This document shows, piece after piece, positions 1 to 64,000 of a DNA stretch of 64,000 nucleotides. How positions within the stretch are numbered: the first letter of the stretch is position 1; every line of letters begins with the position of its first letter. The stretch covers positions 28,598 to 92,597 of the forward strand of contig JAUNWT010000001.1 of the NCBI GenBank assembly GCA_030540195.1. The letters are read 5' to 3'. The notes beneath the pieces were generated by a model, which was given only the letters and a program-made list of their open reading frames with translations, had not been told where the DNA came from and ran no database searches. The DNA comes from Bacillota bacterium. GTDB taxonomy: Bacteria > Bacillota_I > Bacilli_A > Erysipelotrichales > Coprobacillaceae. Both the position numbers and the translations under genes were made by a program.

Positions 1-389
1 GTTAAAATAAAACCTTCACCACCGAATAAACCAGAAGAAAATTTCTTATTAAAGAAAACCGATGTTTCCACATTTTCTTCACTAGCTAGAAAGGCAGATT
101 TTTGAATAATAACTTCTTTTCCTGGTTCTACATCAACAGCGACAATTTTTCCAGGAAAACTTGAGGCAAAAGCAATTAAACCATCTTCATTTGCCATGTA
201 ACTATTTCTAAACAAAGTTTCACCAGAAAACATACGACCGATGATTTTACCAGCGCCACCACCGTTGGTTTCCATTTTCATACATGGATCCATCCAAGCC
301 ATAGCACCGCTATCACTAATCATTTTTTCACCTTTATTTAAATGACAAATAACGGCAGGGAGAGTATCTCCAACAATTTCATATTTCAT
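1..389 (-). CDS. TIGR00266/AIM24 (DUF124) family protein, 3' end cut by window edge
   Basis: Not in the ORF track because it runs off the window. Reverse-strand ATG at 389-387 with AAGGAG SD upstream. Translation begins MKYEIVGDTLPAVICHLNKGEKMISDSGAMAWMDP...FSGETLFRNSY, which resembles AIM24/DUF124 proteins. Confidence 0.6.
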   Translation of the reverse strand, partial: MKYEIVGDTLPAVICHLNKGEKMISDSGAMAWMDPCMKMETNGGGAGKIIGRMFSGETLFRNSYMANEDGLIAFASSFPGKIVAVDVEPGKEVIIQKSAFLASEENVETSVFFNKKFSSGLFGGEGFIL

Positions 390-403
390 AATTTTTCTCC
401 TTT

Positions 404-1426
404 TTATAAAGCCACACAAACAGGTTGAATAATAGTTAAGGTATTTCCTGTAGGCTTAATTTCTTCTTTTTCTTCATTGAATGTATAAAGCTCTAAACGG
501 TCTTCTTCTTGACTGGCAACGACAATATAACGATCATCAATAATATTAAAATCACGAGGTCCTTTTCCTGTATGCACCATATAAAGTAAAGTAATCTTTC
601 CTGTTTCTTGATTAACACGATAAAGGACAATACTATCGTGCCCTCGATTAGAAACAATAATATGTTTACCACTTGATGTCATATGAATAGCGGCAGCACT
701 TGAAAAACCATGGAAATGACGAGGTACACAATGAATAACTTGAATCAAAGTAAAGTGTCCTTCTTCATATTGATAAACCATAATACTATTGCCAATTTCA
801 TTAACAAGATAACAATATTTTCCATCATGAGAAAAAATCATATGACGAGGTCCACTACCTGGATTTACAGCTTGACTTAAAGACGTTTCTTCTAATTTTC
901 CATCTTTGAAATTATACATGACAATTTTATCAGCACCTAAATCAACACTATAAAGATATTTTTGATCTGGGGTAATTCCTACATAATGAGCATGAGGACT
1001 TGTTTGCCTTTTAAGTAAATCGATTCCTGAACCATGATGGTGAACAACAGAAAGTTTATCACCAATTTGATGATCTTTTAAAGGGAAAGCAGCAGTTGCC
1101 CCAACGTGATAATTGGCAGTGAATAAATATTTTTGATCAGGACTTAAACATAAATGAGTATAAGAACGACCATGAGAATTATAATAAGAAAGTTGTTTTA
1201 AATCATCATCTTCAATATGATAACTTGCGACACCTCCTCCTTCACCAACACGGGCATCTTTTAAAGATACATAAAGATAATCATCTTTTTTAATAACGTA
1301 AGAAGGAAAATCTTCGGTAGGAATATGTTTATTTAAATGAAGTTCATTTTTCGTTTCATCTAAAGTACATACATAAAGACCTTTTTCTTTTCCTTTAGCG
1401 TAACTTGATACATAAAAACGATACAC
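404..1426 (-). CDS. 7-bladed beta-propeller lactonase family protein (6-phosphogluconolactonase-like)
   Basis: ORF track 404..1459. Start moved to in-frame GTG (1426-1424) because AAGGAGG lies 8 nt upstream, inside the longer ORF, and the upstream ATG has no SD. Repeated beta-blade pattern (GSGPRH, GKGPRD) as in Pgl/YbhE-type lactonases. Confidence 0.8.
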   Translation of the reverse strand: MYRFYVSSYAKGKEKGLYVCTLDETKNELHLNKHIPTEDFPSYVIKKDDYLYVSLKDARVGEGGGVASYHIEDDDLKQLSYYNSHGRSYTHLCLSPDQKYLFTANYHVGATAAFPLKDHQIGDKLSVVHHHGSGIDLLKRQTSPHAHYVGITPDQKYLYSVDLGADKIVMYNFKDGKLEETSLSQAVNPGSGPRHMIFSHDGKYCYLVNEIGNSIMVYQYEEGHFTLIQVIHCVPRHFHGFSSAAAIHMTSSGKHIIVSNRGHDSIVLYRVNQETGKITLLYMVHTGKGPRDFNIIDDRYIVVASQEEDRLELYTFNEEKEEIKPTGNTLTIIQPVCVAL

Positions 1427-1520
1427 AAAAATCGCCTCCTTTTGAAATAATTGTACCATAAAATAACTAGAAAAAGCTTTCTATATATGAAAAAAAGAGA
1501 TGCGAGGCATCTCTTGAATT

Positions 1521-2660
1521 CTATTTTTGTCCAACACCTTTACAATAAGTTTGAACAACTTCATAATCTCTATCTAAAACAACAAGATCAGCATCATAAC
1601 CAACACCAATTGTTCCTTTACGATCATCAACATGTAAACATCTTGCTGGGTTTGATGTACAAGCGTTGATGGCATAATTGACAGGAACTAAAGCATCTTC
1701 AATTAAGATTTTTAATCCTTTGTTTACATTTAAAGTAGAACCAGCTAAGTTACCAGCTTCTACTAAATGAGCACTGCCGTCTGGATAGATGACAACTTCT
1801 TGTCCACCAAAATCAAATTTAGTACCTACAGGGAATCCTTTACACATTAAAGAATCTGTAATCATAATACTGTAATCAGGACCTTTTGAAGTAAAGAAAT
1901 TATTTAAAGCGGCAAGAGTAGAATGATTTCCATCACAAATAATTTCTCCATACATATTTCTAATACGTAAAGCTCCACCAACAAGTCCATTGGCACGATG
2001 AGTAAATGGAGTCATGGCATTATAAACATGAGTCATACTTCTTGCCCCGTGAGCATAAGCTTGAACAGCTTGGTCATAAGTTGCATTTGAATGTCCAATA
2101 CTGACAACCACATTATTTTGACTACAATATTTTGTAAGAGCAAAATCTTCATCATTTTCAACAGCCATTGTAATATATTTAATTAAACCATGAGCGGCTT
2201 TTTGATATCTTTTAAATTGTTCAATATCAGGTTTAACACAGTATTCTTCAGGTTGAGCGCCTTTATGTGCTTTATTTAAATAAGGACCTTCAAAATGAAT
2301 TCCTAAGATTTCAGCACCTTCATAACCTTCTTCCACAACTTTTGCGACATTACTTACCGCATTTGTAAGAACTTCTTCACTTTGAGTAAGAGTTGTTACA
2401 AGGAAAGAAGTAACACCTTCATCAACGATTCCTTTTGTCCATTTTCTTAATCCTTCAGGATTAGCATCATTTGTATCAAAACCATAAGCACCATGACAAT
2501 GAATATCAATAAAACCAGGAAGGATTCTTAAATCTCCATAGTCTTTTGTGACTTCTTTTTCATTGTAAGGATATATTTCTTTAATAATTCCATCTTCTAA
2601 TTCTAATTGTGCCGGAATGAATTGATCAGCAATCCAGACTTTTTTACTTTGTATAATCAT
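1521..2660 (-). CDS. nagA: N-acetylglucosamine-6-phosphate deacetylase
   Basis: 379 aa. Amidohydrolase metal motif IDIHCHGAYGFD near the N-terminus, HFEGPYLN and HVYNAM motifs. SD GAGGTGA. Confidence 0.9.
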   Translation of the reverse strand: MIIQSKKVWIADQFIPAQLELEDGIIKEIYPYNEKEVTKDYGDLRILPGFIDIHCHGAYGFDTNDANPEGLRKWTKGIVDEGVTSFLVTTLTQSEEVLTNAVSNVAKVVEEGYEGAEILGIHFEGPYLNKAHKGAQPEEYCVKPDIEQFKRYQKAAHGLIKYITMAVENDEDFALTKYCSQNNVVVSIGHSNATYDQAVQAYAHGARSMTHVYNAMTPFTHRANGLVGGALRIRNMYGEIICDGNHSTLAALNNFFTSKGPDYSIMITDSLMCKGFPVGTKFDFGGQEVVIYPDGSAHLVEAGNLAGSTLNVNKGLKILIEDALVPVNYAINACTSNPARCLHVDDRKGTIGVGYDADLVVLDRDYEVVQTYCKGVGQK

Positions 2661-2795
2661 AATTTCACCTCATCTATATTATAGAATACTTTGCTTATCT
2701 AGACAAGCAACAATTCCTTTAATTTCTAATAAAAATTCAATTTACCTTGACCTTAAATTAGTATATAATTAAGTCACTATAAGGAGGAGAAGGAT

Positions 2796-3287
2796 ATGGA
2801 TGAAAATTTACTTTTATCATTAATTGAAAACAACGCGAAAATGGAAGTCGTTGATCTTGCGGCCGCCTTAAACGAATCAGAAGAAAATGTTGAAAATAAA
2901 ATTAAAGATTTAGAGAAAAATAAAACAATCTATGGTTATCATACTTTAATCAACTGGGATAAAACAAACCATGATGTGTGCACAGCTGTGATTCAAGTTA
3001 ATGCAAAACCAGAAAGAGATTATGGATATGATCGTATTGCGAAAAAAATCTATAATTTTCCAGAAGTAGATACAATGTATTTATTAGCGGGAAATTATGA
3101 ATTCTTATTAATTGTTAAAGGAAAAACAATGGTTGAAGTTGCTAAATTCGTGAATAGTCGTTTAGCGGTTATTGAAGGGATTGAAAGAACAGCCACAATG
3201 TATGTTTTAAAACAATATAAAAACATGGGTAAACTTGTTGATGGTGATAATAAAGATGCAGCAGAAAGATTATTGGTAACTCCATAA
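2796..3287 (+). CDS. Lrp/AsnC family transcriptional regulator
   Basis: 163 aa, N-terminal HTH plus C-terminal AsnC-type ligand domain. Its stop overlaps the start of the next gene (TAATG). The arrangement resembles B. subtilis alaR-alaT. Confidence 0.85.
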   Translation: MDENLLLSLIENNAKMEVVDLAAALNESEENVENKIKDLEKNKTIYGYHTLINWDKTNHDVCTAVIQVNAKPERDYGYDRIAKKIYNFPEVDTMYLLAGNYEFLLIVKGKTMVEVAKFVNSRLAVIEGIERTATMYVLKQYKNMGKLVDGDNKDAAERLLVTP

Positions 3288-4456
3288 TGGATTTTGAAAA
3301 AATTGTAAATCCTATTGTAAAGGATATTCCACCAAGTGGAATTCGTAAATTCTTTGATCTTGCTAATCAAATGGAAGGTGTTATTTCTTTAGGGGTAGGG
3401 GAACCTGATTTTGCAACCCCTTGGACAATTAGAGAAGCTGCAATCTATTCAATTGAAAAAGGAAAAACATTCTATACTGCAAATCAAGGATTATTAGAAT
3501 TAAGAAAAGAAATTTGTAAATATCAAAAAAGAAAATTTGATTTAGATTATAAACCAGAACAATGTATCGTTACTGTTGGAGGATCTGAAGGAATCGATCT
3601 TGCCTTTAGAACGATCATTAATCCAGGTGATGAAGTCATTTTATTACAACCAAGCTATGTTGCTTATACACCAGGTGTTGCACTTGCTGGGGGAGTAGTA
3701 AGAAACATCACTTTAACAGAAGAAAATGAATTTAAATTAACACCTGAACTTTTAAAAGAAGCTATCAATGAAAAAACAAAAGCCATTCTTTTAAACTATC
3801 CAAGTAATCCAACAGGTGGATTCATGACAAAAGAAGACTATGAAAAATTGGTACCAATCTTTAAAGAATCAGGTATCATGATCATCACGGATGAAATCTA
3901 TGCAGAACTTTCCTATGAACATAAATTCTGTTCAATTGCCTCTTTTGATGAAATCAAAGACCAAGTTATTCTTGTTAGTGGTTTTTCAAAAGCTTATGCG
4001 ATGACAGGATGGCGTTTAGGTTATGTTCTTGCAAACGAATATCTTGTTAAAATGATGAAAAAGATTCATCAATATGTCATTATGTCAGCTCCAACATGTG
4101 CTCAATATGGAGCCATTGAAGCAATGAGACATTGTGATGAAGAAATTGAAAAAATGCGACAAGCTTATCTTGCAAGAAGAAATTTCTTGGTCAAAACATT
4201 TAATGAAATGGGACTTAAAACATTTACGCCACAAGGGGCCTTCTATGTTTTCCCATGTATTAAATCAACCGGTTTAACATCGGAACAATTCTGTGAAGAG
4301 TTATTAAACGATCAGTTAGTAGCCTGCGTGCCAGGAAGTGCTTTTGGTGAAGCCGGAGAAGGATATATTCGTGTTTCTTATGCTTATAGTTTAGAAGAAC
4401 TTAAAGCGGCAACTAAAAAAATTAGAAAATTCTTAGAAAACAAGGGAGTTATTTAA
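3287..4456 (+). CDS. PLP-dependent class I/II aminotransferase (alanine/aspartate transaminase-like)
   Basis: 389 aa. PLP-lysine region SGFSKAYAMTGWRLGY, plus NPTG and GVGEPDF motifs. Confidence 0.9.
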   Translation: MDFEKIVNPIVKDIPPSGIRKFFDLANQMEGVISLGVGEPDFATPWTIREAAIYSIEKGKTFYTANQGLLELRKEICKYQKRKFDLDYKPEQCIVTVGGSEGIDLAFRTIINPGDEVILLQPSYVAYTPGVALAGGVVRNITLTEENEFKLTPELLKEAINEKTKAILLNYPSNPTGGFMTKEDYEKLVPIFKESGIMIITDEIYAELSYEHKFCSIASFDEIKDQVILVSGFSKAYAMTGWRLGYVLANEYLVKMMKKIHQYVIMSAPTCAQYGAIEAMRHCDEEIEKMRQAYLARRNFLVKTFNEMGLKTFTPQGAFYVFPCIKSTGLTSEQFCEELLNDQLVACVPGSAFGEAGEGYIRVSYAYSLEELKAATKKIRKFLENKGVI

Positions 4457-4468
4457 CTCCTTTTTTTT
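4445..4468 (+). terminator. Rho-independent terminator after aminotransferase
   Basis: GGAGTT-ATTT-AACTCC hairpin followed by T8. It overlaps the stop codon. Confidence 0.6.
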
Positions 4469-4546
4469 GGCTTTAAAATAGATGCAAATTCATCATAAAA
4501 AGAAACAATTCCCTATAATAAAGATAAAGAAAAGGGGATGATTAAG

Positions 4547-5179
4547 ATGTTTGCAAGAAGTTATGAACAAATGACAGATGTATCTATTATGGAGGTAAAA
4601 ACATATTTATTAATTCATAGTGAAGGTGTTTATCAACAAGATATTTATGATTTAATGAATAAATGTTTAGATGTTTCTCAGTTAAAAAGAAAATTGAATA
4701 AAAGAAAAGATCTTCAATTATGGTTGTTTACAACAATTAAAAGATATATTGATTGTAGTTTATCTTATAATGAAATGGAATATCATCTTATTATGATGAA
4801 TAAACTTATTCACCAACATTTTCGTCCTTTGGTCGAATATAAATATAATTTATTTTATTATATTTTAGATAAAAGTAGTTTTAATCTAGAAACTTATTGT
4901 TTACTAAGACATTTACTTACTTTTAAAATGAATCAATTAAATAAAGTAATTTTAGGAATGACAAATTATAAAATGTTAAGTGATGAACAAACACATTATT
5001 ATGCAAGTCTTATTCTTTTGTTAGAAAAACAATACAAACAAGCTTATCTACACTTACCATTTGTCACATTAGATGAATCATTTAAACGCTTTGAAAAATC
5101 TCTTTATAATTATTCACCATATCGCTATGAAATGTTGTATCATAAAGACAAGACATATTCACTTAATTATGCAAGATAG
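4547..5179 (+). CDS. hypothetical protein, no recognisable domain
   Basis: ORF track 4538..5179. ATG 4547 is preferred because it sits 9 nt after AAAGGGG, whereas ATG 4538 abuts the SD. Soluble, Tyr/Leu/Lys-rich, visibly AT-richer than its neighbours. Confidence 0.5.
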   Translation: MFARSYEQMTDVSIMEVKTYLLIHSEGVYQQDIYDLMNKCLDVSQLKRKLNKRKDLQLWLFTTIKRYIDCSLSYNEMEYHLIMMNKLIHQHFRPLVEYKYNLFYYILDKSSFNLETYCLLRHLLTFKMNQLNKVILGMTNYKMLSDEQTHYYASLILLLEKQYKQAYLHLPFVTLDESFKRFEKSLYNYSPYRYEMLYHKDKTYSLNYAR

Positions 5180-5188
5180 GAGAAAATC

Positions 5189-6175
5189 ATGGACAGACTC
5201 TATTACACATATCTTATTATTAAAGAATCATTGGATTATATACCCGCTATTGAAATAAAAAGGCTACTTGAAGAAAAATATCAAATCAAAGTTGATGTTA
5301 AAACAGTTTATCAAGCGATTAGAAATATTAATGAATTATCAAACTATATTTATCAAAAAGAAATCATTAAAATGAAACATCGAAAAGGCTATAGTATTGA
5401 TGAAGAATTTTTCAATGATGGACAATTTCAATATCTATGGGACAGTGTGCTTTTCAACAATGACTTAAATGAAAATGAAGTAAATGCTTTACTTACAAAA
5501 TTACAAACCTTAAGTTCAAGTAAACAACTTTCACGTATTCAAAATCAACCAAGAAAAACACAACCAAGAAATTATGATTTACTTTTAAATATGACAACCG
5601 TCATTAAAGCAATTCATGAAAAGAAAAATATTTATTTTAAATATGTAAGTTATGAAATCAAAAGAAATAAGTTTGTAGAAATTGCGCATAATCATGGAAA
5701 TCATAAAGAAAATAATGAATTCTATATTATTTCTCCTTATAAACTAATTCAAAGAGATTCTAAATACTATGTTTTAGGTTATTTTAATCAACGCCCTGAT
5801 AAACTTTCTATTTATCGTCTTGATCGTATGCGTCTTGTAAGAAATCATAAAAGCCCTTTTGAAGAAGGGGAACAATTTGATTTAGAACAAGAAGTTGATC
5901 ATATAAATATGTATGTTTCAGGACAAAAAGATACGCTTGAAATTAGTTTTGATGAAGTGGTTTTAAGGGAAGTTATCGATCAATTTGGACAAGATCATCC
6001 AGTTAAAAAAGACTTTGAAAATCGTTATCATCTTACTATAGAAGATGTTCTTATCTCTGATGGGTTGATAGGATGGTTGATGATGTTACAAGATCATGTA
6101 AAAGTTATTAAACCTTATTCTTTACAAGAAGAAATGAAAAAAAGAATTGAAAAAATGTTTATACAATATAAATAG
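5189..6175 (+). CDS. WYL domain transcriptional regulator (wHTH-WYL-WCX architecture)
   Basis: 328 aa. N-terminal wHTH (IPAIEIKRLLEEKYQIKVDVKTVYQAIRNI). WYL core YIISPYKLIQRDSKYYVLGYFNQRPDKLSIYRLDRM. C-terminal extension GLIGWLMMLQDHVKVIKP. SD AGGAGAA. Confidence 0.8.
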   Translation: MDRLYYTYLIIKESLDYIPAIEIKRLLEEKYQIKVDVKTVYQAIRNINELSNYIYQKEIIKMKHRKGYSIDEEFFNDGQFQYLWDSVLFNNDLNENEVNALLTKLQTLSSSKQLSRIQNQPRKTQPRNYDLLLNMTTVIKAIHEKKNIYFKYVSYEIKRNKFVEIAHNHGNHKENNEFYIISPYKLIQRDSKYYVLGYFNQRPDKLSIYRLDRMRLVRNHKSPFEEGEQFDLEQEVDHINMYVSGQKDTLEISFDEVVLREVIDQFGQDHPVKKDFENRYHLTIEDVLISDGLIGWLMMLQDHVKVIKPYSLQEEMKKRIEKMFIQYK

Positions 6176-6195
6176 AGCTATCATTTGGATAGCTC
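6175..6195. terminator. Shared hairpin between convergent WYL and LysR genes
   Basis: GAGCTATC-ATTTG-GATAGCTC followed by TTTT. It overlaps the 3' end of the LysR CDS. Confidence 0.5.
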
Positions 6196-7053
6196 TTTTG
6201 TCTTTTTCCAATCAATATCTTTGATTTGTTTAATAATAGATTGAAATAAATTTCTTTTATCTTTTGGATAAATCGCATAATAACGAACATGGGCTTCTGG
6301 ATCAGTAATCGGTATTAGAATACGATTATCTTCTGCCTCTTCTCTTTGAATCGTGATATCACTTCTAAAATTAGGCAAAGCAGACATCTTTGTAAGTTCA
6401 TTAAAAACAGAAGGATCATCTTGAAATAAAAGATGTGATTCAGGAATCATACGTTGACAGACTTCATTCCAAAAACCAATTCGTGAAAGAAGTAAAACAC
6501 TTTGACCGTTTAAATCAGAAAAAGATATTTCTTTAAAAGGTGCTAAAGGATGTGCTGGAGGCACAGATAAATAAAGGGATTCATTTAAAAATTCTTGTGA
6601 GATATATTTTTTATCTTGTAAAGAATGATGTAAAACAATTAAAGAATAATCCCCTTTTTCTAATCCTTCAATTAATGTCTTTTCATCTTGAACAAGGGTA
6701 CTTTCAATTTGGGCTTCTGTATTATTTAATAAAGTATATTCAACACCCCATAAAGGAGCTGGTGCACAAGAACCAAAAGAAATATGATTTTGACTTAATT
6801 TTGTAAGTTCTTTAATCATTTCTTCTCGTCCATTAAGTAACTTTTGCGCAAATTCTACCGCAAGTTTTCCATTTTCATTCAGTTCAATTTTATTTTTCTT
6901 ACGATCAAATAAAGAAAGTCCTAAATCTTCTTCTAATCTTTGCATCGATCTTGTCAGTCCTGGTTGAGAAATCAACAATTCTTCAGCAGCTTTTGAAATG
7001 GTTTTATTTTTCGCAATGGATACAAGATGTTCAAGTTGGTTAAATTCAATCAT
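6181..7053 (-). CDS. LysR family transcriptional regulator
   Basis: ORF track 6181..7086. Start moved to ATG 7053-7051 (MIEFNQLEHLVSIAKNKTISKAAEELLISQPGLTRSMQRLE, a typical LTTR HTH) with GGAAGTGAG SD upstream. Confidence 0.9.
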   Translation of the reverse strand: MIEFNQLEHLVSIAKNKTISKAAEELLISQPGLTRSMQRLEEDLGLSLFDRKKNKIELNENGKLAVEFAQKLLNGREEMIKELTKLSQNHISFGSCAPAPLWGVEYTLLNNTEAQIESTLVQDEKTLIEGLEKGDYSLIVLHHSLQDKKYISQEFLNESLYLSVPPAHPLAPFKEISFSDLNGQSVLLLSRIGFWNEVCQRMIPESHLLFQDDPSVFNELTKMSALPNFRSDITIQREEAEDNRILIPITDPEAHVRYYAIYPKDKRNLFQSIIKQIKDIDWKKTKELSK

Positions 7054-7076
7054 AGTCTCACTTCCTTTTTCGTTAT

Positions 7077-7152
7077 TATAACACACTATGAGTTTGAGTT
7101 ATAGTGAGATAATTGAATGATAATGTACTTTTTTTAAAGCACATATTAAAAT
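7077..7152 (+). promoter_or_regulatory. Conserved operator+promoter module, copy A (divergent lysR/flavoprotein region)
   Basis: TATAAC (7077-7082), N15, GTTATA (7098-7103), 19 nt, ATGTAC (7123-7128), 18 nt, TAAAAT (7147-7152). Same layout as copies B-D except that the half-site gap is 15 nt rather than 5. Confidence 0.55.
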
Positions 7153-7182
7153 GAAAATAGTTAAGGAAAAAGGAGAAGAAAA

Positions 7183-7803
7183 ATGAAAGTGTTAATAATT
7201 AATGGAAGTCCTCGCCCAAGAGGAAATACAAAGATTGCCCTCGATGAAATGGTTAAAATCTTTGATCAAGAAGGTATTGAAAGTGAAATTGTGCATGTTG
7301 GAAATAAAGATATTCGAGGATGCATTGCCTGTATGTCATGTAAAACAAGATTAGGTCATTGCGTCTTTGATGATTGTGTCAATGAGATTTCTAAAAAGTT
7401 TGAAGAAGCAGATGGACTTGTGGTTGGAACACCGGTTTATTATGGTTCTGCCAATGCAACCTTAATTGCTTTTCTAACAAGACTGTTCTATAGTACGTCC
7501 TTTGATAAAACGATGAAAGTTGGGGCAAGTGCTATTGTCGCAAGACGTGGGGGAATTTCTTCAACTTATGATGAAATCAATAAATTCTTTGCTATTTCAG
7601 GAATGCCAATTGCTTCTTCACAATATTGGAATTCTATTCATGGAAGAGAAATAGGAGAAGCAAGCCAAGATGAAGAAGGATTACAAACAATGCGTGTTCT
7701 TGCTAGAAATATGTCATTTTTAATGAAATGTATACATGATGGTAAAGAAAAATATGGTTTACCAGAAAAAGAAGAATTTCATCGTACAAACTTTATTAGA
7801 TAA
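7183..7803 (+). CDS. Iron-sulfur flavoprotein (Isf)-like NAD(P)H-dependent FMN reductase family protein
   Basis: 206 aa. MKVLIINGSPRPRGNT flavodoxin-like N-terminus. Compact Cys motif CIACMSCKTRLGHC (CX2CX2CX5C) as in Isf proteins. Confidence 0.8.
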   Translation: MKVLIINGSPRPRGNTKIALDEMVKIFDQEGIESEIVHVGNKDIRGCIACMSCKTRLGHCVFDDCVNEISKKFEEADGLVVGTPVYYGSANATLIAFLTRLFYSTSFDKTMKVGASAIVARRGGISSTYDEINKFFAISGMPIASSQYWNSIHGREIGEASQDEEGLQTMRVLARNMSFLMKCIHDGKEKYGLPEKEEFHRTNFIR

Positions 7804-7812
7804 TAAAAAGAG

Positions 7813-8223
7813 CTAACGCTCTTTTTCGTTATCTAAATTAATTAAATTACTTACATAAGGCTTTTTACCACTTAAAACATCATCATAAAGATTTTGTTTC
7901 CAATCAATATAATCAATACTTTCTTCAAGTTGTTGAATCGTATCTTCAAGACTTTTTCTTTTTCTAGAAAGCATTTCTTGACGTATTTTAATTGTTGAAG
8001 GACCTTGTAAACAAAGAGCCAAGTATTCTTTCATTTCTTGAATACTAAAATCACATTTCTTTAAACAAGAAAGATCTTTGATCCAATTTACATCATGTTC
8101 ATCAAAAATACGACGATTATTTTTCTCTCTTTTTACATTAGGAACAAGTCCTTCATTACAATAATATTTTAAAGTTTGATAAGTCATATCAAGCTTACGA
8201 CAAACTTGCATCATTGTGTACAT
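7813..8223 (-). CDS. MerR family transcriptional regulator (NmlR/AdhR-like)
   Basis: ORF track 7813..8232. Start moved to ATG 8223-8221 (GAGGTGA SD). HTH MQVCRKLDMTYQTLKYYCNEGLV, then a coiled-coil dimerisation helix. Several Cys residues. Confidence 0.85.
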   Translation of the reverse strand: MYTMMQVCRKLDMTYQTLKYYCNEGLVPNVKREKNNRRIFDEHDVNWIKDLSCLKKCDFSIQEMKEYLALCLQGPSTIKIRQEMLSRKRKSLEDTIQQLEESIDYIDWKQNLYDDVLSGKKPYVSNLINLDNEKER

Positions 8224-8253
8224 AAAAATCACCTCAAAAAAATTATATTCTTC

Positions 8254-8284
8254 TTGACCGATAGTTACAACCGTAAATTATAAT
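8254..8284 (+). promoter_or_regulatory. MerR-type promoter with 19-bp spacer upstream of Fe-ADH
   Basis: TTGACC (8254-8259), 19 nt (GATAGTTACAACCGTAAAT), TATAAT (8279-8284). The over-long spacer is the hallmark of MerR-activated promoters. Confidence 0.6.
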
Positions 8285-8322
8285 CACATTGTAATAGATA
8301 AGAGATAAAGGGGGCTTATAAA

Positions 8323-9468
8323 ATGAAAACATTTAATTATTCTTATCCAGTAAAAGTTTATTTTGGAAAAGGAAGTGCAAAAGAAGCTTTTTCAAATGAA
8401 TTAAAGAAATATGGAAGTAAAGTTTTATTAGCTTATGGTGGAGGTTCTATTAAAAATAATGGAATCTATAATGAAATTGTTTCTTTATTAAAAGAAGAAA
8501 AGAAAGAAGTCATTGAATTTAATGGGATTATGTCTAATCCAACGTATAAAAAAGTACAAGAAGGAGTAGAGCTTGTAAAAAAAGAAAAAATTGATTTTAT
8601 TTTAGCTGTTGGTGGAGGAAGTGTCATTGATTGTTGTAAAGTCATTTCTAGCCAAGCAGTTATTGATGAAGATATTTGGGATTTAGAATATGTTCATGGT
8701 AAATTTCCAACAGAAGGGATTCCAATGGGTGCCATCGTGACAGCTTCAGGAACAGGGGCTGAAATGAATGGTGGGGCTGTTATTACTCATGAAGAAAAGA
8801 ATTGGAAAGGTGGTATCTTTGCTTCAACCGCTGACTTTGCAGTTCTTGATCCAGCTTATACCATGACAGTTCCAACAATGCAAGTATTATCAGGTGCCTT
8901 TGATACATTAAGTCATGCTTTAGAAACGTATTTAGGAAATTCAGATCAAGATAATGTTTCAGATGATGTTGCCTTAGCTATTATGAAAAATACCGTTGTG
9001 AATATGAGACGTTTATTAAAAGATATCAATGATGAACAAGCAAGAAGTAATTTGATGTGGGATTCAGCCATGGCTGAAAATGGTATTTTAAAATGTGGTC
9101 GTCAAACAGATTTCCAAGTGCATCAAATTGAACATCAATTAGGCGCTTTTACAGATTGTAACCATGGTCAAGGCTTAGCGGTTATTCAACCGGTTTATTG
9201 TTATCATATTTTAAATGATGCCAGAGAAAAATTAACACGTTTTGCAGAAGTTGTTTTTAATCAAAAAACAGCCGAAGAAGGTTTAGAAGCTCTTCAAAAC
9301 TTCATTAAAGAATGTCATTTACCAACAACTTTACCTGAATTAAAATCTAAAGTTGAAATCACAAATGATTTATTAAAGAAAGTAGCGGATACAACAAACC
9401 TTATCAAAACAAATCCGCGTACTCTTACAAAAGAAGAAGTTTATGATATTTTATTAGAATGCATGTAA
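8323..9468 (+). CDS. Iron-containing (group III) alcohol dehydrogenase, butanol dehydrogenase-like
   Basis: 381 aa. GGGSVIDCCK glycine motif and His-rich metal site region (HALETY, HQIEHQLGAFTDCNHGQG). Confidence 0.9.
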   Translation: MKTFNYSYPVKVYFGKGSAKEAFSNELKKYGSKVLLAYGGGSIKNNGIYNEIVSLLKEEKKEVIEFNGIMSNPTYKKVQEGVELVKKEKIDFILAVGGGSVIDCCKVISSQAVIDEDIWDLEYVHGKFPTEGIPMGAIVTASGTGAEMNGGAVITHEEKNWKGGIFASTADFAVLDPAYTMTVPTMQVLSGAFDTLSHALETYLGNSDQDNVSDDVALAIMKNTVVNMRRLLKDINDEQARSNLMWDSAMAENGILKCGRQTDFQVHQIEHQLGAFTDCNHGQGLAVIQPVYCYHILNDAREKLTRFAEVVFNQKTAEEGLEALQNFIKECHLPTTLPELKSKVEITNDLLKKVADTTNLIKTNPRTLTKEEVYDILLECM

Positions 9469-9493
9469 AAAGCTATCTCGGATAGCTTTTTTT
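9468..9493 (+). terminator. Rho-independent terminator after Fe-ADH
   Basis: AGCTATC-TCG-GATAGCT hairpin followed by T7. Confidence 0.7.
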
Positions 9494-9494
9494 G

Positions 9495-9560
9495 TATAAC
9501 TGTCAGTTATAGTGAGATGATTTATTGATATTGTACTTTTGTTTTTTTGAAATCTACAAT
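9495..9560 (+). promoter_or_regulatory. Conserved operator+promoter module, copy B
   Basis: TATAACTGTCAGTTATA (9495-9511), 19 nt, TTGTAC (9531-9536), 18 nt, TACAAT (9555-9560). Confidence 0.6.
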
Positions 9561-9583
9561 AAAGATGTAAGGAGGAACAAGAT

Positions 9584-10432
9584 ATGGAATATATAACTTT
9601 GACTAATGGTTATCAACTACCGATGTTAGGATACGGTACTTTACATATACCTCCTAAACAAACAAAAGAATGTGTTTTAAAAGCCTTTGAAGCAGGTTAT
9701 CGTTTGATTGATACAGCCGCTTCTTATCAAAATGAAAGAGAAATAGGAAAAGCAATCAAAGAATCGAAGCTTAAAAGAGAAGAAATCTATTTGACAACAA
9801 AGGTTTGGGTTCAAGATGCTGGTTATGAAAATACGCTACAGGCATTTCATCAATCATTAGAAAATCTAGGGGTCGATTATTTAGATCTTTATTTAATTCA
9901 TCAACCTTATGGTGATTATTATGGTTCATGGAAAGCTATGGAAGAACTTTATCAACAAGGAAAAATCAAAGCGATTGGTGTCTGCAACTTTTCACCAGAA
10001 AGACTCATGGATCTTTACATGAATAGTTCCATTCATCCCATGATCAATCAACTTGAATACCATCCTTTCTATCAACAAAAAAATCAAAAATGTGTCTTAA
10101 AACAATGTGATTGTCTCTTAGAAGCTTGGGGTCCTTTAAATGAAGGACAACGTGATATCTTTCATCATCCAATGTTATTAGATATTGCGAAGAAACATCA
10201 AAAATCAGTTTCACAAATTATTCTAAGATGGCATTTAGAAAATCACATTATTGCCATTCCTAAAACCACACATTTAAATCGTATGAAAGAAAATATAGAT
10301 ATTTTTGATTTTCAGTTAGATGAAGAAGATAAAAAACAAATAGAACTACTTGATTTAGGTTATAGTGAAATTATTGATCATCAAAATTATATGACCGCAA
10401 AATGGCTTAATAAATATAAAATACATGATTAA
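9584..10432 (+). CDS. Aldo/keto reductase (AKR paralog 1)
   Basis: 282 aa. [34 protein letters not shown] signatures. SD AAGGAGG. Confidence 0.9.
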   Translation: MEYITLTNGYQLPMLGYGTLHIPPKQTKECVLKAFEAGYRLIDTAASYQNEREIGKAIKESKLKREEIYLTTKVWVQDAGYENTLQAFHQSLENLGVDYLDLYLIHQPYGDYYGSWKAMEELYQQGKIKAIGVCNFSPERLMDLYMNSSIHPMINQLEYHPFYQQKNQKCVLKQCDCLLEAWGPLNEGQRDIFHHPMLLDIAKKHQKSVSQIILRWHLENHIIAIPKTTHLNRMKENIDIFDFQLDEEDKKQIELLDLGYSEIIDHQNYMTAKWLNKYKIHD

Positions 10433-10446
10433 AAGGAGAAAGGAAT

Positions 10447-11211
10447 ATGTTATTTTACTTTACAGGTACAGGGAATAGTTTGTATGTGGCGAGACAAATT
10501 GAAGAAAAGCCTATCAGTATTCCGCAAGTCTTACATCAAGAAAACTTAAATTTTAAAGATGAAAAAATTGGAATCGTTTATCCTGTTTATGCCGGAGAAG
10601 CACCTAAAATTGTCTTAGAGTTTTTAGAAAAAGCAACATTTGAAACAGATTATTTTTATTTGATTTTAACTTATGGAAAAGATGTCACAGATGCTCCTGA
10701 ATGCATAGCGCGTTTACTTGAAGAAAAAGGAAAACACGTTAATTATATTCATTCTATTTTAATGGTAGATAATTACTTGCCATCCTTTGATATGAATGAA
10801 CAAAGAGCCATGAATAAAAACGTTGAACAACAAATTCAACAAGCACTTCAAGATATCCAAAACAAAAAAGAAGAAATTCCTGAAGCAACACAAGCAGGGA
10901 GAGATTTCCATGCTTCTGCCAAAGAAATCTTTGCGAAAAATCCAGAACTCATTAATGGTGAACAAATTACGGTAACCGATCAATGTGTAGGTTGTGGTAT
11001 TTGTACAAAGGTTTGTCCAAGAGGACTCTTCTATGTTGAAAATAAAAAAGCGAAGAGAAAACAAAATACCTGTGAATTTTGTTTAGCGTGTGCACAAAAC
11101 TGTCCATCTAAAGCCATTATCACAAAATTGAAAGATGCCAATCCTAATGCCCGTTATAGACATGAAAAAGTAAGTCTAAAAGATATTATTGAAGCAAATC
11201 AACAAGTATAA
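10447..11211 (+). CDS. Flavodoxin-like domain fused to 2x[4Fe-4S] ferredoxin domain (EFR1-type)
   Basis: 254 aa. MLFYFTGTGNSLYVA flavodoxin-type N-terminus. CVGCGICTKVCP and CEFCLACAQNCP ferredoxin motifs. Confidence 0.75.
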   Translation: MLFYFTGTGNSLYVARQIEEKPISIPQVLHQENLNFKDEKIGIVYPVYAGEAPKIVLEFLEKATFETDYFYLILTYGKDVTDAPECIARLLEEKGKHVNYIHSILMVDNYLPSFDMNEQRAMNKNVEQQIQQALQDIQNKKEEIPEATQAGRDFHASAKEIFAKNPELINGEQITVTDQCVGCGICTKVCPRGLFYVENKKAKRKQNTCEFCLACAQNCPSKAIITKLKDANPNARYRHEKVSLKDIIEANQQV

Positions 11212-11272
11212 CTGACAGTTATACTAACATGCACTATTTATATTGTACATTTATAGAATTTAAAACTAAAAT
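11207..11272 (+). promoter_or_regulatory. Conserved operator+promoter module, copy C
   Basis: TATAACTGACAGTTATA (11207-11223, overlapping the TAA stop of the upstream gene), 19 nt, TTGTAC (11243-11248), 18 nt, TAAAAT (11267-11272). No terminator precedes it. Confidence 0.6.
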
Positions 11273-11298
11273 AAAGATAGAAATTGGAGGAGATAATA

Positions 11299-12139
11299 AT
11301 GAAAACTTTTGAATTAAATAATAAACAAACAATCCCAGCAGTAGGATTTGGGGTCTTCATGATTCCTAATGATGGACCTACTTACGAAGCAACTTTAGCT
11401 GCTTTAAAAGCAGGATATCGTCATATTGATACAGCTGCTGGTTATTGTAATGAAAGTGATGTTGGAAAAGCCATTAAAGATAGTGGTATTGATCGTTCAG
11501 AAATCTTTATTACTTCTAAATTATGGTTACAAGATTATGGTTATGAAAATGCGAAAAAAGGTATTGAAACTTCTATGAAATTATTAGGAGTTGATTATAT
11601 TGATCTTTATTTATTACATCAACCATATGGTGATTATTTAGGAGCTTGGAAAGCTTTAGAAGAAGCTTATCAAGCAGGTAAAATCAAATCTATTGGTATT
11701 TCTAATATTACTGTGAACTTATGGAATAAATTTAAAGATGGTATGACAGTAATGCCAGCAGTCAACCAAGTAGAATTTAACCCATTTGTGCAACAAAAAG
11801 AATTAAGAAAAGTGATGGCTGAAAACGATATTCGTTTAGAAGCATGGTATCCATTAGGACATGGAAATAAAGATTTATTAGAAAATGAAACAATCGTTTC
11901 ATTAGCTAAAAAATATAATAAAAATGCCGGTCAAATTATCTTAAGATGGATTTATCAAGAAGGCGTTATTTCTTTACCTAAATCTACAAATGAAGAAAGA
12001 ATGAAAGGAAACATTGATATCTTTGATTTTGAATTAACAGATGAAGAAATGAAAGCAATGCAAGCCTTAGATACAAACAAACCATCTCATAATCCTGAAG
12101 ATCCTGCCAACGAAACACGTTTAATGGGATTAAAAATTC

Positions 12140-12147
<8 letters not shown>
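11299..12147 (+). CDS. Aldo/keto reductase (AKR paralog 2)
   Basis: ORF track 11284..12147. ATG 11299 preferred (GGAGGAG SD upstream). GYRHIDTAAGYCNE, IDLYLLHQP, QIILRW motifs. Confidence 0.9.
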
Positions 12148-13836
<1,689 letters not shown>

Positions 13837-13845
13837 TAAAAAAGA

Positions 13846-13874
13846 TTGTAACCGTTTTAATTTTGTGATATTAT
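13846..13874 (+). promoter_or_regulatory. Promoter of bgl operon with overlapping cre-like site
   Basis: TTGTAA (13846-13851), 17 nt, extended -10 TGATATTAT (13866-13874). TGTAACCGTTTTAA (13847-13860) matches cre consensus TGWAANCGNTNWCA at 13 of 14 positions. Confidence 0.5.
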
Positions 13875-13889
13875 GTTCGAGTAGTTTAT

Positions 13890-13970
13890 AGGATAGTGAT
13901 TGTTTAAGTACAAGCTAAACCTGTTTATTGCCACCCTTTTTAAGTGCGCAATAAATAGGTTTTTATTTTT
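13890..13970 (+). promoter_or_regulatory. RAT (ribonucleic antiterminator) element overlapping an intrinsic terminator
   Basis: GGATAGTGATTGTTTAAGTACAAGCTAAACCT resembles the BglG/LicT RAT consensus (GGATTGTNACTG...GCAGGCAAAACCT). Its 3' end overlaps hairpin CCTGTTTATTGC (13920-13931) / GCAATAAATAGG (13948-13959), which is followed by a T-run. Confidence 0.7.
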
Positions 13971-13982
13971 GGAGGGGTGATT

Positions 13983-14822
13983 ATGGAAATAAGCAAAGTT
14001 TTAAACAACAATGTAGCTGTCGTTATTGAAAATAACGAAGAAAAGATTGTGATGGGTCGAGGAATCTGTTTTAAAAAGAAAACAGGAGATATAATTGAAC
14101 CAGAAAAAATAGATAAAGTTTTTTATTTACAAAACCAAGAAGTCTTAAGTCGTTTTAAAGAACTTGTGGTGGATATTCCTTTAGAATATTTAGAAATCGG
14201 TGAAGAAATTATGGATGAAGCAAGATTAAGTTTAGGAAAAGCTTTAAATGATAATATCTTTATTTCCATGGTTGATCATATTTATACCGCTGTTGTTAGA
14301 GCGAAAGATGATATTTTAGTGAAGAATGCTTTATTATGGGATATTCAAAGATTTTATAAAGAAGAATATCAAATAGGGAAAAAAGCTCTTGAGATTATTG
14401 AAAAGAAAACAGGAGTTCTTTTACCAAATGATGAAGCAGGATTTATTGCCTTACATATTGTCAATGGACAATTAGATGAAGATGTTCATGATATGTATGA
14501 AATTACGAAGATCATGCAAGAAATCGAAAATATTGTTCGTTATCACTTCAAGATAGAATTTAATGAAGAAAGTGCTTATTACTATCGTTTTATTACCCAT
14601 TTGAAATTCTTTGCACAACGTTTAGTTGAACATAAAAAACAAAACAAACAAGAAGATGATTTGTTGGAAGTGGTTCAAGTAAAATATGCCAATGCTTATC
14701 AATGTGTCGAAAAAATTGCGATGTACATAAAAAATCAATATAACTATGAACTTTATGACGAAGAAAAACTTTATTTAACGATCCATATACATCGTGTAGT
14801 TTATCTTGGAAATAGTCATTAA
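13983..14822 (+). CDS. licT: BglG/LicT family PRD-containing transcription antiterminator
   Basis: ORF track 13977..14822. ATG 13983 preferred (GGAGGGG SD). CAT domain MEISKVLNNNVAVVIENNEEKIVMGRGICF followed by two PRD domains. Confidence 0.9.
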   Translation: MEISKVLNNNVAVVIENNEEKIVMGRGICFKKKTGDIIEPEKIDKVFYLQNQEVLSRFKELVVDIPLEYLEIGEEIMDEARLSLGKALNDNIFISMVDHIYTAVVRAKDDILVKNALLWDIQRFYKEEYQIGKKALEIIEKKTGVLLPNDEAGFIALHIVNGQLDEDVHDMYEITKIMQEIENIVRYHFKIEFNEESAYYYRFITHLKFFAQRLVEHKKQNKQEDDLLEVVQVKYANAYQCVEKIAMYIKNQYNYELYDEEKLYLTIHIHRVVYLGNSH

Positions 14823-14888
14823 TTGGATGGTGACATTAAGTTGGCCAAACCTTCAAATTTCAATACTTTAGAAAGATGGAGGAAAATT

Positions 14889-16772
14889 ATGAGTAAGTAT
14901 GAAAATTTAGCCAAAGAAATTTTGGAAAATGTTGGTGGAAAGGAAAACATCAACAGCTTAACACATTGTGTTACAAGATTACGTTTTCGTTTAAAAGACG
15001 AATCAAAAGCCAATGATGAAGCATTAAAAAATAATCCAGGTGTTGTCACTGTGATGAAATCAGCAGGACAATATCAAGTTGTTATTGGAAATCATGTTCC
15101 TTTAGTATACGCAGACGTCTGTGAACTTGCCGGTATTAGTAATGGAACTCAACAAGAAGAAGATGAAGCACCTCAAGGACTTTTTAATAAGTTGATTGAT
15201 GTTATTTCAGGATGTTTCCAACCTATTTTAGGACCATTATGTGCAGCTGGGATCATTAAAGGATTAAATGCTTTATTAGTCTTTATTTTAGGATCAAGTT
15301 TCAATAATAGTGGAACATATATAATTTTAAATGCCATTGGTGATTCTATTTTTAACTTTTTACCAATTATTTTAGGATATACCGCAGCTAAAAAATTCAA
15401 TGTCAATGTTGTTGTCGGAATGATCATTGGAGCAACACTTTGTTATCCAACAATTCAAACAGATACATTGTCAGCTGCAGGAAAAGCAATTGGAACATTA
15501 CCATTGATTGGATCTTATTATACAAAATTCATTGGTATTCCATTTGTTTCAGGTAACTATACAAGTACTGTTGTACCTGTTATCTGTATTGTTGCTTTAG
15601 CGGCTCAAATTCAAAAAATTGCGAAGAAATTTGTACCTGAAATGTTACAAAACTTCTTTGTGCCATTCTTTGTTTTAATTATTTCACTTCCAATTGGTTT
15701 ACTTGTTATTGGACCAGTTGTAAGTTTATTAACAACAGTTTTATCAAATATGTTTGCTGGACTTTATGCTTTTTCACCAATCGTAACAGCTTTTGTCATT
15801 GGAGCATTATGGCAATGTTTAGTTATCTTTGGTTTACATTGGGCACTCGTTCCAATGGCGATGGTCAATATTGGAAACTTAGGATATGATACAATTTTAC
15901 CAGGTATGTTAGGAACAACATTTGCGGCAACAGGTGTTCTTGCAGCGATGTATTTAAAATTAAAAGATGAAAACAAAAAAGCACTTGCAATCCCAGGTGT
16001 GATTTCTGCATTCTGTGGGGTAACAGAACCAGCTATTTATGGTTTCTTATTACCTGAAAAAACACCATTTGTTTTCTCTTGTATCGGTGGTGCTGTTGGT
16101 GGTGCCATTATGGGAACAGTTGCGGCTAAACAATATGTTATTGGTGGACTTGGAATCTTTAGTGTTGTAAACTTCATTTCACCAAAAGGAGATGCAACTG
16201 GTATGATCGTTTCATTAATTGCGGGAGCTGTTTCATTAGTTGTTGGTTTTGTTTTAACAATTATTTTCTATAAAACAAATGATCAACAAGTTGAAAATAA
16301 AGAAGCAACAAAATTAGAAAAAGAAACAATTTTATCGCCAATTAAAGGAGAAGTAAAACCAATCGAAGAATCAAGCGATGCTGCTTTTGCATCAGGTGCT
16401 TTAGGAAAAGGTGTTGTTATTTTACCAGAAGAAGGAAAAGTATATGCTCCTGTGACTGGTACGATTACTGTTTTATTCCCAAGTTTACATGCAATTGGTA
16501 TTACCAGTGATGCAGGTGTTGAATTACTTATTCACATTGGTATTAATACCGTACAACTTAATGGTGAAGGCTTTACTGCCCATATTAAACAAGGTGATCA
16601 AATTAAACAAGGTCAATTACTTGTTGAATTTGATATGAATAAAATTAAAGAAGCCGGTTATTCTTTAGAAACTCCTGTTTTAGTCACAAATTATGCAGAT
16701 TTAAAAGAAGTTAAAAATACAAAGGCTTCATCTGTACAATTACAAGAAACTTTAATAGAAGTTAAATACTAA
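14889..16772 (+). CDS. PTS beta-glucoside-family transporter, EIIBCA
   Basis: ORF track 14823..16772. ATG 14889 preferred (GGAGG SD at 14878-14882; typical N-terminus MSKYENLAKEILENVGGKENI). EIIB Cys motif LTHCVTRLRF, multi-TM EIIC, C-terminal EIIA (LIHIGINTV). Confidence 0.9.
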   Translation: MSKYENLAKEILENVGGKENINSLTHCVTRLRFRLKDESKANDEALKNNPGVVTVMKSAGQYQVVIGNHVPLVYADVCELAGISNGTQQEEDEAPQGLFNKLIDVISGCFQPILGPLCAAGIIKGLNALLVFILGSSFNNSGTYIILNAIGDSIFNFLPIILGYTAAKKFNVNVVVGMIIGATLCYPTIQTDTLSAAGKAIGTLPLIGSYYTKFIGIPFVSGNYTSTVVPVICIVALAAQIQKIAKKFVPEMLQNFFVPFFVLIISLPIGLLVIGPVVSLLTTVLSNMFAGLYAFSPIVTAFVIGALWQCLVIFGLHWALVPMAMVNIGNLGYDTILPGMLGTTFAATGVLAAMYLKLKDENKKALAIPGVISAFCGVTEPAIYGFLLPEKTPFVFSCIGGAVGGAIMGTVAAKQYVIGGLGIFSVVNFISPKGDATGMIVSLIAGAVSLVVGFVLTIIFYKTNDQQVENKEATKLEKETILSPIKGEVKPIEESSDAAFASGALGKGVVILPEEGKVYAPVTGTITVLFPSLHAIGITSDAGVELLIHIGINTVQLNGEGFTAHIKQGDQIKQGQLLVEFDMNKIKEAGYSLETPVLVTNYADLKEVKNTKASSVQLQETLIEVKY

Positions 16773-16796
16773 AAATGAAGGTATTGGAGGGATCAT

Positions 16797-17495
16797 ATGA
16801 ATAGACCTTATGTCATATGCCATATGTTGCAATCAATAGATGGTAAAATTGCGGGTGGTTTCTTTAGAGAAAAACAAACATTAGAACTTGCGAAGATTTA
16901 TAGTGACATTTCTAAAGACTATAACGGAGATGCAATCATTTATGGTACAACAACCGCTAAAGAAATGTTTTCAAGTTCTAAAACAACACCTGTTTTAAAT
17001 CAAAAACCTATTCAAAAAATAGACTATATTTATAAAGATGATAAAAAGAAATGGATCGTGGTGATTGATCCTCAAGGTCAAATTTCTTTTGATCAATCGG
17101 TTTATCAAAATCCAAGACTTAAAGATAAAAATTTAATCGTAATTCTTACAGAAAATATTTCCAGACAATACCTAGAAACATTAAAGTCATTAAATATTTC
17201 TTATTTATTTACTGGTAAAGAAGAAATAGATTTAAAACTTGCTTTAGAAAAGCTTTATGATTTATTTTCTATTAAAAAGCTTTTATTACAAGGTGGCGGA
17301 ATTACGAATACCTATTTTATTAAAGAAGATTTAATAGATGAATTAAGTCTTGTTGTTTCTCCTGTTGTATCAGGAGAAGAAAAACAACCTAATATTTTTG
17401 AAGATTGTCATGAATATATAGGACAAACATTTGATTTAAAACAAAGTGATCTCTTAAGAAAATCAGGTTTATATTTAAAATATGTAAGAAAATAG
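16797..17495 (+). CDS. RibD C-terminal domain / dihydrofolate-reductase-like family protein
   Basis: 232 aa. N-terminus MNRPYVICHMLQSIDGKIAG and LLLQGGGITN motif typical of RibD_C-type reductases. SD GGAGGG. Confidence 0.7.
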   Translation: MNRPYVICHMLQSIDGKIAGGFFREKQTLELAKIYSDISKDYNGDAIIYGTTTAKEMFSSSKTTPVLNQKPIQKIDYIYKDDKKKWIVVIDPQGQISFDQSVYQNPRLKDKNLIVILTENISRQYLETLKSLNISYLFTGKEEIDLKLALEKLYDLFSIKKLLLQGGGITNTYFIKEDLIDELSLVVSPVVSGEEKQPNIFEDCHEYIGQTFDLKQSDLLRKSGLYLKYVRK

Positions 17496-17518
17496 TGGGA
17501 CTCAGGTCTCACTTTTTT
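17495..17518 (+). terminator. Rho-independent terminator after bgl operon
   Basis: GTGGGAC-TCAG-GTCTCAC hairpin (one G-U pair) followed by T6. Confidence 0.65.
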
Positions 17519-17520
17519 AG

Positions 17521-17586
17521 TATAACTGTCAGTTATACATGGATGTATTATTGATATTGTACATTTAAAAAAGTAATAGCTAAAAT
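17521..17586 (+). promoter_or_regulatory. Conserved operator+promoter module, copy D
   Basis: TATAACTGTCAGTTATA (17521-17537), 19 nt, TTGTAC (17557-17562), 18 nt, TAAAAT (17581-17586). Confidence 0.6.
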
Positions 17587-17608
17587 GGAATTAGAAAGGG
17601 GGATTGAT

Positions 17609-18196
17609 GTGAGAAAAGTAATTGATGTAGGGATGATGATTTTATTATTACTTTTAATGGCTTTTCCATTTACTGGACAAGATATTCACATTTTTTTGGG
17701 AATAATCATGCTTATTTTCTTTATTATTCATCATTATTTAAATAAAAGATGGTATTTGAGTTTATTTAAAGGTAAGAAAACAAAAATAAAAATACTATTT
17801 ATGATCATTAATAGTTTATTACTTATAAGTATATTGGGTGTTGCGCTCAGTGGTTTAACACTTGCTGGATATGTGCCTATCATGTCCTATTTTCTAGCAA
17901 GAAAGATGCATTTAGTATGTTCTTATTGGAGTTATTTACTCATGGGATTACATGTGGGCTTGCATCTACAAGTTACAAAGATGATTAAAAATCAAATCAT
18001 TGTTTATGGAATAATGCTTATAGGAATTATTTTATTTACGAAAAATCAAATACTTATTTATTTGTTGAATATGTCTGATTTTTTATATGTAAGTAATCAA
18101 ATGAATATCGTTATTTATATGTTTGAATATTTGATGATCTTTATTTTATTTGTATTATTCATGAATGTCATCATAAAGGAGATGAAGAAGAAATGA
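17609..18196 (+). CDS. DUF4405-like polytopic membrane protein (cytochrome-b-like, His-rich TM helices)
   Basis: ORF track 17585..18196. ATG 17585 lies inside the predicted -10 box, so in-frame GTG 17609 (AAAGGGGG SD 5-6 nt upstream) is preferred. TM His residues in DIHIFLG, IIHHYLNKRW, KMHLVCSYW, GLHVGLH. Confidence 0.6.
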   Translation: MRKVIDVGMMILLLLLMAFPFTGQDIHIFLGIIMLIFFIIHHYLNKRWYLSLFKGKKTKIKILFMIINSLLLISILGVALSGLTLAGYVPIMSYFLARKMHLVCSYWSYLLMGLHVGLHLQVTKMIKNQIIVYGIMLIGIILFTKNQILIYLLNMSDFLYVSNQMNIVIYMFEYLMIFILFVLFMNVIIKEMKKK

Positions 18197-18831
18197 AAAA
18201 GAAAATATTAATTGTACTTGCAGTTGTTTGCATTATTGTAGCGGGTGCGGGTTATTATTTTTATCGCACACAAAGAAATGTAAGTGTTGGTTTAAATAAA
18301 CGTATTCAAGATGAAAATGGTAAAAAAGGAAAGACTTCTTTAGAAAGCTCTAAAGTATTAGTGGTTTATTTTTCTAATGGGGGAAATACTCAAAAACTTG
18401 CAAAAGAAATTTATAATCAAGTTGGAGGAGATTTTAGACAAATTAAACCAGTAAAAGCTTATCCTAAAGGAAATAAACTTTATGATTATACAAAAAATGA
18501 ACAGGAAAAAAATGGGCGACCAAAACTAAAAGACTTAAATATTGATATAAGTCACTATGATACGATTTTTATTGGTTATCCTATTTGGTGGTATACCTAT
18601 CCACAAATTATTTTGAGTTTCTTCGATCAATATGATTTAAGTAATAAAACAATTATTCCTTTTGTGACACATGGTGGTAGTGGTATGTCAGGAACAAAAG
18701 AAGATATGGAAGAATATTTAAAAGATAAAAGTGTAACTGTAAAAGAAGGACTTGCTGTAAGTCGAACAGATATTGAAAAGAGTCAAAAGGAAACAGTTGA
18801 AAATTGGTTAAAGGAGCTTGGTTATGAATGA
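18193..18831 (+). CDS. Flavodoxin-family protein with N-terminal signal-anchor helix
   Basis: 212 aa. MKKK plus a hydrophobic helix (ILIVLAVVCIIVAGAGYYFY), a linker, then flavodoxin fold (KVLVVYFSNGGNTQKLAKEI, IGYPIWWYTYP). Start overlaps the upstream stop. Confidence 0.75.
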   Translation: MKKKILIVLAVVCIIVAGAGYYFYRTQRNVSVGLNKRIQDENGKKGKTSLESSKVLVVYFSNGGNTQKLAKEIYNQVGGDFRQIKPVKAYPKGNKLYDYTKNEQEKNGRPKLKDLNIDISHYDTIFIGYPIWWYTYPQIILSFFDQYDLSNKTIIPFVTHGGSGMSGTKEDMEEYLKDKSVTVKEGLAVSRTDIEKSQKETVENWLKELGYE

Positions 18832-19717
18832 GTCTACTAAAATAAATGATATTTTAAACAATCTGTTATTTAAAGATATAGGACAATTTCTATTTCCAAC
18901 AGATTTTTATTCAATCACAAATACCATGACTTTAAAAGATGTAGATCATCTACTTCCTTATCATAGTCATATTGAAGTAGATACAACTTTAGAAGTATTA
19001 GAATATTTAGAAAAGCAAAGAAAACAAGGAAATCAAGTATTCTATGATATCTATACAGAAAAAGAAAAACAAGCAGATCCTTCTAAAAGAAAAACAGGAT
19101 TATTCTTTTTCAAAGGAAAGAAAAATGCACCTTTTGCCATCGTTAATGCAGGTGGTGGTTTTAGCTATGTTGGTTCGATTCATGAAAGTATGCCTCATGC
19201 CCTTTATTTATCAAAACAAGGCTACAATGGTTTTGCCTTACAATATCGTACAGGTGGAGCGGATGTCGCATGTGTTGATCTTGCAAGAGCAATTGAATTT
19301 ATCTTTGAACATGCCAAAGAATTAGAAATTGATACAAATTGTTATTCTTTATGGGGTGGTTCTGCCGGAGCAAGAATGGCTGCTTATTTAGGAAGCTATG
19401 GCACTATTTCTTTTGGTGGAAAATATTTACCAAAACCAGGAACAGTAGTTATGCAATATACGGGACATAGTGATTATACAAAAAATGAACCACCAACTTT
19501 TGTATGTGTTGGTGAAAATGATGGGATCGCTTCTTGGCGTGTTATGGAAAGAAGAATTCATATTTTAAAACATCAAGGGGTTGATGTTGAATTCCACAAA
19601 TATCCTTCTTTAGGACATGGTTTTGGTTTAGGTATTCATACAAGTGCTAAAGGATGGATCAATGATGCCATTCATTTTTGGCAAAAACAAATAGATAAAG
19701 GAGAAGATGAAAAATGA
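18824..19717 (+). CDS. Alpha/beta hydrolase (esterase/lipase-like)
   Basis: ORF track 18818..19717. ATG 18824 preferred (AAGGAG SD 7 nt upstream). Nucleophile elbow WGGSAGA (G-x-S-x-G) and C-terminal LGHGFG. Confidence 0.8.
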   Translation: MNESTKINDILNNLLFKDIGQFLFPTDFYSITNTMTLKDVDHLLPYHSHIEVDTTLEVLEYLEKQRKQGNQVFYDIYTEKEKQADPSKRKTGLFFFKGKKNAPFAIVNAGGGFSYVGSIHESMPHALYLSKQGYNGFALQYRTGGADVACVDLARAIEFIFEHAKELEIDTNCYSLWGGSAGARMAAYLGSYGTISFGGKYLPKPGTVVMQYTGHSDYTKNEPPTFVCVGENDGIASWRVMERRIHILKHQGVDVEFHKYPSLGHGFGLGIHTSAKGWINDAIHFWQKQIDKGEDEK

Positions 19718-20274
19718 GAAAGAATTTTGGAGCACAACCTTATTTATATCCACAACCAGTGATGATTATTGGAACATATGATGAAAATGGCAAAGCAAAT
19801 GCGATGAATGCTGCGTGGGGAGGAATTGTTGGTAGAGATGAAATCATGATCGATTTATCTTCACATAAAACAACAAAGAACTTAGAAGTTACCAAAGCAT
19901 TTACTGTAAGTGTGGCAGATACAAAACATTTAGTTGCTTGTGATTATGTTGGGGTAGAATCTGCCAACAATTGTGAAAATAAAATGGAAAAGGCTGGATT
20001 TACAACAGTTAAAAGTGAATTTGTGAATGCACCTATTATCAATGAACTTCCTCTTACTTTAGAATGTGAATTAGTAAAAGTAATTGATGGAAGTAAGTAT
20101 TTAGGACGTATTGTTAATGTAAGTATTGATGAAGAAGTTTTAGGAGAAGATGGTAAGTTAAGTTTAGAAAAATTTAAACCTATTACTTTTGATACGATCC
20201 ATGGACAATATATTGAATTAGGAAAATGTGTAGGAAAAGCATTTCATGATGGTTTACAATTAAAAAATAAATAG
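19714..20274 (+). CDS. Flavin reductase family protein (Flavin_Reduct domain)
   Basis: 186 aa. ATGA overlap with the upstream gene. PVMIIGTYDENGKANAMNAAWGG is typical of the FMN-binding split-barrel flavin reductase family. No signal peptide. Confidence 0.8.
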   Translation: MRKNFGAQPYLYPQPVMIIGTYDENGKANAMNAAWGGIVGRDEIMIDLSSHKTTKNLEVTKAFTVSVADTKHLVACDYVGVESANNCENKMEKAGFTTVKSEFVNAPIINELPLTLECELVKVIDGSKYLGRIVNVSIDEEVLGEDGKLSLEKFKPITFDTIHGQYIELGKCVGKAFHDGLQLKNK

Positions 20275-20286
20275 GAGATTAATTCT

Positions 20287-20922
20287 ATGACAAAAAAATT
20301 AAAAATATTTTTGATTGCCTTAGTTGTTATTATTGCGGGTGTTGGTGGTTACTTGGTTTATAATTCACAAAAATCTTCTACAACAGAAGAAAAAGTTGTT
20401 ACAAATGAAACCAAATCATCGACAAAGAAAGTACAAGGTGATGGTAAAACTTTAGTGGTTTATTATTCAGCACAAAATCATACCAAAGATGTTGCTGAAA
20501 AAGTTGCTGAAAATTTAGGAGCAGATCTTTTTGAAATTGAACCTAAAGAAAAATACACGGAAGATGATCTAGACTGGACGAATGATGATTCAAGAGTGAC
20601 AAGAGAACATGAAGATACATCTTTAAGAAATATAGAATTAAAAACAACAGAAGTAGAAAACTGGGATCAATATGATACCGTGCTTATTGGTTATCCTATT
20701 TGGTGGGGTATTGCGGCATGGCCTGTTGATACATTTGTTAAGAATAATGATTTTTCTAATAAAACGGTTATTCCTTTCTGTACTTCTGCTTCATCAGGTC
20801 TAGGTGAAAGTGGTACAAAGCTTCAAAAAGAAGCAAAAGGTGGTAATTGGCAAAAAGGACAAAGATTTAGTTCAAGTCCATCTGATTCTACAATTAAAGA
20901 TTGGGCAGATAGTTTAAAATAA
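20287..20922 (+). CDS. Flavodoxin-family protein with N-terminal signal-anchor helix (paralog of 18193..18831)
   Basis: 211 aa. MTKKLK plus helix IFLIALVVIIAGVGGYLVY, a Ser/Thr/Lys-rich linker, then KTLVVYYSAQNHTKDVAEKV and IGYPIWWGIAAWP. Confidence 0.75.
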   Translation: MTKKLKIFLIALVVIIAGVGGYLVYNSQKSSTTEEKVVTNETKSSTKKVQGDGKTLVVYYSAQNHTKDVAEKVAENLGADLFEIEPKEKYTEDDLDWTNDDSRVTREHEDTSLRNIELKTTEVENWDQYDTVLIGYPIWWGIAAWPVDTFVKNNDFSNKTVIPFCTSASSGLGESGTKLQKEAKGGNWQKGQRFSSSPSDSTIKDWADSLK

Positions 20923-20979
20923 GGCATTATTTAATAAATGCCGAATTGTCGAAAAAAGTGCCGAAAATAATAAGAATAG

Positions 20980-21009
20980 AGTTCGTGTTTTATAAACATG
21001 AACTTTTTT
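20980..21009 (+). terminator. Rho-independent terminator after redox operon
   Basis: AGTTCGTGTTT-TAT-AAACATGAACT hairpin (one G-U pair) followed by T6. Confidence 0.7.
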
Positions 21010-21012
21010 CAT

Positions 21013-21078
21013 TTTACATAAACTTAACATAAACCATACGTTCTTTTGATTTTTGAATGTGTTGAAAAACACTATGAT
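21013..21078 (+). promoter_or_regulatory. Pho box array and -10 of pstS promoter
   Basis: Hexamers on an 11-bp period: TTTACA (21013), TTAACA (21024), CATACG (21035), TTGATT (21046), matching the PhoP box TT(A/T/C)ACA-N5. TATGAT -10 at 21073-21078. No canonical -35. Confidence 0.6.
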
Positions 21079-21149
21079 ATGGGTGTCTTAAGAAAAGGAA
21101 ACAAAAACAAATAATATCTTAAGAGAAAACAAAGGAAGGTAAATAAAAA

Positions 21150-21983
21150 ATGAAAAAGAAAGTATTAAGTGTTTTAATGGTTTTCATGATGTGTTTAGGT
21201 TTAGCCGGATGTGGCGGAGGATCAAGTAGTGCATCAGATGACATTAGTGGAAAGGTAAGTTTAAACGGATCAACTTCAATGGAAAAATTCGTCAATGCCT
21301 TATCAGAAGGAATTAAAGAAAAATATCCAAACTTACAATTAGAAGCACAATTTACAGGATCAGGTGCAGGTCTAGAAGCAGTTGCATCAAAAACAACAGA
21401 TATCGGAGATTCATCTCGTGCTTTAACTGATGATGAAAAAGCAAAGGGATTAGAAGAAAATATCGTCGCTATCGATGGTATCGCAATGATTACTAACAAA
21501 TCTAATAAAGTAACAAACTTAACAAAAGATCAATTAGCTCAAATCTATACAGGACAAATTACTAACTGGAAAGATTTAGGTGGACAAGATGAAGCAATCG
21601 TTGTTATCGGACGTGAAGCTGGTTCAGGAACTCGTGGAGCTTTCGAAGAATTATTAGGAATTGAAGATCAATGTCAATATGCTCAAGAATTAAATGAAAC
21701 TGGTGCTGTTCTTGCTAAAGTTGCTAAAACTTCTGGATCAATCGGTTATGTTTCATTAGATGTATTAGATGATACAGTTGCTCCTCTTCAATTAGATGGT
21801 GTTGAACCTAGTGAAAAAACTGTTAAAGATGGAAGCTATGCTTTACAAAGACCATTCGTAATGGCTACAAATGGAAAAATCAGTGAACAATCTAAACAAG
21901 TTCAAGCAGTATTTGATTTCATCAACAGTAAAGATGGACAAAAAATCATTGAAAAAGTTGGATTAGTAACACCAAATAAATAA
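21150..21983 (+). CDS. pstS: Phosphate ABC transporter substrate-binding lipoprotein
   Basis: 277 aa. Lipobox LAGCGG. PBP-like fold motifs (GSGAG, GREAGSGTRGAF). First gene of the pst operon. Confidence 0.9.
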   Translation: MKKKVLSVLMVFMMCLGLAGCGGGSSSASDDISGKVSLNGSTSMEKFVNALSEGIKEKYPNLQLEAQFTGSGAGLEAVASKTTDIGDSSRALTDDEKAKGLEENIVAIDGIAMITNKSNKVTNLTKDQLAQIYTGQITNWKDLGGQDEAIVVIGREAGSGTRGAFEELLGIEDQCQYAQELNETGAVLAKVAKTSGSIGYVSLDVLDDTVAPLQLDGVEPSEKTVKDGSYALQRPFVMATNGKISEQSKQVQAVFDFINSKDGQKIIEKVGLVTPNK

Positions 21984-22002
21984 AAATAAAGAGGGAAGTA
22001 TT

Positions 22003-22932
22003 ATGGAAAAAAAGTTATCAATTATTAACCATAAGAAAGCAAAATCCCTAGTAGAAAAAACAGCCGCGATGATCTTTCGTGGCTGTGCTATTATATCAGT
22101 CCTTGCGGTTATTACCATTACAGGATATATGATTATTTCAGGGACACCTGCTATTTTTAAAGAAGGAATTACAGGTATTTTGTTTTCTACAACATGGAAA
22201 CCAACAGCAGCCCATCCTCAATATGGGATTGCCTATGTTATTTTAACTTCTATCGTAGGGGTTTTTCTAGCAATCTGTATAGGAGTACCTATTGGTTTAT
22301 TTACAGCAATCAACCTTGCTGAAATTGCTCCACCAAAACTTAGAAAAATATTAAAATCAGCAATTGAATTACTTGCAGGGATTCCATCTGTTGTTTATGG
22401 ATTATTAGGAATTCTTATTGTCAATCCAATGATGTATAAATTAGAATTAATGATTTATCATGGTTCTAAAACACATCAATTTACCGGTGGTGCAAACCTT
22501 ATATCTGCAATTATCGTACTAGCAATCATGATTTTACCTACACTTATCAATATTTCAGAAACAGCTTTAAAAGCCGTTCCTGATGATTACCGTAAAAGCT
22601 CATTAGCTCTAGGGGCAAGTAAAATTCAAACAATCTTTAAAGTTGTTGTACCAAGTGCTAAATCAGGTATTATGTCAGCTATTGTACTTGGTGTAGGTCG
22701 TGCTATTGGAGAAGCGATGGCTATTTTGTTAGTAGCCGGAAATGCAGTCTCTCTTCCACTTCCATTTAATTCTGTTCGTTTCTTAACAACAGCCATCGTT
22801 TCAGAAATGGGATATGCCAGTGGTACACATAGACAAGTTTTATTCACAATTGGACTTGTACTGTTTATCTTTATCATGATTATTAACTTAGTCTTAACAT
22901 ATGTTTTAAAAAGAGGTGACTTAGATGAATAA
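22003..22932 (+). CDS. pstC: Phosphate ABC transporter permease
   Basis: 309 aa polytopic membrane protein between pstS and pstA. Permease EAA-type loop (SSLALGASKIQTIFKVVVP). Confidence 0.9.
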   Translation: MEKKLSIINHKKAKSLVEKTAAMIFRGCAIISVLAVITITGYMIISGTPAIFKEGITGILFSTTWKPTAAHPQYGIAYVILTSIVGVFLAICIGVPIGLFTAINLAEIAPPKLRKILKSAIELLAGIPSVVYGLLGILIVNPMMYKLELMIYHGSKTHQFTGGANLISAIIVLAIMILPTLINISETALKAVPDDYRKSSLALGASKIQTIFKVVVPSAKSGIMSAIVLGVGRAIGEAMAILLVAGNAVSLPLPFNSVRFLTTAIVSEMGYASGTHRQVLFTIGLVLFIFIMIINLVLTYVLKRGDLDE

Positions 22933-23791
22933 TACAATCTTAGAAAAAAAGAAACGTGTCAGTGATCAAGTTCTTTATGCACTTATTCAATTAAGTTCAT
23001 TTCTTTCAATCTTTATTTTATTAGTTATTATTGGTTATATCCTCTATCGAGGAATACCAGCCTTTGATTTTTCTTATTTAGTAAATACAACAAGTATCAT
23101 TAATGATACGGTAGGTATATTACCTAATATCGTTAATACTCTTTATATTGTTATTGTGACACTTCTTGTTGCTTGTCCAATAGGAATCGGTGGAGCAATT
23201 TATCTAAATGAATATACAAAAAATAAAAAATTCGTCAGTATCATTTCATTTACAACAGAAGTCTTAGCCGGTATTCCTTCAATTATCTATGGATTATTTG
23301 GGATGCTGTTCTTTGGATCTGTTTGTCATTTAGGATTTTCAATTTTGACAGGTTCACTTACACTTGCCATTATGATTTTACCAATCATTTCAAGAAATAC
23401 TCAAACAGCTCTAGAATGTGTTCCTAAAAGCTATCGTGAAGCTGCATTAGGAATTGGGGCAACAAAATGGTATATGATTCGTACAGTTCTTTTACCAAGT
23501 GCGATTCCTGGAATTTTAACAGGAGTTATTCTAGCAATGGGACGTATCGTTGCTGAATCAGCTGCTTTATTATTTACAGCTGGTTCTGTCGCAATCTTAC
23601 CAACAAGTATTTTTGGTCATTTATTAAGTAGTGGGGGTACTCTTACAATTCAATTATATTTAGAAATGGCTAAAGGAAATTATGAAGTTTCATTTGTGAT
23701 TGCTCTTGTTTTAGTTGTTATTGTTTTAGGATTAAATATGTTAGCTAAATGGATCAGTCGTAAATTTGATGTGAATAAAGGGGATAATTAA
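22925..23791 (+). CDS. pstA: Phosphate ABC transporter permease
   Basis: 288 aa. [20 protein letters not shown] loop. Overlaps the pstC stop. Confidence 0.9.
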
Positions 23792-23792
23792 G

Positions 23793-24548
23793 ATGGAAAA
23801 TAAAATAGAAGCAAGACATCTGAATTTATACTATGGACAAAAACATGCGTTAAAAGATGTCAACTTAGATATTAAAGAAAATAAAATTACAGCATTTATT
23901 GGACCTTCAGGATGTGGTAAATCAACATTTTTAAAAACATTGAATCGTATGAATGATTATGTTGATAATGTTAAAATTGAAGGGGATGTCATCTTAGATG
24001 GTGAAGATATCTATGATAGCCGTGTTGATACAACATTACTTAGAAAAAAAGTCGGAATGGTTTTCCAACAACCAAATCCATTCCCTATGTCAATTTATGA
24101 TAATGTCGCTTATGGACCTCGTATCCATGGAATTAAAAATAAAAAAGAACTTGATAAAATCGTTGAAGATAGTTTAAAAGCAGCTGCACTTTACGACGAA
24201 GTGTCAGATCGTTTGCATTCAAGTGCTTTAGGTTTATCTGGTGGACAACAACAAAGATTATGTATTGCTCGTGCTTTAGCTGTACAACCAGAAGTTATCT
24301 TATTAGATGAACCAACAAGTGCCTTAGATCCAATTTCAACACTTAAAATCGAAGAACTTTTATTACAATTAAAAGATCAATATACAATTGCAATCGTTAC
24401 TCACAATATGCAACAAGCAAGTCGTATTGCTGATTATACAGCCTTCTTCTTAGTTGGAGAAATGGTAGAATATGGACCAACAAAAGATGTCTTTGGTATG
24501 CCAAAAGATAAAAGAACTGAAGATTATATTACTGGTAGATTTGGATAG
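23793..24548 (+). CDS. pstB: Phosphate ABC transporter ATP-binding protein
   Basis: 251 aa. Walker [10 protein letters not shown], signature LSGGQQQRL, Walker B ILLDEP. Confidence 0.95.
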
Positions 24549-24560
24549 GGGGAGATTAAG

Positions 24561-25220
24561 ATGCCAAGAAGTCAATTTGATCAAGAACTTAATAAGATGC
24601 ATGTTGATTTAGATAGAATGTGTCATCTTGTTGTTTTAGCTATTGAAAACTGTGTTACAGCTTTTAAGGAACAAGATTATGAACTTGCTCAAGATATTAT
24701 TCATGGGGATAAACAAATTAATGATGTTGAAAGATCCATTGAAGCAAAATGTTTATCATTGATTTTAAAACAACAACCTGTTGCTTCTGATTTAAGAGAT
24801 GTTTCAACTGCTTTAAAAGTAGTCACTGATTTAGAAAGGATTGGTGATCAAAGTGCAGATATCGCTGAATTAATTTTAGAAATGAAAGAAATGGATACTT
24901 TCTTAATGATTGGACATATTCAAGATATGGCAAAAATTGCAACAAAGATGGTAAAAGAATCTTTAGAAGCATTCCATCAACATGATTTAAAACATGCTTT
25001 AGAAGTTAAGAAGATGGATATTCAAATGGATGAATTATTTGATAAAGTCAAAGAAGATATTATTCAAATGATTAAAGAATCAAATGATAAAGGTGATTTA
25101 ACAATCAATTTCTTAATGATTGCGAAATACTTTGAAAGAATTGGTGATCATGTTGTTAATATTTGTGAATGGATCGAGTTCAACCAAACAGGAAAACTTA
25201 ACAATACACGATTAATTTAG
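24561..25220 (+). CDS. phoU: Phosphate signalling complex protein PhoU
   Basis: 219 aa. Two PhoU repeats with the ERIGD motif twice (LERIGDQSADI, FERIGDHVVNI). Confidence 0.9.
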   Translation: MPRSQFDQELNKMHVDLDRMCHLVVLAIENCVTAFKEQDYELAQDIIHGDKQINDVERSIEAKCLSLILKQQPVASDLRDVSTALKVVTDLERIGDQSADIAELILEMKEMDTFLMIGHIQDMAKIATKMVKESLEAFHQHDLKHALEVKKMDIQMDELFDKVKEDIIQMIKESNDKGDLTINFLMIAKYFERIGDHVVNICEWIEFNQTGKLNNTRLI

Positions 25221-25243
25221 ACCTCTTTTATAGAGGTTTTTTC
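25220..25243 (+). terminator. Rho-independent terminator after phoU
   Basis: ACCTCT-TTTAT-AGAGGT hairpin followed by T6. Confidence 0.6.
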
Positions 25244-25272
25244 TTTTAAGTTCTTTTATTTCTAATCAACTT

Positions 25273-25318
25273 TTAACCTAAACTTAACATAAGTACCCCT
25301 TTCCTATGTTAAGATAAT
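25273..25318 (+). promoter_or_regulatory. Pho boxes and -10 upstream of phoPR
   Basis: TTAACC (25273), N5, TTAACA (25284). The 13-mer TAAACTTAACATA is shared with the pstS promoter. Perfect 9-bp inverted copy CTTAACATA (25283-25291) / TATGTTAAG (25305-25313). GATAAT -10 at 25313-25318. Confidence 0.5.
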
Positions 25319-25336
25319 GTAAAGGATGTGAATAGG

Positions 25337-26017
25337 ATGAAAGAATGTATATATGTTATAGAAGATGATGAAAATATTAGAGAAATTATAGAATTAGCTT
25401 TAACGAGTGCAGGTTATACTGTTAAACAATTTTCTAATGCGTTGGATGCTTTAAAAAGTATGGAAAATGAACAAGTGGATTTAGCGGTTTTTGATTTAAT
25501 GTTACCGGGTATTTCAGGAATTGATGCCATCAAGAAAATTAGAGAAACGGATCAAGAAATGCCAATACTTATTTTAAGCGCTAAAGATCGAGAAATTGAT
25601 AAAGTCAATGGTTTAGATAGTGGTAGTGATGATTATATGACAAAACCTTTTGGGGTTTTAGAATTACAAGCAAGAGTTCGTTCTTTGCTTAGAAGACACA
25701 CACCAAAAACAAAACCAATACTTGAAAGTGATACATTGAAGATTGATAAACAAACAAGAACAGTGATGCGTAATGGACAAGTCATGGAACTTACAAATAA
25801 GGAATATCAATTACTTCTTTATTTAATTGAAAACCATAGTCGAGTAGTAGAAAGAGACGAAATCTTAAATCATATTTGGGGTTATGATTTTATTGGTGAA
25901 TCAAGAGTTTTAGATGTTCATATTCGTGCTTTAAGAGCAAAATTAGATGATGATGGAAATAAATATATTAAGACAATCAGAGGTGTAGGATACCGATTTG
26001 TTGAGGAAGTGAAATAA
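25337..26017 (+). CDS. phoP: OmpR/PhoB-family response regulator
   Basis: ORF track 25328..26017. ATG 25337 preferred (MKECIYVIEDDENIRE). Receiver Asp in AVFDLMLPG. Winged-helix C-terminus IKTIRGVGYRF. Confidence 0.85.
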   Translation: MKECIYVIEDDENIREIIELALTSAGYTVKQFSNALDALKSMENEQVDLAVFDLMLPGISGIDAIKKIRETDQEMPILILSAKDREIDKVNGLDSGSDDYMTKPFGVLELQARVRSLLRRHTPKTKPILESDTLKIDKQTRTVMRNGQVMELTNKEYQLLLYLIENHSRVVERDEILNHIWGYDFIGESRVLDVHIRALRAKLDDDGNKYIKTIRGVGYRFVEEVK

Positions 26018-26018
26018 A

Positions 26019-27710
26019 ATGAATAAAGCGTTATTTAAATATTTTGCGACAGTTTTAATTGTGACACTGTTGTTTTCTTCAAGTGTATCGATGGTTATTT
26101 TATCTGATCAAATGATGCAAACAACAAAAAAAGATATGTTCTATACGGTAAAACTTGTGGAAAACCAAATTGATTATCAAAAACCTTTAGATACTCAAGT
26201 AGATAAACTTAACGATTTAGCTTATACCGAAGATACACGTCTTACAATTATTGATAAAGATGGAAATGTTTTAGCGGATAGTGACAAAGAGGGCATTCAA
26301 GAAAATCATAGTGGGCGTAGTGAATTTAAAGAAGCTTTAAGTGACCAGTTTGGTTATGCGACGCGTTATTCTTCAACGGTTAAAAAGAATTTAATGTATG
26401 TGGCTTATTATCATCGTGGTTATGTTGTTCGTATTGCAATTCCCTATAATGGAATCTTTGATAATATGGGACCTCTTTTAGAACCATTATTTATTAGTGC
26501 AGCTTTATCATTATGTGTTGCTTTAGCTCTTTCTTATCGTTTTTCTAGAACACTTACTAAGCCACTAGAAGAAATTAGTGAAGAAGTTTCTAAAATCAAT
26601 GATAATCGTTATTTAAGTTTTGATCATTATCAATATGAAGAATTTAATGTTATTGCGACAAAGCTTAAAGAACAAGCAGACACAATAAGAAAAACATTAA
26701 AAACTTTGAAAAAAGAAAGCTTAAAAATAAATAGTATCCTCGATAAAATGAATGAAGGATTCATTTTATTAGATACCAATTATGAAATACTTATGGTCAA
26801 TAAAAAAGCAAAACAACTCTTTAGTGATCGAATGGAAGTCAATCAACCTATTCAAGATTTTATCTTTGATCACCAAATTATTGATCAATTAGAAAATATT
26901 GGGGTAGAACCTAAAATCGTTACTCTAAAAAAAGATGAAGAAGTCTATGATTGTCATCTAGCAAAAGTAGAATATGGTGTGACTTTACTTTTTGTCAATG
27001 TCACAGATTCTGTTAATGCTACAAAAATGCGACAAGAATTTTTCTCAAATGTATCTCATGAATTAAAAACACCAATGACATCTATTCGAGGTTATAGTGA
27101 ACTTCTTCAAACAGGAATGATTGATGATCCAAAAGCAAGAAAACAAGCATTGGATAAAATTCAAAAAGAAGTCGATCATATGTCAAATCTTATTGGTGAT
27201 ATCTTAATGATTTCACGTCTTGAAAATAAAGATATTGAAGTTATACAACATCCTGTTCATCTTCAACCAATTGTCGATGATATTTTAGAATCATTAAAAG
27301 TTGAAATTGAAAAGAAAGAAATCACAGTTACCTGTGACTTAACACCACAAACATATCTTTCAAATCATCAACACATCCAACAATTAATGAATAACCTTAT
27401 AAATAATGCAGTAAAATATAATAAACAAAAAGGAAGTTTAAATATTCATTCTTATGTCGTTGATCAAGACTATATTATTGAAGTAAGTGATACCGGTCGA
27501 GGTATTTCACTTATTGATCAAGGTCGTGTTTTTGAACGTTTCTTTAGATGCGATGCAGGACGTGATAAGGAAACAGGTGGTACAGGTCTAGGGCTTGCAA
27601 TCGTAAAACACATTGTTCAATATTATAAAGGAACAATTCATTTAGAAAGTGAATTAGGTAAAGGAACAACCTTTAAGATTGTTTTACCAATAAATAAGGA
27701 CTCGTTGTAG
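26019..27710 (+). CDS. phoR: Phosphate-regulon sensor histidine kinase
   Basis: 563 aa. Two TM segments, PAS-like region, H-box FSNVSHELKTPMTSIRGY, N-box NLINNAVKY, G-box GTGLGLAIVK. Confidence 0.85.
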   Translation: MNKALFKYFATVLIVTLLFSSSVSMVILSDQMMQTTKKDMFYTVKLVENQIDYQKPLDTQVDKLNDLAYTEDTRLTIIDKDGNVLADSDKEGIQENHSGRSEFKEALSDQFGYATRYSSTVKKNLMYVAYYHRGYVVRIAIPYNGIFDNMGPLLEPLFISAALSLCVALALSYRFSRTLTKPLEEISEEVSKINDNRYLSFDHYQYEEFNVIATKLKEQADTIRKTLKTLKKESLKINSILDKMNEGFILLDTNYEILMVNKKAKQLFSDRMEVNQPIQDFIFDHQIIDQLENIGVEPKIVTLKKDEEVYDCHLAKVEYGVTLLFVNVTDSVNATKMRQEFFSNVSHELKTPMTSIRGYSELLQTGMIDDPKARKQALDKIQKEVDHMSNLIGDILMISRLENKDIEVIQHPVHLQPIVDDILESLKVEIEKKEITVTCDLTPQTYLSNHQHIQQLMNNLINNAVKYNKQKGSLNIHSYVVDQDYIIEVSDTGRGISLIDQGRVFERFFRCDAGRDKETGGTGLGLAIVKHIVQYYKGTIHLESELGKGTTFKIVLPINKDSL

Positions 27711-27720
27711 TCCTTTTTTT
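27697..27720 (+). terminator. Rho-independent terminator after phoR
   Basis: AGGACT-CGTTGT-AGTCCT hairpin followed by T7. It overlaps the stop codon. Confidence 0.7.
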
Positions 27721-27737
27721 ATGAAAAAGAGCTATAG

Positions 27738-27818
27738 CTTGATAAAATATGTAATTTTACATATTTTATCAAGTAAAAAAATGTATTTTTGCATATTTTA
27801 TCAAGTTAATGGTATAAT
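27738..27818 (+). promoter_or_regulatory. Triple CATATTTTATCAAG repeat (one inverted pair plus one direct copy) overlapping the promoter of the AAA+ gene
   Basis: CTTGATAAAATATGTAA (27738-27754) and TTACATATTTTATCAAG (27757-27773) form a 17-bp-arm palindrome. A third copy, GCATATTTTATCAAG (27791-27805), overlaps -35 TTGCAT (27789-27794). Extended -10 TGGTATAAT at 27810-27818. Confidence 0.5.
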
Positions 27819-27839
27819 AGAGTAAAGGAAGTGATAAAA

Positions 27840-29150
27840 GTGAAAAGAAAAATATTGAATGATTTAATGAAATGGAAAGAGGCTCCTCATAAAAAGCCAC
27901 TTATAATTAAAGGAGCAAGACAAGTTGGAAAAACTTATATTATCCGTGAATTTGCTCAAGAAGCTTATGAGGATTTAGTAGAAATAAATTTTGAAAGAGA
28001 TCTTGAATTTATTGATTTATTTAAAAAGACACATAATCCTAAAGATATCTTACAATATTTAGAAGTTGCTTTTATGGATAAAACATTTGACCGAAATACC
28101 CTCTTTTTTATGAATGAAATACAAGCATGCAGTGATGCTTGGACTTCATTAAAGTTTTTGGCAGAAAGTTTTCCTTGTGATATTATTTGTTCAGGAAGTA
28201 TGTTGGGTGTCGCTATCGCAAATTCGACTTCTTTTCCTGTTGGTTATATTGAAACATGGCAAATGTACCCTTTATCTTTTATGGAATTTATTGAGGCTTT
28301 GGGAATGAAAGAAAATGTTATTCAAAGTTTAAGTGATTGTCTTTTAAATAATCTTCCTGTCATGGAAGTGCTTCATAATAAGATGAATGATTTATTTAAA
28401 GAATACATGGTTGTTGGAGGAATGCCGGAAGTTGTAAATAAATATATTGAAACAAAATCTTTTAAAGAAACACTATTAGTGCAAAGAAGAATTATTAGTG
28501 ATTACTTAAATGATATGGTTAAGTATGCAGATGGTAGTGAAAGAATTAAAGTAAGAGAATGTTATCAATCTATTCCTTTGCAACTTGCTAAAGAAAATAA
28601 AAAATTCCAATATAAACTTGTAAAATCTGGCGGAAATGCACGTTATTTTGATGCTAGTTTAAATTGGCTAAAAGATAGTGGTTTGGTTAATTTAACTTAT
28701 CGTTTAAAGACGATTGATAAACCACTTGAAATTCATAAGGAATCTGCAGTATTTAAAGTTTATATGGCTGATACTGGATTGTTAGTTTCTCAATTTGATG
28801 AAAGTGTTATTAAAGAATTGTTAAATGGTAATTTAGGTGTTTTTAAAGGAGCTTTGTATGAAAATATAGCAGCTCAAATTTTGAGTATGCACGAAAGAGA
28901 ACTTTATTACTTTGAACCAAATACAAGCTCAGAAATAGATTTTATTATTTATTATAAAGGTGAAATATGTCCCCTTGAAATTAAAGCAGGACGAAATACG
29001 GTTTCTAAATCATTCACAAATTTTGTGGATAAATACAATTCCCAATATGCTTTTCGATTATCACAAAAAAATATAGGGACAAACAAAGAAAATGTAAGTT
29101 ATGTTCCTTTATATATGTTAGAAATGTTATTAGATCAAGAAAAAATATGA
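27840..29150 (+). CDS. AAA+ ATPase with C-terminal DUF4143 / PD-(D/E)XK-like domain
   Basis: ORF track 27831..29150. GTG 27840 preferred (9 nt after AAGGAAG). Walker A GARQVGKT, Walker B-like LFFMNEIQ. C-terminal EIDFIIYYKGEICPLEIKAG fits D...ExK. Confidence 0.75.
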   Translation: MKRKILNDLMKWKEAPHKKPLIIKGARQVGKTYIIREFAQEAYEDLVEINFERDLEFIDLFKKTHNPKDILQYLEVAFMDKTFDRNTLFFMNEIQACSDAWTSLKFLAESFPCDIICSGSMLGVAIANSTSFPVGYIETWQMYPLSFMEFIEALGMKENVIQSLSDCLLNNLPVMEVLHNKMNDLFKEYMVVGGMPEVVNKYIETKSFKETLLVQRRIISDYLNDMVKYADGSERIKVRECYQSIPLQLAKENKKFQYKLVKSGGNARYFDASLNWLKDSGLVNLTYRLKTIDKPLEIHKESAVFKVYMADTGLLVSQFDESVIKELLNGNLGVFKGALYENIAAQILSMHERELYYFEPNTSSEIDFIIYYKGEICPLEIKAGRNTVSKSFTNFVDKYNSQYAFRLSQKNIGTNKENVSYVPLYMLEMLLDQEKI

Positions 29151-29166
29151 GTTAAGAGGTGAAAAA

Positions 29167-29931
29167 ATGCTTCAACAAGAAAGACATGAACAAATATTGG
29201 CAAGATTAAATACAGAAGGAAAAGTAAAAGTAAAAGAATTGGCGAATGATTTTGAAGTCACAGAAGATTGTATTCGTAAAGATTTAACGGCTTTAGAAAA
29301 AGAAGGTCTTTTAAAACGAATTCATGGGGGAGCCATGCAAATAAGAAAGAATCTCCATGCCTATCACGTTGATGAACGTATGAGTGTACGTTTATCACAA
29401 AAGAAGATCATTGCGAAAAAAGCAGTTGAATTGATTGAAGAAAATACAGTGATTTTTCTAGGAATTTCCACAGTGAATTTAGAACTTGCAAAGTGTATTT
29501 ATCAAAAAAATATAGCTCTTACCATTGTCACAAATATGATTGATATTATGCAATTATTTAGACAAGGAGAACATAAAGTGAATCTTATTTTTATTGGGGG
29601 TCATTTTAACCGAGCTAAAGATGGTTTTATAGGAGCTCTTGCGATTGAACAAATTCATAATTATCGTTTTGATCTTTCTTTTATTGGAACAGTGGGTATA
29701 AATGTTCATGAAGGGAAAGTTACAACATATGATGTTGAAGATGGTCTTACAAAAAAAGAAGTCATGGATGCAAGTAAAAAATGTTATCTTGTGGCAGAGA
29801 GTGAAAAATTTAATTTAGATGGAAATTATGTTTTTGGACATTTAAGTGAATTTACTGGATATATTGGTGAACAAGAGATAACGGGTCATTTTAAAGATAA
29901 GATAGTAGAATACGGATTAGAAATCATTTAA
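29167..29931 (+). CDS. DeoR/GlpR family transcriptional regulator
   Basis: 254 aa. N-terminal DeoR HTH (RHEQILARLNTEGKVKVKELANDFEVTEDCIRKDL) and C-terminal sugar-phosphate-binding DeoR_C domain. Confidence 0.9.
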   Translation: MLQQERHEQILARLNTEGKVKVKELANDFEVTEDCIRKDLTALEKEGLLKRIHGGAMQIRKNLHAYHVDERMSVRLSQKKIIAKKAVELIEENTVIFLGISTVNLELAKCIYQKNIALTIVTNMIDIMQLFRQGEHKVNLIFIGGHFNRAKDGFIGALAIEQIHNYRFDLSFIGTVGINVHEGKVTTYDVEDGLTKKEVMDASKKCYLVAESEKFNLDGNYVFGHLSEFTGYIGEQEITGHFKDKIVEYGLEII

Positions 29932-29946
29932 TGATTTCTTTTTTTT
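29920..29946 (+). terminator. Rho-independent terminator after deoR-family gene
   Basis: GAAATCAT-TTA-ATGATTTC hairpin followed by T8. It overlaps the stop codon. Confidence 0.65.
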
Positions 29947-29951
29947 GTAAA

Positions 29952-29997
29952 AAGTAATAAAACAATTATTGATTATTATTGTTTTATTACTTATAAT
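29952..29997 (+). promoter_or_regulatory. 15-bp perfect inverted repeat overlapping the -10 of the GRE operon promoter (candidate DeoR operator)
   Basis: AAGTAATAAAACAAT (29952-29966), 11 nt, ATTGTTTTATTACTT (29978-29992). TATAAT at 29992-29997. Confidence 0.55.
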
Positions 29998-30036
29998 AAC
30001 CTTGCAATAAGAAAAAACAATAAAAGGAGGCGCGTT

Positions 30037-32370
30037 ATGAATTGTTTATATCAAACAAAAAGAATTTCTGATTTAAAAGAAAAGATGTTAAGTAGTAAAC
30101 GTTATGCTTCTATTGAACAAGCACGAATCATTACATGTGTTTATCAAGAAAATGAAGATCTATCTATTCCTAAAAAAAGAGCTTTATCTTTAAAAGCAGC
30201 TTTAGAAGAATTAGAGATAGCTGTTGAAGATGAAGAATTGATTGTGGGAAATCGTACCAAAGGTGTACGTTATGGTGTTGTTTTTCCTGAAAGTGGATGT
30301 TCTTGGATCAACCAAGAATTTGAAACATTACCAACAAGACCACAAGATCAGTTTTTAGTAAAAGAAGAAGATATCAAAGAATTTAGAGAAAAGATTTATC
30401 CTTATTGGCAAGGAAAATCTTTAGAAGATGCGATTAAAGGAACTTATGGAAAAGAAATTAATGAAATAAGTAAAGTGGTGAAAATCAATCAAAAGGATCA
30501 TGCCCAAGGTCATATTTGTCCAAACAGTGCTTTATGGTTAAAATTAGGTCCACAAGGATTAATTGAAAAGGCAAAAGAGAAGTTAAAGAATTGTCAAGAA
30601 GATCAAAAAGAATTTTATGAATGTACGATTCTTGTCTTAGAAGGGACGATTCATTTTATGCAAAGATATCATGATTTGATTGTTCAAGAAAATCATGAAG
30701 AACTTCAAGAAGTAGGAAAAATTTGTTTCAATCTTTCTAAAAGACCACCAGAAACATTTCATGAGGCTGTGCAATCTCTTTGGTTTTTATTTGTGATATT
30801 ACATATGGAATCGAATGCTTCTTCTTTTTCACCAGGAAGATTAGATCAATATCTTTATCCTTATTATCAAAGAGATATAGAAAATGGCATTTTAGATCAA
30901 CAAAAAGCCTTAGAAATATTAGAATGCTTATGGTTGAAATTCAATCAAATTGTTTATTTAAGAAATCAAAACAGTGCTAAGTATTTTGCGGGATTTCCAA
31001 TAGGATTTAATATTGCGATAGGAGGCGTTGATGAAAAGGGGAATGATACGTACAATGAACTCTCTTTGCTTTGTTTAAAAGCACAAGAACATTTAGGCTT
31101 ACCACAACCGAATCTTTCTGTGAGACTTAATAAAAATACATCTCATGAATTAATGCAAGCCGCAATCAAAGTTGTTTCACTTGGCAGTGGAATGCCACAA
31201 TTTTTCAATGATGAAGCGATTATTCATTCAATGATTGAAGATTTAGATATTGAAGAAAAAGATGCGCGAAATTATGCCATTGTTGGTTGTGTTGAACTAA
31301 CAACGCATGGAAATAATTTAGGATGGTCTGATGCCGCAATGTTTAACTTTAATAAAGTACTCGAATTAACGCTTAATCATGGAAGATGTTTATTAACGAA
31401 TAAACAAATAGGTCTTGATTTAGGAAGCTTAGAAACTTATGAAACATATCAAGACTTAGAAAAGGCTTTTCAAAAACAAATTGATTATTTTATTGATAAA
31501 ATGATGGATGCTGAAAAAGTAGTTGAAAAAGCACATCAAGATTATTTGCCAACCGCTTTTCTATCAACGGTCATCGATGATTGTTTAGAAAAAGGTTTAG
31601 ATGTTACACGTGGTGGCGCTAAATATAATCTATCAGGAATTCAAATGATTCAAGTAGCTAATCTTGCTGATTCTTTAGCGGCAATTAAAGAACTTGTTTA
31701 TCAAGAAAAAATGATTTCTAAACATGAATTATTAGAAGCTCTTAAGGCAGATTTTAAAGGTTATGAGATTATTCAAACCATGCTTTTAAATAAAGTTCCT
31801 AAATATGGAAATGATGTAGCATGGGTCGATGAACTTGGAAGTAAGTGGACAAGTTATTTTAGAGAAAAAATGAAACATTATACAAATTATCGTGGTGGTC
31901 GTTATCATACTGGAATGTATACCGTCTCAGCTCATGTACCAATGGGCGAAAATGTAGGGGCCTCTCCTGATGGTAGAAATGCTTTAAAACCACTGGCTGA
32001 TGGAGGAATGTCACCTGTTTATGGAAGAGATAAACAAGGACCAACGGCGGTTTTAAAATCTGTTTCAAGATTGAATAATTCATGTACAACCAATGGGGGC
32101 TTGCTTAATATGAAATTCTTACCGGAATTCTTTAAAACAGAAACAGGATGCTTGAAATTTGAAAACTTTTTACGTGCTTTTGTGGATTTGAAAGTACCCC
32201 ATATCCAATTTAACGTAGTAAGAAAAGAAGAATTATTAGACGCTAAAGTCCATCCAGAAAACCATCAATCATTAACGATTCGTGTAGCAGGTTATACGGC
32301 TTATTTTGTAGAATTAGCAGGTAAATTACAAGATGAAATCATTGAAAGAACAACCTATGAAAACATCTAA
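30037..32370 (+). CDS. Glycyl radical enzyme, PFL2/glycerol-dehydratase (eliminase) family
   Basis: 777 aa. C-terminal glycyl radical motif TIRVAGYTAYF (Gly752 at 32290-32292). Cys loop VGCVE with a single Cys418 (31288-31290) and Glu420, not the PFL Cys-Cys pair. SD AAAGGAGG. Confidence 0.9.
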   Translation: MNCLYQTKRISDLKEKMLSSKRYASIEQARIITCVYQENEDLSIPKKRALSLKAALEELEIAVEDEELIVGNRTKGVRYGVVFPESGCSWINQEFETLPTRPQDQFLVKEEDIKEFREKIYPYWQGKSLEDAIKGTYGKEINEISKVVKINQKDHAQGHICPNSALWLKLGPQGLIEKAKEKLKNCQEDQKEFYECTILVLEGTIHFMQRYHDLIVQENHEELQEVGKICFNLSKRPPETFHEAVQSLWFLFVILHMESNASSFSPGRLDQYLYPYYQRDIENGILDQQKALEILECLWLKFNQIVYLRNQNSAKYFAGFPIGFNIAIGGVDEKGNDTYNELSLLCLKAQEHLGLPQPNLSVRLNKNTSHELMQAAIKVVSLGSGMPQFFNDEAIIHSMIEDLDIEEKDARNYAIVGCVELTTHGNNLGWSDAAMFNFNKVLELTLNHGRCLLTNKQIGLDLGSLETYETYQDLEKAFQKQIDYFIDKMMDAEKVVEKAHQDYLPTAFLSTVIDDCLEKGLDVTRGGAKYNLSGIQMIQVANLADSLAAIKELVYQEKMISKHELLEALKADFKGYEIIQTMLLNKVPKYGNDVAWVDELGSKWTSYFREKMKHYTNYRGGRYHTGMYTVSAHVPMGENVGASPDGRNALKPLADGGMSPVYGRDKQGPTAVLKSVSRLNNSCTTNGGLLNMKFLPEFFKTETGCLKFENFLRAFVDLKVPHIQFNVVRKEELLDAKVHPENHQSLTIRVAGYTAYFVELAGKLQDEIIERTTYENI

Positions 32371-33262
32371 AGCACTCGTATTTGATATTAAAAGATTTGC
32401 GGTTCATGATGGTCATGGTTTAAGAACGACTGTTTTCTTTAAAGGATGTCCACTTCGTTGTCGTTGGTGTCAAAATCCAGAGGGTTTAGAGAAGAAAAGG
32501 CAAGTACTTTATTTTAAGACAAAATGTATTCATTGTAGGTGTTGCCAACAATTTAATGAGCATATTGATTATCGTGACCGTCCTTATTTTAAAGAAAATC
32601 AAAATGATTTTGAACAAGTCATCAAAGCGTGTCCTAGTGGTGCGATTCAATATGATAGTAAAGAATATGATCTAGATACTTTACTATCTAAAATAAAAGA
32701 AGATGAAGTCTTTTATAAACATGGCGGTGGTGTGACTTTTTCAGGAGGTGAACCTTTTATGCAAGGGGACTTCCTTGTTAAAATCTTAAAAAGATGTAAA
32801 GAAGAAAAGATACATACAGCTATTGAAACCTCTTTTTATACATCTTTGGAACTCATCAAAAAGGTTTTACCTTATTTAGATTTAATTTATATTGATTTAA
32901 AGCTTTTTGATGAAAAAAAACATCAAAGATATACCGGTGTTTCCTCAAAAATCATTAAAGAAAATATACGCTATGTCTTACAAAGTGAACATAAAAAGAA
33001 AGTGATTATCAGAACACCGCTTATTCCACAAATCACAGCTACCGATGAAAATCTTGAAGCAATTGTTCGTTACTTAGTCGCTTGTAATCCAGAGGTAAAA
33101 TATGAACTATTAAACTATAATCCCTTAGCTTCTTCAAAATATGAACTTGTCGGTAAAGAATATGGGATTGATTTAAATTATAAAATGTTTGATGAAAAAC
33201 AAATGCAACATTTTTATGATGTTGTTCTTCAGGAAAATTTAAAAAATTTAATAAGAGAATAA
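32333..33262 (+). CDS. Glycyl-radical enzyme activating protein (radical SAM)
   Basis: 309 aa. CPLRCRWC (CX3CX2C, 32447-32470) plus an extra ferredoxin-like Cys cluster (CIHCRCC...CPSGA). The start is uncertain: ATG 32333 or ATG 32357, and both overlap the GRE 3' end. Confidence 0.9.
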   Translation: MKSLKEQPMKTSKALVFDIKRFAVHDGHGLRTTVFFKGCPLRCRWCQNPEGLEKKRQVLYFKTKCIHCRCCQQFNEHIDYRDRPYFKENQNDFEQVIKACPSGAIQYDSKEYDLDTLLSKIKEDEVFYKHGGGVTFSGGEPFMQGDFLVKILKRCKEEKIHTAIETSFYTSLELIKKVLPYLDLIYIDLKLFDEKKHQRYTGVSSKIIKENIRYVLQSEHKKKVIIRTPLIPQITATDENLEAIVRYLVACNPEVKYELLNYNPLASSKYELVGKEYGIDLNYKMFDEKQMQHFYDVVLQENLKNLIRE

Positions 33263-33278
33263 AAAGGAGAAAAGAAAA

Positions 33279-33959
33279 ATGGAATTTATAATTGATACAG
33301 TAAACTTAGAAGATATTAAAGAAGCAGTAGAATATATGCCAATCGTAGGAGTAACAAGTAATCCTTCAATTGTGAAAAAAACAAGTCCAAAAGACTTCTT
33401 CAAACATATGAAAGAAGTAAGAAAAATCATTGGGAAAGAAAGAAGTCTTCATATTCAAGTCATCTCAAAAGAATGTGATGAAATCGTTAAAGAAGCGCAT
33501 CGTATTCTAGAAGAAATCGATGATCAAGTCTATATTAAAGTACCGGTATCTTATGAAGGAGTTAAAGCTATTAAAAAACTCAAAGCAGAAGGAGTCAATG
33601 TGACAGCAACAGCTGTTTATGATTTAATGCAAGCCTATATGGCCTTAGCTGCTGGAGCAGACTATATTGCCCCTTATGTCAATAGAATAGGGAATCTAGG
33701 AAATGATCCAATGGAACTGATCAATGAACTATCTAATAGAATCGTCCAAGATGGTTATGATTGTAAGATCCTAGCAGCAAGCTTTAAAGGAGTGCAACAA
33801 GTAAGAGATGCTTTCAATTATGGAAGTCAAGCAATCACAGCACCCGTAGAAGTGTTAAAACAAATCTTTGAAAATCCAAGTATTGAAAAAGCCGTGAATG
33901 ATTTCAATAGTGATTGGTATGAAGTTTATGGAGAAGGTAAAGGAATTTGTGATTTATAA
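33279..33959 (+). CDS. Fructose-6-phosphate aldolase / transaldolase subfamily 3B (FSA/TalC-like)
   Basis: 226 aa. MEFIIDTVNLEDIKE...GVTSNPSI N-terminus, Schiff-base Lys region YIKVPVSYEGVKAIKKL, and AAGADYIAPYVNR. Confidence 0.85.
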   Translation: MEFIIDTVNLEDIKEAVEYMPIVGVTSNPSIVKKTSPKDFFKHMKEVRKIIGKERSLHIQVISKECDEIVKEAHRILEEIDDQVYIKVPVSYEGVKAIKKLKAEGVNVTATAVYDLMQAYMALAAGADYIAPYVNRIGNLGNDPMELINELSNRIVQDGYDCKILAASFKGVQQVRDAFNYGSQAITAPVEVLKQIFENPSIEKAVNDFNSDWYEVYGEGKGICDL

Positions 33960-33965
33960 GAATGA

Positions 33966-34010
33966 TTAACTTGTTTGTCCAATTTGGATAAACAAGTTTT
34001 TTTATGCAAA
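33966..34010 (+). repeat. 45-bp terminator repeat, copy 1 (after aldolase gene)
   Basis: TTAACTTGTTTGTCCAATTTGGATAAACAAGTTTTTTTATGCAAA. Hairpin AACTTGTTTGTCC/GGATAAACAAGTT plus T7. Identical at 43 of 45 positions to 40247-40291. Confidence 0.8.
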
Positions 34011-34035
34011 AAAGAGTCAACATTAAGTCGACTCT
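34007..34035 (-). terminator. Rho-independent terminator of the GH1 gene (minus strand)
   Basis: On the minus strand, AGAGTCGAC-TTAAT-GTTGACTCT (one mismatch) followed by T6. Confidence 0.55.
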
Positions 34036-36296
<2,261 letters not shown>

Positions 36297-36473
36297 AATA
36301 ATTCACCTCATTTATTAGCTTTATTATAACTATCCTTTTTTTGTTCTACAATATATGTTGCCCCTCCTTTATACAAAAGGATGATAGCATGTAAGTTTTA
36401 TAAAAACTATGCCTCTTAATTAAATTGACATAAGATTGCATAGAACCTCTTTTTTTGTGAAATTATGTTTTAT

Positions 36474-36505
36474 AAAAAATTCCTATCGTTTGTTAGATAG
36501 GAATT
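36474..36505 (-). terminator. Hairpin terminator after LytTR gene
   Basis: AATTCCTATC (36478-36487) / GATAGGAATT (36496-36505), a 10-bp stem. There is a short T-run on the minus strand. It overlaps the stop codon. Confidence 0.5.
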
Positions 36506-37125
36506 TAAATACTTTCTTTAAAATTTCTACCAATAGGTAAAATAGTAGAATCTTTTAATATAAGTTCTTTTGATTTTATTTCTTTGATAAAGCTTTTATT
36601 TATGACAAATGATTTATGAATTTGAATAAAATTATTAGAATCTATTTCTTTAATAAACGAAGATAAGTTCTTTCTTTCAATGAAATCGCCATTATCATGA
36701 TGAATAATAATTTTGTGATTCATTGATTCTACATACATAATTTGAGCAAGTCTTAATTCAAAAGACATTTGTTTATTTTTATAATGATAGGTTTTAAATC
36801 TTGAAAATATTTGTTGATGAATGGTTTCTGATTTGGAATGAAGACTATTTTCTAAGTTATCATTTTCGAAATATAGATGCACTCCTAGTGTTAAACATTC
36901 ATTAAGTAAATGAAAATCTTTGGGACCAATAATATAAATCAAAGTTTCTGGATATCTATTGATTTGATGAATTTTATCTAGATTATTAAGCGTATCTATT
37001 TCAATAAAATAGAGATCATCATAAGATGCTGGATTGAATTTTTCTAAATAGTAATCTTTTGATGCAAAATATTTTTTTATTATTTCAAAATAATGTTCTT
37101 GTACATCACAGGCTATACGTATCAT
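36505..37125 (-). CDS. LytTR-domain DNA-binding protein with degenerate (pseudo-receiver-like) N-terminal domain
   Basis: 206 aa. C-terminal LytTR domain (IMYVESMNHKIIIHHDNGDFIERKNLSSFIKEIDSNNFIQIHKSFVINKSFIKEI). The N-terminal 100 aa lacks a clear Asp-pocket/Lys signature. No histidine kinase nearby. Confidence 0.8.
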   Translation of the reverse strand: MIRIACDVQEHYFEIIKKYFASKDYYLEKFNPASYDDLYFIEIDTLNNLDKIHQINRYPETLIYIIGPKDFHLLNECLTLGVHLYFENDNLENSLHSKSETIHQQIFSRFKTYHYKNKQMSFELRLAQIMYVESMNHKIIIHHDNGDFIERKNLSSFIKEIDSNNFIQIHKSFVINKSFIKEIKSKELILKDSTILPIGRNFKESI

Positions 37126-37703
37126 TTTCTATCACCTGCGATCTTTTCTAAATAGTAGGCTAAAGGTTCTTTTTTATCTAATTGATCAAGGATATGATAA
37201 TGGTCTTTAAAGACAATCCCTTTTTCTTTTAAAAATACAATTGCATCTATCACTTCTTTTCTTTTCTTTGTGACGATTGGTTGGAAAGAAAATGTAGAAC
37301 CATCCTTCATAACAACATTAAAAATAACATTATAACCATTAGTTCCATAAAAAAGCATAGGAACTGCTTCATAAGTAACTTGAATATACATGATTTTATT
37401 TAGTTTTATTTTCATTTGATAATCTATATTTCTTGTAAAAAGGCTATGATAAAAAGTTTGAGATTTATCTATTACATGCTCATAAAAAGTATATTTAAGA
37501 TAATATTCATCAACCTCCCAAATATTTTTACAAAATGCCATGCTTGGAAGAAAAATAAAAATAACTAATAAAATAAGAAAAATTCCAAAAATATTCATTG
37601 CTGAAAAGGGACTGAAAAATATTAAAAAAATAGCCCAAGTTATAATTAAAGCTGAATAAATAAAACTTGATTTATAGTTAGGTTTTCCTACTTTGTATTT
37701 CAT
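37122..37703 (-). CDS. Membrane protein, two N-terminal TM helices plus a soluble C-terminal domain (bacterial PH-like by architecture)
   Basis: 193 aa. TM1 FIYSALIITWAIFLIFF, TM2 IFGIFLILLVIFIFLPSMAF. 4-nt ATGA overlap with the LytTR gene. SD AAGGAGGG. Confidence 0.6.
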   Translation of the reverse strand: MKYKVGKPNYKSSFIYSALIITWAIFLIFFSPFSAMNIFGIFLILLVIFIFLPSMAFCKNIWEVDEYYLKYTFYEHVIDKSQTFYHSLFTRNIDYQMKIKLNKIMYIQVTYEAVPMLFYGTNGYNVIFNVVMKDGSTFSFQPIVTKKRKEVIDAIVFLKEKGIVFKDHYHILDQLDKKEPLAYYLEKIAGDRK

Positions 37704-37714
37704 GTTATCCCTCC

Positions 37715-37757
37715 TTTAACTGTATTGTATCATAAGTTTTTCGTTTAACGATGTTGT
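37715..37757. repeat. Imperfect direct repeat in the divergent promoter region
   Basis: TTTAACTGTATTGT (37715-37728) and TTTAACGATGTTGT (37744-37757): 11 of 14 identical, 29 bp start-to-start. Confidence 0.3.
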
Positions 37758-37839
37758 TCACGTCATTTTTAGGTTGTTGGTGCCACTTCTATTGTTAGAA
37801 GTTATTGAAGGTTTATGATGAAGTTAGGAGGTGGAAGAT

Positions 37840-39120
37840 ATGAAGGTTTTTTCACTAGCAACATTAACATTAAAAAGGAATAAAAAACAATATATGATCT
37901 ATGGACTCACACTTATTTTTGCAATTGTCATTCATTTGATCTTTTCAGAATTTATCAATAATCCCTATTTAATAGAAGCAGATAGGGCTAGAGGAATAGA
38001 TGATCCTCTTGGAGCGGATATACCTTTATCAATGAGATTACCATTTTTAATTATTTTATTTTGTTGGTTTATGATTATTTATGCGAGTCAATACTTCTTA
38101 AATCAAAAAAATCAAGAATTTGGTATTTTATTTACTTGTGGTTTTAATTTATTAGATTTTATTAAATATACACTTATTCAAATGGGGATTGTGTTTATTT
38201 TTGTTTTACCAATTTCATTTGTTTTAGGTGTTATCAGTTTATTTTTCATTCATTCAAAGATATATCCTTATCTACAAATCAATCATTCAATTTATACTAT
38301 TATGCCAAGTACCTTTTTTACAACGATTTCTGCTTTATGTGTATTAATTATTATTGTGATTATCTTTTTAGTAGGACAACTTCATAAAAGCGATATTTAT
38401 ACTTTGATCAATGATGAAAATAGGGTACAAGCAATCCACTTTGTAAGTTTTAAAAGAATTATGATATATTTAGTTATTTATTTAATAGGATTTTATTCAA
38501 TTATAATAGTTGAAGGAAATTTAATAAATTACATTCCGCCGACAGCTTTAGGCGTTATAGGAATGTATGGATTATATAAATATTTATTACCACAAATCTT
38601 TTTAAAAAATAAAAAGAATTTAAAAGGAAGACAAATATATATCTGTTTATCACATGTGGGATTGATGATTAAGTCAACTGCTTCTTTAATAGGATTACTT
38701 ACGTTACTGATAACAGTTTTATTACCTGTTTTAGCGTCACAAAATATGAAAAGTAATGAATTTGTGACAGGAATGATCAGTTATTTGTTTATTGTATCAA
38801 TGGTAATTATTTCTATTTTATATAAGATGAATATGGGAAAGAAAACAAAGATGAAAGAGTTCACTATTTTAAATAAAGTAGGTTATGTTTATGGTGATTT
38901 AAAAAGAATGCTTTTACAAGAAAATATACTTTATTTTATTTGTGTTTTAGTTATTCCGTTACCTTATTTAATTTTTGTTTCTAGAAAGTTTATTTTAATG
39001 AATTCAATGATGTTAGCTTTCTATAGTGGACTATTTATCTATTATGTAGTGACATTGTTGATTTGTCTTTTGTTAAATTATCATGTAGGGAAAATACAAT
39101 TATTAAAAGGAGGAAAATAA
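37840..39120 (+). CDS. ABC transporter permease (FtsX-like, about 10 TM)
   Basis: ORF track 37831..39120. ATG 37840 preferred (AGGAGGTG SD 6 nt upstream). Highly hydrophobic polytopic protein directly followed by a MacB/LolD-type ATPase. The family call rests on architecture only. Confidence 0.65.
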   Translation: MKVFSLATLTLKRNKKQYMIYGLTLIFAIVIHLIFSEFINNPYLIEADRARGIDDPLGADIPLSMRLPFLIILFCWFMIIYASQYFLNQKNQEFGILFTCGFNLLDFIKYTLIQMGIVFIFVLPISFVLGVISLFFIHSKIYPYLQINHSIYTIMPSTFFTTISALCVLIIIVIIFLVGQLHKSDIYTLINDENRVQAIHFVSFKRIMIYLVIYLIGFYSIIIVEGNLINYIPPTALGVIGMYGLYKYLLPQIFLKNKKNLKGRQIYICLSHVGLMIKSTASLIGLLTLLITVLLPVLASQNMKSNEFVTGMISYLFIVSMVIISILYKMNMGKKTKMKEFTILNKVGYVYGDLKRMLLQENILYFICVLVIPLPYLIFVSRKFILMNSMMLAFYSGLFIYYVVTLLICLLLNYHVGKIQLLKGGK

Positions 39121-39122
39121 CT

Positions 39123-39884
39123 ATGGAAACAGTTTTACAAGCAAAAAATATGACAAAGATTTATGGTATTGGAAGCAAACAACCATTTACAGCTTTAGAA
39201 AATATTGATTTAGAAATCAAAACAGGAGAATTTATTGTTGTTATGGGGGCTTCGGGTTCTGGTAAGTCAACATTAGTGAATAATATTTCAACGATTGATA
39301 TTCCTACTAAGGGTAATTTGTATATTCTCAATCAGGAAGTGAAACAAATGTCTGAAAATCAATTAGGAAAATTCAGATATCAATATTTAGGCTTTGTTTT
39401 TCAAAATTATAATTTATTAAATTCTTTAACGGTTTATGAAAATATTATGATTCCTTTAAAACTTGTAGGAGAAGATAAAAAGGTAATCGATGAAAAAGTA
39501 CATCAAATAACTAAAGAATTAAATATTGAATCATTATTAGATAAATATCCTCATGAATGTTCGGGTGGACAACAACAAAGAGTAGCAATAGCTAGAGCGT
39601 TAATTGGAAATCCTAAAATAATTATTGCAGATGAACCAACAGGAAACTTGGATAGTCAAAACTCACATGAAATATTATCTATTTTTAAAAAGATGAATGA
39701 AAATCATATTACGATTATTATGGTCAGTCATGATCCTTTGATTGCTTCTTATTCTTCAAGATTACTTTATTTAAAAGATGGTAAAATTGAAAAGGAATTA
39801 TTTAAAGGCGATAAGACACAACAAGAGTATTTTAAAGAAATTGTAAGTATTAATTCAAAGGAAATGCAAAAGATGTTGGATTAA
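39123..39884 (+). CDS. ABC transporter ATP-binding protein (MacB/BceA-like)
   Basis: ORF track 39063..39884. ATG 39123 preferred (METVLQAKNMTKIYG, GGAGG SD in AAAGGAGGAAAA). Walker A GASGSGKST, signature CSGGQQQRVAIARAL, Walker B IIADEPTGNLD. Confidence 0.9.
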   Translation: METVLQAKNMTKIYGIGSKQPFTALENIDLEIKTGEFIVVMGASGSGKSTLVNNISTIDIPTKGNLYILNQEVKQMSENQLGKFRYQYLGFVFQNYNLLNSLTVYENIMIPLKLVGEDKKVIDEKVHQITKELNIESLLDKYPHECSGGQQQRVAIARALIGNPKIIIADEPTGNLDSQNSHEILSIFKKMNENHITIIMVSHDPLIASYSSRLLYLKDGKIEKELFKGDKTQQEYFKEIVSINSKEMQKMLD

Positions 39885-39913
39885 GATATAATAAGTAAAA
39901 GGAGATGATTTAT

Positions 39914-40237
39914 ATGGGTTTTAATATTTATATTTTTATCATTGCTATTGTTGTTGTAGGTATTTATCTTTATATTAATAAAAATAAAGAAAAGAAACAT
40001 GAAGAAAAAAGATATGATTTGATTGTTATCTTTAAGGAAGAAAAATATACAGATATTAGAAATAATAATTATCTCAATCAACTAGCAGATTGGAGCTATT
40101 ATTCTAAAAAAGGATTTAGAGGATTTTGTCTTCAAACAAAAGAGGAACTAGAAAGAACAATTATTCGAGAATTGGCTTTAGAAAAAAATGATTTTGAAAT
40201 AATTAATGGGGATCCGGGATTATATGTACCTTCATAG
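39914..40237 (+). CDS. Small hypothetical membrane-anchored protein
   Basis: ORF track 39905..40237. ATG 39914 preferred on SD spacing. One N-terminal TM (IYIFIIAIVVVGIYLYI) and a charged soluble tail. No recognisable domain. Confidence 0.45.
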   Translation: MGFNIYIFIIAIVVVGIYLYINKNKEKKHEEKRYDLIVIFKEEKYTDIRNNNYLNQLADWSYYSKKGFRGFCLQTKEELERTIIRELALEKNDFEIINGDPGLYVPS

Positions 40238-40246
40238 AGAAAAGTT

Positions 40247-40291
40247 TTAACTTGTTTGTTCAATTTGGATAAACAAGTTTTTTTATGAAAA
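40247..40291 (+). repeat. 45-bp terminator repeat, copy 2
   Basis: TTAACTTGTTTGTTCAATTTGGATAAACAAGTTTTTTTATGAAAA. Identical at 43 of 45 positions to 33966-34010, including loop and tail. Confidence 0.8.
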
Positions 40292-40357
40292 ACTTGATTT
40301 TAATGAAAGTTCAGGTGTAAGCTTTGAGTTGGAAAAATAAAGGATGAGGAAAAAGGT

Positions 40358-41374
40358 ATGAATGTAAACGAAGTAAGAGAAAAAAGTAGAAGTGTGATAG
40401 GACCTTATTGTAAATCGTGTCCTATTTGTAATGGAAAAGCTTGTTCTAATAAAATACCTGGACCAGGAGCCAAAGGGACAGGGACAGTAGCTATTAAAAA
40501 TTATGAGGCTTGGCAAAAACTAGAAGTTAAAATGGATACGATTGCTTCAAATAATGAAATAGATACTTCTTTTGAATTATTTGGAAAAACATTTAAGTAT
40601 CCTGTTTTTGCAGGTCCAGTAGGTGCGGTTAGTCAACATTATAGTGATTTATATAATGATAATAGTTTTAACGAAGTGTATGTAAATGCTTGTGCAAAAA
40701 GTGGAATTGCGGCTTTTACTGGAGATGGCTTAAATGAAGAAATCATGATTCAAGCAACACGAGTGATTAAAGAAAATGAAGGTGTTGGTGTTCCAACGAT
40801 TAAACCTTGGGATAAAGAAACATGTTTTGAAAAATTAAAACTCGCGAATGAATCCAATGCTTTTGCGATTGCGATGGATATTGATGCAGCAGGACTTCCT
40901 TTTTTACAAGGAAGAATACCACCAGCTGGAAGAAAAAGTGAAGCAGAATTAAAAGAAATTATTGATTATGCTAAAGCTCCTTTTATTGTTAAAGGAATTA
41001 TGTCCGTTGAAGGAGCACAAAAAGCTATTAATGCAGGTGCTCAAGGAATTGTTGTTTCAAATCATGGCGGAAGAGTTTTAGATGGAACTCCTGCAACAGC
41101 TTCTGTTTTAGAAGAAATTGCAGACAAATTCAAAGGTCAAGTAAAAATCTTTGTTGATGGGGGAATCCGTAGTGGTTTAGATGTTTTTAAAGCATTAGCT
41201 CTAGGAGCGGATGCGGTTATTATTGCACGACCATTTGTTAATATGATTTATGGTGCAGGAAAAGAAGGGGTTGAAGCTTATGTTCAACAACTTGGACAAG
41301 AATTAGAAAATGCCATGATGATGACGGGTGTTTCTTCTTTAAAAGAAATTTCTAAAAAGAATATTTATAAATAG
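40358..41374 (+). CDS. FMN-dependent alpha-hydroxy-acid oxidoreductase family protein with N-terminal Cys4 extension
   Basis: 338 aa. FMN_dh motifs IVVSNHGGRVLDG and VDGGIRSGLDVFKALALGA. N-terminal CKSCPICNGKAC (40409-40444). Confidence 0.8.
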   Translation: MNVNEVREKSRSVIGPYCKSCPICNGKACSNKIPGPGAKGTGTVAIKNYEAWQKLEVKMDTIASNNEIDTSFELFGKTFKYPVFAGPVGAVSQHYSDLYNDNSFNEVYVNACAKSGIAAFTGDGLNEEIMIQATRVIKENEGVGVPTIKPWDKETCFEKLKLANESNAFAIAMDIDAAGLPFLQGRIPPAGRKSEAELKEIIDYAKAPFIVKGIMSVEGAQKAINAGAQGIVVSNHGGRVLDGTPATASVLEEIADKFKGQVKIFVDGGIRSGLDVFKALALGADAVIIARPFVNMIYGAGKEGVEAYVQQLGQELENAMMMTGVSSLKEISKKNIYK

Positions 41375-41430
41375 AGTACTTGTGAAAAACAAAGCTACTC
41401 TTTTTTATTATAATAATAATTGTTGTTTGT

Positions 41431-41479
41431 GAATTATTATCGTGATAATATATAGATATGAATTATTATCATAATAATA
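41431..41479 (+). promoter_or_regulatory. Duplicated 20-bp operator-like element upstream of the YheO-like regulator
   Basis: GAATTATTATCGTGATAATA (41431-41450) and GAATTATTATCATAATAATA (41460-41479): 18 of 20 identical, 29 bp apart. Each contains an ATTATC-N2-(G/A)ATAAT dyad. Confidence 0.45.
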
Positions 41480-41500
41480 AGGAAATGAGGAAGAAAAAGT

Positions 41501-42163
41501 ATGTACAAAAGTCTAGAACCTTATGCAAAGCTTGTTGATTTTTTAAGTGCTGCATTAGGAGATAATTGTGAAATAGCTTTACATGATTTAACATCAAAAG
41601 ATCAAGAAATTGTAGCTATTTCAAATAATCCAATTTCAGGAAGAGAAGTTGGTGCAAAGTTGTCAAATTTATCATTACACTATTTGGAAGAAAAACAATA
41701 TTTAGATCATGATTATGTTATGAACTATAAAACAGTAGGAAATGATGGTAAATTAATGAGAGCTGCGACTTATTTTATTAAAGAAGATGGTCGTGAAATG
41801 CCTGTTGGGATGTTATGTATCAATGTCAATATTTCTGATTTAGAATATTTAACATCAACAATTAAAAAAATCTTAGGAATTAAAGAAGAAAAAGATATTG
41901 AATTTAAAATGGATAACCCAGTTGAAATCTTATCATCACCATTAGATGAAATGATTGATATGTATATTAAAGAATGTTTAGAAAAAATGGGATTCCCAAG
42001 TTATTTCTTGGCAGAAAGATTAAATGTTGATGAAAAAATAAAAGTTGTAAAATATTTACAAGAAAAAGGGACATTTAAGGTAAAAGGTGCTATTGTTTTA
42101 GTGGCAGAAAAACTTGCAGTATCGGAACCAACAGTGTATCGTTACTTAAAGAAAAATGTATAA
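41501..42163 (+). CDS. YheO-like PAS domain plus HTH transcriptional regulator
   Basis: 220 aa. N-terminal YheO-type PAS region (YAKLVDFLSAALGDNCEIALHDL). C-terminal HTH (KGAIVLVAEKLAVSEPTVYRYLKK). Confidence 0.7.
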   Translation: MYKSLEPYAKLVDFLSAALGDNCEIALHDLTSKDQEIVAISNNPISGREVGAKLSNLSLHYLEEKQYLDHDYVMNYKTVGNDGKLMRAATYFIKEDGREMPVGMLCINVNISDLEYLTSTIKKILGIKEEKDIEFKMDNPVEILSSPLDEMIDMYIKECLEKMGFPSYFLAERLNVDEKIKVVKYLQEKGTFKVKGAIVLVAEKLAVSEPTVYRYLKKNV

Positions 42164-42175
42164 AGGAGAAATTAA

Positions 42176-43816
42176 ATGAGTGAAATTGTTTATGTAAGTG
42201 GACATAAAAATCCAGATACAGATAGTATTTGTTCAGCAATTGCTTATAGTTATTTATTAAATGCGACAAATAAATATAATGCAGTTCCTGTACGTTTAGG
42301 GGAAGTCAATCGTGAAACAGAATATGTTTTAAAACGTTTTGGGGTAGAACATCCAGTTTTATTAAAAACTGTAAAACAAAAAGTAGAAGATTTAAATTAT
42401 GATAAAGTGACTGTTTTTTCTAAAGATTTAACTTTAAAAACAGCATGGTTTTTATTAAAACAACAAAATTTAAAATCTGCACCTATTTTAGATGAACATG
42501 GTCAATTATTAGGTCTTTTATCAACTTCTAATATTATTGAAGGATATATGGATCAATGGGATAGTGAAGTATTAAAGAAAGCTAAAACTCCAGTTGAAAA
42601 TGTTATTGATACATTAGAAGCAAATGTTATTTATTTAAATGAAAATTTAAAAGTAATTAATGGAGATATTCACATTGCAGCAATGTCAGGAAATGAAGCT
42701 AAAAAACGTATTCATGAAAATGATGTTGTGATCGTAGGTGGCGATAGAAGTGATGATTTAGAAGAACTTATTTCAGTTAAACCATCTTTAATTATTTTAA
42801 CAGGTTCTTTAACTTCAAATGAACATGTTGTAAGTAAATGTAAAGAACAAGGAATTTCAATCGTTTCAACACCATTTAACACATATCAAACATCTCAACA
42901 AATTGTTCAAGCAATTCCAGTTGAATATGTGATGATTAAAGGAGATATTAAAACATTCTCAACAGATGATACTTTAGATTATATGAAAGAAGTAATGTCT
43001 GAAACAAGATATCGTGGATATCCAGTTATTGATTTAAATAACCGTTGTGTAGGAAGTATTTCACGTTTTGCCTTATTAAAAGGATTAAGAAAAAAAGTTA
43101 TTTTAGTAGACCACAATGAAAGAGGTCAATCTATTCCTGGTATCGAAGAAGCAGATATCTTAGAAATCGTCGATCACCATAGAGTAGCTGATATTCAAAC
43201 AGTTGGACCATTATTATTCAGAGGGGAACCTTTAGGTTCAACAGCTACAATTGTCACTAAAATGTTTGATGAATTAGATGTAGAAATGCCAAGTCACATT
43301 GCTGGTTTATTATTAGGTGCGGTTGTTTCTGATACATTATTATTCAAATCACCAACATGTACACCAGTAGATACAAAAATTGCGAAAAAACTCGCTGAAA
43401 TTGCCGGTGTGGATATTCAAGAATTCGCTATGGAAATGTTTAAAGCAGGAACTTCTTTAGTAGGTAAAACTGTCGATGAAATCTTTAACCAAGACTTCAA
43501 AAAATTCAGTTTTGATAATTTACAAGTAGGGGTTGCACAAGTAAACTCAATGGATATCGAAGGATTTTTACCATACAAAAAAGATATGTTAGATTATATG
43601 AATAAATTTGCGGAAGATAATAACTTAGAATTTACGTTATTATTACTTACAGATATTATCAACGCTAACAGTGAAATCTTTGTTGGTGGTCCACGTCCAG
43701 AATTAGTAGAAAAAGCATTTAATGTTCAATTAACAGATCGTCAAGGAACATTAGAAGGTGTTATTTCTCGTAAAAAACAAGTCGTTCCAGCAATTACAGC
43801 TGTTATGAGTGAGTAA
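42176..43816 (+). CDS. CBS-domain-containing family II (DHH/DHHA2) inorganic pyrophosphatase
   Basis: 546 aa. DHH N-terminus (VSGHKNPDTDSICSAIAY), CBS pair/DRTGG insert, VDHNE and VDHHR motifs, DHHA2 C-terminal domain. Confidence 0.85.
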   Translation: MSEIVYVSGHKNPDTDSICSAIAYSYLLNATNKYNAVPVRLGEVNRETEYVLKRFGVEHPVLLKTVKQKVEDLNYDKVTVFSKDLTLKTAWFLLKQQNLKSAPILDEHGQLLGLLSTSNIIEGYMDQWDSEVLKKAKTPVENVIDTLEANVIYLNENLKVINGDIHIAAMSGNEAKKRIHENDVVIVGGDRSDDLEELISVKPSLIILTGSLTSNEHVVSKCKEQGISIVSTPFNTYQTSQQIVQAIPVEYVMIKGDIKTFSTDDTLDYMKEVMSETRYRGYPVIDLNNRCVGSISRFALLKGLRKKVILVDHNERGQSIPGIEEADILEIVDHHRVADIQTVGPLLFRGEPLGSTATIVTKMFDELDVEMPSHIAGLLLGAVVSDTLLFKSPTCTPVDTKIAKKLAEIAGVDIQEFAMEMFKAGTSLVGKTVDEIFNQDFKKFSFDNLQVGVAQVNSMDIEGFLPYKKDMLDYMNKFAEDNNLEFTLLLLTDIINANSEIFVGGPRPELVEKAFNVQLTDRQGTLEGVISRKKQVVPAITAVMSE

Positions 43817-43817
43817 G

Positions 43818-44087
43818 ATGAGATTAGATAAATTTTTAAAAGTATCAAGAATTATTAAAAGACGTACTTTATCCAAAGAAATTTCACAAAGTGAACGTGT
43901 TAAAGTCAATGGTAAAGTTGCTAAACCTTCAACAAAGTTAAAGGTTGGCGATCTTATTGAAATTGAATTTGGTAGAACGATTCTTACAGTAAAAGTAAAT
44001 CTTTTAAAAGAACATGTTTTAAAAGATGAAAGTACGATGCTTTATGAAATTGTTGATGAAAAAAGAAAAGAAACAAATGAACTTTAA
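43818..44087 (+). CDS. yabO: S4-domain RNA-binding protein (YabO/Hsp15-like)
   Basis: ORF track 43809..44087. ATG 43818 preferred (MRLDKFLKVSRIIKRRT, a typical S4 N-terminus). Its position upstream of yabP-yabQ-divIC matches Bacillus synteny. Confidence 0.75.
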   Translation: MRLDKFLKVSRIIKRRTLSKEISQSERVKVNGKVAKPSTKLKVGDLIEIEFGRTILTVKVNLLKEHVLKDESTMLYEIVDEKRKETNEL

Positions 44088-44116
44088 AAAGATAGATTAT
44101 TTTCTGTCTTTTTTTC
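44086..44116 (+). terminator. Rho-independent terminator after yabO-like gene
   Basis: AAAAAGATAGA / TCTGTCTTTTT hairpin (one G-U pair) followed by a T-run. Confidence 0.5.
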
Positions 44117-44173
44117 ATTTCTTGAAGAAAAAACGTTGAAAAGTGACGAATATACTAGTAGGAGGAAAAGAGA

Positions 44174-45112
44174 ATGAATAAAGAAAAGAATATCCCATTT
44201 TATAATGACCTGTTATTTAAGTATTTCGTCTACAACAATGAAGATCAAGATTGCATGTATTTATTAAAAACAATTATTGAAGCAGTAACTCCTTTAAAGT
44301 GTAAAGAACTTTATGTAAAAAATGCAGAACTGCTTCCTAGTCATTATCGTGAAAAAAGAGCGGTATTAGATGTAAGAGTGAAAACAAATGATGGAGAAAC
44401 TGTCAATATTGAGATCCAAGCCTATGATGATTTTGAAAATGTCTTCAAAAGATTTCAATACTATGCCTGTAAAAATATTGCAACACAGATAGAAGAAGGA
44501 GATGACTACAATCAACTCAAACCATTTTATCAAATCGTACTTTATCATGAATATGATAAAGAACATCATGAATTGGTAAGGGAGTTCAGTAATACAGGGA
44601 ATAAATATCATGATAATCAAAGAAGTTTGATTTATATGTATTTTGTATTTATGAAAGAAATCGATCGAATTATTGAAGAGAAGGGAGAAGAAAACTTAAA
44701 TGAATTAGAAGAGATTGTCAATTTAATTGAAAAAGGGAATGAATGTGATAGAATAAACCTGACAAAGGTGGGACAAATCATGAAGAAAAAATATGATAAA
44801 TTCATGGAAGATGACGATTTAAAAGATGAAGCACTAGCCATCGAAAAATTTCAAAGTCAACAAAAGGCAAAACAAAGAAATTATGAAAAAGTAGTGGAAG
44901 CGTTGCAGAGTGCGCAAGAGAGAGCAAAACATGCAGAAGAAGAAAAAAGAGAAAAGATTAAAGTACAAGTCGTAAAATTCTATCAAAAGAAATACCCAAA
45001 TGAAGATATAAGTTATTTAGAAAATCTCACAGAGAAACAATATGATGAAATTTTTGATAAGCTATTAAATGATGAAAGTATAGATGAAATAAAGAAAATA
45101 ATAGGAAAGTAA
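44174..45112 (+). CDS. PD-(D/E)XK nuclease family transposase-like protein (PDDEXK_2 / Rpn-like)
   Basis: 312 aa. N-terminal NDLLFKYFV and core RAVLDVRVKTNDGETVNIEIQ (D...E-x-Q/K) typical of the family. Charged coiled-coil C-terminus. SD AGGAGGAAAA. Confidence 0.75.
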   Translation: MNKEKNIPFYNDLLFKYFVYNNEDQDCMYLLKTIIEAVTPLKCKELYVKNAELLPSHYREKRAVLDVRVKTNDGETVNIEIQAYDDFENVFKRFQYYACKNIATQIEEGDDYNQLKPFYQIVLYHEYDKEHHELVREFSNTGNKYHDNQRSLIYMYFVFMKEIDRIIEEKGEENLNELEEIVNLIEKGNECDRINLTKVGQIMKKKYDKFMEDDDLKDEALAIEKFQSQQKAKQRNYEKVVEALQSAQERAKHAEEEKREKIKVQVVKFYQKKYPNEDISYLENLTEKQYDEIFDKLLNDESIDEIKKIIGK

Positions 45113-45138
45113 GGTACGAGAAATCGTACTTTTCTTTT
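45113..45138 (+). terminator. Rho-independent terminator after PD-(D/E)XK gene
   Basis: GTACGA-GAAA-TCGTAC hairpin followed by TTTTCTTTT. Confidence 0.65.
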
Positions 45139-45435
45139 GGATGATTTGTCCAATGAAAAAATGAAGTTTGATAAGGAAACACATTATTATGATGGACTAG
45201 CAAGAGGAATGGCACACAAGGCCTGAAATTTTACCAAAATTATCTAAAAAATCTTATAGAAAAAATAGGATGATATTTTAGAAGTTTTTTTGAAAATAAG
45301 GGCTTAGACGAAATAAATCTAAGACAAATAGGTGATAAAAGAGTTTCAGTTTCTTTATGAAAATATAGGAAAAATGATTAAATGAGCATGTGCTAAATAT
45401 TCTCTTTTTTCATATACTTTAGGGGAGGAAGATAT

Positions 45436-45729
45436 ATGGATAATCAAATACATTTTGAACAAACACCTTATCATCATGTTTATTTAAAGGATCGTAAAAC
45501 ATTGGAACTTACAGGTATTAAAAAAATAGAAAGTTTTGATTCGTTAGAATTTCTTATTGAAACATCATTGGGTTATTTAAATATTAAAGGAACAGATTTG
45601 GCGTTGGTACGCTTTGATCAAGAGAAAAAGGAAGTAAGTATTAAAGGAAATATAGATGGTCTTTCTTATTTATCTAATAAAAAGATGACAAAAGGAAAAG
45701 ATACGATGTTGAATAAACTCTTGAAATAA
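45436..45729 (+). CDS. yabP: Sporulation protein YabP
   Basis: 97 aa. HHVYLKDRKTLELTGIKKIESFDSLEFLIETSLGYLNIKGTDL is a YabP-family pattern. Synteny with yabQ-divIC. Confidence 0.85.
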   Translation: MDNQIHFEQTPYHHVYLKDRKTLELTGIKKIESFDSLEFLIETSLGYLNIKGTDLALVRFDQEKKEVSIKGNIDGLSYLSNKKMTKGKDTMLNKLLK

Positions 45730-46130
45730 TGGATTTAGTTACACAAATACAGGGAATAGGCTATTCATTTGTTTACGGGATTGTCTTTACCTTTATGTAT
45801 CATCTTATTTATAGTAATCTCGTCAAGATTAAGTTCAAGTATCTACGTTACCTTCTGCAGATTTGTTGTGGGGTTCTATTTGCTGGTATCTATTTTACGG
45901 GTCTATTTTTTATAAATGAGGGTGTTTTACGTTTTTATTTTTTAGTAGCTTTAATTTTTGGTTTAATTATTTATCAAAATTATATGCACCAACAAATGAT
46001 GGGTGTCATTTATTATATAAACAAAGCAATAGATTATGTATTTTTTCCTATCCGCTTTGTTTTTTTGAGGTTTAATGCTATAATGAGGTCTATAAAGAAG
46101 AGGGTGAAAAGATGTCAAAAAAAAGATTAA
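45729..46130 (+). CDS. yabQ: Spore cortex biosynthesis protein YabQ
   Basis: 133 aa small multi-TM protein. Its start overlaps the yabP stop (TAATG). Conserved position. Confidence 0.75.
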   Translation: MDLVTQIQGIGYSFVYGIVFTFMYHLIYSNLVKIKFKYLRYLLQICCGVLFAGIYFTGLFFINEGVLRFYFLVALIFGLIIYQNYMHQQMMGVIYYINKAIDYVFFPIRFVFLRFNAIMRSIKKRVKRCQKKD

Positions 46131-46405
46131 GAAAAACATATAAACCAACAGCTTATATCTTAATTGGATGCTTTTTAATGTACATCTTATTATCACAAGC
46201 AATGGCTGCTTTTTCTCGTCAAGATGATATTAAAAAACTTGAAAATGAGGTAGCTGCGGTCAAAAAAGAAAAAAAAGAATTAGAGAATGAAGTTGAACTT
46301 TTAAATGATGATGATTATGTAACACGTTATGCACGTGAAAATTATGTTTTTACAAGAGATGGTGAACAAGTTGTCATCTTGCCAGATATGAATCAAGAAA
46401 AATAA
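46112..46405 (+). CDS. divIC: Septum formation initiator (DivIC/FtsB family)
   Basis: 97 aa. One TM (YILIGCFLMYILLSQAMAAF) followed by a coiled coil (KKLENEVAAVKKEKKELENEVELL). Confidence 0.8.
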   Translation: MSKKRLRKTYKPTAYILIGCFLMYILLSQAMAAFSRQDDIKKLENEVAAVKKEKKELENEVELLNDDDYVTRYARENYVFTRDGEQVVILPDMNQEK

Positions 46406-46425
46406 GCGCTTTGCTTATTTTTTTA
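46401..46425 (+). terminator. Rho-independent terminator after divIC
   Basis: ATAAGC-GCTTT-GCTTAT hairpin followed by T7. It overlaps the stop codon. Confidence 0.55.
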
Positions 46426-46439
46426 TTAGGAGAAGTTGT

Positions 46440-47195
46440 ATGATTATAAAAGAAAAAATAGAGATGAAATCTTTGAAAAGAAAAAGAGACATTATCATTT
46501 ATGTACCTGATGATTATCTAACATCTAAAAAAAGATATCCGGTTTTATTTATTAATGATGGACAAAATGCTTTTTTTGATGAAGAAGCTTATATTGGTAA
46601 AAGCTGGGGCTTTTTGGAAAGTGTAAAAGAATTACAAATTGATGTTATTTTAGTAGCAATTTATTGTAACTTTGAACCTTTAAAAAGAGAAGATGAATAT
46701 GGACCATGGGTCATGACACAAGAACTGTCACAAGAATTTCAATCAAATCGTTTAGTAGGTGGAGAAGGAAAAGCTTATGTTCATTTTTTGACGACAGAAT
46801 TAAAACCATACATAGATCAAAGATTTCCTACAAAAATAGATGATTATGGAATTGTCGGTAGTTCTATGGGCGCACTTATTTCGTTTTATGCCTTTTTAAG
46901 ATATCCAACGATTTTTAAAAAGTGTGCCGTACTTTCAAGTGCTTTTTGGATTTATGAACAAGAATTTGTAAATTTATTGAAAGTCTCAGCAATAAGTCAT
47001 AATATGTTGTATATGGACGTCGGTGGTCAAGAAGATGATGAAAGATATGTTTCAAGTAATGAACATATTAAAAATTGTGTAGAAGGGAAATTAAAAGATT
47101 TTCAATATCATTATTTTCCTGAAGGAAAACACAGTGAATATCATTGGTCACAAAGAGTACCACTTTTTTTAAAAATGTTTTATGGGGGAAAGTAA
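46440..47195 (+). CDS. Esterase-family alpha/beta hydrolase (putative esterase, PF00756-like)
   Basis: 251 aa. YPVLFINDGQNAFF and nucleophile elbow VGSSMGA. Confidence 0.75.
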   Translation: MIIKEKIEMKSLKRKRDIIIYVPDDYLTSKKRYPVLFINDGQNAFFDEEAYIGKSWGFLESVKELQIDVILVAIYCNFEPLKREDEYGPWVMTQELSQEFQSNRLVGGEGKAYVHFLTTELKPYIDQRFPTKIDDYGIVGSSMGALISFYAFLRYPTIFKKCAVLSSAFWIYEQEFVNLLKVSAISHNMLYMDVGGQEDDERYVSSNEHIKNCVEGKLKDFQYHYFPEGKHSEYHWSQRVPLFLKMFYGGK

Positions 47196-47196
47196 A

Positions 47197-48024
47197 ATGT
47201 ATCGTATCATGTTTTCAGATTTAGATGAAACTTTATTAGTAAATCATCATGTACCAAAAGTGAATCAAGAAGCTATTTTAAAAGCAAGAGAAAAAGGATT
47301 AAAGTTTGTTCCTTGTACTGGAAGAGCATTTAATATGATTCCAGAAATTTTAAAGGAAATTGGAACCTATGATCAAGAAGGGGAATATTCTCTATGTTTT
47401 AATGGGGGCTTGATTGTTGAAAATAAAAATAACAAAGTTCTTCATTTTAAAGGACTAGAATTTGATTTGGCGAAAGAAATATTTGAAAATGCTAGAAATC
47501 TAGATGTTTGTGTCCTTGTTTTTACCTTAGATTGTTGCTATATCTTCCATGCTGATGAAAACGAAATTGAAAGAAAAATAGCACAAAAAGCAAAATTTGA
47601 AGTAATTGAAGATTATAATTTAGATTTTTTAAAGGATGAAAAAATTGCGAAGATTCTTTATGAAAAAAGAGATATGGAATTTTTAAAAAGTTTAGAAACA
47701 AAATTACCACAAAAAATCAAAGAATCATGTAGTGTAGCTTTTTCAAGTGGACGTTATATGGAAATGAACACAAAAGGTGTTGATAAAGGCTATGGAATGC
47801 GTTGGCTTGTAAATTATTTAGGCTATGATATGGATGAAACCATTGGTATTGGTGATAATTATAATGATGTTGAAATGATAAAAACGGCAAAGCTTGGTTG
47901 TGCTGTGGCTTGTGCAAATGATGATATTAAAGAACTCGCTCAATATGTGACAAAAAAAGATTATGATGAAGGGGCAGTGAGTGAAGTTATTGAAAAATTT
48001 ATTTTAGGAGAAAATCATGAATAG
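47197..48024 (+). CDS. Cof-type HAD-IIB family hydrolase
   Basis: ORF track 47182..48024. ATG 47197 preferred (GGGGGAAAG SD). Motif I FSDLDETL, motif IV GIGDNYNDVEM. Confidence 0.85.
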   Translation: MYRIMFSDLDETLLVNHHVPKVNQEAILKAREKGLKFVPCTGRAFNMIPEILKEIGTYDQEGEYSLCFNGGLIVENKNNKVLHFKGLEFDLAKEIFENARNLDVCVLVFTLDCCYIFHADENEIERKIAQKAKFEVIEDYNLDFLKDEKIAKILYEKRDMEFLKSLETKLPQKIKESCSVAFSSGRYMEMNTKGVDKGYGMRWLVNYLGYDMDETIGIGDNYNDVEMIKTAKLGCAVACANDDIKELAQYVTKKDYDEGAVSEVIEKFILGENHE

Positions 48025-48676
48025 ATTTAAAATGATTGTAGAAATTGAATCACAAAAAGAATATTATCAAAAATTACATAAAATCATTGATCAAGAATAT
48101 CAAACAAAAACCATTTATCCACCGAAACAACAAATATTTAGAGCATTAAATCTTTGTGACTTTGATGATGTCAAAGTTGTCATATTAGGACAAGATCCTT
48201 ATCATGAACCTCATCAAGCCAATGGTCTTGCTTTTTCTGTGACAAAAGATGTGCGCATTCCACCAAGTCTTGTCAATATTTATAAAGAAATACATGATGA
48301 TTTAGGATTACCTATTCCAAATCATGGTGATTTAACATATTGGGCAAAACAAGGTGTTTTATTACTTAATAATGTTTTAACGGTAGAAAGAGGGAAAGCG
48401 AATTCACATAAAGGACTTGGTTGGGAAACTTTTACTTTAAATGTCGTACGTTATTTAAATGAAAGAGAAAAACCACTTGTCTTTATTCTTTGGGGAAAGA
48501 ATGCAATTGAAAAGAAAAAATACATTGATTCAAGACATCTTGTTTTAACAAGTGTTCATCCTTCTCCTTTATCAGCTTATCGTGGTTTCTTTGGCTCACG
48601 TCCTTTTTCTAAAACAAATGATTTTTTAATTAAAAATGGGATGACACCAATTGATTGGAGTATCCCTAATGTTTAA
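48017..48676 (+). CDS. ung: Uracil-DNA glycosylase
   Basis: 219 aa. Catalytic water-activating loop GQDPYH, plus LLLNNVLTV and HPSPLSA motifs. Confidence 0.95.
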   Translation: MNRFKMIVEIESQKEYYQKLHKIIDQEYQTKTIYPPKQQIFRALNLCDFDDVKVVILGQDPYHEPHQANGLAFSVTKDVRIPPSLVNIYKEIHDDLGLPIPNHGDLTYWAKQGVLLLNNVLTVERGKANSHKGLGWETFTLNVVRYLNEREKPLVFILWGKNAIEKKKYIDSRHLVLTSVHPSPLSAYRGFFGSRPFSKTNDFLIKNGMTPIDWSIPNV

Positions 48677-49817
48677 GACAATTGAAGAAGCTTTAACTTT
48701 TATTGAATCACAAAGAGTAAAGCGCTCTTTTGAAGATTTTCAAAAGATTGTAGATAGATATCATTTTAATGTGAATTTAAAAAATGTAATTCATGTTGCA
48801 GGAACGAATGGAAAAGGCTCAACTGTAACTTTCATTAAAGATTTATTAATGACACAAGGTTACCATGTAGGAACTTTTACCTCACCTTATATTATTAAGC
48901 ATAATGAAAGAATAGCAGTTGATGGAAAACCAATCAGTGATTTAGATTTATTAAGACTTATTAATCAACTTTATCCAGTTATAGAAAAAGAACATCTTTC
49001 GATGTTTGAAATAGATACTCTTATTATGCTTTCTTATTTCAATGAACTTGATTTAGATTACCATGTTATTGAATGTGGTATCGGTGGGCTCAACGATAAA
49101 ACCAATGTGATTCAAAGTAAGATTGCGGTAATCACAAATATTGGTTATGATCATCAATTTATGTTAGGAAATACGCTTTTAGACATCGCTTGTCATAAAG
49201 CAGGAATTATTAAAGAAGGAGTTCCTTTATTTACCACAGAGAAAAATCAAGAAATTTTAGCTTATTTTCAAAATGTGTGCAAAGAAAAACAAAGTGCTTT
49301 TTATCATGTAAAAGCTATAAGCAATCATCATTATCCTTATCAAATTGTTTTTGAAGAAAATAAATATCAGCTTTATTTACCATCATATCAAGTAGATAAT
49401 TTATTACTTGCTTTGCATGTGGTTTCTTCATTGATAGAATTAAAAAAAGAAGAGATTCAAAGTGTTATTGATCATTTTATGTGGCCTTGCCGTTTTGAAC
49501 AATTTGGCTCTATTTATTTAGATGGTGCGCATAATATCAATGGAATTATGGCTTTGATTGAAACAATCAAGGAAAGAAATTTAGAAGATGTAGGCATTGT
49601 TTTTAGTTCTTTAATGGATAAAGATGGGACAGAAATGTTGGAGTTATTAAAGGATTATGATGTGATGCTTGCTGATTTTGAAGATGAAAGAAGTCAAGGG
49701 GGACATCTTCCTTATCAAGAAGTAATTTCAATAATGAAAGAAAAACATAAAAATGTTGTTGTGACAGGATCACTTCATTTTGTTTCAACAGTTCGTAAAT
49801 ATGTAATAAGTGCGTAA
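48669..49817 (+). CDS. folC: Folylpolyglutamate synthase / dihydrofolate synthase
   Basis: ORF track 48651..49817. ATG 48669 preferred (TGGAG SD). Mur-ligase P-loop HVAGTNGKGST. Confidence 0.85.
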   Translation: MFKTIEEALTFIESQRVKRSFEDFQKIVDRYHFNVNLKNVIHVAGTNGKGSTVTFIKDLLMTQGYHVGTFTSPYIIKHNERIAVDGKPISDLDLLRLINQLYPVIEKEHLSMFEIDTLIMLSYFNELDLDYHVIECGIGGLNDKTNVIQSKIAVITNIGYDHQFMLGNTLLDIACHKAGIIKEGVPLFTTEKNQEILAYFQNVCKEKQSAFYHVKAISNHHYPYQIVFEENKYQLYLPSYQVDNLLLALHVVSSLIELKKEEIQSVIDHFMWPCRFEQFGSIYLDGAHNINGIMALIETIKERNLEDVGIVFSSLMDKDGTEMLELLKDYDVMLADFEDERSQGGHLPYQEVISIMKEKHKNVVVTGSLHFVSTVRKYVISA

Positions 49818-49829
49818 GCACTTATTTTA
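49806..49829. terminator. Shared hairpin between convergent folC and gerQ
   Basis: ATAAGTGC-GTAA-GCACTTAT, an 8-bp stem followed by TTTT. The folC TAA (49815-49817) lies in the loop and the gerQ stop (49822-49824) lies in the stem. Confidence 0.5.
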
Positions 49830-50154
49830 CTTTATGTTGATAATCTAAAGGTTCATCAAATTCAGCCCATAGTAAGTAAACAAGCAGTAACATAATTGTT
49901 TGACCTGTTTCGGTAACAATAATGAAATGATCTCTTCCAGCTTGTTGAATGGTTCCAGTATAGATTTTATCATTCCATGTTTTAGAACCGGTATAGCTGA
50001 AATAAAAAGTTCCTTTTTTACCAACATTGACTCTTAAAATGTTTTCAACATAGGTTTGTTCTACTGGTTGCGTAGGTGGAGTTGGTGTTTCTTGTCGCGT
50101 TGGTATTTCTTCCTCTTTAACTAAATAAGGGTTTAAATCATCAAAATAATCCAT
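49822..50154 (-). CDS. gerQ: Spore coat protein GerQ
   Basis: 110 aa. YVENILRVNVGKKGTFYFSY...GTIQQAGRDHFII is a GerQ/YwdL pattern. Immediately downstream of cwlJ, as in Bacillus. Confidence 0.8.
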   Translation of the reverse strand: MDYFDDLNPYLVKEEEIPTRQETPTPPTQPVEQTYVENILRVNVGKKGTFYFSYTGSKTWNDKIYTGTIQQAGRDHFIIVTETGQTIMLLLVYLLWAEFDEPLDYQHKVK

Positions 50155-50163
50155 AGAAGCCTC

Positions 50164-50583
50164 CTATAAATCACAATTATCTTTTAAACCTGGATTGTAA
50201 AAACAATGTTTTTTATATCTTCCTGAAAATCTTCCAAAGAAAGTTTCTGGACAATCGACATTCGTTCCAGGATTTTTAAACCATAAGGCGTTCGTGGCAG
50301 GTTCATTTCGATAGCCATTGATACAACGTAAGGCAATGGCTTTTTCATTTTGGTTAACGGGTTCATTAAAAAGGGGTTGGCCTACGCCAGCAAATTGATT
50401 TGTTTGATAAATTACTTCACTTAACGTTCTTACATTTCTAAAAATATCACAATTTGCGACAACACGATTGACAACGACATTTCCTACAAGTAACATCCCT
50501 TCTTCGCCCTCCCCTAAAGCTTCAGATTTTATCAATCTTGCTAAAAGTTCGACTTCTTTTTCGGTATATGAAATTCTGGCCAT
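50164..50583 (-). CDS. cwlJ: Cell wall hydrolase CwlJ/SleB catalytic-domain protein
   Basis: 139 aa. ELLARLIKSEALGEGEEGMLLVGNVVVNRV and YQTNQFAGV motifs of the Hydrolase_2 family. SD GAGGTGAAAA. Confidence 0.85.
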   Translation of the reverse strand: MARISYTEKEVELLARLIKSEALGEGEEGMLLVGNVVVNRVVANCDIFRNVRTLSEVIYQTNQFAGVGQPLFNEPVNQNEKAIALRCINGYRNEPATNALWFKNPGTNVDCPETFFGRFSGRYKKHCFYNPGLKDNCDL

Positions 50584-50735
50584 GTTTTCACCTCAAAATA
50601 ATTTATGATAATCCTTTCAATTTATGCTTAAAATGGAGTACAATTAAATTAGCCTAAAAATTTAGTCTATATTTATGAAAATCTTTAATAATTCCGTGAA
50701 TTATATAGGAATTTATGATAAGATAATTATATAGA

Positions 50736-50749
50736 TTAAAGCGCTTACA
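50736..50749. promoter_or_regulatory. cre-like site upstream of glgC
   Basis: The reverse complement TGTAAGCGCTTTAA matches TGWAANCGNTNWCA at 13 of 14 positions. It lies 24 nt upstream of the glgC start codon. Confidence 0.45.
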
Positions 50750-50772
50750 TTTTTGTATAGGAGGAGTTAAAA

Positions 50773-51900
50773 ATGGGAAAAGAAATTGTCGCTATGATTT
50801 TAGCTGGAGGTCGTGGAACACGTTTAAAAGAACTAACAGCAAAAGTCGCAAAACCGGCAGTTCACTTTGGGGGGAAATATAGAATTATTGACTTCCCTCT
50901 TAGTAACTGTGCAAATTCAGGGATTGATATTGTAGGTGTACTTACACAATATGAATCTGTATTACTTGGAACTTATGTAGGAGCAGGTACAAAATGGGGA
51001 TTAGATGGAGCAAACTCACTTGCTGCAATCTTACCTGCACGTGAAAGAGATGAAGTTGGAGCTACATGGTATGCTGGTACTGCTGATGCCATCTATCAAA
51101 ACTTAGATTTCTTAGATCGTTATGACCCAGAATATGTTTTAATTTTATCAGGTGACCATATTTATAAAATGGAATATGATCAAATGTTAGAAGCTCACAA
51201 ACAACGTGGTGCAGATGCTACCATTGCGGTATTAAATGTATCACTTAAAGAAGCAAGTCGTTTTGGTATCATGAATGCTCATGAAGATGGAACAATCTAT
51301 GAATTCGAAGAAAAACCAGAACATCCAAAATCAACTTTAGCATCAATGGGTATTTATATCTTTACTTACAAACAATTACGTAAATACTTAGTTGCTGATG
51401 CAAAAGATAAAGATAGTAAACATGACTTTGGTATGAATATCATTCCAGCAATGTTAAATGACAATAAAAAACTTTATGCTTGGGAATTTGATGGATATTG
51501 GAAAGATGTTGGTACTGTGGATAGTTTATGGGAAGCAAACATGGACTTACTTAAAGATAAAGATTTAGATTTATATAATATCAAAAAAGATTGGAAAATC
51601 TATACTGAAGACACTTTAGGAAAACCTCAAATTATCGGTGAAAAGGCTGATGTTAAAAATTCTCTTGTAACTCAAGGGTGTATGGTAAATGGAACAGTAG
51701 AAGGATCTGTTTTATTTAATAATGTCAATGTTGGTGAAGGAGCAAAAGTTGTTGACTCTGTATTAATGCCAGGTGTTCTTGTAGAAGAAGGGGCAGAAAT
51801 TTATAAAGCCATTATTGATGAAAATGTAGTTGTTAAAGCTGGAACTGTCATTAATTCAGAAGCTAAAGAAGTTGAATTAGTGAGCGATAATAGTAGATAG
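50773..51900 (+). CDS. glgC: Glucose-1-phosphate adenylyltransferase, catalytic subunit
   Basis: 375 aa. [15 protein letters not shown] nucleotidyltransferase motif. C-terminal left-handed beta-helix repeats. Confidence 0.95.
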
Positions 51901-51914
51901 AGGGGGAAGTAAAG

Positions 51915-53027
51915 ATGGCAAAAGTTATTGGTTTAGTAAACTTACATTCAGATATAGAATTTGCAGGATTGACAGAAAGAAGACCAGTGGCCTCTGTAAG
52001 CTTCCTTGGTCGTTATGGAATTATTGACTTTGTTTTATCAAATATGTCAAATTCAAAAATTGATGCAGTTGGGGTTATGATTCAACAAAAACCTCGTTCA
52101 TTATTTAAACATTTAGGAAATGGTAATTCATGGAACTTCAACCAAAAAGCTGGGGGTGTTTCATTACTTTATAATGAAAAATATGCCAATGATCCTAAAT
52201 ACAATCATGATATCAACAACTTAGTTGAAAATATTCATTTCTTAGAAACAAGTAATTCAGATTATGTAGTAATTGCCCCAGCACATATTATTACAACAAT
52301 GGATTACAATGACGTCATTACAGCTCATGAAAAATCAGGAGCTACAATTACAATGACTTACCGTAAAGCAAAAGATGCAGATGTTGCTTGGGTTGGATGT
52401 GATGTTTTAGATATTGATAAAGATGGTTTATTAACTGGTAAAACAATTAATAAAGGAACAAGAAAAAGACAAAATATTTCATTAGAAACTTATGTAATTA
52501 ATACTAAAGAATTGTTAGAAATTATGAAAAAAGCACATAAGATTTCTGCATTCTATGATTTAAAAGATATTTTAGGATATCTATGTGATGAAAAACAAAT
52601 TCATACTTATGAATACAAAGGATATGCACGTTGTTTAGATTCTACAGCTGCTTATTTCAAATACTCACTAGAAATGTTGGATATTGATATTTCTTCACGT
52701 GTCTTTAAATCAAATTGGCCAATTTATACAAATACAAATGATACTCCACCAACTAAATACTTAGAAAATGCGAAAGTGAAAAAATCATTCGTTGCTAATG
52801 GTACAGTTATTGATGGTACAATTGAAAATAGTATTATTGGTCGTGAAGTTATTATTGGAAAAGGTGCGGTTATTAAAAACTGTGTTATTTTCTCAGGTTC
52901 TAAAATTGCACCAAATGCTGTATTAGAAAACGTTATTATTGATAAACGTGCAAAAGTTGAAAAGAAATTAGAATTAAAAGGAACAGAAAATAATCCACTT
53001 TACATTAAAGAAGGAGATCGTGTTTAA
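51915..53027 (+). CDS. glgD: Glucose-1-phosphate adenylyltransferase, GlgD subunit
   Basis: 370 aa paralog of GlgC lacking the GGxGxR motif (GLVNLHSD...RPVASVSFLGRYGIIDF). Positioned between glgC and glgA, as in Firmicutes. Confidence 0.9.
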   Translation: MAKVIGLVNLHSDIEFAGLTERRPVASVSFLGRYGIIDFVLSNMSNSKIDAVGVMIQQKPRSLFKHLGNGNSWNFNQKAGGVSLLYNEKYANDPKYNHDINNLVENIHFLETSNSDYVVIAPAHIITTMDYNDVITAHEKSGATITMTYRKAKDADVAWVGCDVLDIDKDGLLTGKTINKGTRKRQNISLETYVINTKELLEIMKKAHKISAFYDLKDILGYLCDEKQIHTYEYKGYARCLDSTAAYFKYSLEMLDIDISSRVFKSNWPIYTNTNDTPPTKYLENAKVKKSFVANGTVIDGTIENSIIGREVIIGKGAVIKNCVIFSGSKIAPNAVLENVIIDKRAKVEKKLELKGTENNPLYIKEGDRV

Positions 53028-54454
53028 TGAGAGTTATGTATGTTGCCAGTGAAGCTACTCCTTTTATTAAATCGGGTGGTTTAGCTGACGTTATTGGTTC
53101 ATTACCAAAGGAAACAGCTAAGAAAGATGTTGAAAGTATTGTTGTTATTCCTAAATATCAAGATATGAAATTTGTTGATCAAATTGAATATGTAACAAAC
53201 TTTGATATCTATATGGGATGGCGTAAACGTTATTGTGGTATTTTCAAAGCTGAAGTAGATGGTGTTACTTTCTATTTCATTGATAATGAACAATATTTTG
53301 GTAGACCTGGTTTATATGGCTATGATGATGACTATGAAAGATTTGCGTTCTTTGATTTTGCAGTCTTAGAATTAATCAGTCATTTGAATATTAAACCTGA
53401 TGTTTTACAATTAAATGATTGGCAAACAGCAATGATTGCGATGCTTTATAAGGAAAGATATTGTTATTATGATTATTATCAAAATATTAAAATTGTATTC
53501 ACAATTCACAATATTTTATTCCAAGGTAAAGCTGATCCAAAGCTTTTAGAAGAATTTTTCGCACTAGATAGCTATCTTTATTATAACGGTAACTGTCGTA
53601 ATGATGGATGTTTAAATATGATGAAAGCGGCAATTTTCTATAGTGATGTTATTACGACAGTTTCCCCTACTTATGCAAGGGAAATATTAACGGATCAATA
53701 TGGTGAAGGTTTACAATCAATTCTTGAAATGAGAAAACATGACCTTTATGGTATTTTAAATGGTGTTGATTATGATGTGATCAATCCAAGTAAAGATCAA
53801 ACAATTGTGAAAAAATATTCACCACGTTCTGTAAAAACAGGTAAATTAGAAAATAAACTTGCTTTACAAAGACAAGTTGGATTACCTGAAGATCCAGAAG
53901 TTGCTTTAATCGGTATTGTTACTCGACTTACAGAACAAAAAGGGCTTGATTTGATTATTAATCAATTTGAAGCAATGTGTCAAAGACGTGTTCAAATTAT
54001 TATCTTAGGATCAGGAGATCGTATGTATGAAGATGCATTAAAAGGTGCTGCTTGGGCACACCAAGATAAAGTTTCTTTCCAATGTAAATATGACTTTGTT
54101 TTATCAAATCGTATTTATGCCGGATGTGATATGTTCTTAATGCCTTCATTATTTGAACCATGTGGTTTATCACAAATGATGTCATTGAAATATGGAACAA
54201 TTCCTATTGTAAGAGAAACGGGTGGTTTGGCTGATAGTGTTCAACCATATAATGAATTTGAAGGTACAGGAACAGGATTTAGTTTCCATAACTATAATGC
54301 TCATGAAATGATGGATACTATTGATTATGCATTACATACATTCTATGATTATCCAGAATCATGGGATGCTATGGTACAAAGAGCTATGGCTGAAAAACTT
54401 GATTGGGATGCAAGTGCAGAACAATACATTCGTTTATTTGCTTCATTACTTTAA
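53027..54454 (+). CDS. glgA: Glycogen synthase (ADP-glucose type)
   Basis: 475 aa. N-terminal SEATPFIKSGGLADVIGSLP (KxGGL motif). GT5 family C-terminal region PSLFEPCGLSQM. Confidence 0.95.
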   Translation: MRVMYVASEATPFIKSGGLADVIGSLPKETAKKDVESIVVIPKYQDMKFVDQIEYVTNFDIYMGWRKRYCGIFKAEVDGVTFYFIDNEQYFGRPGLYGYDDDYERFAFFDFAVLELISHLNIKPDVLQLNDWQTAMIAMLYKERYCYYDYYQNIKIVFTIHNILFQGKADPKLLEEFFALDSYLYYNGNCRNDGCLNMMKAAIFYSDVITTVSPTYAREILTDQYGEGLQSILEMRKHDLYGILNGVDYDVINPSKDQTIVKKYSPRSVKTGKLENKLALQRQVGLPEDPEVALIGIVTRLTEQKGLDLIINQFEAMCQRRVQIIILGSGDRMYEDALKGAAWAHQDKVSFQCKYDFVLSNRIYAGCDMFLMPSLFEPCGLSQMMSLKYGTIPIVRETGGLADSVQPYNEFEGTGTGFSFHNYNAHEMMDTIDYALHTFYDYPESWDAMVQRAMAEKLDWDASAEQYIRLFASLL

Positions 54455-54459
54455 AATGA

Positions 54460-54489
54460 AAGTATCGGTTTTTGACCGATACTTTTTTT
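54460..54489 (+). terminator. Rho-independent terminator after glgA
   Basis: AGTATCGGT-TTTTG-ACCGATACT, a 9-bp stem followed by T7. Confidence 0.8.
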
Positions 54490-54621
54490 GTGAATAAGTA
54501 AAAAAAGAAAGTAATTTAGCAGTTTTATTAAGATTAATTATTCATTTTGGAACAAATTGGTCTTTACCTAGAGTTGTCAAAGTAGAGAAACTTGTGTAAA
54601 ATGTTAAAAAGAGGTGATGAT

Positions 54622-55143
54622 ATGAAAAACATAATAAAGTTAATGATGGTATTTATTTGTGTTGTTTCATTAGTTGCTTGTGGTAAAAAGGATGAAACGG
54701 TTTCTACAAATAAAGATGGAACTTTATATGAAGCAGGAGTAGGTGTTTCGTTTTATTATCCTAATGATTTTCAGTTATCCGAAACAGATAAAAGCGATGG
54801 AGTAACTCATTTTGTAAAAGAAAATCAAGTTTTATTTTATAAAGTTGAAAAGAATGACTATGATAATGATACAACTCAACTTTCAGAACTTTATAAAGGT
54901 GAATTAGAATCTGCAGGTGTATCTTCTTTAGAAGTGAAAACATCCGCTTTAGAAAGTGGTTTAAAGTGTTACGAATATAGAGGAAATTATGTTAAAAATG
55001 GTTTGAAGTTTATTCATTTAGTGTATTTTGATGATCAAAATACATACGTTTATGGATATGAAGCAAACGATAAAGATTTTAAAAAGAATTATAAGAGAAT
55101 GATTGTTTATTTGGAATCTTTTGCGAAAACATCAGGATTGTAA
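54622..55143 (+). CDS. Hypothetical lipoprotein
   Basis: ORF track 54592..55143. ATG 54622 preferred (AGAGGTGATGAT SD). Signal peptide with lipobox SLVAC. No recognisable domain. Confidence 0.6.
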   Translation: MKNIIKLMMVFICVVSLVACGKKDETVSTNKDGTLYEAGVGVSFYYPNDFQLSETDKSDGVTHFVKENQVLFYKVEKNDYDNDTTQLSELYKGELESAGVSSLEVKTSALESGLKCYEYRGNYVKNGLKFIHLVYFDDQNTYVYGYEANDKDFKKNYKRMIVYLESFAKTSGL

Positions 55144-55214
55144 AATTGTTATTTTGTGATAGAATTAAGTCAATAAAAATAAATTATAGGTAAGAGGAGT
55201 ATATAAAGGATATT

Positions 55215-55378
55215 TTTTAGAGAGGACATGAGGGTGGAAATTGTCTAAATGAATTTATAGAAATGCACTTACTTGAGTCTTTTGAAAAGAAAGAACGTTG
55301 ATTGCGTTAAGATCATCATAAAGCATCGTCTATCTGGTGGAAGAACACGTCAGTGTCTAGATAGTGAATGCTTTTTTT
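55215..55378 (+). promoter_or_regulatory. T-box leader (Cys specifier) with terminator, upstream of cysS
   Basis: AGAGA (55219-55223) and distal-loop-like GGTGGAA (55233-55239). Candidate specifier TGC followed by A (55264-55267). T-box-like CTGGTGGAAGAACACG (55334-55349), whose UGGA would pair with the UCCA end of tRNA-Cys (discriminator U73). Hairpin plus T7 ends at 55378. Confidence 0.65.
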
Positions 55379-55395
55379 GTTAGAAGGAGGAGCTT

Positions 55396-56733
55396 ATGAA
55401 ATTATTTAATACACTAACAAATAAAAAAGAAGAATTTAAACCTTTAAAAGAAGGTGAAGTAAGTATTTATGTATGTGGACCAACAGTTTATAACTATGTG
55501 CATATTGGAAATACAAGACCAATGATTGTTTTTGATGTTTTAAGAAGAATATTTGAATACCAAGGAAATAAAGTAACATTTGTTTCTAACTTTACTGATG
55601 TTGATGATAAAATCATAAAAGCTGCAAAACAAGAAGGAATTAGTGAAAAAGAATTAACTGATAAATATATTAAAGCTTATGAAGATGTAAGAAGAGATTT
55701 GAACTTAGAATTTCCTACTTATGCACCGCGAGTTACAGAAACAATGGATCAAATCATTTCATTTATTGAAAAACTTGTAGAAAAAGGATATGCCTATGAA
55801 GTTGATGGGGATGTTTATTTTAGAGTTTCTAAAGTAAAAGAATATGGTGAACTTTCAGGAATTAAGATTGAAGATCTTGTTGCTGGAGCAAGTGAACGTG
55901 TAGAAGATAAAGGTGTTAAAGAAGAGTCTACAGATTTTGCTTTATGGAAAAAAACAGATGAAGGTATTCAATTCGATAGTCCTTGGTCAAAAGGTAGACC
56001 AGGATGGCATACGGAATGTGTTGTTATGATCAACGATATCTTTGAAAATGGTAGAATTGATATTCATGGTGGAGGACAAGATTTAAAATTCCCACATCAT
56101 GAAAATGAAATTGCGCAATCAAGAGCGCTTAATGGTCATCCGATTGCTGATACATGGATGCACAATCAAATGATCAATATTAATAATGAAAAGATGTCTA
56201 AATCTTTAGGTAATGTTATTTGGGCTAAAGATTTAATTAAAGAACTTGGATGTAATGTATATAAATGGTTTATGCTATCAAGTCATTATCGTAATCCTTT
56301 AAATATGACAAATGAAATTATTGAAGGTGTTAAAAAAGAAGTTGCTAAAGTAGAAAATGTTTTAAAACAAACTTCTCTTTATCTACAAGTTAATCATGTA
56401 GAAGAAAGTGATTATAATAAAGAAACAGTAGATCGTATGGTGGATGCTTTATCTGATGATTTAAATACTTCTTTAGCTTTAACTGAAATCTTAAATCAAG
56501 TAAAAGTATTAAACCAAGTAATGCGTGTTAAAGAAAAAGATTCAACTCTTATTTCTAAAGAATATCAAACTTTATTGAAAATGTGTGATGTGATTGGTTT
56601 TGTTTTCAAACCAAAACAATTAGATGATGAAGAATTATCTACTTATAAACAATGGTTAGATGCTAAAGCTGAAAAAGACTTTGAAAAAGCAGATCAATAT
56701 CGTGATATTTTAATAAAGAAAGGAATTATTTAA
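55396..56733 (+). CDS. cysS: Cysteine--tRNA ligase
   Basis: 445 aa. HIGH motif as VHIGNTRP and KMSKS motif EKMSKSLGN. SD GAAGGAGGAG. Confidence 0.95.
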   Translation: MKLFNTLTNKKEEFKPLKEGEVSIYVCGPTVYNYVHIGNTRPMIVFDVLRRIFEYQGNKVTFVSNFTDVDDKIIKAAKQEGISEKELTDKYIKAYEDVRRDLNLEFPTYAPRVTETMDQIISFIEKLVEKGYAYEVDGDVYFRVSKVKEYGELSGIKIEDLVAGASERVEDKGVKEESTDFALWKKTDEGIQFDSPWSKGRPGWHTECVVMINDIFENGRIDIHGGGQDLKFPHHENEIAQSRALNGHPIADTWMHNQMININNEKMSKSLGNVIWAKDLIKELGCNVYKWFMLSSHYRNPLNMTNEIIEGVKKEVAKVENVLKQTSLYLQVNHVEESDYNKETVDRMVDALSDDLNTSLALTEILNQVKVLNQVMRVKEKDSTLISKEYQTLLKMCDVIGFVFKPKQLDDEELSTYKQWLDAKAEKDFEKADQYRDILIKKGII

Positions 56734-57122
56734 TGAATCCAGACTTTATAAATCCTCTTGTTCTTGCTTATTTAGGTGATAGTGTTTTAGAACTTTTAGT
56801 AAGAGAATATCTTATTAAAAATGATCTACAAAAAGTAAATGAGCTTTATCAAAAAGCAACACATTATGTAAGTAGTAAAGCTCATGAAGATTTTATCTTG
56901 TATATTTTAGAACAAAATTTTTTAACAGAAAAAGAAGTTGGTATTTTTAAAAGAGGAAGAAATACAAAAACCAATAAAAGAGATACGAAAGAACATCGTT
57001 ATTCAACAGGGTTTGAATGTCTAATTGGTTATTTATATTTGAATGATCAACAAGAGAGAATCTATGAAATCTTTGATGAGTTCAAAAAAAGAGTGAATGA
57101 ACTCGAAAATGAAGAAATTTGA
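56733..57122 (+). CDS. mrnC: Mini-ribonuclease 3
   Basis: 129 aa. LAYLGDSVLELLVREYL RNase III-like signature. Conserved position after cysS. Confidence 0.85.
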   Translation: MNPDFINPLVLAYLGDSVLELLVREYLIKNDLQKVNELYQKATHYVSSKAHEDFILYILEQNFLTEKEVGIFKRGRNTKTNKRDTKEHRYSTGFECLIGYLYLNDQQERIYEIFDEFKKRVNELENEEI

Positions 57123-57153
57123 CACAAATTTGAGACAAAAAATGGAGAAAAAT

Positions 57154-57876
57154 ATGAAACAATATATATATGGAAAAAATCCTATCATGGAAGCGTTAAA
57201 GGGTGCGAGTGTTTATAAGATTTATATGTTGAATGGACATAAAGATCAAAAGATTTTTGACTTATGTAAAAGAAATCAAATTCCTTTAGAGTTTGTGGAT
57301 AAAAAAGAATTTGATAAAAAAGTTGGAAAAGTTGTTCATCAAGGAGTCATGGCATATATTGAAAACTATCGTTATTACTCGATAGATGAAATCTTAAATT
57401 CCATTCAACCAGGTAAACAACCATTATTATTAATGCTTGATGGTTTAGAAGATCCCCACAACTTAGGGGCAATATTAAGAACATGTGATGCTGTAGGGGT
57501 TGATGGTGTCATTATTGGAAAAAATAGAAGTGTTGGTTTAAATGCAACGGTTGCTAAAGTTTCTACAGGAGCGATTCATCATGTTAAAGTAGCACAAGTT
57601 ACAAATCTTACAAGAACTTTAGAAGATTTAAAGAAGAAATCATTTTGGGTCGTAGGATGTGAACTTGAAAACAGTCAAGACTATCGAAGTGTGGATTACA
57701 ATATGCCAACGGTTTTAGTTATTGGTTCAGAAGGTTTTGGTATGTCACGTCTTGTTAAAAAAAGTTGCGATATTAATGTTGTTTTACCAATGGAAGGGCA
57801 TGTAAACTCTTTAAATGCTTCTGTTGCTGCTTCGGTTCTTCTCTATCAAGTATATAATTCAAGACACCCTTTATAA
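57154..57876 (+). CDS. rlmB: 23S rRNA (guanosine-2'-O-)-methyltransferase RlmB (SpoU/TrmH family)
   Basis: ORF track 57097..57876. ATG 57154 preferred (GGAGAAAAAT SD; MKQYIYGKNPIMEAL). SpoU motifs DGLEDPHNLGAILRT, VIGSEGFGMS, LNASVAASVLLY. Confidence 0.85.
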   Translation: MKQYIYGKNPIMEALKGASVYKIYMLNGHKDQKIFDLCKRNQIPLEFVDKKEFDKKVGKVVHQGVMAYIENYRYYSIDEILNSIQPGKQPLLLMLDGLEDPHNLGAILRTCDAVGVDGVIIGKNRSVGLNATVAKVSTGAIHHVKVAQVTNLTRTLEDLKKKSFWVVGCELENSQDYRSVDYNMPTVLVIGSEGFGMSRLVKKSCDINVVLPMEGHVNSLNASVAASVLLYQVYNSRHPL

Positions 57877-57895
57877 AAAAGAAAGGGGATAAACT

Positions 57896-58486
57896 ATGAT
57901 AGCGTACAATGAACAAGAATTAATTTATTTATATCATTTAGGTTCGATGAGAGCCTATGAAATATTATTAAGTGAATATCGAAGATTTATTTATGCTTAT
58001 GCAAATCGCTATGATAGTGGTATTGAATATTCAGAAGATTCGCTTCAAGAAATGATGATTTCACTTGCTCATTCTTTTGAAGCGTATCGTGTTGACAAAA
58101 ATACTTCTATGCGTACTTACTTTTTCTATGTCATCAAGGCTTCGTTAAATACTAAAAAAAGAAAGGTCTATCGAAAAATACGTTATCTTGATGATAAAAA
58201 GAAAATTTCTTTAGATCAGGATATCTATGGTACGACCACAAAAGTAGAAAATATTATTGCAGATACTAAAGAAACTTATCGACCAGAATGTCAATTAGAA
58301 ATCCAAAATCGACAACAAATATCATTAGATGTTTTAGAAAAGAAGGCCTCACCTTTAGAAAAAGAGGTCATCTATTATCTACAATTGGGATATAAGTTTA
58401 AAGAAATCGCAGAAATATTAGGGGTCGATATTCGGTGTATTTATAATGCACATTATCGTTTGAAAAAGAAAGTCCGCTGTAAATAA
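57896..58486 (+). CDS. sigH: Sigma-70 family RNA polymerase sigma factor, SigH-like by synteny
   Basis: 196 aa. Region 2-like N-terminus and region 4 HTH (FKEIAEILGVDIRCIYNAHYRLKKK). It occupies the sigH slot between rlmB and rpmG-secE-nusG. The sequence is divergent. Confidence 0.65.
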   Translation: MIAYNEQELIYLYHLGSMRAYEILLSEYRRFIYAYANRYDSGIEYSEDSLQEMMISLAHSFEAYRVDKNTSMRTYFFYVIKASLNTKKRKVYRKIRYLDDKKKISLDQDIYGTTTKVENIIADTKETYRPECQLEIQNRQQISLDVLEKKASPLEKEVIYYLQLGYKFKEIAEILGVDIRCIYNAHYRLKKKVRCK

Positions 58487-58544
58487 GATTGACTATGATT
58501 TTCTTTTATGCTAAATTATAGTAGCATAGAAATGAGTTGATATT

Positions 58545-58694
58545 ATGAAGGAAAAAGTCATTTTAGTGTGTAGTGAATGTTTATCAAGAAACTATACAAT
58601 GACAAAAAATAAAAGATTAAATGTAAACAGATTAGAATTAAATAAATATTGTAAACGATGTGGTAAACATACTTTACATAAAGAAACAAAATAA
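58545..58694 (+). CDS. rpmG: 50S ribosomal protein L33
   Basis: Missing from the ORF track (49 aa). [49 protein letters not shown]. CxxC...CxxC zinc-ribbon form. Conserved position before secE. Confidence 0.9.
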
Positions 58695-58707
58695 AGGAGG
58701 TTACCTC

Positions 58708-58947
58708 GTGTTTGGTAAAAAAGCTGAGACAGAAGTTATTGAAGAAGTAGAACACGAATTACGTTTTAAAGAATGGTTTAATTTAAAAGGTATTCGTGAA
58801 GAAATTAAAAAAGTTCATTGGTTAACAAAAAAAGAATTATTTAATAATTCAGTAGTTGTATTAGTATTTACTTTTGTAATGGGATTATTCTTCTTTGGAG
58901 GAGATGCCGTTATTGCATTTATTTTAAAAGCATTGGGGATGGATTAG
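58708..58947 (+). CDS. secE: Preprotein translocase subunit SecE
   Basis: ORF track 58660..58947. In-frame GTG 58708 preferred (AAAGGAGG SD 7 nt upstream; the longer ORF would overlap rpmG). Single C-terminal TM VVVLVFTFVMGLFFFGGDAVIAFIL. Confidence 0.8.
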   Translation: MFGKKAETEVIEEVEHELRFKEWFNLKGIREEIKKVHWLTKKELFNNSVVVLVFTFVMGLFFFGGDAVIAFILKALGMD

Positions 58948-58950
58948 ATT

Positions 58951-59505
58951 ATGGCAGGAATGAATGATGAAGGTAGACAATGGTATGTTGTTTGTACATA
59001 CAATGGTCATGAAAACAAAGTAAAAGAAAACTTAGAAAAACGTATTGAATCAATGGGATTACAAGATTGTTTATATAATATTCTTATCCCAGAACATGTT
59101 GAAACAGTTATTAAAGATGGTAAAAAAATTAATAAAGTAACAAATATGTTCCCAGGATATGTTCTTGTAGAAATGGTTATGACTGATGAAGCATGGTACG
59201 TTGTACGTAATACATCAGGAGTATCTGGATTCATTGGTTCTTCAGGTGGTGGAGCAAAACCTTTCCCACTTCAAAAACATGAATTAGATCCTATTTTAAA
59301 GAAAATGGGACTTTCTACATCAGCAATTGAAATTGATTATGCTGTTGGGGATGAAGTCAATGTTATTTCAGGACCTTTCGCTGGTAAAAGTGGAACAGTT
59401 GAATCAATTGATTTTGAAAAGGAAAATGCAAAAGTGCTTATTGATTTCTTAGGTAATCAAACACCTATGGAAATTGAATTAGTTGCATTAGAAAAAGCAT
59501 TCTAG
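58951..59505 (+). CDS. nusG: Transcription termination/antitermination factor NusG
   Basis: 184 aa. NGN domain (QWYVVCTYNGHENKVKENLE, FPGYVLVEM) and KOW motif GDEVNVISGPFAGKSGTV. Confidence 0.95.
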   Translation: MAGMNDEGRQWYVVCTYNGHENKVKENLEKRIESMGLQDCLYNILIPEHVETVIKDGKKINKVTNMFPGYVLVEMVMTDEAWYVVRNTSGVSGFIGSSGGGAKPFPLQKHELDPILKKMGLSTSAIEIDYAVGDEVNVISGPFAGKSGTVESIDFEKENAKVLIDFLGNQTPMEIELVALEKAF

Positions 59506-59533
59506 GACAAATGTTTCATACATTTGTCTTTTT
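59506..59533 (+). terminator. Rho-independent terminator after nusG
   Basis: GACAAATG-TTTCATA-CATTTGTC, an 8-bp stem followed by T5. Confidence 0.8.
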
Positions 59534-59548
59534 ATTAGGAGGAAGAAA

Positions 59549-60340
59549 ATGTCTAAATTATTTTTCTTTGATATTGATGGAACATTAATTGAATGTAATA
59601 AAGGTCTTTATGAAATATCAAAAACAAATAGACAATCGTTTGATGTCTTAAAAGAAAGAGGACATGATGTCTTTTTAGCGACAGGAAGATGTAAATGTTT
59701 TATTACAGATGGCGTTATGAATTATCCATTTAGTGGCTATGTCACATGTAACGGAGGTTATGTAGAATATAAAGGAAAAGCACTTTATAAAGCAATTGTG
59801 CCAGCTAAAGCAATTGAAGAAACAATTAAATTATCAAAAGAACATCATTTTAGTTTTTATTTTGAAAGTAATGATTATATTTATGTTTTAGATCGAAATG
59901 AACCTAGACATGTGGAATTTGCGAAAAATTGGGGAATGAAAGATGAAACAATTATTGATGACTTTGATCCACAAGAAATCGAAACTTATATTGGAATGAT
60001 CGTTGTCAATTCTAAAGAAGATATTCCTGTTTTAGTAGAAACACTTTCGCCTTATTTTGATATTCAAAGACATCAAACAGGTTATTCATTTGATTTAACT
60101 TTAAAAGGTGTTTCAAAAGCAGTAGGAATTAAAAAACTTGTAGAAGCTTTAAATAAAGATATGCAAGATACCATTGCTTTTGGTGATGGAAGAAATGATC
60201 TACAAATGTTGGAAGAAGTAAACACTGGTGTTGCTATGGGAAATGCAGTCCCAGAAGCAAAAGCGGTAGCTGATGAAGTATGTCAAGATGTTATCGATGA
60301 TGGAATTACCTTATGGTTGAAGGAACACGACTTTATTTAA
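59549..60340 (+). CDS. Cof-type HAD-IIB family hydrolase
   Basis: 263 aa. Motif I FFDIDGTL, motif IV FGDGRNDLQM. Confidence 0.85.
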   Translation: MSKLFFFDIDGTLIECNKGLYEISKTNRQSFDVLKERGHDVFLATGRCKCFITDGVMNYPFSGYVTCNGGYVEYKGKALYKAIVPAKAIEETIKLSKEHHFSFYFESNDYIYVLDRNEPRHVEFAKNWGMKDETIIDDFDPQEIETYIGMIVVNSKEDIPVLVETLSPYFDIQRHQTGYSFDLTLKGVSKAVGIKKLVEALNKDMQDTIAFGDGRNDLQMLEEVNTGVAMGNAVPEAKAVADEVCQDVIDDGITLWLKEHDFI

Positions 60341-60378
60341 AGTGAACATTATTTTGTTATAATGGATGCGGTGATGAT

Positions 60379-61374
60379 ATGAAAGAAAAAAAATTAACAA
60401 TGAAAGACATTGCAGAAATGGCTGGCGTTGGAAAAACTACAGTTTCTCGTTATTTTAACGGAGGTTATGTTAAAGAAGAAACAAAAATAAAAATAAAGAA
60501 AATCATAGATCAATATAATTATCAACCAAATACTTTTGCACAAAGTTTAAAGGCTAAAGAAACAAAAATCATTGGTGTGATAGCACCAACTTTAACTTCA
60601 ACAACTTCTTCAAGAATGATTTCAAGTTTAAATCGTTATTTAAAAAAAGAAGGGTATACTCCTTTAATTATTGATACGAATTATAATCAATTAGAAGAAT
60701 TAAGTGCGATAGAAAAATTATGGCATATGAATGTTGATGGAATTGTTTTAGTAGCAACTGAACTTACTATGGCTCACCATACGCTTTCTAAAAAGCTTGA
60801 TATTCCTTTTGTTGTTTTAGGACAAGAAATGAAAGAAGGCTATTCTATTGTTAATGATGATTATGATGCTGGTTTTGAAGTAGGAAAATATGCTGGTAAA
60901 ATGCATCATCAAAAAATTATTTATTTAGGAGTTAATGCAAAAGATGAAGCGGTTGGTTATCGACGTAGAAAAGGTGTTCTAGATGGTTTAAAACAAAGTG
61001 GCATCGGAAATGTTAAAGTTGTTGAAACAGACTTTACGTTTGATAAAACTCGAAAGGTTGTTTCTGAACTTTTAAAAAGAGAACTACCTTCTTTGATCAT
61101 TTGTGCAACAGATAATATTGCCCTTGCAACTTTTAAAGAACTTAAAGAAAACAATATTAAAGTACCTGAAACCGTTTCTTTAATAGGTTTTGGTGGATAT
61201 GAAATTTCTAAATTAATTACACCTTCTCTTTGTACAATTCGCTTTGATAATGAACATGCAGGCGCATTGGCAGGAGAAACTTTATTAAAACTCATCAAAA
61301 AAGAAGAAGTAGAACCTACACAAAAGATCCATTATCAGTTTATTAAAGGCGGTAGTGTTGATAATAAAGCATAG
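60379..61374 (+). CDS. scrR: LacI family transcriptional regulator (sucrose operon repressor-like)
   Basis: 331 aa. HTH MKDIAEMAGVGKTTVSRYFNG. Periplasmic-binding-protein-like core. Directly upstream of scrA-scrB. Confidence 0.85.
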   Translation: MKEKKLTMKDIAEMAGVGKTTVSRYFNGGYVKEETKIKIKKIIDQYNYQPNTFAQSLKAKETKIIGVIAPTLTSTTSSRMISSLNRYLKKEGYTPLIIDTNYNQLEELSAIEKLWHMNVDGIVLVATELTMAHHTLSKKLDIPFVVLGQEMKEGYSIVNDDYDAGFEVGKYAGKMHHQKIIYLGVNAKDEAVGYRRRKGVLDGLKQSGIGNVKVVETDFTFDKTRKVVSELLKRELPSLIICATDNIALATFKELKENNIKVPETVSLIGFGGYEISKLITPSLCTIRFDNEHAGALAGETLLKLIKKEEVEPTQKIHYQFIKGGSVDNKA

Positions 61375-61410
61375 AAACATAATTCAAAAAGAGTTATGTT
61401 TTTTATTTTT
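61375..61410 (+). terminator. Possible terminator after scrR
   Basis: AACATAA...TTATGTT, a 7-bp stem with an 11-nt loop, followed by T6 and a longer T tract. Confidence 0.45.
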
Positions 61411-61421
61411 TTTAAAAAATA

Positions 61422-61497
61422 TGGTACCGATACCACATTTTATGTTGACAACGCTTTCAAAATAAAGTATATTATCAGTGCAAGGAACCGGTACCAT
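61422..61497 (+). promoter_or_regulatory. scrA promoter with cre and two LacI-type operator candidates
   Basis: O1 TGGTACCGATACCA (61422-61435). -35 TTGACA (61445-61450), 17 nt, -10 TATATT (61468-61473). cre-like TGACAACGCTTTCA (61446-61459), 13 of 14 to consensus. O2 GGAACCGGTACCAT (61484-61497), downstream of the -10. Confidence 0.55.
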
Positions 61498-61511
61498 ATA
61501 AGGAGGACAAT

Positions 61512-63371
61512 ATGAATTATAATCAAATAGCAAAAGATGTCATTGAAGCTGTTGGTGGTAAAGAAAATATTACACATGCGATGCATTGTGCTACAAGACT
61601 TCGTTTGACATTAAAAGATGAAAGTTTAGTTAATGAAAATGCAGTAACAGATGTTGAAGGTGTTAAGGGAACGTTTAATGCAAAAGGACAATACCAAATT
61701 ATTTTTGGTTCAGGGCTTGTTAACTTAGTTTGTCAAGAAGTATGTTCTATCTTAGGTTTCCAAAGTGAAACACCACAAGTAGAAGAAAAAGAAGAAGGAA
61801 ATTTATTACAAAGAGCGGTTAAATTATTATCAGATATCTTTGTTCCAATTATTCCAGCAATCGTTGCTGGTGGGTTGTTAATGGGATTAAACAATATACT
61901 TACTGCACAAGGTTTAGTTGGGGTAGGAAAAAGTATTATTGATGTTTATCCACAATTTAAAGATCTTGCAACAATGATCAATGTTTTTGCGAATGCCGCA
62001 TTTACATTCTTACCTGTTTTAATTGGTTTTAGTGCCACAAAAAAATTTGGTGGAAATCCTTATTTAGGAGCTGCCATGGGAATGATCATGGTACATCCAG
62101 ATTTATTAAATGCTTATAGTTATGGAAAAGCAGGAATTGATGTTCCAACATGGAATATCTTTGGTTTAACAATTGAAGCAGTTGGTTATCAAGGAACTGT
62201 GTTACCAGTTTTAGGTGTTTCTTGGATTCTAGCCAATATTGAAAAAAGATTACATAAAGTAACACCTACATGGTTAGATAACTTAACAACACCAATGCTT
62301 TCTATTTTGGTAACAGGATTTATTACTTTTATTTGTGTAGGTCCTATTTTAAGACAAGCAGGGATTTATCTTGCTGATGGAATTTCTTGGATGTATAACA
62401 CTTTAGGATTTATTGGTGGTGGTTTATTTGGATTCTTCTACGCACCTATTGTTTTAACAGGAATGCATCATAGTTTTATCGCAGTAGAAACACAATTATT
62501 AGCTTCTATTCAAACAACAGGAGGATCATTCATCTTCCCAACAGCATCTATGTCAAATGTGGCACAAGGAGCAGCTGTACTTGCTGTATTAGCTCTAACA
62601 AAAGATAAAAAATTAAAAAGTATTTGTTCAGCATCTGGTGTTTCAGCTTTACTTGGAATCACTGAACCAGCGATGTTTGGAGTTACTTTAAAATTAAAAT
62701 ACCCATTTATTGGTGCAATGTGCGGTAGTGGTGTTGGTAGTGCGTATCTTGCAGGAACACATGTTTTATCAAATGCTTTAGGAGCAGCGGGAATTCCAGG
62801 ATTTTTATCAATTCCAGTAGGAAGTTATTTAAACTTTGCGGTTGGTATGGTTCTAGCTTTTGTGGTTTCGTTTGTTGTAACTGTATTCTTATTTAAAAAA
62901 GAAAACGGAAAAGTAAGTCAACATAAAGAAAATAAAGTTTTATCACCAATGAAAGGTGAAGTTAAAAATATTAGTGAAATTTCAGATCCTACATTTGCAG
63001 GAAAAATGATGGGTGATGGATTTATGATCATCCCAGAAAATGGTGAAGTCATTGCACCATTTGATGGAGAAGTAATGATGGTTTTTCCAACAAAACATGC
63101 CCTTGGTTTAAAATCGGTAGATGGTGAAGAATTATTGATTCATTGTGGTTTAGATACAGTGACTTTAAATGGTGAACCATTTGAAGTAAAGGTACATCAA
63201 GGTGATCAAATTAAAGCTGGACAATTATTAATGAAAGCTGATTTAAATAAAATCAAGGAAGCAGGTTGTTCAATTGAAACAGCGGTTGTTATTACTAATG
63301 GTGTTTCTTTTGAAATGATTCAAGAAGGAAAATGTGAACAAGGAACAGAAGTATTAGAAGTGAAAGGGTAA
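61512..63371 (+). CDS. scrA: PTS sucrose-family transporter, EIIBCA
   Basis: 619 aa. EIIB Cys motif AMHCATRLRL, EIIC membrane domain, C-terminal EIIA (LIHCGLDTV). SD AAGGAGG. Confidence 0.9.
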   Translation: MNYNQIAKDVIEAVGGKENITHAMHCATRLRLTLKDESLVNENAVTDVEGVKGTFNAKGQYQIIFGSGLVNLVCQEVCSILGFQSETPQVEEKEEGNLLQRAVKLLSDIFVPIIPAIVAGGLLMGLNNILTAQGLVGVGKSIIDVYPQFKDLATMINVFANAAFTFLPVLIGFSATKKFGGNPYLGAAMGMIMVHPDLLNAYSYGKAGIDVPTWNIFGLTIEAVGYQGTVLPVLGVSWILANIEKRLHKVTPTWLDNLTTPMLSILVTGFITFICVGPILRQAGIYLADGISWMYNTLGFIGGGLFGFFYAPIVLTGMHHSFIAVETQLLASIQTTGGSFIFPTASMSNVAQGAAVLAVLALTKDKKLKSICSASGVSALLGITEPAMFGVTLKLKYPFIGAMCGSGVGSAYLAGTHVLSNALGAAGIPGFLSIPVGSYLNFAVGMVLAFVVSFVVTVFLFKKENGKVSQHKENKVLSPMKGEVKNISEISDPTFAGKMMGDGFMIIPENGEVIAPFDGEVMMVFPTKHALGLKSVDGEELLIHCGLDTVTLNGEPFEVKVHQGDQIKAGQLLMKADLNKIKEAGCSIETAVVITNGVSFEMIQEGKCEQGTEVLEVKG

Positions 63372-63374
63372 TTA

Positions 63375-64000
63375 TGAATAATATAGAAAGATTAGTACAA
63401 GCAATCAAAGAAGAAAAAGTGAATAAAAATGATCCCTATCGTTTACATTATCATTTAATGCCACCAGTAGGGTGGCTGAATGATCCTAATGGATTATGTC
63501 AATTTAAAGGAACATATCATATTTATTACCAATGGGCACCTGCCGACGTTAACAATGGTTTAAAAGGTTGGGGACATTACGTAACCAAAGATTTTATACA
63601 TTACCAAGAATTAGGAATGCCTCTTTTTCCAGATCATGAAAGAGATAAAAATGGAGCCTATTCAGGAAGTGCCTTTGTTGAAAATGATAAAATTCATTAT
63701 TTCTATACAGGAAATGTAAAAGAAATAGGAGATTATGATTATATTTTAAAAGGAAGACAACATAATGTGATGCATGTTGAAAGTAGTGATGGTAATCAAC
63801 TTCTTCATAAAGAATGTTTAATGGTCAATAGTGATTATCCAGATGATTTAACATGTCATGTACGTGATCCTAAAATTTATAAAAGAGATCATTATTATCT
63901 TGTTTTAGGTGCACGTGATGTAAATGATGTTGGGCAAGTTGTTTTATTTCAAAGTGATGATTTAAAGAATTTTAAATATTGTAGTCGTATCAAAACAAAA
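63375..64000 (+). CDS. scrB: Sucrose-6-phosphate hydrolase (GH32), 3' end cut by window edge
   Basis: Not in the ORF track because it runs off the window. ATG 63375. MNNIERLVQAIKEEKVNKNDPYRLHYHLMPPVGWLNDPNGLCQFKGTYHIYYQWAP contains the GH32 WxNDPNG catalytic Asp motif. Confidence 0.9.

Follow-up and report, generated by a model that had tools for sequence, protein, structure and literature searches.

OxyR and MexT each act as a single LysR-type regulator (LTTR) over several dispersed reductase operons, with MexT switching on oxidoreductase genes in response to electrophilic or disulfide stress. In E. coli, the aldehyde-inducible yqhD-dkgA pair is associated with YqhC, an AraC-type regulator, whereas the AdhR/NmlR proteins, linked to carbonyl/nitrosative stress and alcohol dehydrogenases, belong to the MerR family and use an operator inside the spacer of their own promoter. 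BenM/CatM, CbnR, and ClcR are proteobacterial aromatic-catabolism regulators with ATAC-N7-GTAT-type boxes, and usually control one or two operons. Their genes lie divergent from the target, with a T-N11-A RBS near -65 and a weaker ABS over the -35; they show negative autoregulation and act by a sliding dimer, in keeping with the general RBS/ABS model of LTTRs (PMC11739112). Among Firmicutes, CcpC of B. subtilis and L. monocytogenes, chiefly a citrate-relieved repressor of the TCA-cycle genes citB and citZ, recognizes an ATAA/TTAT dyad centred at -66 together with a promoter-proximal TATT half-dyad, both of which are required for binding (PMC8514465).

Here, we analyse a 64-kb stretch of DNA (the window) from a Faecalibacillus-like Firmicute of the gut, in which four intergenic sites had been proposed to form a LysR regulon of redox genes. 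It is likely that these sites are copies of one operator-plus-promoter cassette recognized by the LTTR encoded at 6181-7053, a regulator on which we found nothing in the literature.

Results

Four modules of invariant spacing

The pattern GTTATA-N19-(T/A)TGTAC-N18-TA(A/C)AAT has exactly four matches in the window, all on the + strand and each followed 20-35 nt downstream by a start codon, with ribosome-binding site and start on the correct strand. GTTATA begins at 7098, 9506, 11218, and 17532; exactly 19 nt separate it from (T/A)TGTAC at 7123, 9531, 11243, and 17557, and exactly 18 nt lie between that box and the -10, TAAAAT or TACAAT, at 7147, 9555, 11267, and 17581. The coordinates and fixed spacing of the original prediction thus hold throughout.

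7087-7152, + strand: module copy A; degenerate dyad TATGAGTTTGAGTTATA 7087-7103; ATGTAC 7123-7128; -10 TAAAAT 7147-7152; PWM 36 bits
9495-9560, + strand: module copy B; perfect dyad TATAACTGTCAGTTATA 9495-9511; TTGTAC 9531-9536; -10 TACAAT 9555-9560; PWM 56 bits
11207-11272, + strand: module copy C; perfect dyad TATAACTGACAGTTATA 11207-11223; TTGTAC 11243-11248; -10 TAAAAT 11267-11272; PWM 51 bits
17521-17586, + strand: module copy D; perfect dyad TATAACTGTCAGTTATA 17521-17537; TTGTAC 17557-17562; -10 TAAAAT 17581-17586; PWM 46 bits

The four exact matches compare with 0.00 expected from 100 dinucleotide-preserving shuffles, and TATAACTGNCAGTTATA with at most one mismatch occurs three times against an expectation of 0 in the window. 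The perfect palindrome TATAACTGnCAGTTATA is present in three of the four copies; taken by itself and with up to two mismatches, the palindrome is not significant (13 matches versus 7.1 expected). A PWM built from related sites finds these four and no others in the 64 kb, and a repeat search recovers them independently as one 79-nt family (D4) of 61-77% identity.

Genes behind the modules

Gene calls checked with Pfam and NCBIfam agree with the assignments proposed earlier.

7183-7803, + strand: FMN_red/Isf-like flavoprotein, target of copy A; NADPH-dependent FMN reductase-like, with a Cys cluster (Pfam FMN_red, E 1.2e-26)
9584-11211, + strand: operon B; DkgA-like AKR 9584-10432 and EFR1-family flavodoxin-ferredoxin 10447-11211
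11284-13836, + strand: operon C; three DkgA-like AKRs, 11284-12147, 12140-12988, and 12991-13836 (Aldo_ket_red, E 1e-45 to 1e-55)
17494-17513: terminator hairpin before copy D
17585-20922, + strand: operon D; DUF4405 17585, Flavodoxin_4 18193 and 20287, alpha/beta hydrolase 18818, Flavin_Reduct 19714 (Pfam)
20978-21006: terminator-like hairpin 3' of operon D

The AKR of operon B (Pfam Aldo_ket_red, E 1.3e-51) has DkgA as its best NCBIfam match (255 bits, below cutoff), and its neighbour reaches 192 bits with the EFR1 ferredoxin model, above the cutoff of 75. The first AKR of operon C likely starts at ATG 11299 rather than at 11284, and the DUF4405 membrane protein likely starts at GTG 17609. 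The AKR genes are paralogous repeats, recovered by the repeat search as families D1-D3. Terminator hairpins stand ahead of copies B and D, and the palindrome of copy C contains the stop codon of the upstream gene 10447-11211, an overlap already pointed out in the original prediction. A search of positions 6000-21500 for RNA families returned none.

The paralogy of the AKRs, together with an extended stretch, GTTATAGTGAGAT, common to copies A and B (repeat family D14), would suit an origin of the four copies as remnants of promoter duplication accompanying that of the AKRs, or as a small repeat element, with no common regulator. We find this scarcely credible, as the copies stand before unrelated genes (FMN_red, AKR, DUF4405), their identity is limited to specific positions and spacing while the remainder has diverged (61-77% overall), and Erysipelotrichia and Clostridia retain these positions within unrelated flanks. 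The positions between the conserved ones drift freely across module sites, which is the signature of a binding site, not of a repeat element.

The regulator gene and copy A

Copy A was predicted to lie in the divergent region of the only LysR gene, and the window indeed holds a single LTTR gene.

6181-7053, - strand: lysR (LTTR) gene; 290 aa, ATG 7053 (Pfam HTH_1, E 2.5e-16; LysR_substrate, E 4e-12)
7075-7083, - strand: predicted extended -10 of the lysR promoter, TGTTATAAT, read from the sequence

The protein reaches no NCBIfam equivalog cutoff. Its top PDB sequence match is OxyR (E 6.7e-13), and for its N-terminal part the best-matching PDB sequences include BenM, CatM, and CbnR. LTTR orthologues have the recognition helix ISQPgLTRSmqrLE in common, and a candidate sensor cysteine (GSCAP motif) is not conserved among them.

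The palindrome of copy A had been described as split. It is instead the in-register, degenerate TATGAGTTTGAGTTATA, replaced by a perfect dyad, TATAACTTTTGGTTATA, in the F. intestinalis orthologue; the displaced TATAAC at 7077-7082 is the reverse complement of TGTTATAAT and would form part of lysR's own extended -10. ATTATAACAC is kept just 5' of copy A in all Faecalibacillus-type loci, whereas in more distant genera the lysR -10 (TGCTATAAT) falls within the right half-site instead. The lysR -10 sits right next to the dyad in the window, F. intestinalis, and L012, and inside it in L021-L023 and in the 45% identity group. The overlap of the copy A dyad with the predicted lysR promoter is the textbook layout of an autoregulated LTTR gene.

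The module travels with the LTTR gene

Loci were fetched by LysR protein similarity alone, 86 in all: a first set (L001, L005, and L021-L024; n = 6) and 80 metagenomic loci (L025-L104) with LysR protein identities of 40-98%. The module is divergent from, and adjoins, the LysR start in 6/6 of the first set, and in 75 of the 80 it occupies the divergent strand no more than 90 bp from that start, an association that persists at protein identities as low as 40%. Among the five that depart from this, one is cut short by a contig edge, one has a 1-nt indel, two are CCGTAC variants, and only the fifth is a real deletion, so that four of them are truncated or variant copies of the module. Overall, LTTR orthologues adjoining the same module elsewhere show 37-98% identity. 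F. faecis L008 and L016 retain copy B, orthologous copies of C occur in L005, L008, L011, L016, and L017, and homologues of the 7183-7803 flavoprotein occupy LTTR-linked operons in L022, L024, L061, and L087.

In the opposite direction, a scan with a strict 22-base DNA pattern across 185,579 species genomes (596 Gb) gave only 17 copies in 14 stretches, against a chance expectation that we estimate at about one or fewer. The matches fall in Faecalibacillus and other Erysipelotrichales, Ruminococcus MAGs, Ca. Pseudoramibacter, and Acidaminobacter, and 15 of them lie 5' of AKR, Fe-ADH, Flavin_Reduct, Flavodoxin_4/DUF4405, or hydrolase genes. In Ruminococcus L018 and Erysipelotrichales L020, the module is followed by gene sets similar to operon D. 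The orthologous LTTR gene adjoins five of the 14 stretches (L008, L009, L011, L012, and L013). In Acidaminobacter (L010), the module adjoins a non-orthologous LTTR (23% identity) and precedes an aconitase (aconitate hydratase) gene; the box thus also occurs outside this orthologous group, and some cross-talk between LTTRs at the same box type may occur. Drawing on about 100 related loci, comparative genomics thus supports the LysR reading both from protein to motif and from motif to protein.

In principle, any dimeric HTH protein might bind a 17-bp palindrome whose arms measure 6 bp, and two other regulator genes, a MerR/NmlR-like one (7813-8232) and a WYL-domain one (5189-6175), lie no more than 2 kb from copy A. 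It is nevertheless highly improbable that the palindrome serves one of these, or an unlinked regulator, with LysR nearby only by coincidence. The LTTR adjoins the module in about 80 of 86 independent loci, and no other regulator gene is consistently linked to it in the compared loci; the MerR and WYL neighbours are confined to the closest relatives, MerR being missing even in F. faecis L008 and neither being seen in L021-L024. MerR-family proteins work inside 19-20-bp spacers, whereas the module spacer is 18 bp and lacks a conserved dyad. The MerR gene has its own promoter before Fe-ADH, TTGACC-19 nt-TATAAT (8254-8284), with a TTAC-N4-GTAA dyad. With its own promoter and an operator inside the spacer, the MerR/NmlR-like protein was rejected as the factor for the four modules.

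Site consensus and promoter anatomy

Among 26 non-redundant sites retrieved through the protein, the consensus is TATg..ttt.a.TTATA-g.a..aT....tAttG.tA-tTGTAC-N18-TA.Aat. The recognition dyad takes the form TAT(A/G)nn-N5-nTTATA, ideally TATAAC-N5-GTTATA, that is, an ATAA-N7-TTAT or T-N11-A box. The sites from the genome scan also agree at positions that the pattern left unconstrained: an AT that follows the dyad at +6/+7 carries 1.8-2.0 bits, and the box is preceded by T/TA. With a TSS 7 nt after the -10, at predicted positions of about 7159, 9567, 11279, and 17593, the dyad is centred at -64, reproducing the geometry first proposed; from this centre to that of TGTACA there are 31.5 bp, three helical turns.

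The (T/A)TGTAC box appears to be more than a -35. Some sites have A, C, or CC in place of its leading T, whereas the GTAC core is invariant at 1.8-2.0 bits per position in the 26 sites, so the box probably doubles as a promoter-proximal LysR contact. As a -35 it is poor, TTGTAC matching TTGACA at 3/6 positions; the -10 boxes are near consensus (TAAAAT, TACAAT, TATAAT).

These same features bear on the sign of regulation. A conserved proximal contact overlapping the -35, near-consensus -10 boxes from which the promoters might fire unaided, and a box of the type bound by CcpC, which represses citB via its -66 dyad and a half-dyad near -30 (PMC8514465), would all suit an adjacent LysR that binds the modules but mainly represses, as CcpC does at citB, its occupancy of the dyad and the GTAC/-35 region blocking RNA polymerase until an inducer lifts the block. 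We consider this rather unlikely, since the poor -35 and the fixed suboptimal 18-bp spacer, conserved across classes, are typical of activator-dependent promoters, and among LTTRs with a site at -65 the majority are activators of the divergent target (PMC11739112). Together, the poor -35, the spacer length of 18 bp, and this habit of the family lead us to infer activation.

Discussion

An activating LTTR would work on the cassette as follows. The dyad would serve as the high-affinity recognition site, centred at about -64, and the promoter-proximal contact would comprise A/T at +6/+7 after the dyad and then tATTGrTA-tTGTAC, overlapping the poor -35, with a good -10 exactly 18 nt beyond. An LTTR tetramer would bind one face of the DNA, spanning the dyad and the proximal region; binding of a co-inducer would shift the proximal dimer, allowing RNA polymerase to use the weak -35 with its 18-bp spacer and switching on four transcription units, with 11 genes, within the window. 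The copy A dyad appears to lie within the spacer/-35 region of the divergent lysR promoter, and we therefore propose that the LTTR represses its own gene.

The likeness to CcpC, likewise a Firmicute LTTR with the same box type, extends to the dyad (tATAAc-N5-gTTATa, or ATAA-N7-TTAT, at about -64), to the proximal string tA-TT-GTAC, and to the module before the aconitate hydratase gene of Acidaminobacter L010, comparable to CcpC at citB. The window LTTR is, however, no orthologue of CcpC (45 bits with the NCBIfam CcpC model versus a cutoff of 400); its putative targets are carbonyl reductases and flavoproteins rather than TCA-cycle genes; with invariant GTAC at its end, the proximal element occupies about -38 to -31, compared with -27 to -33 for the half-dyad of CcpC; and activation is expected here in place of citrate-relieved repression. 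The BenM/CatM type is similar in layout and in the autoregulation and sliding dimer proposed here, but one LTTR would serve at least four promoters through an invariant cassette. Control of several dispersed reductase operons recalls OxyR and MexT, from which this LTTR differs in having no conserved sensor cysteine, in its operator sequence, and in that the module hosts are strict anaerobes, gut and rumen Firmicutes.

In gene content the closest parallels lie outside the LysR family. In loci L009, L012, L014, and L015, from Ruminococcus and Erysipelotrichaceae, the genes immediately downstream of the module encode Fe-ADH and a DkgA-type AKR. The best NCBIfam model for this Fe-ADH is PRK15138, which we take to be the YqhD family, so that the enzyme pair is that of yqhD-dkgA, an analogy that is functional only. 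The NmlR-like MerR gene in the same cluster (E 5.9e-19, below cutoff) invites comparison with AdhR/NmlR; it apparently controls Fe-ADH via its 19-bp-spacer promoter, whereas in other taxa this gene class stands under the LysR module.

Judged from sequence, this is a regulon of conventional build, uncharacterised so far, whose products are four DkgA-like AKRs (NAD(P)H-dependent carbonyl reductases) and flavin or iron-sulfur electron carriers/reductases. The pairing of YqhD-type and DkgA-type enzymes behind the module supports a role in aldehyde/carbonyl detoxification. Most likely, the regulon would be induced to reduce or detoxify reactive carbonyls, quinones, or xenobiotics, and, at a guess from the enzyme content, a compound of this class may itself be the co-inducer.

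Four copies of one predicted promoter cassette

Four intergenic sites of the window, copies A to D, carry a promoter cassette in which a dyad resembling TATAAC-N5-GTTATA is followed after 19 nt by a (T/A)TGTAC box and, 18 nt further on, by a -10 hexamer. The pattern GTTATA-N19-(T/A)TGTAC-N18-TA(A/C)AAT matches all four without mismatch, ahead of genes whose identities were confirmed here along with that of the proposed regulator, a LysR-type (LTTR) gene that is, as originally predicted, the only one within the window:

6181-7053, minus strand: LTTR gene (lysR)
7098-7152, plus strand: copy A, before an FMN_red/Isf-like gene
9506-9560, plus strand: copy B, before a DkgA-like AKR gene and an EFR1-type flavodoxin-ferredoxin gene
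11218-11272, plus strand: copy C, before the other three of four DkgA-like AKR genes
17532-17586, plus strand: copy D, before DUF4405, Flavodoxin_4, alpha/beta hydrolase, Flavin_Reduct and a second Flavodoxin_4 gene

These four exact matches compare with none in 100 dinucleotide-preserving shuffles, and bear out the predicted architecture and spacing to the nucleotide. Perfect copies of the 17-bp palindrome TATAACTGnCAGTTATA stand at 9495, 11207 and 17521, with 0 expected. Significance is confined to the exact or extended palindrome pattern; the loose form (up to two mismatches) gave 13 matches in the window against 7.1 expected and is not significant alone. A repeat search independently grouped the four sites as one 79-nt family of 61-77% identity, and scanning the 64 kb with a PWM built from related sites revealed no fifth copy.

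A ribosome-binding site and a start codon follow each copy on its own strand, 20-35 nt past its end. The copy C palindrome does overlap the stop codon of the upstream gene, and terminator-like hairpins lie 5' of copies B and D, with another 3' of the last gene of unit D. Together with the gene content, these features point to the layout first proposed, four transcription units with 11 genes, for which the gene calls were confirmed. The listed DUF4405 start, ATG 17585, overlaps the predicted -10 (17581-17586), and translation more probably begins at the in-frame GTG 17609, which follows AAAGGGGG. Both Flavodoxin_4 proteins (regions 17585-18831 and 20287-20922) have N-terminal hydrophobic, signal-anchor-like segments, and their genes are grouped in unit D, with predicted co-transcription, with that of the multi-pass DUF4405 membrane protein; the same trio stands behind the module in a Ruminococcus locus (L018), and could form a membrane-associated or extracytoplasmic electron-transfer unit.

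Linkage of cassette and proposed regulator

Two independent routes, from motif to protein and from protein to motif, agree in supporting the LTTR as the probable partner of the module. With 22 fixed bases, the strict pattern TATAAC-N5-GTTATA-N19-WTGTAC-N18-TANAAT would, by our own estimate, occur by chance at most about once in 596 Gb even at 65% A+T. In one-genome-per-species data it was found 17 times, from two Bacillota classes and at least four orders: in Faecalibacillus faecis, F. intestinalis, three Erysipelotrichales MAGs (four stretches), five Ruminococcus MAGs (six stretches), Ca. Pseudoramibacter fermentans and Acidaminobacter hydrogenoformans. AKR, YqhD-like Fe-ADH, Flavin_Reduct, Flavodoxin_4/DUF4405 or hydrolase genes lie downstream in 15 of the 17; at one locus (L012) an unannotated 216-aa ORF comes first behind the module and Fe-ADH second. 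The other two copies precede an aconitate hydratase gene (Acidaminobacter, L010) and an ORF about 500 nt downstream (L019), putatively carboxymuconolactone-decarboxylase-like when read by eye. Among loci where the 8-kb stretch extends far enough, an orthologue of the LTTR (37-95% identity) adjoins the module in L008, L009, L011, L012 and L013, and a non-orthologous LTTR does so in L010.

In the opposite direction, there are over 1000 relatives of the window LTTR, with Coprobacillaceae, Erysipelotrichaceae and [Clostridium] saccharogumia as the named taxa. Six contexts obtained by exact protein look-up (L001, L005 and L021-L024; 52-82% identity) all place the LTTR beside AKR, FMN_red, Flavin_Reduct, EFR1 or hydrolase operons, and in every case the module occupies the part of the intergenic region that faces the target. 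A metagenome scan with an LTTR alignment yielded 80 loci (40-98% identity), 75 of which have a PWM match above 18 bits on the divergent strand, no more than 90 bp from the LTTR start; the remaining five comprise a contig edge running through the module, a 1-nt deletion variant, two CCGTAC variants and one true deletion. No other regulator gene was consistently linked to the module among the compared loci. It is this linkage in both directions that supports the LysR-regulon interpretation, with minor corrections.

The regulator itself, 290 aa long, carries an HTH_1 domain (PF00126, E 2.5e-16, residues 4-62) and a partial LysR_substrate match (PF03466, E 4e-12, residues 119-191), and its C-terminal half is conserved among orthologues. 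Common to these are also the recognition helix ISQP(G/A)L(T/S)(R/K)S and, among other motifs, SVPPAHPLA. The effector domain opens with a conserved 'GSCAP' motif, whose Cys was considered as an electrophile or thiol sensor and rejected, being Ile or Leu in the proteins P0066, P0113 and P0117.

Anatomy of the cassette

A consensus was built from 26 non-redundant sites retrieved by protein, and hence unbiased for the motif: TATg..ttt.a.TTATA / g.a..aT....tAttG.tA / tTGTAC / N18 / TA.Aat. Invariant are the dyad elements TAT and TTATA, the spacings of 19 and 18 nt, the T at +7, the A next to the box on its 5' side, and the GTAC core, at 1.8-2.0 bits per position. The left arm is weaker (TATGCR) in sites adjacent to the LTTR gene, and distal sites are perfect palindromes. 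A repeat- or mobile-element origin of the copies was rejected, since across classes the conserved bases fall at specific positions.

Ordinary sigma-70 promoters conserve TTG more strongly than the rest of the -35 box. Here the leading T of 'TTG' gives way to A, C or CC at several sites, unlike the conserved TTG of such a promoter, and because of this the (T/A)TGTAC box looks like a regulator contact overlapping a weak -35. The position and spacing first proposed for the box are exact, but an invariant GTAC core behind a variable leading T fits a plain -35 poorly. The centres of the dyad and of TGTACA are 31.5 bp apart, or three helical turns, so that both lie on the same DNA face. The bases conserved between dyad and -10 (aT at +6/+7 and tAttG.tA-tTGTAC) are compatible with an activation site (ABS) of lower affinity, placed between the recognition site and the -10 and overlapping the -35. 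No second dyad in the proximal region, whether ATG-N9-CAT (seen in Ruminococcus) or GTA-N3-TAC around the box, was consistent across taxa.

If transcription is assumed to start 7 nt past the -10, the dyad centre falls at -64, as had been put forward; TATAAC-N5-GTTATA contains T3-N11-A15, so the T-N11-A fit also holds, with its centre 64 nt upstream of the assumed start. The module does not have the form of a MerR-type promoter, with an operator dyad inside an overlong spacer of 19-20 bp: its own spacer is 18 bp long and free of a conserved dyad, and the dyad sits some 30 bp upstream of the -35.

Copy A and the predicted lysR promoter

The palindrome of copy A had been described as split, a description that we revise. 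Its true dyad is in register, though degenerate (TATGAG-TTTGA-GTTATA, 7087-7103), and the displaced TATAAC (7077-7082) reads TGTTATAAT on the minus strand, a predicted extended -10 well placed for lysR, which starts at ATG 7053 behind the ribosome-binding site AAGGAAG. The string ATTATAACAC lies upstream of every Faecalibacillus-type copy A, including that of F. intestinalis, in which the palindrome proper is perfect (TATAACTTTTGGTTATA). More distant genera have a shorter intergenic region, and there the right half-site (ATTATAgca, reverse complement TGCTATAAT) is itself the predicted lysR extended -10. In both arrangements the dyad overlaps the regulator's own predicted promoter, the classical layout of negative autoregulation.

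The lysR (-) and FMN_red (+) genes are 129 bp apart and divergent, with overlapping predicted promoters and the dyad (7087-7103) in the lysR spacer/-35 region; the divergent LTTR-target layout is repeated in about 80 of 86 related loci. Judged by sequence, the system has the domain make-up, divergent layout and T-N11-A dyad expected of a divergent LTTR regulon.

Neighbouring genes and strain variation

A further cassette lies between units A and B (7813-9468), and a pair of genes lies directly downstream of lysR:

4538-5179: unannotated 213-aa partner of the WYL/WCX-domain protein
5189-6175: WYL/WCX-domain protein
7813-8232, minus strand: NmlR-like MerR regulator
8254-8284: Fe-ADH promoter, TTGACC-N19-TATAAT
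8323-9468, plus strand: YqhD-like Fe-ADH

The Fe-ADH promoter is of MerR type, with a TTAC-N4-GTAA dyad inside its spacer. The MerR protein was rejected as regulator of the module: it has this 19-bp-spacer promoter of its own, and most related loci lack its gene. The WYL protein was likewise rejected, as its linkage is limited to close relatives. The WYL gene and its partner are syntenic in Faecalibacillus relatives, as is typical for WYL regulator pairs, and appear to have no relation to the module.

Strains differ in the genes that lie between module copies. F. faecis SNUG30370 (L008) lacks the MerR/Fe-ADH cassette and has a truncated FMN_red gene, and in Ruminococcus and Erysipelotrichaceae loci a homologous Fe-ADH stands under the LysR module instead. 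In F. intestinalis (L011, 3016-3435) modules A and C are in tandem, 354 bp apart, with an FMN_red stub between them, while a metagenomic locus (L037, ~3960-4000) has a clean deletion from the lysR -10 to the module A -10. The repeated cassettes of about 66 bp may serve as recombination points. In [Clostridium] saccharogumia (L001, 17087-17425, minus strand) a leader of about 270 nt separates the AKR-operon module from the first start codon, compared with 20-35 nt elsewhere. Positions 6000-21500 of the window gave no Rfam match for a riboswitch or other RNA element in the leaders.

Proposed mode of action and relation to CcpC

In the general model, LTTRs act as tetramers bound to a high-affinity recognition site (RBS) and to alternative ABS positions, between which an inducer drives a shift (PMC11739112). 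The binding and co-regulation steps proposed here follow from that model; the architecture, conservation and LTTR linkage of the cassette are observed directly. The LTTR would sit on the dyad at all four promoters and contact the tATTGrTA-tTGTAC region, and in its co-inducer-bound form would let RNA polymerase use them, while at copy A it would repress its own promoter. Because they combine a poor -35 with a fixed 18-bp spacer, the four promoters look activator-dependent.

The main alternative, a CcpC-like repressor mode, is one that we consider unlikely. In Bacillus, the CcpC box combines ATAA/TTAT, with its centre at -66, and a TATT element (PMC8514465), and the module box is of this type. 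Only the operator type is shared, however: the window LTTR falls outside the CcpC orthologous group (NCBIfam NF058504, 45 bits against a cutoff of 400, HTH region only), and CcpC targets citB and citZ, whereas the window LTTR has AKR and flavoprotein genes as its predicted targets.

The A. hydrogenoformans locus (L010, NZ_FMWL01000023.1) has two modules:

2875-2940, minus strand: cassette preceding the aconitate hydratase gene (830 bits)
ending at 5543, minus strand: second, weaker copy, between a lactonase-like/IDH-like gene pair and the non-orthologous LTTR (23% identity)

This arrangement resembles a CcpC-like TCA regulator with the same operator architecture. The LTTR beside the cassette at aconitase being a different one, a broader clade of Firmicute LTTRs appears to share the cassette.

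Predicted targets and significance

Window AKRs score best against DkgA, and the Fe-ADH class, found behind the module in L009, L012, L014 and L015, scores best against PRK15138, presumably the YqhD family. More distant LTTR groups accompany operons of SDR, AKR, hydrolase and FMN_red, or of AKR, Flavin_Reduct and FMN_red. What the predicted targets have in common is carbonyl reduction dependent on NAD(P)H, accompanied by redox proteins of the flavin or Fe-S type; our best guess at their role is that they detoxify or reduce reactive carbonyls, quinones or xenobiotics in an inducible way. In functional theme the targets parallel the E. coli yqhD-dkgA operon, which is aldehyde-inducible. A literature search for a characterised regulator of this kind found nothing relevant, and a paper on Acetobacterium woodii lysR-adhE was rejected as a precedent, the situation being unrelated. 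We regard the predicted regulon as uncharacterised and widespread, with a textbook architecture.

A bolder reading, speculative and in our judgement rather improbable, is that this LTTR family, ranging from Erysipelotrichia to several Clostridia orders of gut and rumen, is a master switch for inducible carbonyl, quinone and xenobiotic reduction in strict anaerobes, sensing such compounds directly and acting through a fixed cassette of unusual design, with an invariant GTAC in place of the normal -35 as joint contact of regulator and polymerase. Its scope may take in drugs and dietary ketones or aldehydes reduced by AKR, SDR and Fe-ADH enzymes.

The regulation of the widespread NAD(P)H carbonyl reductases and flavoproteins of abundant gut and rumen Firmicutes is essentially unstudied, and the cassette and LTTR offer a testable cis-element and regulator pair for them. 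Short, portable and invariant in spacing, the cassette could predict regulon members in metagenomes; in reporter fusions it could reveal the inducing compounds, and it might be developed into an inducible promoter for anaerobes that are hard to manipulate genetically. Should dietary or drug carbonyls prove to be the inducers, an environmental signal would be linked to microbial xenobiotic reduction. The system leaves the understanding of how LysR regulators work unchanged; it is valuable for how broadly it is conserved, for the invariant GTAC cassette and for the handle that it may give on the carbonyl and xenobiotic reductases of gut anaerobes.

Follow-up and report, generated by a model that had tools for sequence, protein, structure and literature searches.

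The five-gene operon described here, from a gut Faecalibacillus, encodes in our reading a trans-membrane electron relay which would work without ApbE, and we put the probability of this at about 55%. A cytoplasmic flavoprotein would reduce the inner haem of a DUF4405 cytochrome, the candidate donor being the flavoredoxin-like Flavin_Reduct protein of the operon, which would itself ultimately be fed by NAD(P)H. Electrons would then cross the membrane via the two bis-His haems b of the cytochrome and pass to two anchored Flavodoxin_4 proteins on the outer surface of the cell.

All five ORFs lie on the + strand of the window (the whole 64-kb stretch of DNA that was analysed), at the place given in the preliminary description. 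As stated there, the genes are tightly packed with overlapping stops and starts, the junctions measuring -4, -8, -4 and +12 nt; each gene is preceded by a Shine-Dalgarno sequence. A hairpin scan placed a terminator-like hairpin at the end of the operon (20978-21006, +), in agreement with the terminator noted earlier at 20980. Another (17494-17513, +; 8-bp stem and T-run) is located at the end of the upstream RibD_C gene, is conserved in the relatives L004 and L001, and sets the operon apart as its own transcription unit. A further terminator-like site within the DUF4405 gene (17867-17887) was treated as a chance occurrence; the region has six such sites against 2.4 expected. The leader of the operon is only about 15 nt long, and an Rfam search over positions 6000-22000 matched neither a riboswitch nor any other RNA element. 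Relatives at 92% and approximately 70% identity have retained the gene set. This, together with the recurrence of Flavodoxin_4 in related loci (below), answers in the affirmative the question of whether the neighbourhood is conserved beyond one strain.

The first gene (17609-18196, +) specifies a DUF4405-family membrane protein of 195 amino acids, as judged from Pfam, homologues, alignment and a structure model. Its start codon was corrected to the GTG at 17609 from the ATG at 17585; the predicted -10 box overlaps the latter, whose counterpart in the 92%-identical relative L004 is out of frame. The protein scores 25.9 bits against Pfam DUF4405 (PF14358), just below the gathering score of 26.7; homologues at 32-33% identity to it carry PF14358, fused relatives score 37-44 bits, and 1876 representative relatives were recovered at E≤0.001. 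Weak, sub-threshold matches to Ni_hydr_CYTB (PF01292) are seen among family members. The AlphaFold2 model (pLDDT 95.6, pTM 0.90) has six helices (residues 2-17, 19-44, 59-85, 94-119, 129-145 and 167-194), and the lysine and arginine residues are found in the three predicted inside loops and at the C-terminal end. The histidine motifs earlier reported from the trans-membrane helices are present. Four histidines, two on helix 2 (His27 and His41) and two on helix 4 (His101 and His115), are invariant in a 50-sequence alignment, the members of each pair lying 14 residues apart. His41 and His115 would ligate the inner haem, close to the cytoplasmic side of the membrane, and His27 and His101 the outer one, close to its external side. 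The protein is most likely a two-haem b cytochrome, a prediction which combines the ligand pattern shown here with the haem binding of a published family member, an Oscillospiraceae homologue which as a purified protein binds haem b (PMC11334425). Neither a Foldseek search of the model against the PDB (E≤0.001) nor a search of PDB sequences with a 50-homologue profile (E≤10) gave a match; consequently no template supports or refutes the predicted haem geometry.

Two further proteins are encoded between the flavodoxin genes. The first is an alpha/beta serine hydrolase (18824-19717, +; Pfam) of the BD-FAE/Abhydrolase_3-like type with a GGSAG motif, the start of which was corrected to ATG 18824 to give 297 amino acids. 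The cytoplasmic location proposed for it is overstated: it has no signal peptide in this genome, but lipoprotein orthologues occur in related loci. The second (19714-20274, +) is a cytoplasmic split-barrel FMN protein of the Flavin_Reduct family (Pfam score 57.1 bits, gathering score 27). It resembles Desulfovibrio flavoredoxin (PDB 2D5M), with a full-length match across residues 1-183 (E 4e-30), while differing from it in physiological partners.

The constancy of these associations was assessed in a sample of 76 related DUF4405 genes, found with a 10-sequence alignment and sharing no more than 41% identity. Flavodoxin_4 is adjacent or fused in 51 of the 76, and Flavin_Reduct is found in just eight (ca. 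10%). FMN_red and signal-less flavodoxins are each neighbours in 28 loci, and LysR genes in 16. MerR genes also abut DUF4405 genes in related loci, and a MerR-DUF4405-FGE fusion (P0138) exists. Given the scarcity of Flavin_Reduct, the electron donor is evidently not fixed.

There is a precedent for a donor of the proposed kind in the cytosolic flavin reductase Fre, which reduces the membrane haemoprotein MsrQ (PMC12525009). An unlikely alternative, although the best of those considered, is that DUF4405 oxidises membrane menaquinol in the manner of cytochrome b561/NarI-type two-haem proteins and hands the electrons on to the flavodoxins outside, in which case the hydrolase and the Flavin_Reduct protein would be detoxification enzymes which are co-regulated with the chain without belonging to it. 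The faint resemblance to Ni_hydr_CYTB, the lack of a cytoplasmic domain in the DUF4405 protein and the rarity of Flavin_Reduct would all suit a quinol donor; the recurrence of small cytoplasmic flavoproteins (FMN_red, signal-less flavodoxins) as neighbours does not, and recent work on the analogous MsrQ argues against quinol in that role.

The remaining two genes encode flavodoxin 1 (18193-18831, +; Pfam, alignment, charge/anchor analysis) and flavodoxin 2 (20287-20922, +; Pfam, PDB matches, homologues), which score 103.3 and 139.3 bits, respectively, against Flavodoxin_4 (PF12682; gathering score 24). Both possess the N-terminal anchor attributed to them earlier, a hydrophobic helix (residues 5-23 in flavodoxin 1 and 7-25 in flavodoxin 2) which follows MKKK or MTKKLK and leads into a linker, Ser/Thr/Lys-rich in flavodoxin 2. 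They share their domain with cytosolic Flavodoxin_4 proteins which bind FMN non-covalently (PDB 3KLB, 4ICI and 4J8P; E 1e-30 to 1e-33): the alignment covers the phosphate loop and the PIWW motif, and the FMN-binding loops are conserved, with the same FMN-loop length, the PxWW motif and no flavinylation insertion. What sets the operon proteins apart is the anchor and linker, which indicate that the domain is exported. Neither has, between strand 1 and helix 1, the insertion in which a flavinylation motif is carried, and the distance from strand 1 to PxWW is 73 and 80 residues as opposed to 98 in proteins with D-A-x-T-S-A-S. Lacking the loop which ApbE flavinylates, the two proteins would bind their FMN non-covalently.

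The two flavodoxin domains very probably lie on the external side of the membrane, as originally proposed. The positive-inside argument on which that proposal was based is decisive for flavodoxin 2, with flanking charges of +4 versus 0, but ambiguous for flavodoxin 1 (+4 versus +4), for which we rely instead on homology to fusion proteins. In these natural fusions the DUF4405 core is followed by a seventh helix and then by FMN_bind, FGE-sulfatase or Flavodoxin_4. Beyond the seventh helix P0152 has a flavinylated FMN_bind domain, P0162 and P0164 a flavinylated Flavodoxin_4, and P0044 an FGE-sulfatase plus an unflavinylated Flavodoxin_4. Residues 22-181 of flavodoxin 1 align with residues 252-431 of P0162, that is, from the juxtamembrane segment onward, with a 25-residue gap exactly opposite the P0162 flavinylation loop. 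Flavodoxin 2 has as its nearest outside homologues (60-68% identity) lipoproteins with lipoboxes, and 33 of the adjacent flavodoxins in the related loci are lipoproteins too. A lipoprotein reading of flavodoxin 1 itself was considered and rejected, Cys13 lying midway along the hydrophobic helix and a lipobox being absent; Tat export of folded, FMN-loaded flavodoxins was likewise rejected, with the twin-arginine motif in none of 46 lipoprotein relatives.

It is quite improbable that the flavodoxins are tethered but face the cytoplasm, forming a membrane-associated reductase or detoxification complex there with no trans-membrane electron transfer. The even charge about the anchor of flavodoxin 1 would permit such an orientation, both proteins are unflavinylated like known cytosolic family members, the nearest solved structures are of signal-less proteins, and cytosolic reductases abound in the neighbourhood. 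These points are opposed by the lipoboxes in orthologue-level relatives of flavodoxin 2 and the lipoprotein flavodoxins adjacent to DUF4405 elsewhere, by the fusions, which put the domain after the seventh helix where flavinylated FMN_bind also sits and with one of which flavodoxin 1 aligns, and by the lysine-rich N-termini, typical of the N-in orientation.

Pfam revealed no ApbE among the five operon genes, and none was seen among the ORFs of at least 130 amino acids in the window, the translations of which were read and selected ones submitted to Pfam, in agreement with the original remark that no ApbE-type flavin transferase is visible. Nor is ApbE a recurrent neighbour in the related loci, as judged from a Pfam scan of 94 signal-bearing ORFs. 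Among the adjacent Flavodoxin_4 proteins of these loci 34 are exported without the flavinylation motif and four possess it. Two considerations count against a relay without ApbE. Extracytosolic flavodoxins are, in the published view, covalently flavinylated, and flavodoxins exported by Sec would have to acquire their FMN outside the cell. Least probable of all is that there is no conduit to a substrate, the exported proteins serving to bind or scavenge environmental flavin, or DUF4405 and flavodoxin acting as a redox sensor which feeds a regulator: the MerR fusion and abutting MerR genes, and the want of a terminal reductase in the operon, are outweighed by the four invariant haem-ligand histidines and redox-domain fusions, which point to electron transfer, and by the finding with Pfam of no transporter or signalling domain in the operon.

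The preliminary description had the operon driven by a LysR module, and this module is indeed the last of four copies of a real 79-nt promoter element; the LysR gene, on the other hand, is not adjacent but 10.5 kb upstream. Copy 4 (17519-17597, +), recognized by repeat comparison and kept upstream of the DUF4405 gene of L004, has a T-N11-A type palindrome, ATAACTGTCAGTTAT, at 17522-17536, a -35-like TGTACA at 17558-17563 and a -10 TAAAAT at 17581-17586, such that the centre of the palindrome is approximately 65-70 nt upstream of the predicted transcription start. LysR-type promoters are recognized by a T-N11-A palindrome some 65-75 nt upstream of the transcription start together with a cognate LysR gene. 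Copy 1 (7085-7163, +), the palindrome of which is degenerate, precedes the FMN_red gene (7183-7803) in the intergenic region between this gene and the divergent LysR-family gene (6181-7086, -), the product of which is the candidate regulator of all four modules. Copy 2 (9493-9571, +) is upstream of an aldo-keto reductase gene at 9584 and a flavodoxin-like 4Fe-4S protein gene at 10447, and copy 3 (11205-11283, +) of three aldo-keto reductase genes (11284-13836). It is this shared module which suggests that the operon belongs to the LysR regulon. A MerR gene is also found near the operon. Since the operon has this module in common with genes for an FMN reductase and for four aldo-keto reductases, we infer that the relay, if electrons flow outward as proposed, most likely reduces an extracellular oxidant or electrophile, for example a quinone-like compound, within a carbonyl/redox-stress regulon.

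Huang et al. (mSystems 2024; PMC11334425) have linked the DUF4405 family to extracytosolic Flavodoxin_4, and as this partnership and haem b binding were published there, the flavodoxin-fold partners are not the new idea they were first taken to be. Our literature searches on Flavodoxin_4/PF12682, and on FGE-sulfatase with flavodoxin, found nothing beyond that paper. Its clusters, also from Firmicutes, have in common with this operon a six-helix, four-His membrane protein, extracytosolic Flavodoxin_4 and a proposed trans-membrane electron transfer. Unlike them, the operon has neither apbE nor a flavin transporter, its flavodoxins lack the strand 1-helix 1 loop bearing the flavinylated Ser, its further partner genes encode an alpha/beta hydrolase and a protein resembling flavoredoxin, and it is apparently part of a LysR-type regulon with aldo-keto reductases. 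What is new is that neither ApbE nor covalent flavin attachment is present, and that the operon apparently shares its regulon with the aldo-keto reductases. Escherichia coli MsrPQ/Fre (PMC12525009) offers a parallel: there a flavin reductase, cytosolic and encoded as a protein of its own, supplies electrons to a membrane protein with haem b, which delivers them to an extracytoplasmic redox partner. MsrQ differs in belonging to the ferric-reductase-domain (FRD) family, for membership of which the DUF4405 protein gave no Pfam FRD match and no PDB sequence or fold match, so that the likeness is functional only; moreover, MsrQ serves a molybdoenzyme whose substrate is known, and Fre is an FNR-type enzyme rather than a split-barrel protein.

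If this reading is correct, DUF4405 cytochromes also work without ApbE, with exported flavodoxins binding FMN non-covalently outside the cell as their partners, an arrangement which is the commoner one in the relatives sampled. We suggest tentatively, and with somewhat less than even odds, that gut and rumen Firmicutes widely use an ApbE-independent conduit of this kind, in which a DUF4405 two-haem cytochrome delivers electrons to Sec-exported flavodoxins, anchored by lipid or helix, with FMN held non-covalently at the surface; in Faecalibacillus it would form the surface arm of a LysR-controlled carbonyl/quinone-stress regulon, and elsewhere it would power fused FGE-sulfatase-like enzymes. 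Such a conduit, if true, would run counter to the idea that flavoproteins outside the cytosol depend on covalent flavinylation. It would also widen the known routes for electron export by fermentative gut Firmicutes. In a genus abundant in the human gut, the LysR-type module, the aldo-keto reductases and the FMN reductase would together make up a well-delimited set of regulated genes for which quinones, dietary electrophiles and other extracellular oxidants are candidate substrates.

Five tightly spaced ORFs are read from the plus strand between 17.5 and 21.0 kb of the window, and Pfam assigns them to a DUF4405 protein (17609-18196; 25.9 bits, slightly below the gathering score of 26.7), a first Flavodoxin_4 protein (flavodoxin 1, 18193-18831; 103 bits), a BD-FAE/Abhydrolase_3 hydrolase (18824-19717), a Flavin_Reduct protein (19714-20274; 57 bits) and a second Flavodoxin_4 protein (flavodoxin 2, 20287-20922; 139 bits). 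The successive junctions are -4, -8, -4 and +12 nt, each gene is preceded by a Shine-Dalgarno sequence, and terminator-like hairpins lie at 17494-17513, 3' of the upstream RibD_C gene, and at 20978-21006, at the 3' end of the operon. The tightly packed five-gene operon of the preliminary description is thus borne out; no Rfam match was found around it. The source organism is assigned to Faecalibacillus (Coprobacillaceae, Erysipelotrichales), its CysS sharing a 90% cluster with that of F. faecis. The hydrolase begins at ATG 18824, 7 nt downstream of AAGGAG. We place the start of the DUF4405 gene at GTG 17609, preceded by GAAAGGGGG, which gives a protein of 195 aa, the length of most homologues. 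The longest-ORF start, ATG 17585, is probably not used since it is overlapped by a predicted -10 box (17581-17586) and relatives also begin at GTG; in the 92%-identical related locus L004 its counterpart is out of frame.

An exhaustive HMMER search revealed 1876 representative DUF4405 relatives at E<=0.001. His27, His41, His101 and His115 (195-aa numbering) are invariant in a 50-sequence alignment, and His119 is almost so. The AlphaFold2 model (pLDDT 95.6, pTM 0.90) has six helices; helix 2 carries His27 and His41, helix 4 carries His101 and His115, and the spacing is 14 residues in each. Since these two helices share the same direction there is one His pair per leaflet, which is predicted to be the classical two-haem b arrangement. 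The distribution of Lys and Arg, which are concentrated at the C-terminus and in the loops that follow helices 2 and 4, indicates an N-in, C-in topology. Neither sequence profiles nor Foldseek of the model gave a related solved structure. The bis-haem b carrier originally proposed agrees with the His pattern and the six-helix fold, the haem b itself being known from a published family member, a DUF4405 protein of Oscillospiraceae for which binding was shown experimentally (PMC11334425).

Both flavodoxin domains had been placed outside the membrane by the positive-inside rule. The count is clear for flavodoxin 2 (+4 vs 0) but ambiguous for flavodoxin 1 (+4 vs +4), where it permits no decision, and comparison with relatives is the better guide to the topology. 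In natural fusions a seventh helix is added after the DUF4405 core, followed by an FMN_bind domain bearing the flavinylation motif DAVSGAT (P0152), a flavinylated Flavodoxin_4 (P0162, P0164), an FGE-sulfatase plus unflavinylated Flavodoxin_4 (P0044 and others), or a lipobox and cyclophilin-like domain (P0045). ApbE substrates are extracytosolic, and the domains after the seventh helix therefore lie outside. Residues 22-181 of flavodoxin 1 align to residues 252-431 of P0162 (E 3e-15), beginning in the juxtamembrane segment (YFYRTQRNVSV vs YFNRHFKTVEV) and with a 25-residue gap precisely opposite the flavinylation loop of P0162, the insertion between strand 1 and helix 1 that carries the Ser flavinylated by ApbE. 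From this alignment the operon is a split form of the DUF4405-flavodoxin fusion. Flavodoxin 2 has its nearest outside homologues (60-68% identity) among proteins with lipoprotein signal peptides.

The same five-gene set is found in L004 and, with the order rearranged, in a locus of ca. 70% identity (L001). Our survey comprised 80 loci from different species (including Ruminococcus, Lachnospiraceae, Oscillospiraceae, Solobacterium, Mogibacterium, Brachyspira and Chloroflexi MAGs), in which 76 DUF4405 genes (28-41% identity) were examined. A Flavodoxin_4 gene, scored as adjacent within 150 bp on the same strand, was adjacent or fused at 51 of the 76, so that the co-occurrence, a check suggested in the preliminary description, extends well beyond this strain. 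The adjacent exported proteins comprise 33 lipoproteins and five with another signal or anchor; 34 are without a flavinylation motif versus only four with one. Unflavinylated proteins have 70-80 residues between strand 1 and PxWW, flavinylated ones have 98, and the window flavodoxins have 73 and 80. A Tat motif was looked for in 46 lipoprotein flavodoxins and was absent from all of them. Among the families that Pfam recognised in 94 signal-bearing ORFs nearby, DUF362 (12), CMD (10), ArsP_1 (8) and Cupin (6) recurred, whereas ApbE did not. TetR, FMN_red (28 loci), LysR (16), Fe-ADH, MerR and aldo-keto reductases also recur next to DUF4405, and these families resemble the surroundings of the operon in the window.

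Since Huang et al. (2024) reported DUF4405 as a cytochrome with Flavodoxin_4 as its extracytosolic partner (PMC11334425), the central idea of a trans-membrane electron conduit is not new. The nearest known system is their flavinylation-associated DUF4405 cluster, from which the window operon differs in lacking apbE, the flavinylation loop and a flavin transporter, in its accessory genes, and in its putative membership of a LysR-type regulon. Whereas extracytosolic flavodoxins are stated there to show signs of flavinylation (PMC11334425), the unflavinylated exported form is the majority beside this DUF4405 subfamily in the 76-gene survey.

The gene set, His pattern, six-helix fold, missing flavinylation loop and conserved linkage to exported flavodoxins are directly supported. 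We favour, with a probability of about 0.55, an electron relay in which a cytoplasmic flavoprotein would give electrons to DUF4405; these would traverse the membrane via its two predicted haems b, haem b binding by the family being known from the literature, and be received by the surface-anchored flavodoxins, presumably loaded outside the cell with non-covalently held FMN, which would pass them on to an acceptor. Along its entire length the Flavin_Reduct protein is similar to Desulfovibrio flavoredoxin (2D5M, E 4e-30), and there is a precedent in the cytosolic flavin reductase Fre, which feeds the membrane haemoprotein MsrQ (PMC12525009). That the relay is fed instead from quinol is unlikely. 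Tethered flavodoxins facing the cytoplasm, which the even charge count of flavodoxin 1 would allow and the P0162 alignment argues against, are a good deal less probable, and a flavin-binding or sensing role is the most doubtful of all.

The hydrolase, described as cytoplasmic, has a GGSAG nucleophile elbow and is indeed without a signal peptide here and in L004, but orthologues adjoining DUF4405 in four other loci carry lipoboxes (L001:6853-7863, L044:7675-8697, L049:4821-5813, L054:3765-4733) and thus act outside the cell in those relatives. In the window/L004 lineage the enzyme seems to have switched compartment.

Single polypeptides of ca. 720-790 aa with DUF4405, the seventh helix, an FGE-sulfatase (SUMF1-like) and unflavinylated Flavodoxin_4 are common among rumen and gut Firmicutes (P0044, P0091; loci L017, L018, L024, L026, L027, L029, L032, L055, L067, L068, L080), which suggests that the cytochrome may supply electrons to an extracytoplasmic FGE-like enzyme in strict anaerobes. 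P0138 has a MerR DNA-binding domain fused N-terminally to DUF4405-FGE, and MerR genes overlap DUF4405 gene starts in several loci (e.g. L022:6567-6971), a hint of a regulator that is tethered to the membrane and responds to redox state. Directly downstream of DUF4405, genes for a DUF362 lipoprotein (12 loci) and for an ArsP_1-type permease (8 loci) repeatedly occur as a pair (e.g. L082:6929-8909, L060:4669-5754, L022:12996-14520). At L007 (GCA_964428795.1, 2750-10950) the neighbours of a distantly related DUF4405 gene (32% identity) are three Flavodoxin_4 genes without signal peptides, CMD, aldo-keto reductases, cupin and SDR, with a relaxase gene alongside; this locus may be a mobile version of the redox gene set. 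Within the window, four paralogous aldo-keto reductase genes (repeat families D1-D3; 9584-13836), split by a flavodoxin-like 4Fe-4S protein gene, are located downstream of MerR and Fe-ADH genes, and 30037-33959 encodes a glycyl-radical enzyme of 777 aa together with its activase and a transaldolase/FSA-like protein, all placed behind a DeoR regulator.

Three exact copies of the T-N11-A-type palindrome ATAACTGTCAGTTAT are present in the 64 kb (9496, 11208 and 17522), each at the head of a conserved promoter module of ca. 79 nt. Copy 1 (7085-7163), with a degenerate palindrome, sits between two divergent genes, one for LysR (6181-7086, minus strand) and one for FMN_red; the perfect copies precede an aldo-keto reductase and the 4Fe-4S protein (copy 2, 9493-9571), three further aldo-keto reductases (copy 3, 11205-11283) and the DUF4405 operon (copy 4, 17519-17597). 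The "LysR module D" said to drive the operon is therefore real, for it recurs with its palindrome and is kept upstream of DUF4405 in L004; no LysR gene adjoins the operon, however, its upstream neighbours being a BglG-type antiterminator, a PTS EIIBCA gene and RibD_C. LysR genes adjoin DUF4405 in 16 related loci. Regulation of the modules by the LysR protein at 6181-7086 is a reasonable inference, and the four copies would join FMN_red, four aldo-keto reductases, the 4Fe-4S protein and the DUF4405 operon in a single putative regulon. That the operon shares its module with aldo-keto reductase genes and an FMN reductase gene suggests that carbonyl, quinone or redox stress is what the regulon responds to.

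Follow-up and report, generated by a model that had tools for sequence, protein, structure and literature searches.

The closest described systems are those of Escherichia coli, whose glycyl radical enzymes (GREs) YbiW and PflD open 1,5-anhydroglucitol-6-phosphate and 1,5-anhydromannitol-6-phosphate to 1-deoxyfructose-6-phosphate, which the aldolases FsaA and FsaB then cleave to hydroxyacetone and glyceraldehyde-3-phosphate, according to the available accounts of this work (Ma et al., JACS 2024; PMC13450708, PMC12441222). In these accounts PflD is the 1,5-anhydromannitol-6-phosphate C-O lyase and YbiW the 1,5-anhydroglucitol-6-phosphate C-O lyase, the pathway is named ‘anhydroglycolysis’, and the GRE reaction is presented as a ring-opening C-O cleavage to an isomer – that is, an isomerization – with both enzymes now classed as GRE isomerases that retain the CXE motif. 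1,5-Anhydroglucitol serves clinically as a marker of glycaemia, and a metabolite that is toxic in two neutropenias derives from it (PMC12441222).

Here, we describe a four-gene operon from a gut Faecalibacillus species, located within a 64-kb stretch of DNA (the window), and establish its gene set, catalytic motifs, phylogenetic position and conserved linkage. It is probably a self-contained anhydroglycolysis module, with 1,5-anhydromannitol-6-phosphate as the likeliest substrate because its GRE is sister to PflD and because FrwC/FrwB-type PTS genes are found at related loci. The operon most likely follows the route published for E. coli, and is thus a member of a known pathway and not a new kind of system. 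An original prediction had recognized here a DeoR regulator, a 777-aa GRE with Gly752 in an RVAGY motif and a single-Cys-plus-Glu loop (GCVE) distinguishing it from pyruvate formate-lyase, a radical SAM activase with a CX3CX2C motif and extra cysteines, and a fructose-6-phosphate-aldolase/TalC-type enzyme, all of which the analyses below bear out. Its account of the E. coli enzymes was correct as to the substrates, the 1-deoxyketose product and the aldolase split; the term ‘dehydration’ did not stand, the reaction being an isomerization in the accounts available (PMC13450708, PMC12441222).

The four open reading frames – for the DeoR-family regulator (29167-29931), the GRE (30037-32370), the radical SAM activase (32333-33262, alternative start at 32357) and an FSA-type class I aldolase (33279-33959) – lie head to tail on the + strand, at the coordinates originally predicted. 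With either candidate start the activase gene begins ahead of the GRE stop and so overlaps it, and the aldolase gene opens 16 nt past the activase stop. The operon is bracketed by a promoter-like site at its 5′ side and a strong intrinsic-terminator-like hairpin (33968-33998, + strand; 14-bp stem, 3-nt loop, T run) that starts 9 nt past the aldolase stop and is the likely operon end. The promoter, the terminator and the overlapping or abutting genes together indicate that the DeoR, GRE, activase and aldolase genes form one putative transcription unit. One sequencing run, whose origin as RNA or DNA is uncertain, contained 8% of the words of the locus, and one of its contigs, 12.7 kb long, from a related strain and possibly derived from DNA, runs from DeoR as far as the aldolase start. 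A plasmid search for the locus gave no match.

The regulator has an N-terminal helix-turn-helix and a C-terminal sensor domain (Pfam HTH_DeoR, 1.1e-16; DeoRC, 1e-37), and in NCBIfam its matches to GlpR, SrlR and AgaR all lie below threshold, with no specific equivalog reached; it is likely a sugar-phosphate-responsive repressor of the operon. The region between regulator and GRE (29957-30025, + strand) was delineated by a promoter scan, inverted repeats and 8-mer enrichment. It contains a promoter-like TTGATT-17-TATAAT at 29969-29997. Around and across this site are copies of a conserved (A)ACAATAA(AA) motif, at 29957-29966 (one mismatch), 29976-29983 (inverted) and 30016-30023, with CAATAA at 30005-30010. 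In a 311-nt stretch spanning the start of the GRE gene at 77 loci, the 8-mer AACAATAA is enriched approximately 18-fold (0.96 vs 0.052 per 311 nt), and it often occurs in tandem with an 11-bp period. This conserved repeat is a likely candidate for the operator to which DeoR would bind.

The GRE has a PFL-like barrel (PF02901, 2.3e-209) and a C-terminal glycine-radical domain (Gly_radical, PF01228, 6.7e-29) with the RVxG[FWY] signature of the superfamily, in which RVAGY begins at residue 749 and places the radical on Gly752; the E-values of the domain matches are far beyond chance. It scores 789.6 bits on TIGR01774, above the cut-off of 678.2. The Cys loop GCVE at residues 417-420 provides Cys418 and Glu420 – a single Cys and no Cys-Cys pair – and is kept in all 80 of the clade members; this CXE loop places the enzyme among the eliminase/isomerase type.

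Among solved structures the best matches are both of PflD (8yjo, 639.6 bits; 8id0, 637.7 bits), followed by glycerol dehydratase (1r8w, 563.7 bits) and YbiW (451.8 bits), with identities of 42% to PflD, 38% to glycerol dehydratase and 36% to YbiW. The match to PflD is no closer than that between PflD and glycerol dehydratase themselves (also 42%; 654 bits vs 640 for the window GRE), and the GRE scores 748.5 bits on the curated PflD equivalog NF007437, below its cut-off of 1109. The phylogenetic placement suggested alongside the original prediction groups the GRE with PflD: the window clade is its sister in 87% of 200 bootstraps of a neighbor-joining tree, which is moderate support, and again when the tree is widened to take in 50%-identity representatives. 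The GRE and PflD have in common NQxDxxQGHI, ESNASS, FAGFPxG, YTVSAHVP and a one-residue insertion in ADGGxSP, which are missing from the glycerol/diol dehydratases and from YbiW, and a motif alignment shows that the counterparts of Cys431 and Glu433, the two PflD residues named in a review citing Ma et al. 2024, are conserved. However, the segment past the Cys loop is GCVELTTxGNNLGWSD in the window clade and GCVE(L/T)SIPGRTYGLHD in PflD, and other barrel segments also differ (IQMIQ vs VQGIG; YHTGM vs FxPGx). Residues specific to the window clade are Thr422-Thr423, Asn426-Asn427, Trp430-Ser431, Met535-Gln537 and His622-Thr623. Judged from their sequences, the window GRE and PflD are not close orthologues but members of separate sister clades. 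Since the identity to PflD is only 42% and the score lies below the PflD cut-off, the C2 epimer that the enzyme uses is something we infer.

The activase scores 294.3 bits on TIGR02494 (cut-off 174.35) and carries the cluster motif CPLRCRWC (CX3CX2C), with four further Cys (C-x2-C-x-C(C)...CP) which, as in PflC, suffice to bind a single auxiliary cluster. The aldolase matches TAL_FSA (2.4e-52) and, with 299.8 bits, exceeds the cut-off of 214 set for the FSA equivalog NF009299. Its Gln60, Lys87, Thr110 and Tyr133 align with Q59, K85, T109 and Y131 of E. coli FsaA and with the corresponding residues of FsaB. Archaeal and bacterial transaldolases have Glu and Phe where FSA has Gln and Tyr, and the Schiff-base Lys together with Gln and Tyr marks the enzyme as an FSA and not a transaldolase. 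It is predicted to split 1-deoxyfructose-6-phosphate into hydroxyacetone and glyceraldehyde-3-phosphate.

The window GRE falls in a tight Firmicute clade (68-97% identity) whose members come from gut Firmicutes, with at least 80 genomes at species level, in the genera Faecalibacillus, Thomasclavelia, Holdemanella, Anaerostipes, Eubacterium, Clostridium and Megamonas. In 75 of 80 related loci the activase gene comes directly after that of the GRE, and in 59 of the 77 with upstream sequence a DeoR from one and the same BLAST cluster is encoded at most three genes upstream of the GRE. Among the 59 loci with sequence downstream of the activase, 42 have an FSA within two genes and 17 have none there. 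A fructose-family PTS is present at 13 of 80 related loci, and the two of its components tested against equivalogs both pass: the EIIC and E. coli FrwC share 53% identity (487 vs 426), the EIIB and FrwB 70% (153 vs 135). Less frequent neighbors are a ROK-family protein (three loci), Gfo/Idh/MocA oxidoreductases (seven loci) and an adjoining Cof phosphatase (only six loci). The Gfo/Idh/MocA gene found at five related loci was considered as a 1,5-anhydrofructose reductase and set aside, its match to the reductase structures being at family level only (67-69 bits, N-terminal half). Also discounted were the opposite-strand genes for a 6-phospho-beta-glucosidase (GH1) and an RpiR protein, which do not recur in other loci and sit in a 6.2-kb segment missing from Faecalibacillus faecis, and the recurrent neighbors Etf/FAD-oxidase, MnmG/RsmG, PFK, chloramphenicol acetyltransferase, helicase, ligase and tRNA synthetases, which reflect lineage-specific synteny. 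No alternative pathway genes recur beside the module among the related loci.

In the proposed mechanism, a 1,5-anhydrohexitol would be taken up and receive a phosphate on C6 through a PTS or kinase whose genes lie elsewhere in the genome. The activase, with SAM and its [4Fe-4S] cluster, would generate the GRE radical at Gly752; this would move to Cys418, which would then take the hydrogen from C2 of the sugar phosphate. Deprotonation of the C2 hydroxyl by Glu420 would give a ketyl radical that expels the ring oxygen from C1, and the resulting alpha-keto radical would regain hydrogen from Cys418 to yield open-chain 1-deoxyfructose-6-phosphate; the GRE is accordingly annotated, from domains, motifs and trees, as a predicted 1,5-anhydrohexitol-6-phosphate ring-opening C-O lyase. 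The aldolase, through a Lys87 Schiff base, would release hydroxyacetone and pass glyceraldehyde-3-phosphate into glycolysis, with DeoR presumably repressing the operon at the AACAATAA repeats around the promoter until the sugar phosphate builds up. The anhydro-sugar chemistry has been demonstrated only for E. coli, and for Faecalibacillus we infer the substrate, regulation and uptake.

The same pathway could instead act on 1,5-anhydroglucitol-6-phosphate, or on both C2 epimers, with phosphorylation by a general glucose-family PTS or glucokinase and not by a Frw PTS, which we regard as unlikely. 1,5-Anhydroglucitol is the more abundant polyol of diet and host, the module resembles ybiW-ybiY-fsaA in having no adjacent PTS, and the clade departs from PflD in segments beside the Cys loop. 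The ROK protein near some related loci is also consistent with this substrate, as are the Gfo/Idh/MocA oxidoreductases near others, which could interconvert the epimers via 1,5-anhydrofructose. Moreover, both epimers give one product in the E. coli work, so the FSA linkage cannot discriminate between them. Arguing for the mannitol epimer are the sister relationship to PflD, as opposed to the distant one to YbiW, the PflD/GD-type Asp (GWSD) where YbiW has GYRC, and the fructose-family PTS, which where linked has FrwC/FrwB equivalogs, as at pflD. A bolder and rather unlikely proposal is that the Firmicute clade forms a third GRE isomerase with a function of its own, perhaps taking either C2 epimer or some other phosphate of an anhydro- or deoxy-sugar, and that gut Firmicutes rely mainly on it for anhydro-sugar catabolism, carried as a portable DeoR-controlled four-gene module with non-dedicated uptake and phosphorylation and with release of hydroxyacetone.

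It is improbable that the GRE has some other phosphorylated sugar or polyol, as yet unknown, for its substrate, as a third specificity in the PflD-like superclade whose product is also cleaved by an FSA-type aldolase. The distance to PflD is that between PflD and enzymes of different function, the PflD equivalog threshold is not reached, the clade stays at least 68% identical from Erysipelotrichales to Megamonas with signature residues of its own, and the aldolase is missing at some loci; however, 1-deoxyfructose-6-phosphate fits best with the donors that E. coli FSA has been shown to accept and with its stereochemistry, the FrwC/FrwB-type linkage is recurrent, and no other pathway recurs beside the module. 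A B12-independent glycerol or 1,2-propanediol dehydratase would agree with the common CXE loop and with 1r8w as third-best structure match, but this identity is very improbable: the GRE has ESNASS, AGFP and YTVSAH and not ES(N/S)GHS, (G/A)GY and YP(S/V)S(I/A)N, does not group with these dehydratases in the trees, and has FSA aldolase and DeoR genes nearby instead of propanediol dehydrogenase, aldehyde dehydrogenase or microcompartment genes. Public annotations of relatives read ‘formate C-acetyltransferase’, yet a true pyruvate or ketoacid formate-lyase is hardly conceivable for an enzyme with a single Cys followed by Val-Glu in place of Cys-Cys, 157.5 bits on TIGR01255 (cut-off 994.2) and only about 124 bits to PFL structures.

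If the assignment to anhydroglycolysis is true, most anaerobic gut turnover of 1,5-anhydroglucitol and 1,5-anhydromannitol may pass through this sister clade and not through the E. coli enzymes. The clade-specific residues beside the Cys loop and the conserved candidate operator offer handles on specificity and regulation; the rest of the locus is explained by published work.

Of the characterized relatives, the Clostridium butyricum glycerol dehydratase (1R8W) and the Roseburia propanediol dehydratase (5I2A) share with the window GRE the fold, the CXE loop, a conserved Asp past it and approximately 38% identity, but they are net 1,2-eliminases on small diols with different active-site motifs and a gene context that lacks an aldolase and a sugar-phosphate regulator. 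E. coli YbiW (PDB 8ID7, 8YJN) has the same chemistry and product as are predicted for the window GRE, and YbiW-YbiY-FsaA the same GRE-activase-FSA linkage. At 452 bits, however, YbiW has GCIE...GYRC and SISANVP where the window GRE has PflD-like segments, its activase YbiY has a longer ferredoxin-like insert, and the phosphatase YbiV adjoins its locus, whereas a Cof phosphatase is rare beside the window-related modules. The linkages cited in the original prediction are found as described, with fsaA adjoining ybiW-ybiY and ptsA-fsaB-gldA adjoining frwCB-pflDC-frwD, and so is the lack of a dedicated PTS and of a hydroxyacetone reductase: neither a Frw-type PTS nor a GldA homologue, nor a kinase, is encoded in the 64-kb window, operon included. 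The absence of a dedicated PTS is not unusual, as ybiW-ybiY-fsaA also has none. The E. coli pflD locus differs from the window in having the Frw PTS and gldA, in its divergent fsaB, which contrasts with an aldolase gene within the operon, and in its neighboring regulator yijO, which has no counterpart in the window, where the regulator is a DeoR. PflD (PDB 8ID0, 8YJO) is nonetheless the nearest characterized GRE, sharing NASS, AGFP, YTVSAH, ADGG and the CXE loop; an FSA aldolase is linked at both loci, pflC overlaps the pflD stop just as the window activase gene overlaps that of its GRE, and FrwC/FrwB equivalogs lie beside the module in related Firmicute loci, as the Frw PTS does at E. coli pflD.

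The module is encoded on the forward strand by four open reading frames, each with overwhelming domain matches and located exactly where the original prediction placed it. They code for a DeoR-type regulator (29167-29931), a glycyl radical enzyme (GRE) of 777 aa (30037-32370), its activase (32333-33262), and an FSA-type aldolase (33279-33959). The GRE motifs quoted there are correct (GCVE at residues 417-420, RVAGY at 749-753), the activase has the expected radical-SAM Cys motif (CPLRCRWC) with one further Cys cluster, and the aldolase, which scores above the cut-off of the FSA equivalog model (299.8 vs 214), contains the FSA-type residues Gln60, Lys87, Thr110 and Tyr133. The window has a G+C content of ~30%, and is derived from a Faecalibacillus (Erysipelotrichales, Coprobacillaceae), probably of a species other than F. 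faecis, because the GRE protein is 97% identical to that of F. faecis and 92% to that of F. intestinalis, with the module DNA 92% identical to F. faecis.

The gene arrangement argues for a single predicted transcript of GRE, activase and aldolase, because a promoter-like site (TTGATT-17-TATAAT, 29969-29997), the best-scoring of the region in a promoter scan, is located in the 105-nt DeoR-GRE gap, the activase gene begins before the GRE stop, the aldolase begins 16 nt beyond the activase stop, and a hairpin with a 14-bp stem and T run (33968-33998) lies 3' of the aldolase stop. Copies of a short repeat, AACAATAA(AA), flank the -35 box and recur downstream of the -10 box, ahead of the ribosome-binding site. 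These repeats are shared by the GRE upstream regions of distant loci, often in tandem with an 11-bp period (e.g. related loci L006, L009, L046 and L073), and the 8-mer averages 0.96 copies in the 311 nt surrounding the GRE start, vs 0.052 per 311 nt in the remainder of the loci. Sugar phosphates are the usual signal of DeoR-family repressors and, given this and the position of the repeats at the promoter, we infer that they are candidate DeoR operators at which bound repressor would occlude the promoter until relieved by a substrate or product phosphate.

The window GRE is most similar to PflD structures (8yjo, 640 bits; 8id0, 638 bits), followed by glycerol dehydratase (1r8w, 564 bits), YbiW (452 bits) and pyruvate formate-lyase (~124 bits), with identities of 42% to PflD, 38% to glycerol dehydratase and 36% to YbiW. 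It is no plain PflD orthologue, because E. coli PflD is equally close to glycerol dehydratase (42% identity, 654 bits), and the window GRE scores 748.5 bits on the PflD equivalog model, under its cut-off of 1109. In a neighbour-joining tree rooted on YbiW, the window clade – GREs 68-97% identical to that of the window – groups as sister to PflD with 87% bootstrap support (200 replicates; alternatives, 10% and 3%), and a wider tree of 50%-identity representatives drawn from 1.8 billion proteins places it with PflD and three intermediate representatives in one superclade apart from the dehydratases. The phylogenetic placement proposed as a check groups the window clade, with moderate support, with PflD and not with dehydratases. 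Superclade members share the segments NQxDxxQGHI, ESNASS, FAGFPxG, GxPQxFND and YTVSAHVP and a one-residue insertion (ADGGxSP), all missing from dehydratases and YbiW in the alignment. There are also several differences between PflD and the window clade, in which GCVELTTxGNNLGWSD, NRTKGVRYGVVFPESG, IQMIQ and YHTGM are invariant and correspond to GCVE(L/T)SIPGRTYGLHD, NRTVxPRxGIxSPEMD, VQGIG and FxPGx of PflD, respectively. Another solved GRE deposited in the same series as 8ID0 and 8ID7 is PDB 8id1 (792 aa, 'Formate C-acetyltransferase'), which is closer by score to the window GRE (496 bits) than to YbiW (467) or PflD (436).

Two reviews (PMC13450708, PMC12441222), citing Ma et al. 2024 (J. 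Am. Chem. Soc.), describe ring opening of 1,5-anhydroglucitol-6-P by YbiW and of 1,5-anhydromannitol-6-P by PflD to 1-deoxyfructose-6-P, which downstream aldolases split into glyceraldehyde-3-P and hydroxyacetone. In these accounts, a PTS takes up and phosphorylates the sugar, the Cys removes the hydrogen at C2, and the glutamate of the CXE motif takes the proton of the C2 hydroxyl. The substrates, 1-deoxy product and aldolase step given in the original prediction are all in agreement with these accounts, although the term 'dehydration' is not: the product is an isomer, and YbiW and PflD are therefore now named GRE isomerases rather than eliminases or dehydratases.

One genome per species was scanned and the neighbouring ORFs were clustered, which gave 80 loci of the window clade, spread over Erysipelotrichales, Clostridium, Lachnospiraceae, Eubacterium and Megamonas. 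The activase is immediately 3' of the GRE in 75 of these, a same-cluster DeoR lies within three genes upstream in 59 of the 77 with upstream sequence, and FSA follows within two genes of the activase in 42 of the 59 with downstream sequence. Fructose-family PTS genes (EIIA, EIIC and/or EIIB) are present at 13/80 loci, many of which also encode a PRD/EIIA regulator and a paralogue of enzyme I, with a Cof phosphatase in some cases. The linked EIIC shares 53% identity with E. coli FrwC and passes the model that FrwC itself matches best (487 vs 426), and the EIIB shares 70% identity with FrwB, whose model it passes (153 vs 135); in E. coli, frwC and frwB are directly 5' of pflD. Of the independent lines of evidence, this shared linkage argues most strongly for the Firmicute clade performing the PflD role. 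Opening of a phosphorylated 1,5-anhydro-sugar by the GRE with aldolase cleavage of 1-deoxyfructose-6-P is likely, whichever C2 epimer is the substrate; 1,5-anhydromannitol-6-P is favoured, with 1,5-anhydroglucitol-6-P, or both epimers, as the alternative, and the specific epimer used by the window GRE is uncertain.

Gfo/Idh/MocA oxidoreductase genes (7/80 loci) lie within or beside the module in L006 (between activase and aldolase), L031, L039, L048 and L069 (cluster 28) and in L073 and L078 (cluster 141), and ROK-family genes are found at three loci. The oxidoreductases, which match 1,5-anhydrofructose reductase at family level only, could oxidize or reduce C2 of the anhydro-sugar, and together with the ROK genes hint that the free sugar may undergo redox or kinase reactions. 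The remaining recurrent neighbours are housekeeping genes.

As originally noted, the window operon is without a PTS, kinase or hydroxyacetone reductase, and neither a Frw-type PTS nor a GldA homologue was found in the whole 64-kb window. The window does encode a LicT-type antiterminator and, after it, a PTS EIIBCA specific for beta-glucosides (13977-16772; TIGR01995, 697 bits, cut-off 615), the likely partner of a phospho-beta-glucosidase 17 kb away, as well as a sucrose-type PTS EIIBCA linked to a regulator of the LacI family (60379-63371; TIGR01996, 603 bits, cut-off 559). A carbonyl/redox group (6181-13836) includes a LysR regulator, FMN reductase, EFR1-family ferredoxin, and, spanning 8323-13836, a YqhD-like Fe-alcohol dehydrogenase (8323-9468) and four tandem DkgA-like aldo-keto reductases. 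The two PTSs and the YqhD- and DkgA-like enzymes could act on the sugar or hydroxyacetone, which the carbonyl/redox group could reduce; nothing was found linking them to the operon.

Immediately upstream of the module is a complete phosphate regulon (pstS-pstC-pstA-pstB-phoU-phoB-phoR, 21150-27710), a synteny repeated in other Faecalibacillus loci. An AAA_14/DUF4143 ATPase gene (27831-29150) separates phoR from the DeoR gene, within a ~1.4-kb strain-specific insertion (27774-29155) missing from F. faecis (L047), F. intestinalis (L004) and a third locus (L003), in which DeoR directly follows phoR. Downstream, a 6.2-kb segment (34005-40247) encoding a GH1 6-phospho-beta-glucosidase, RpiR, a LytTR regulator with its partner, and an FtsX-like permease with an ABC ATPase is missing from F. 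faecis; in that species, sequence matching window position 40247 comes straight after the terminator of the aldolase. Being strain-specific insertions relative to F. faecis, both were ruled out as parts of the system. A PDDEXK_2 (PD-(D/E)XK nuclease-family) transposase-like gene (44174-45112) and the glycogen synthesis genes glgC, glgD and glgA (50773-54454) lie further downstream.

The original observation is thus confirmed and its interpretation supported. The anhydroglycolysis pathway is already known in E. coli; new here is the widespread Firmicute clade, placed by sequence as sister to PflD and forming the core of the locus, for which the literature searched apparently contains no published assay. 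The window locus is predicted to be a compact version of that pathway, and both E. coli GRE-activase-FSA linkages (ybiW-ybiY-fsaA, and pflD-pflC near fsaB-gldA) are as originally described: ybiW-ybiY-fsaA likewise has no PTS and offers a precedent for the window module, and pflC overlaps pflD as the window activase overlaps its GRE.
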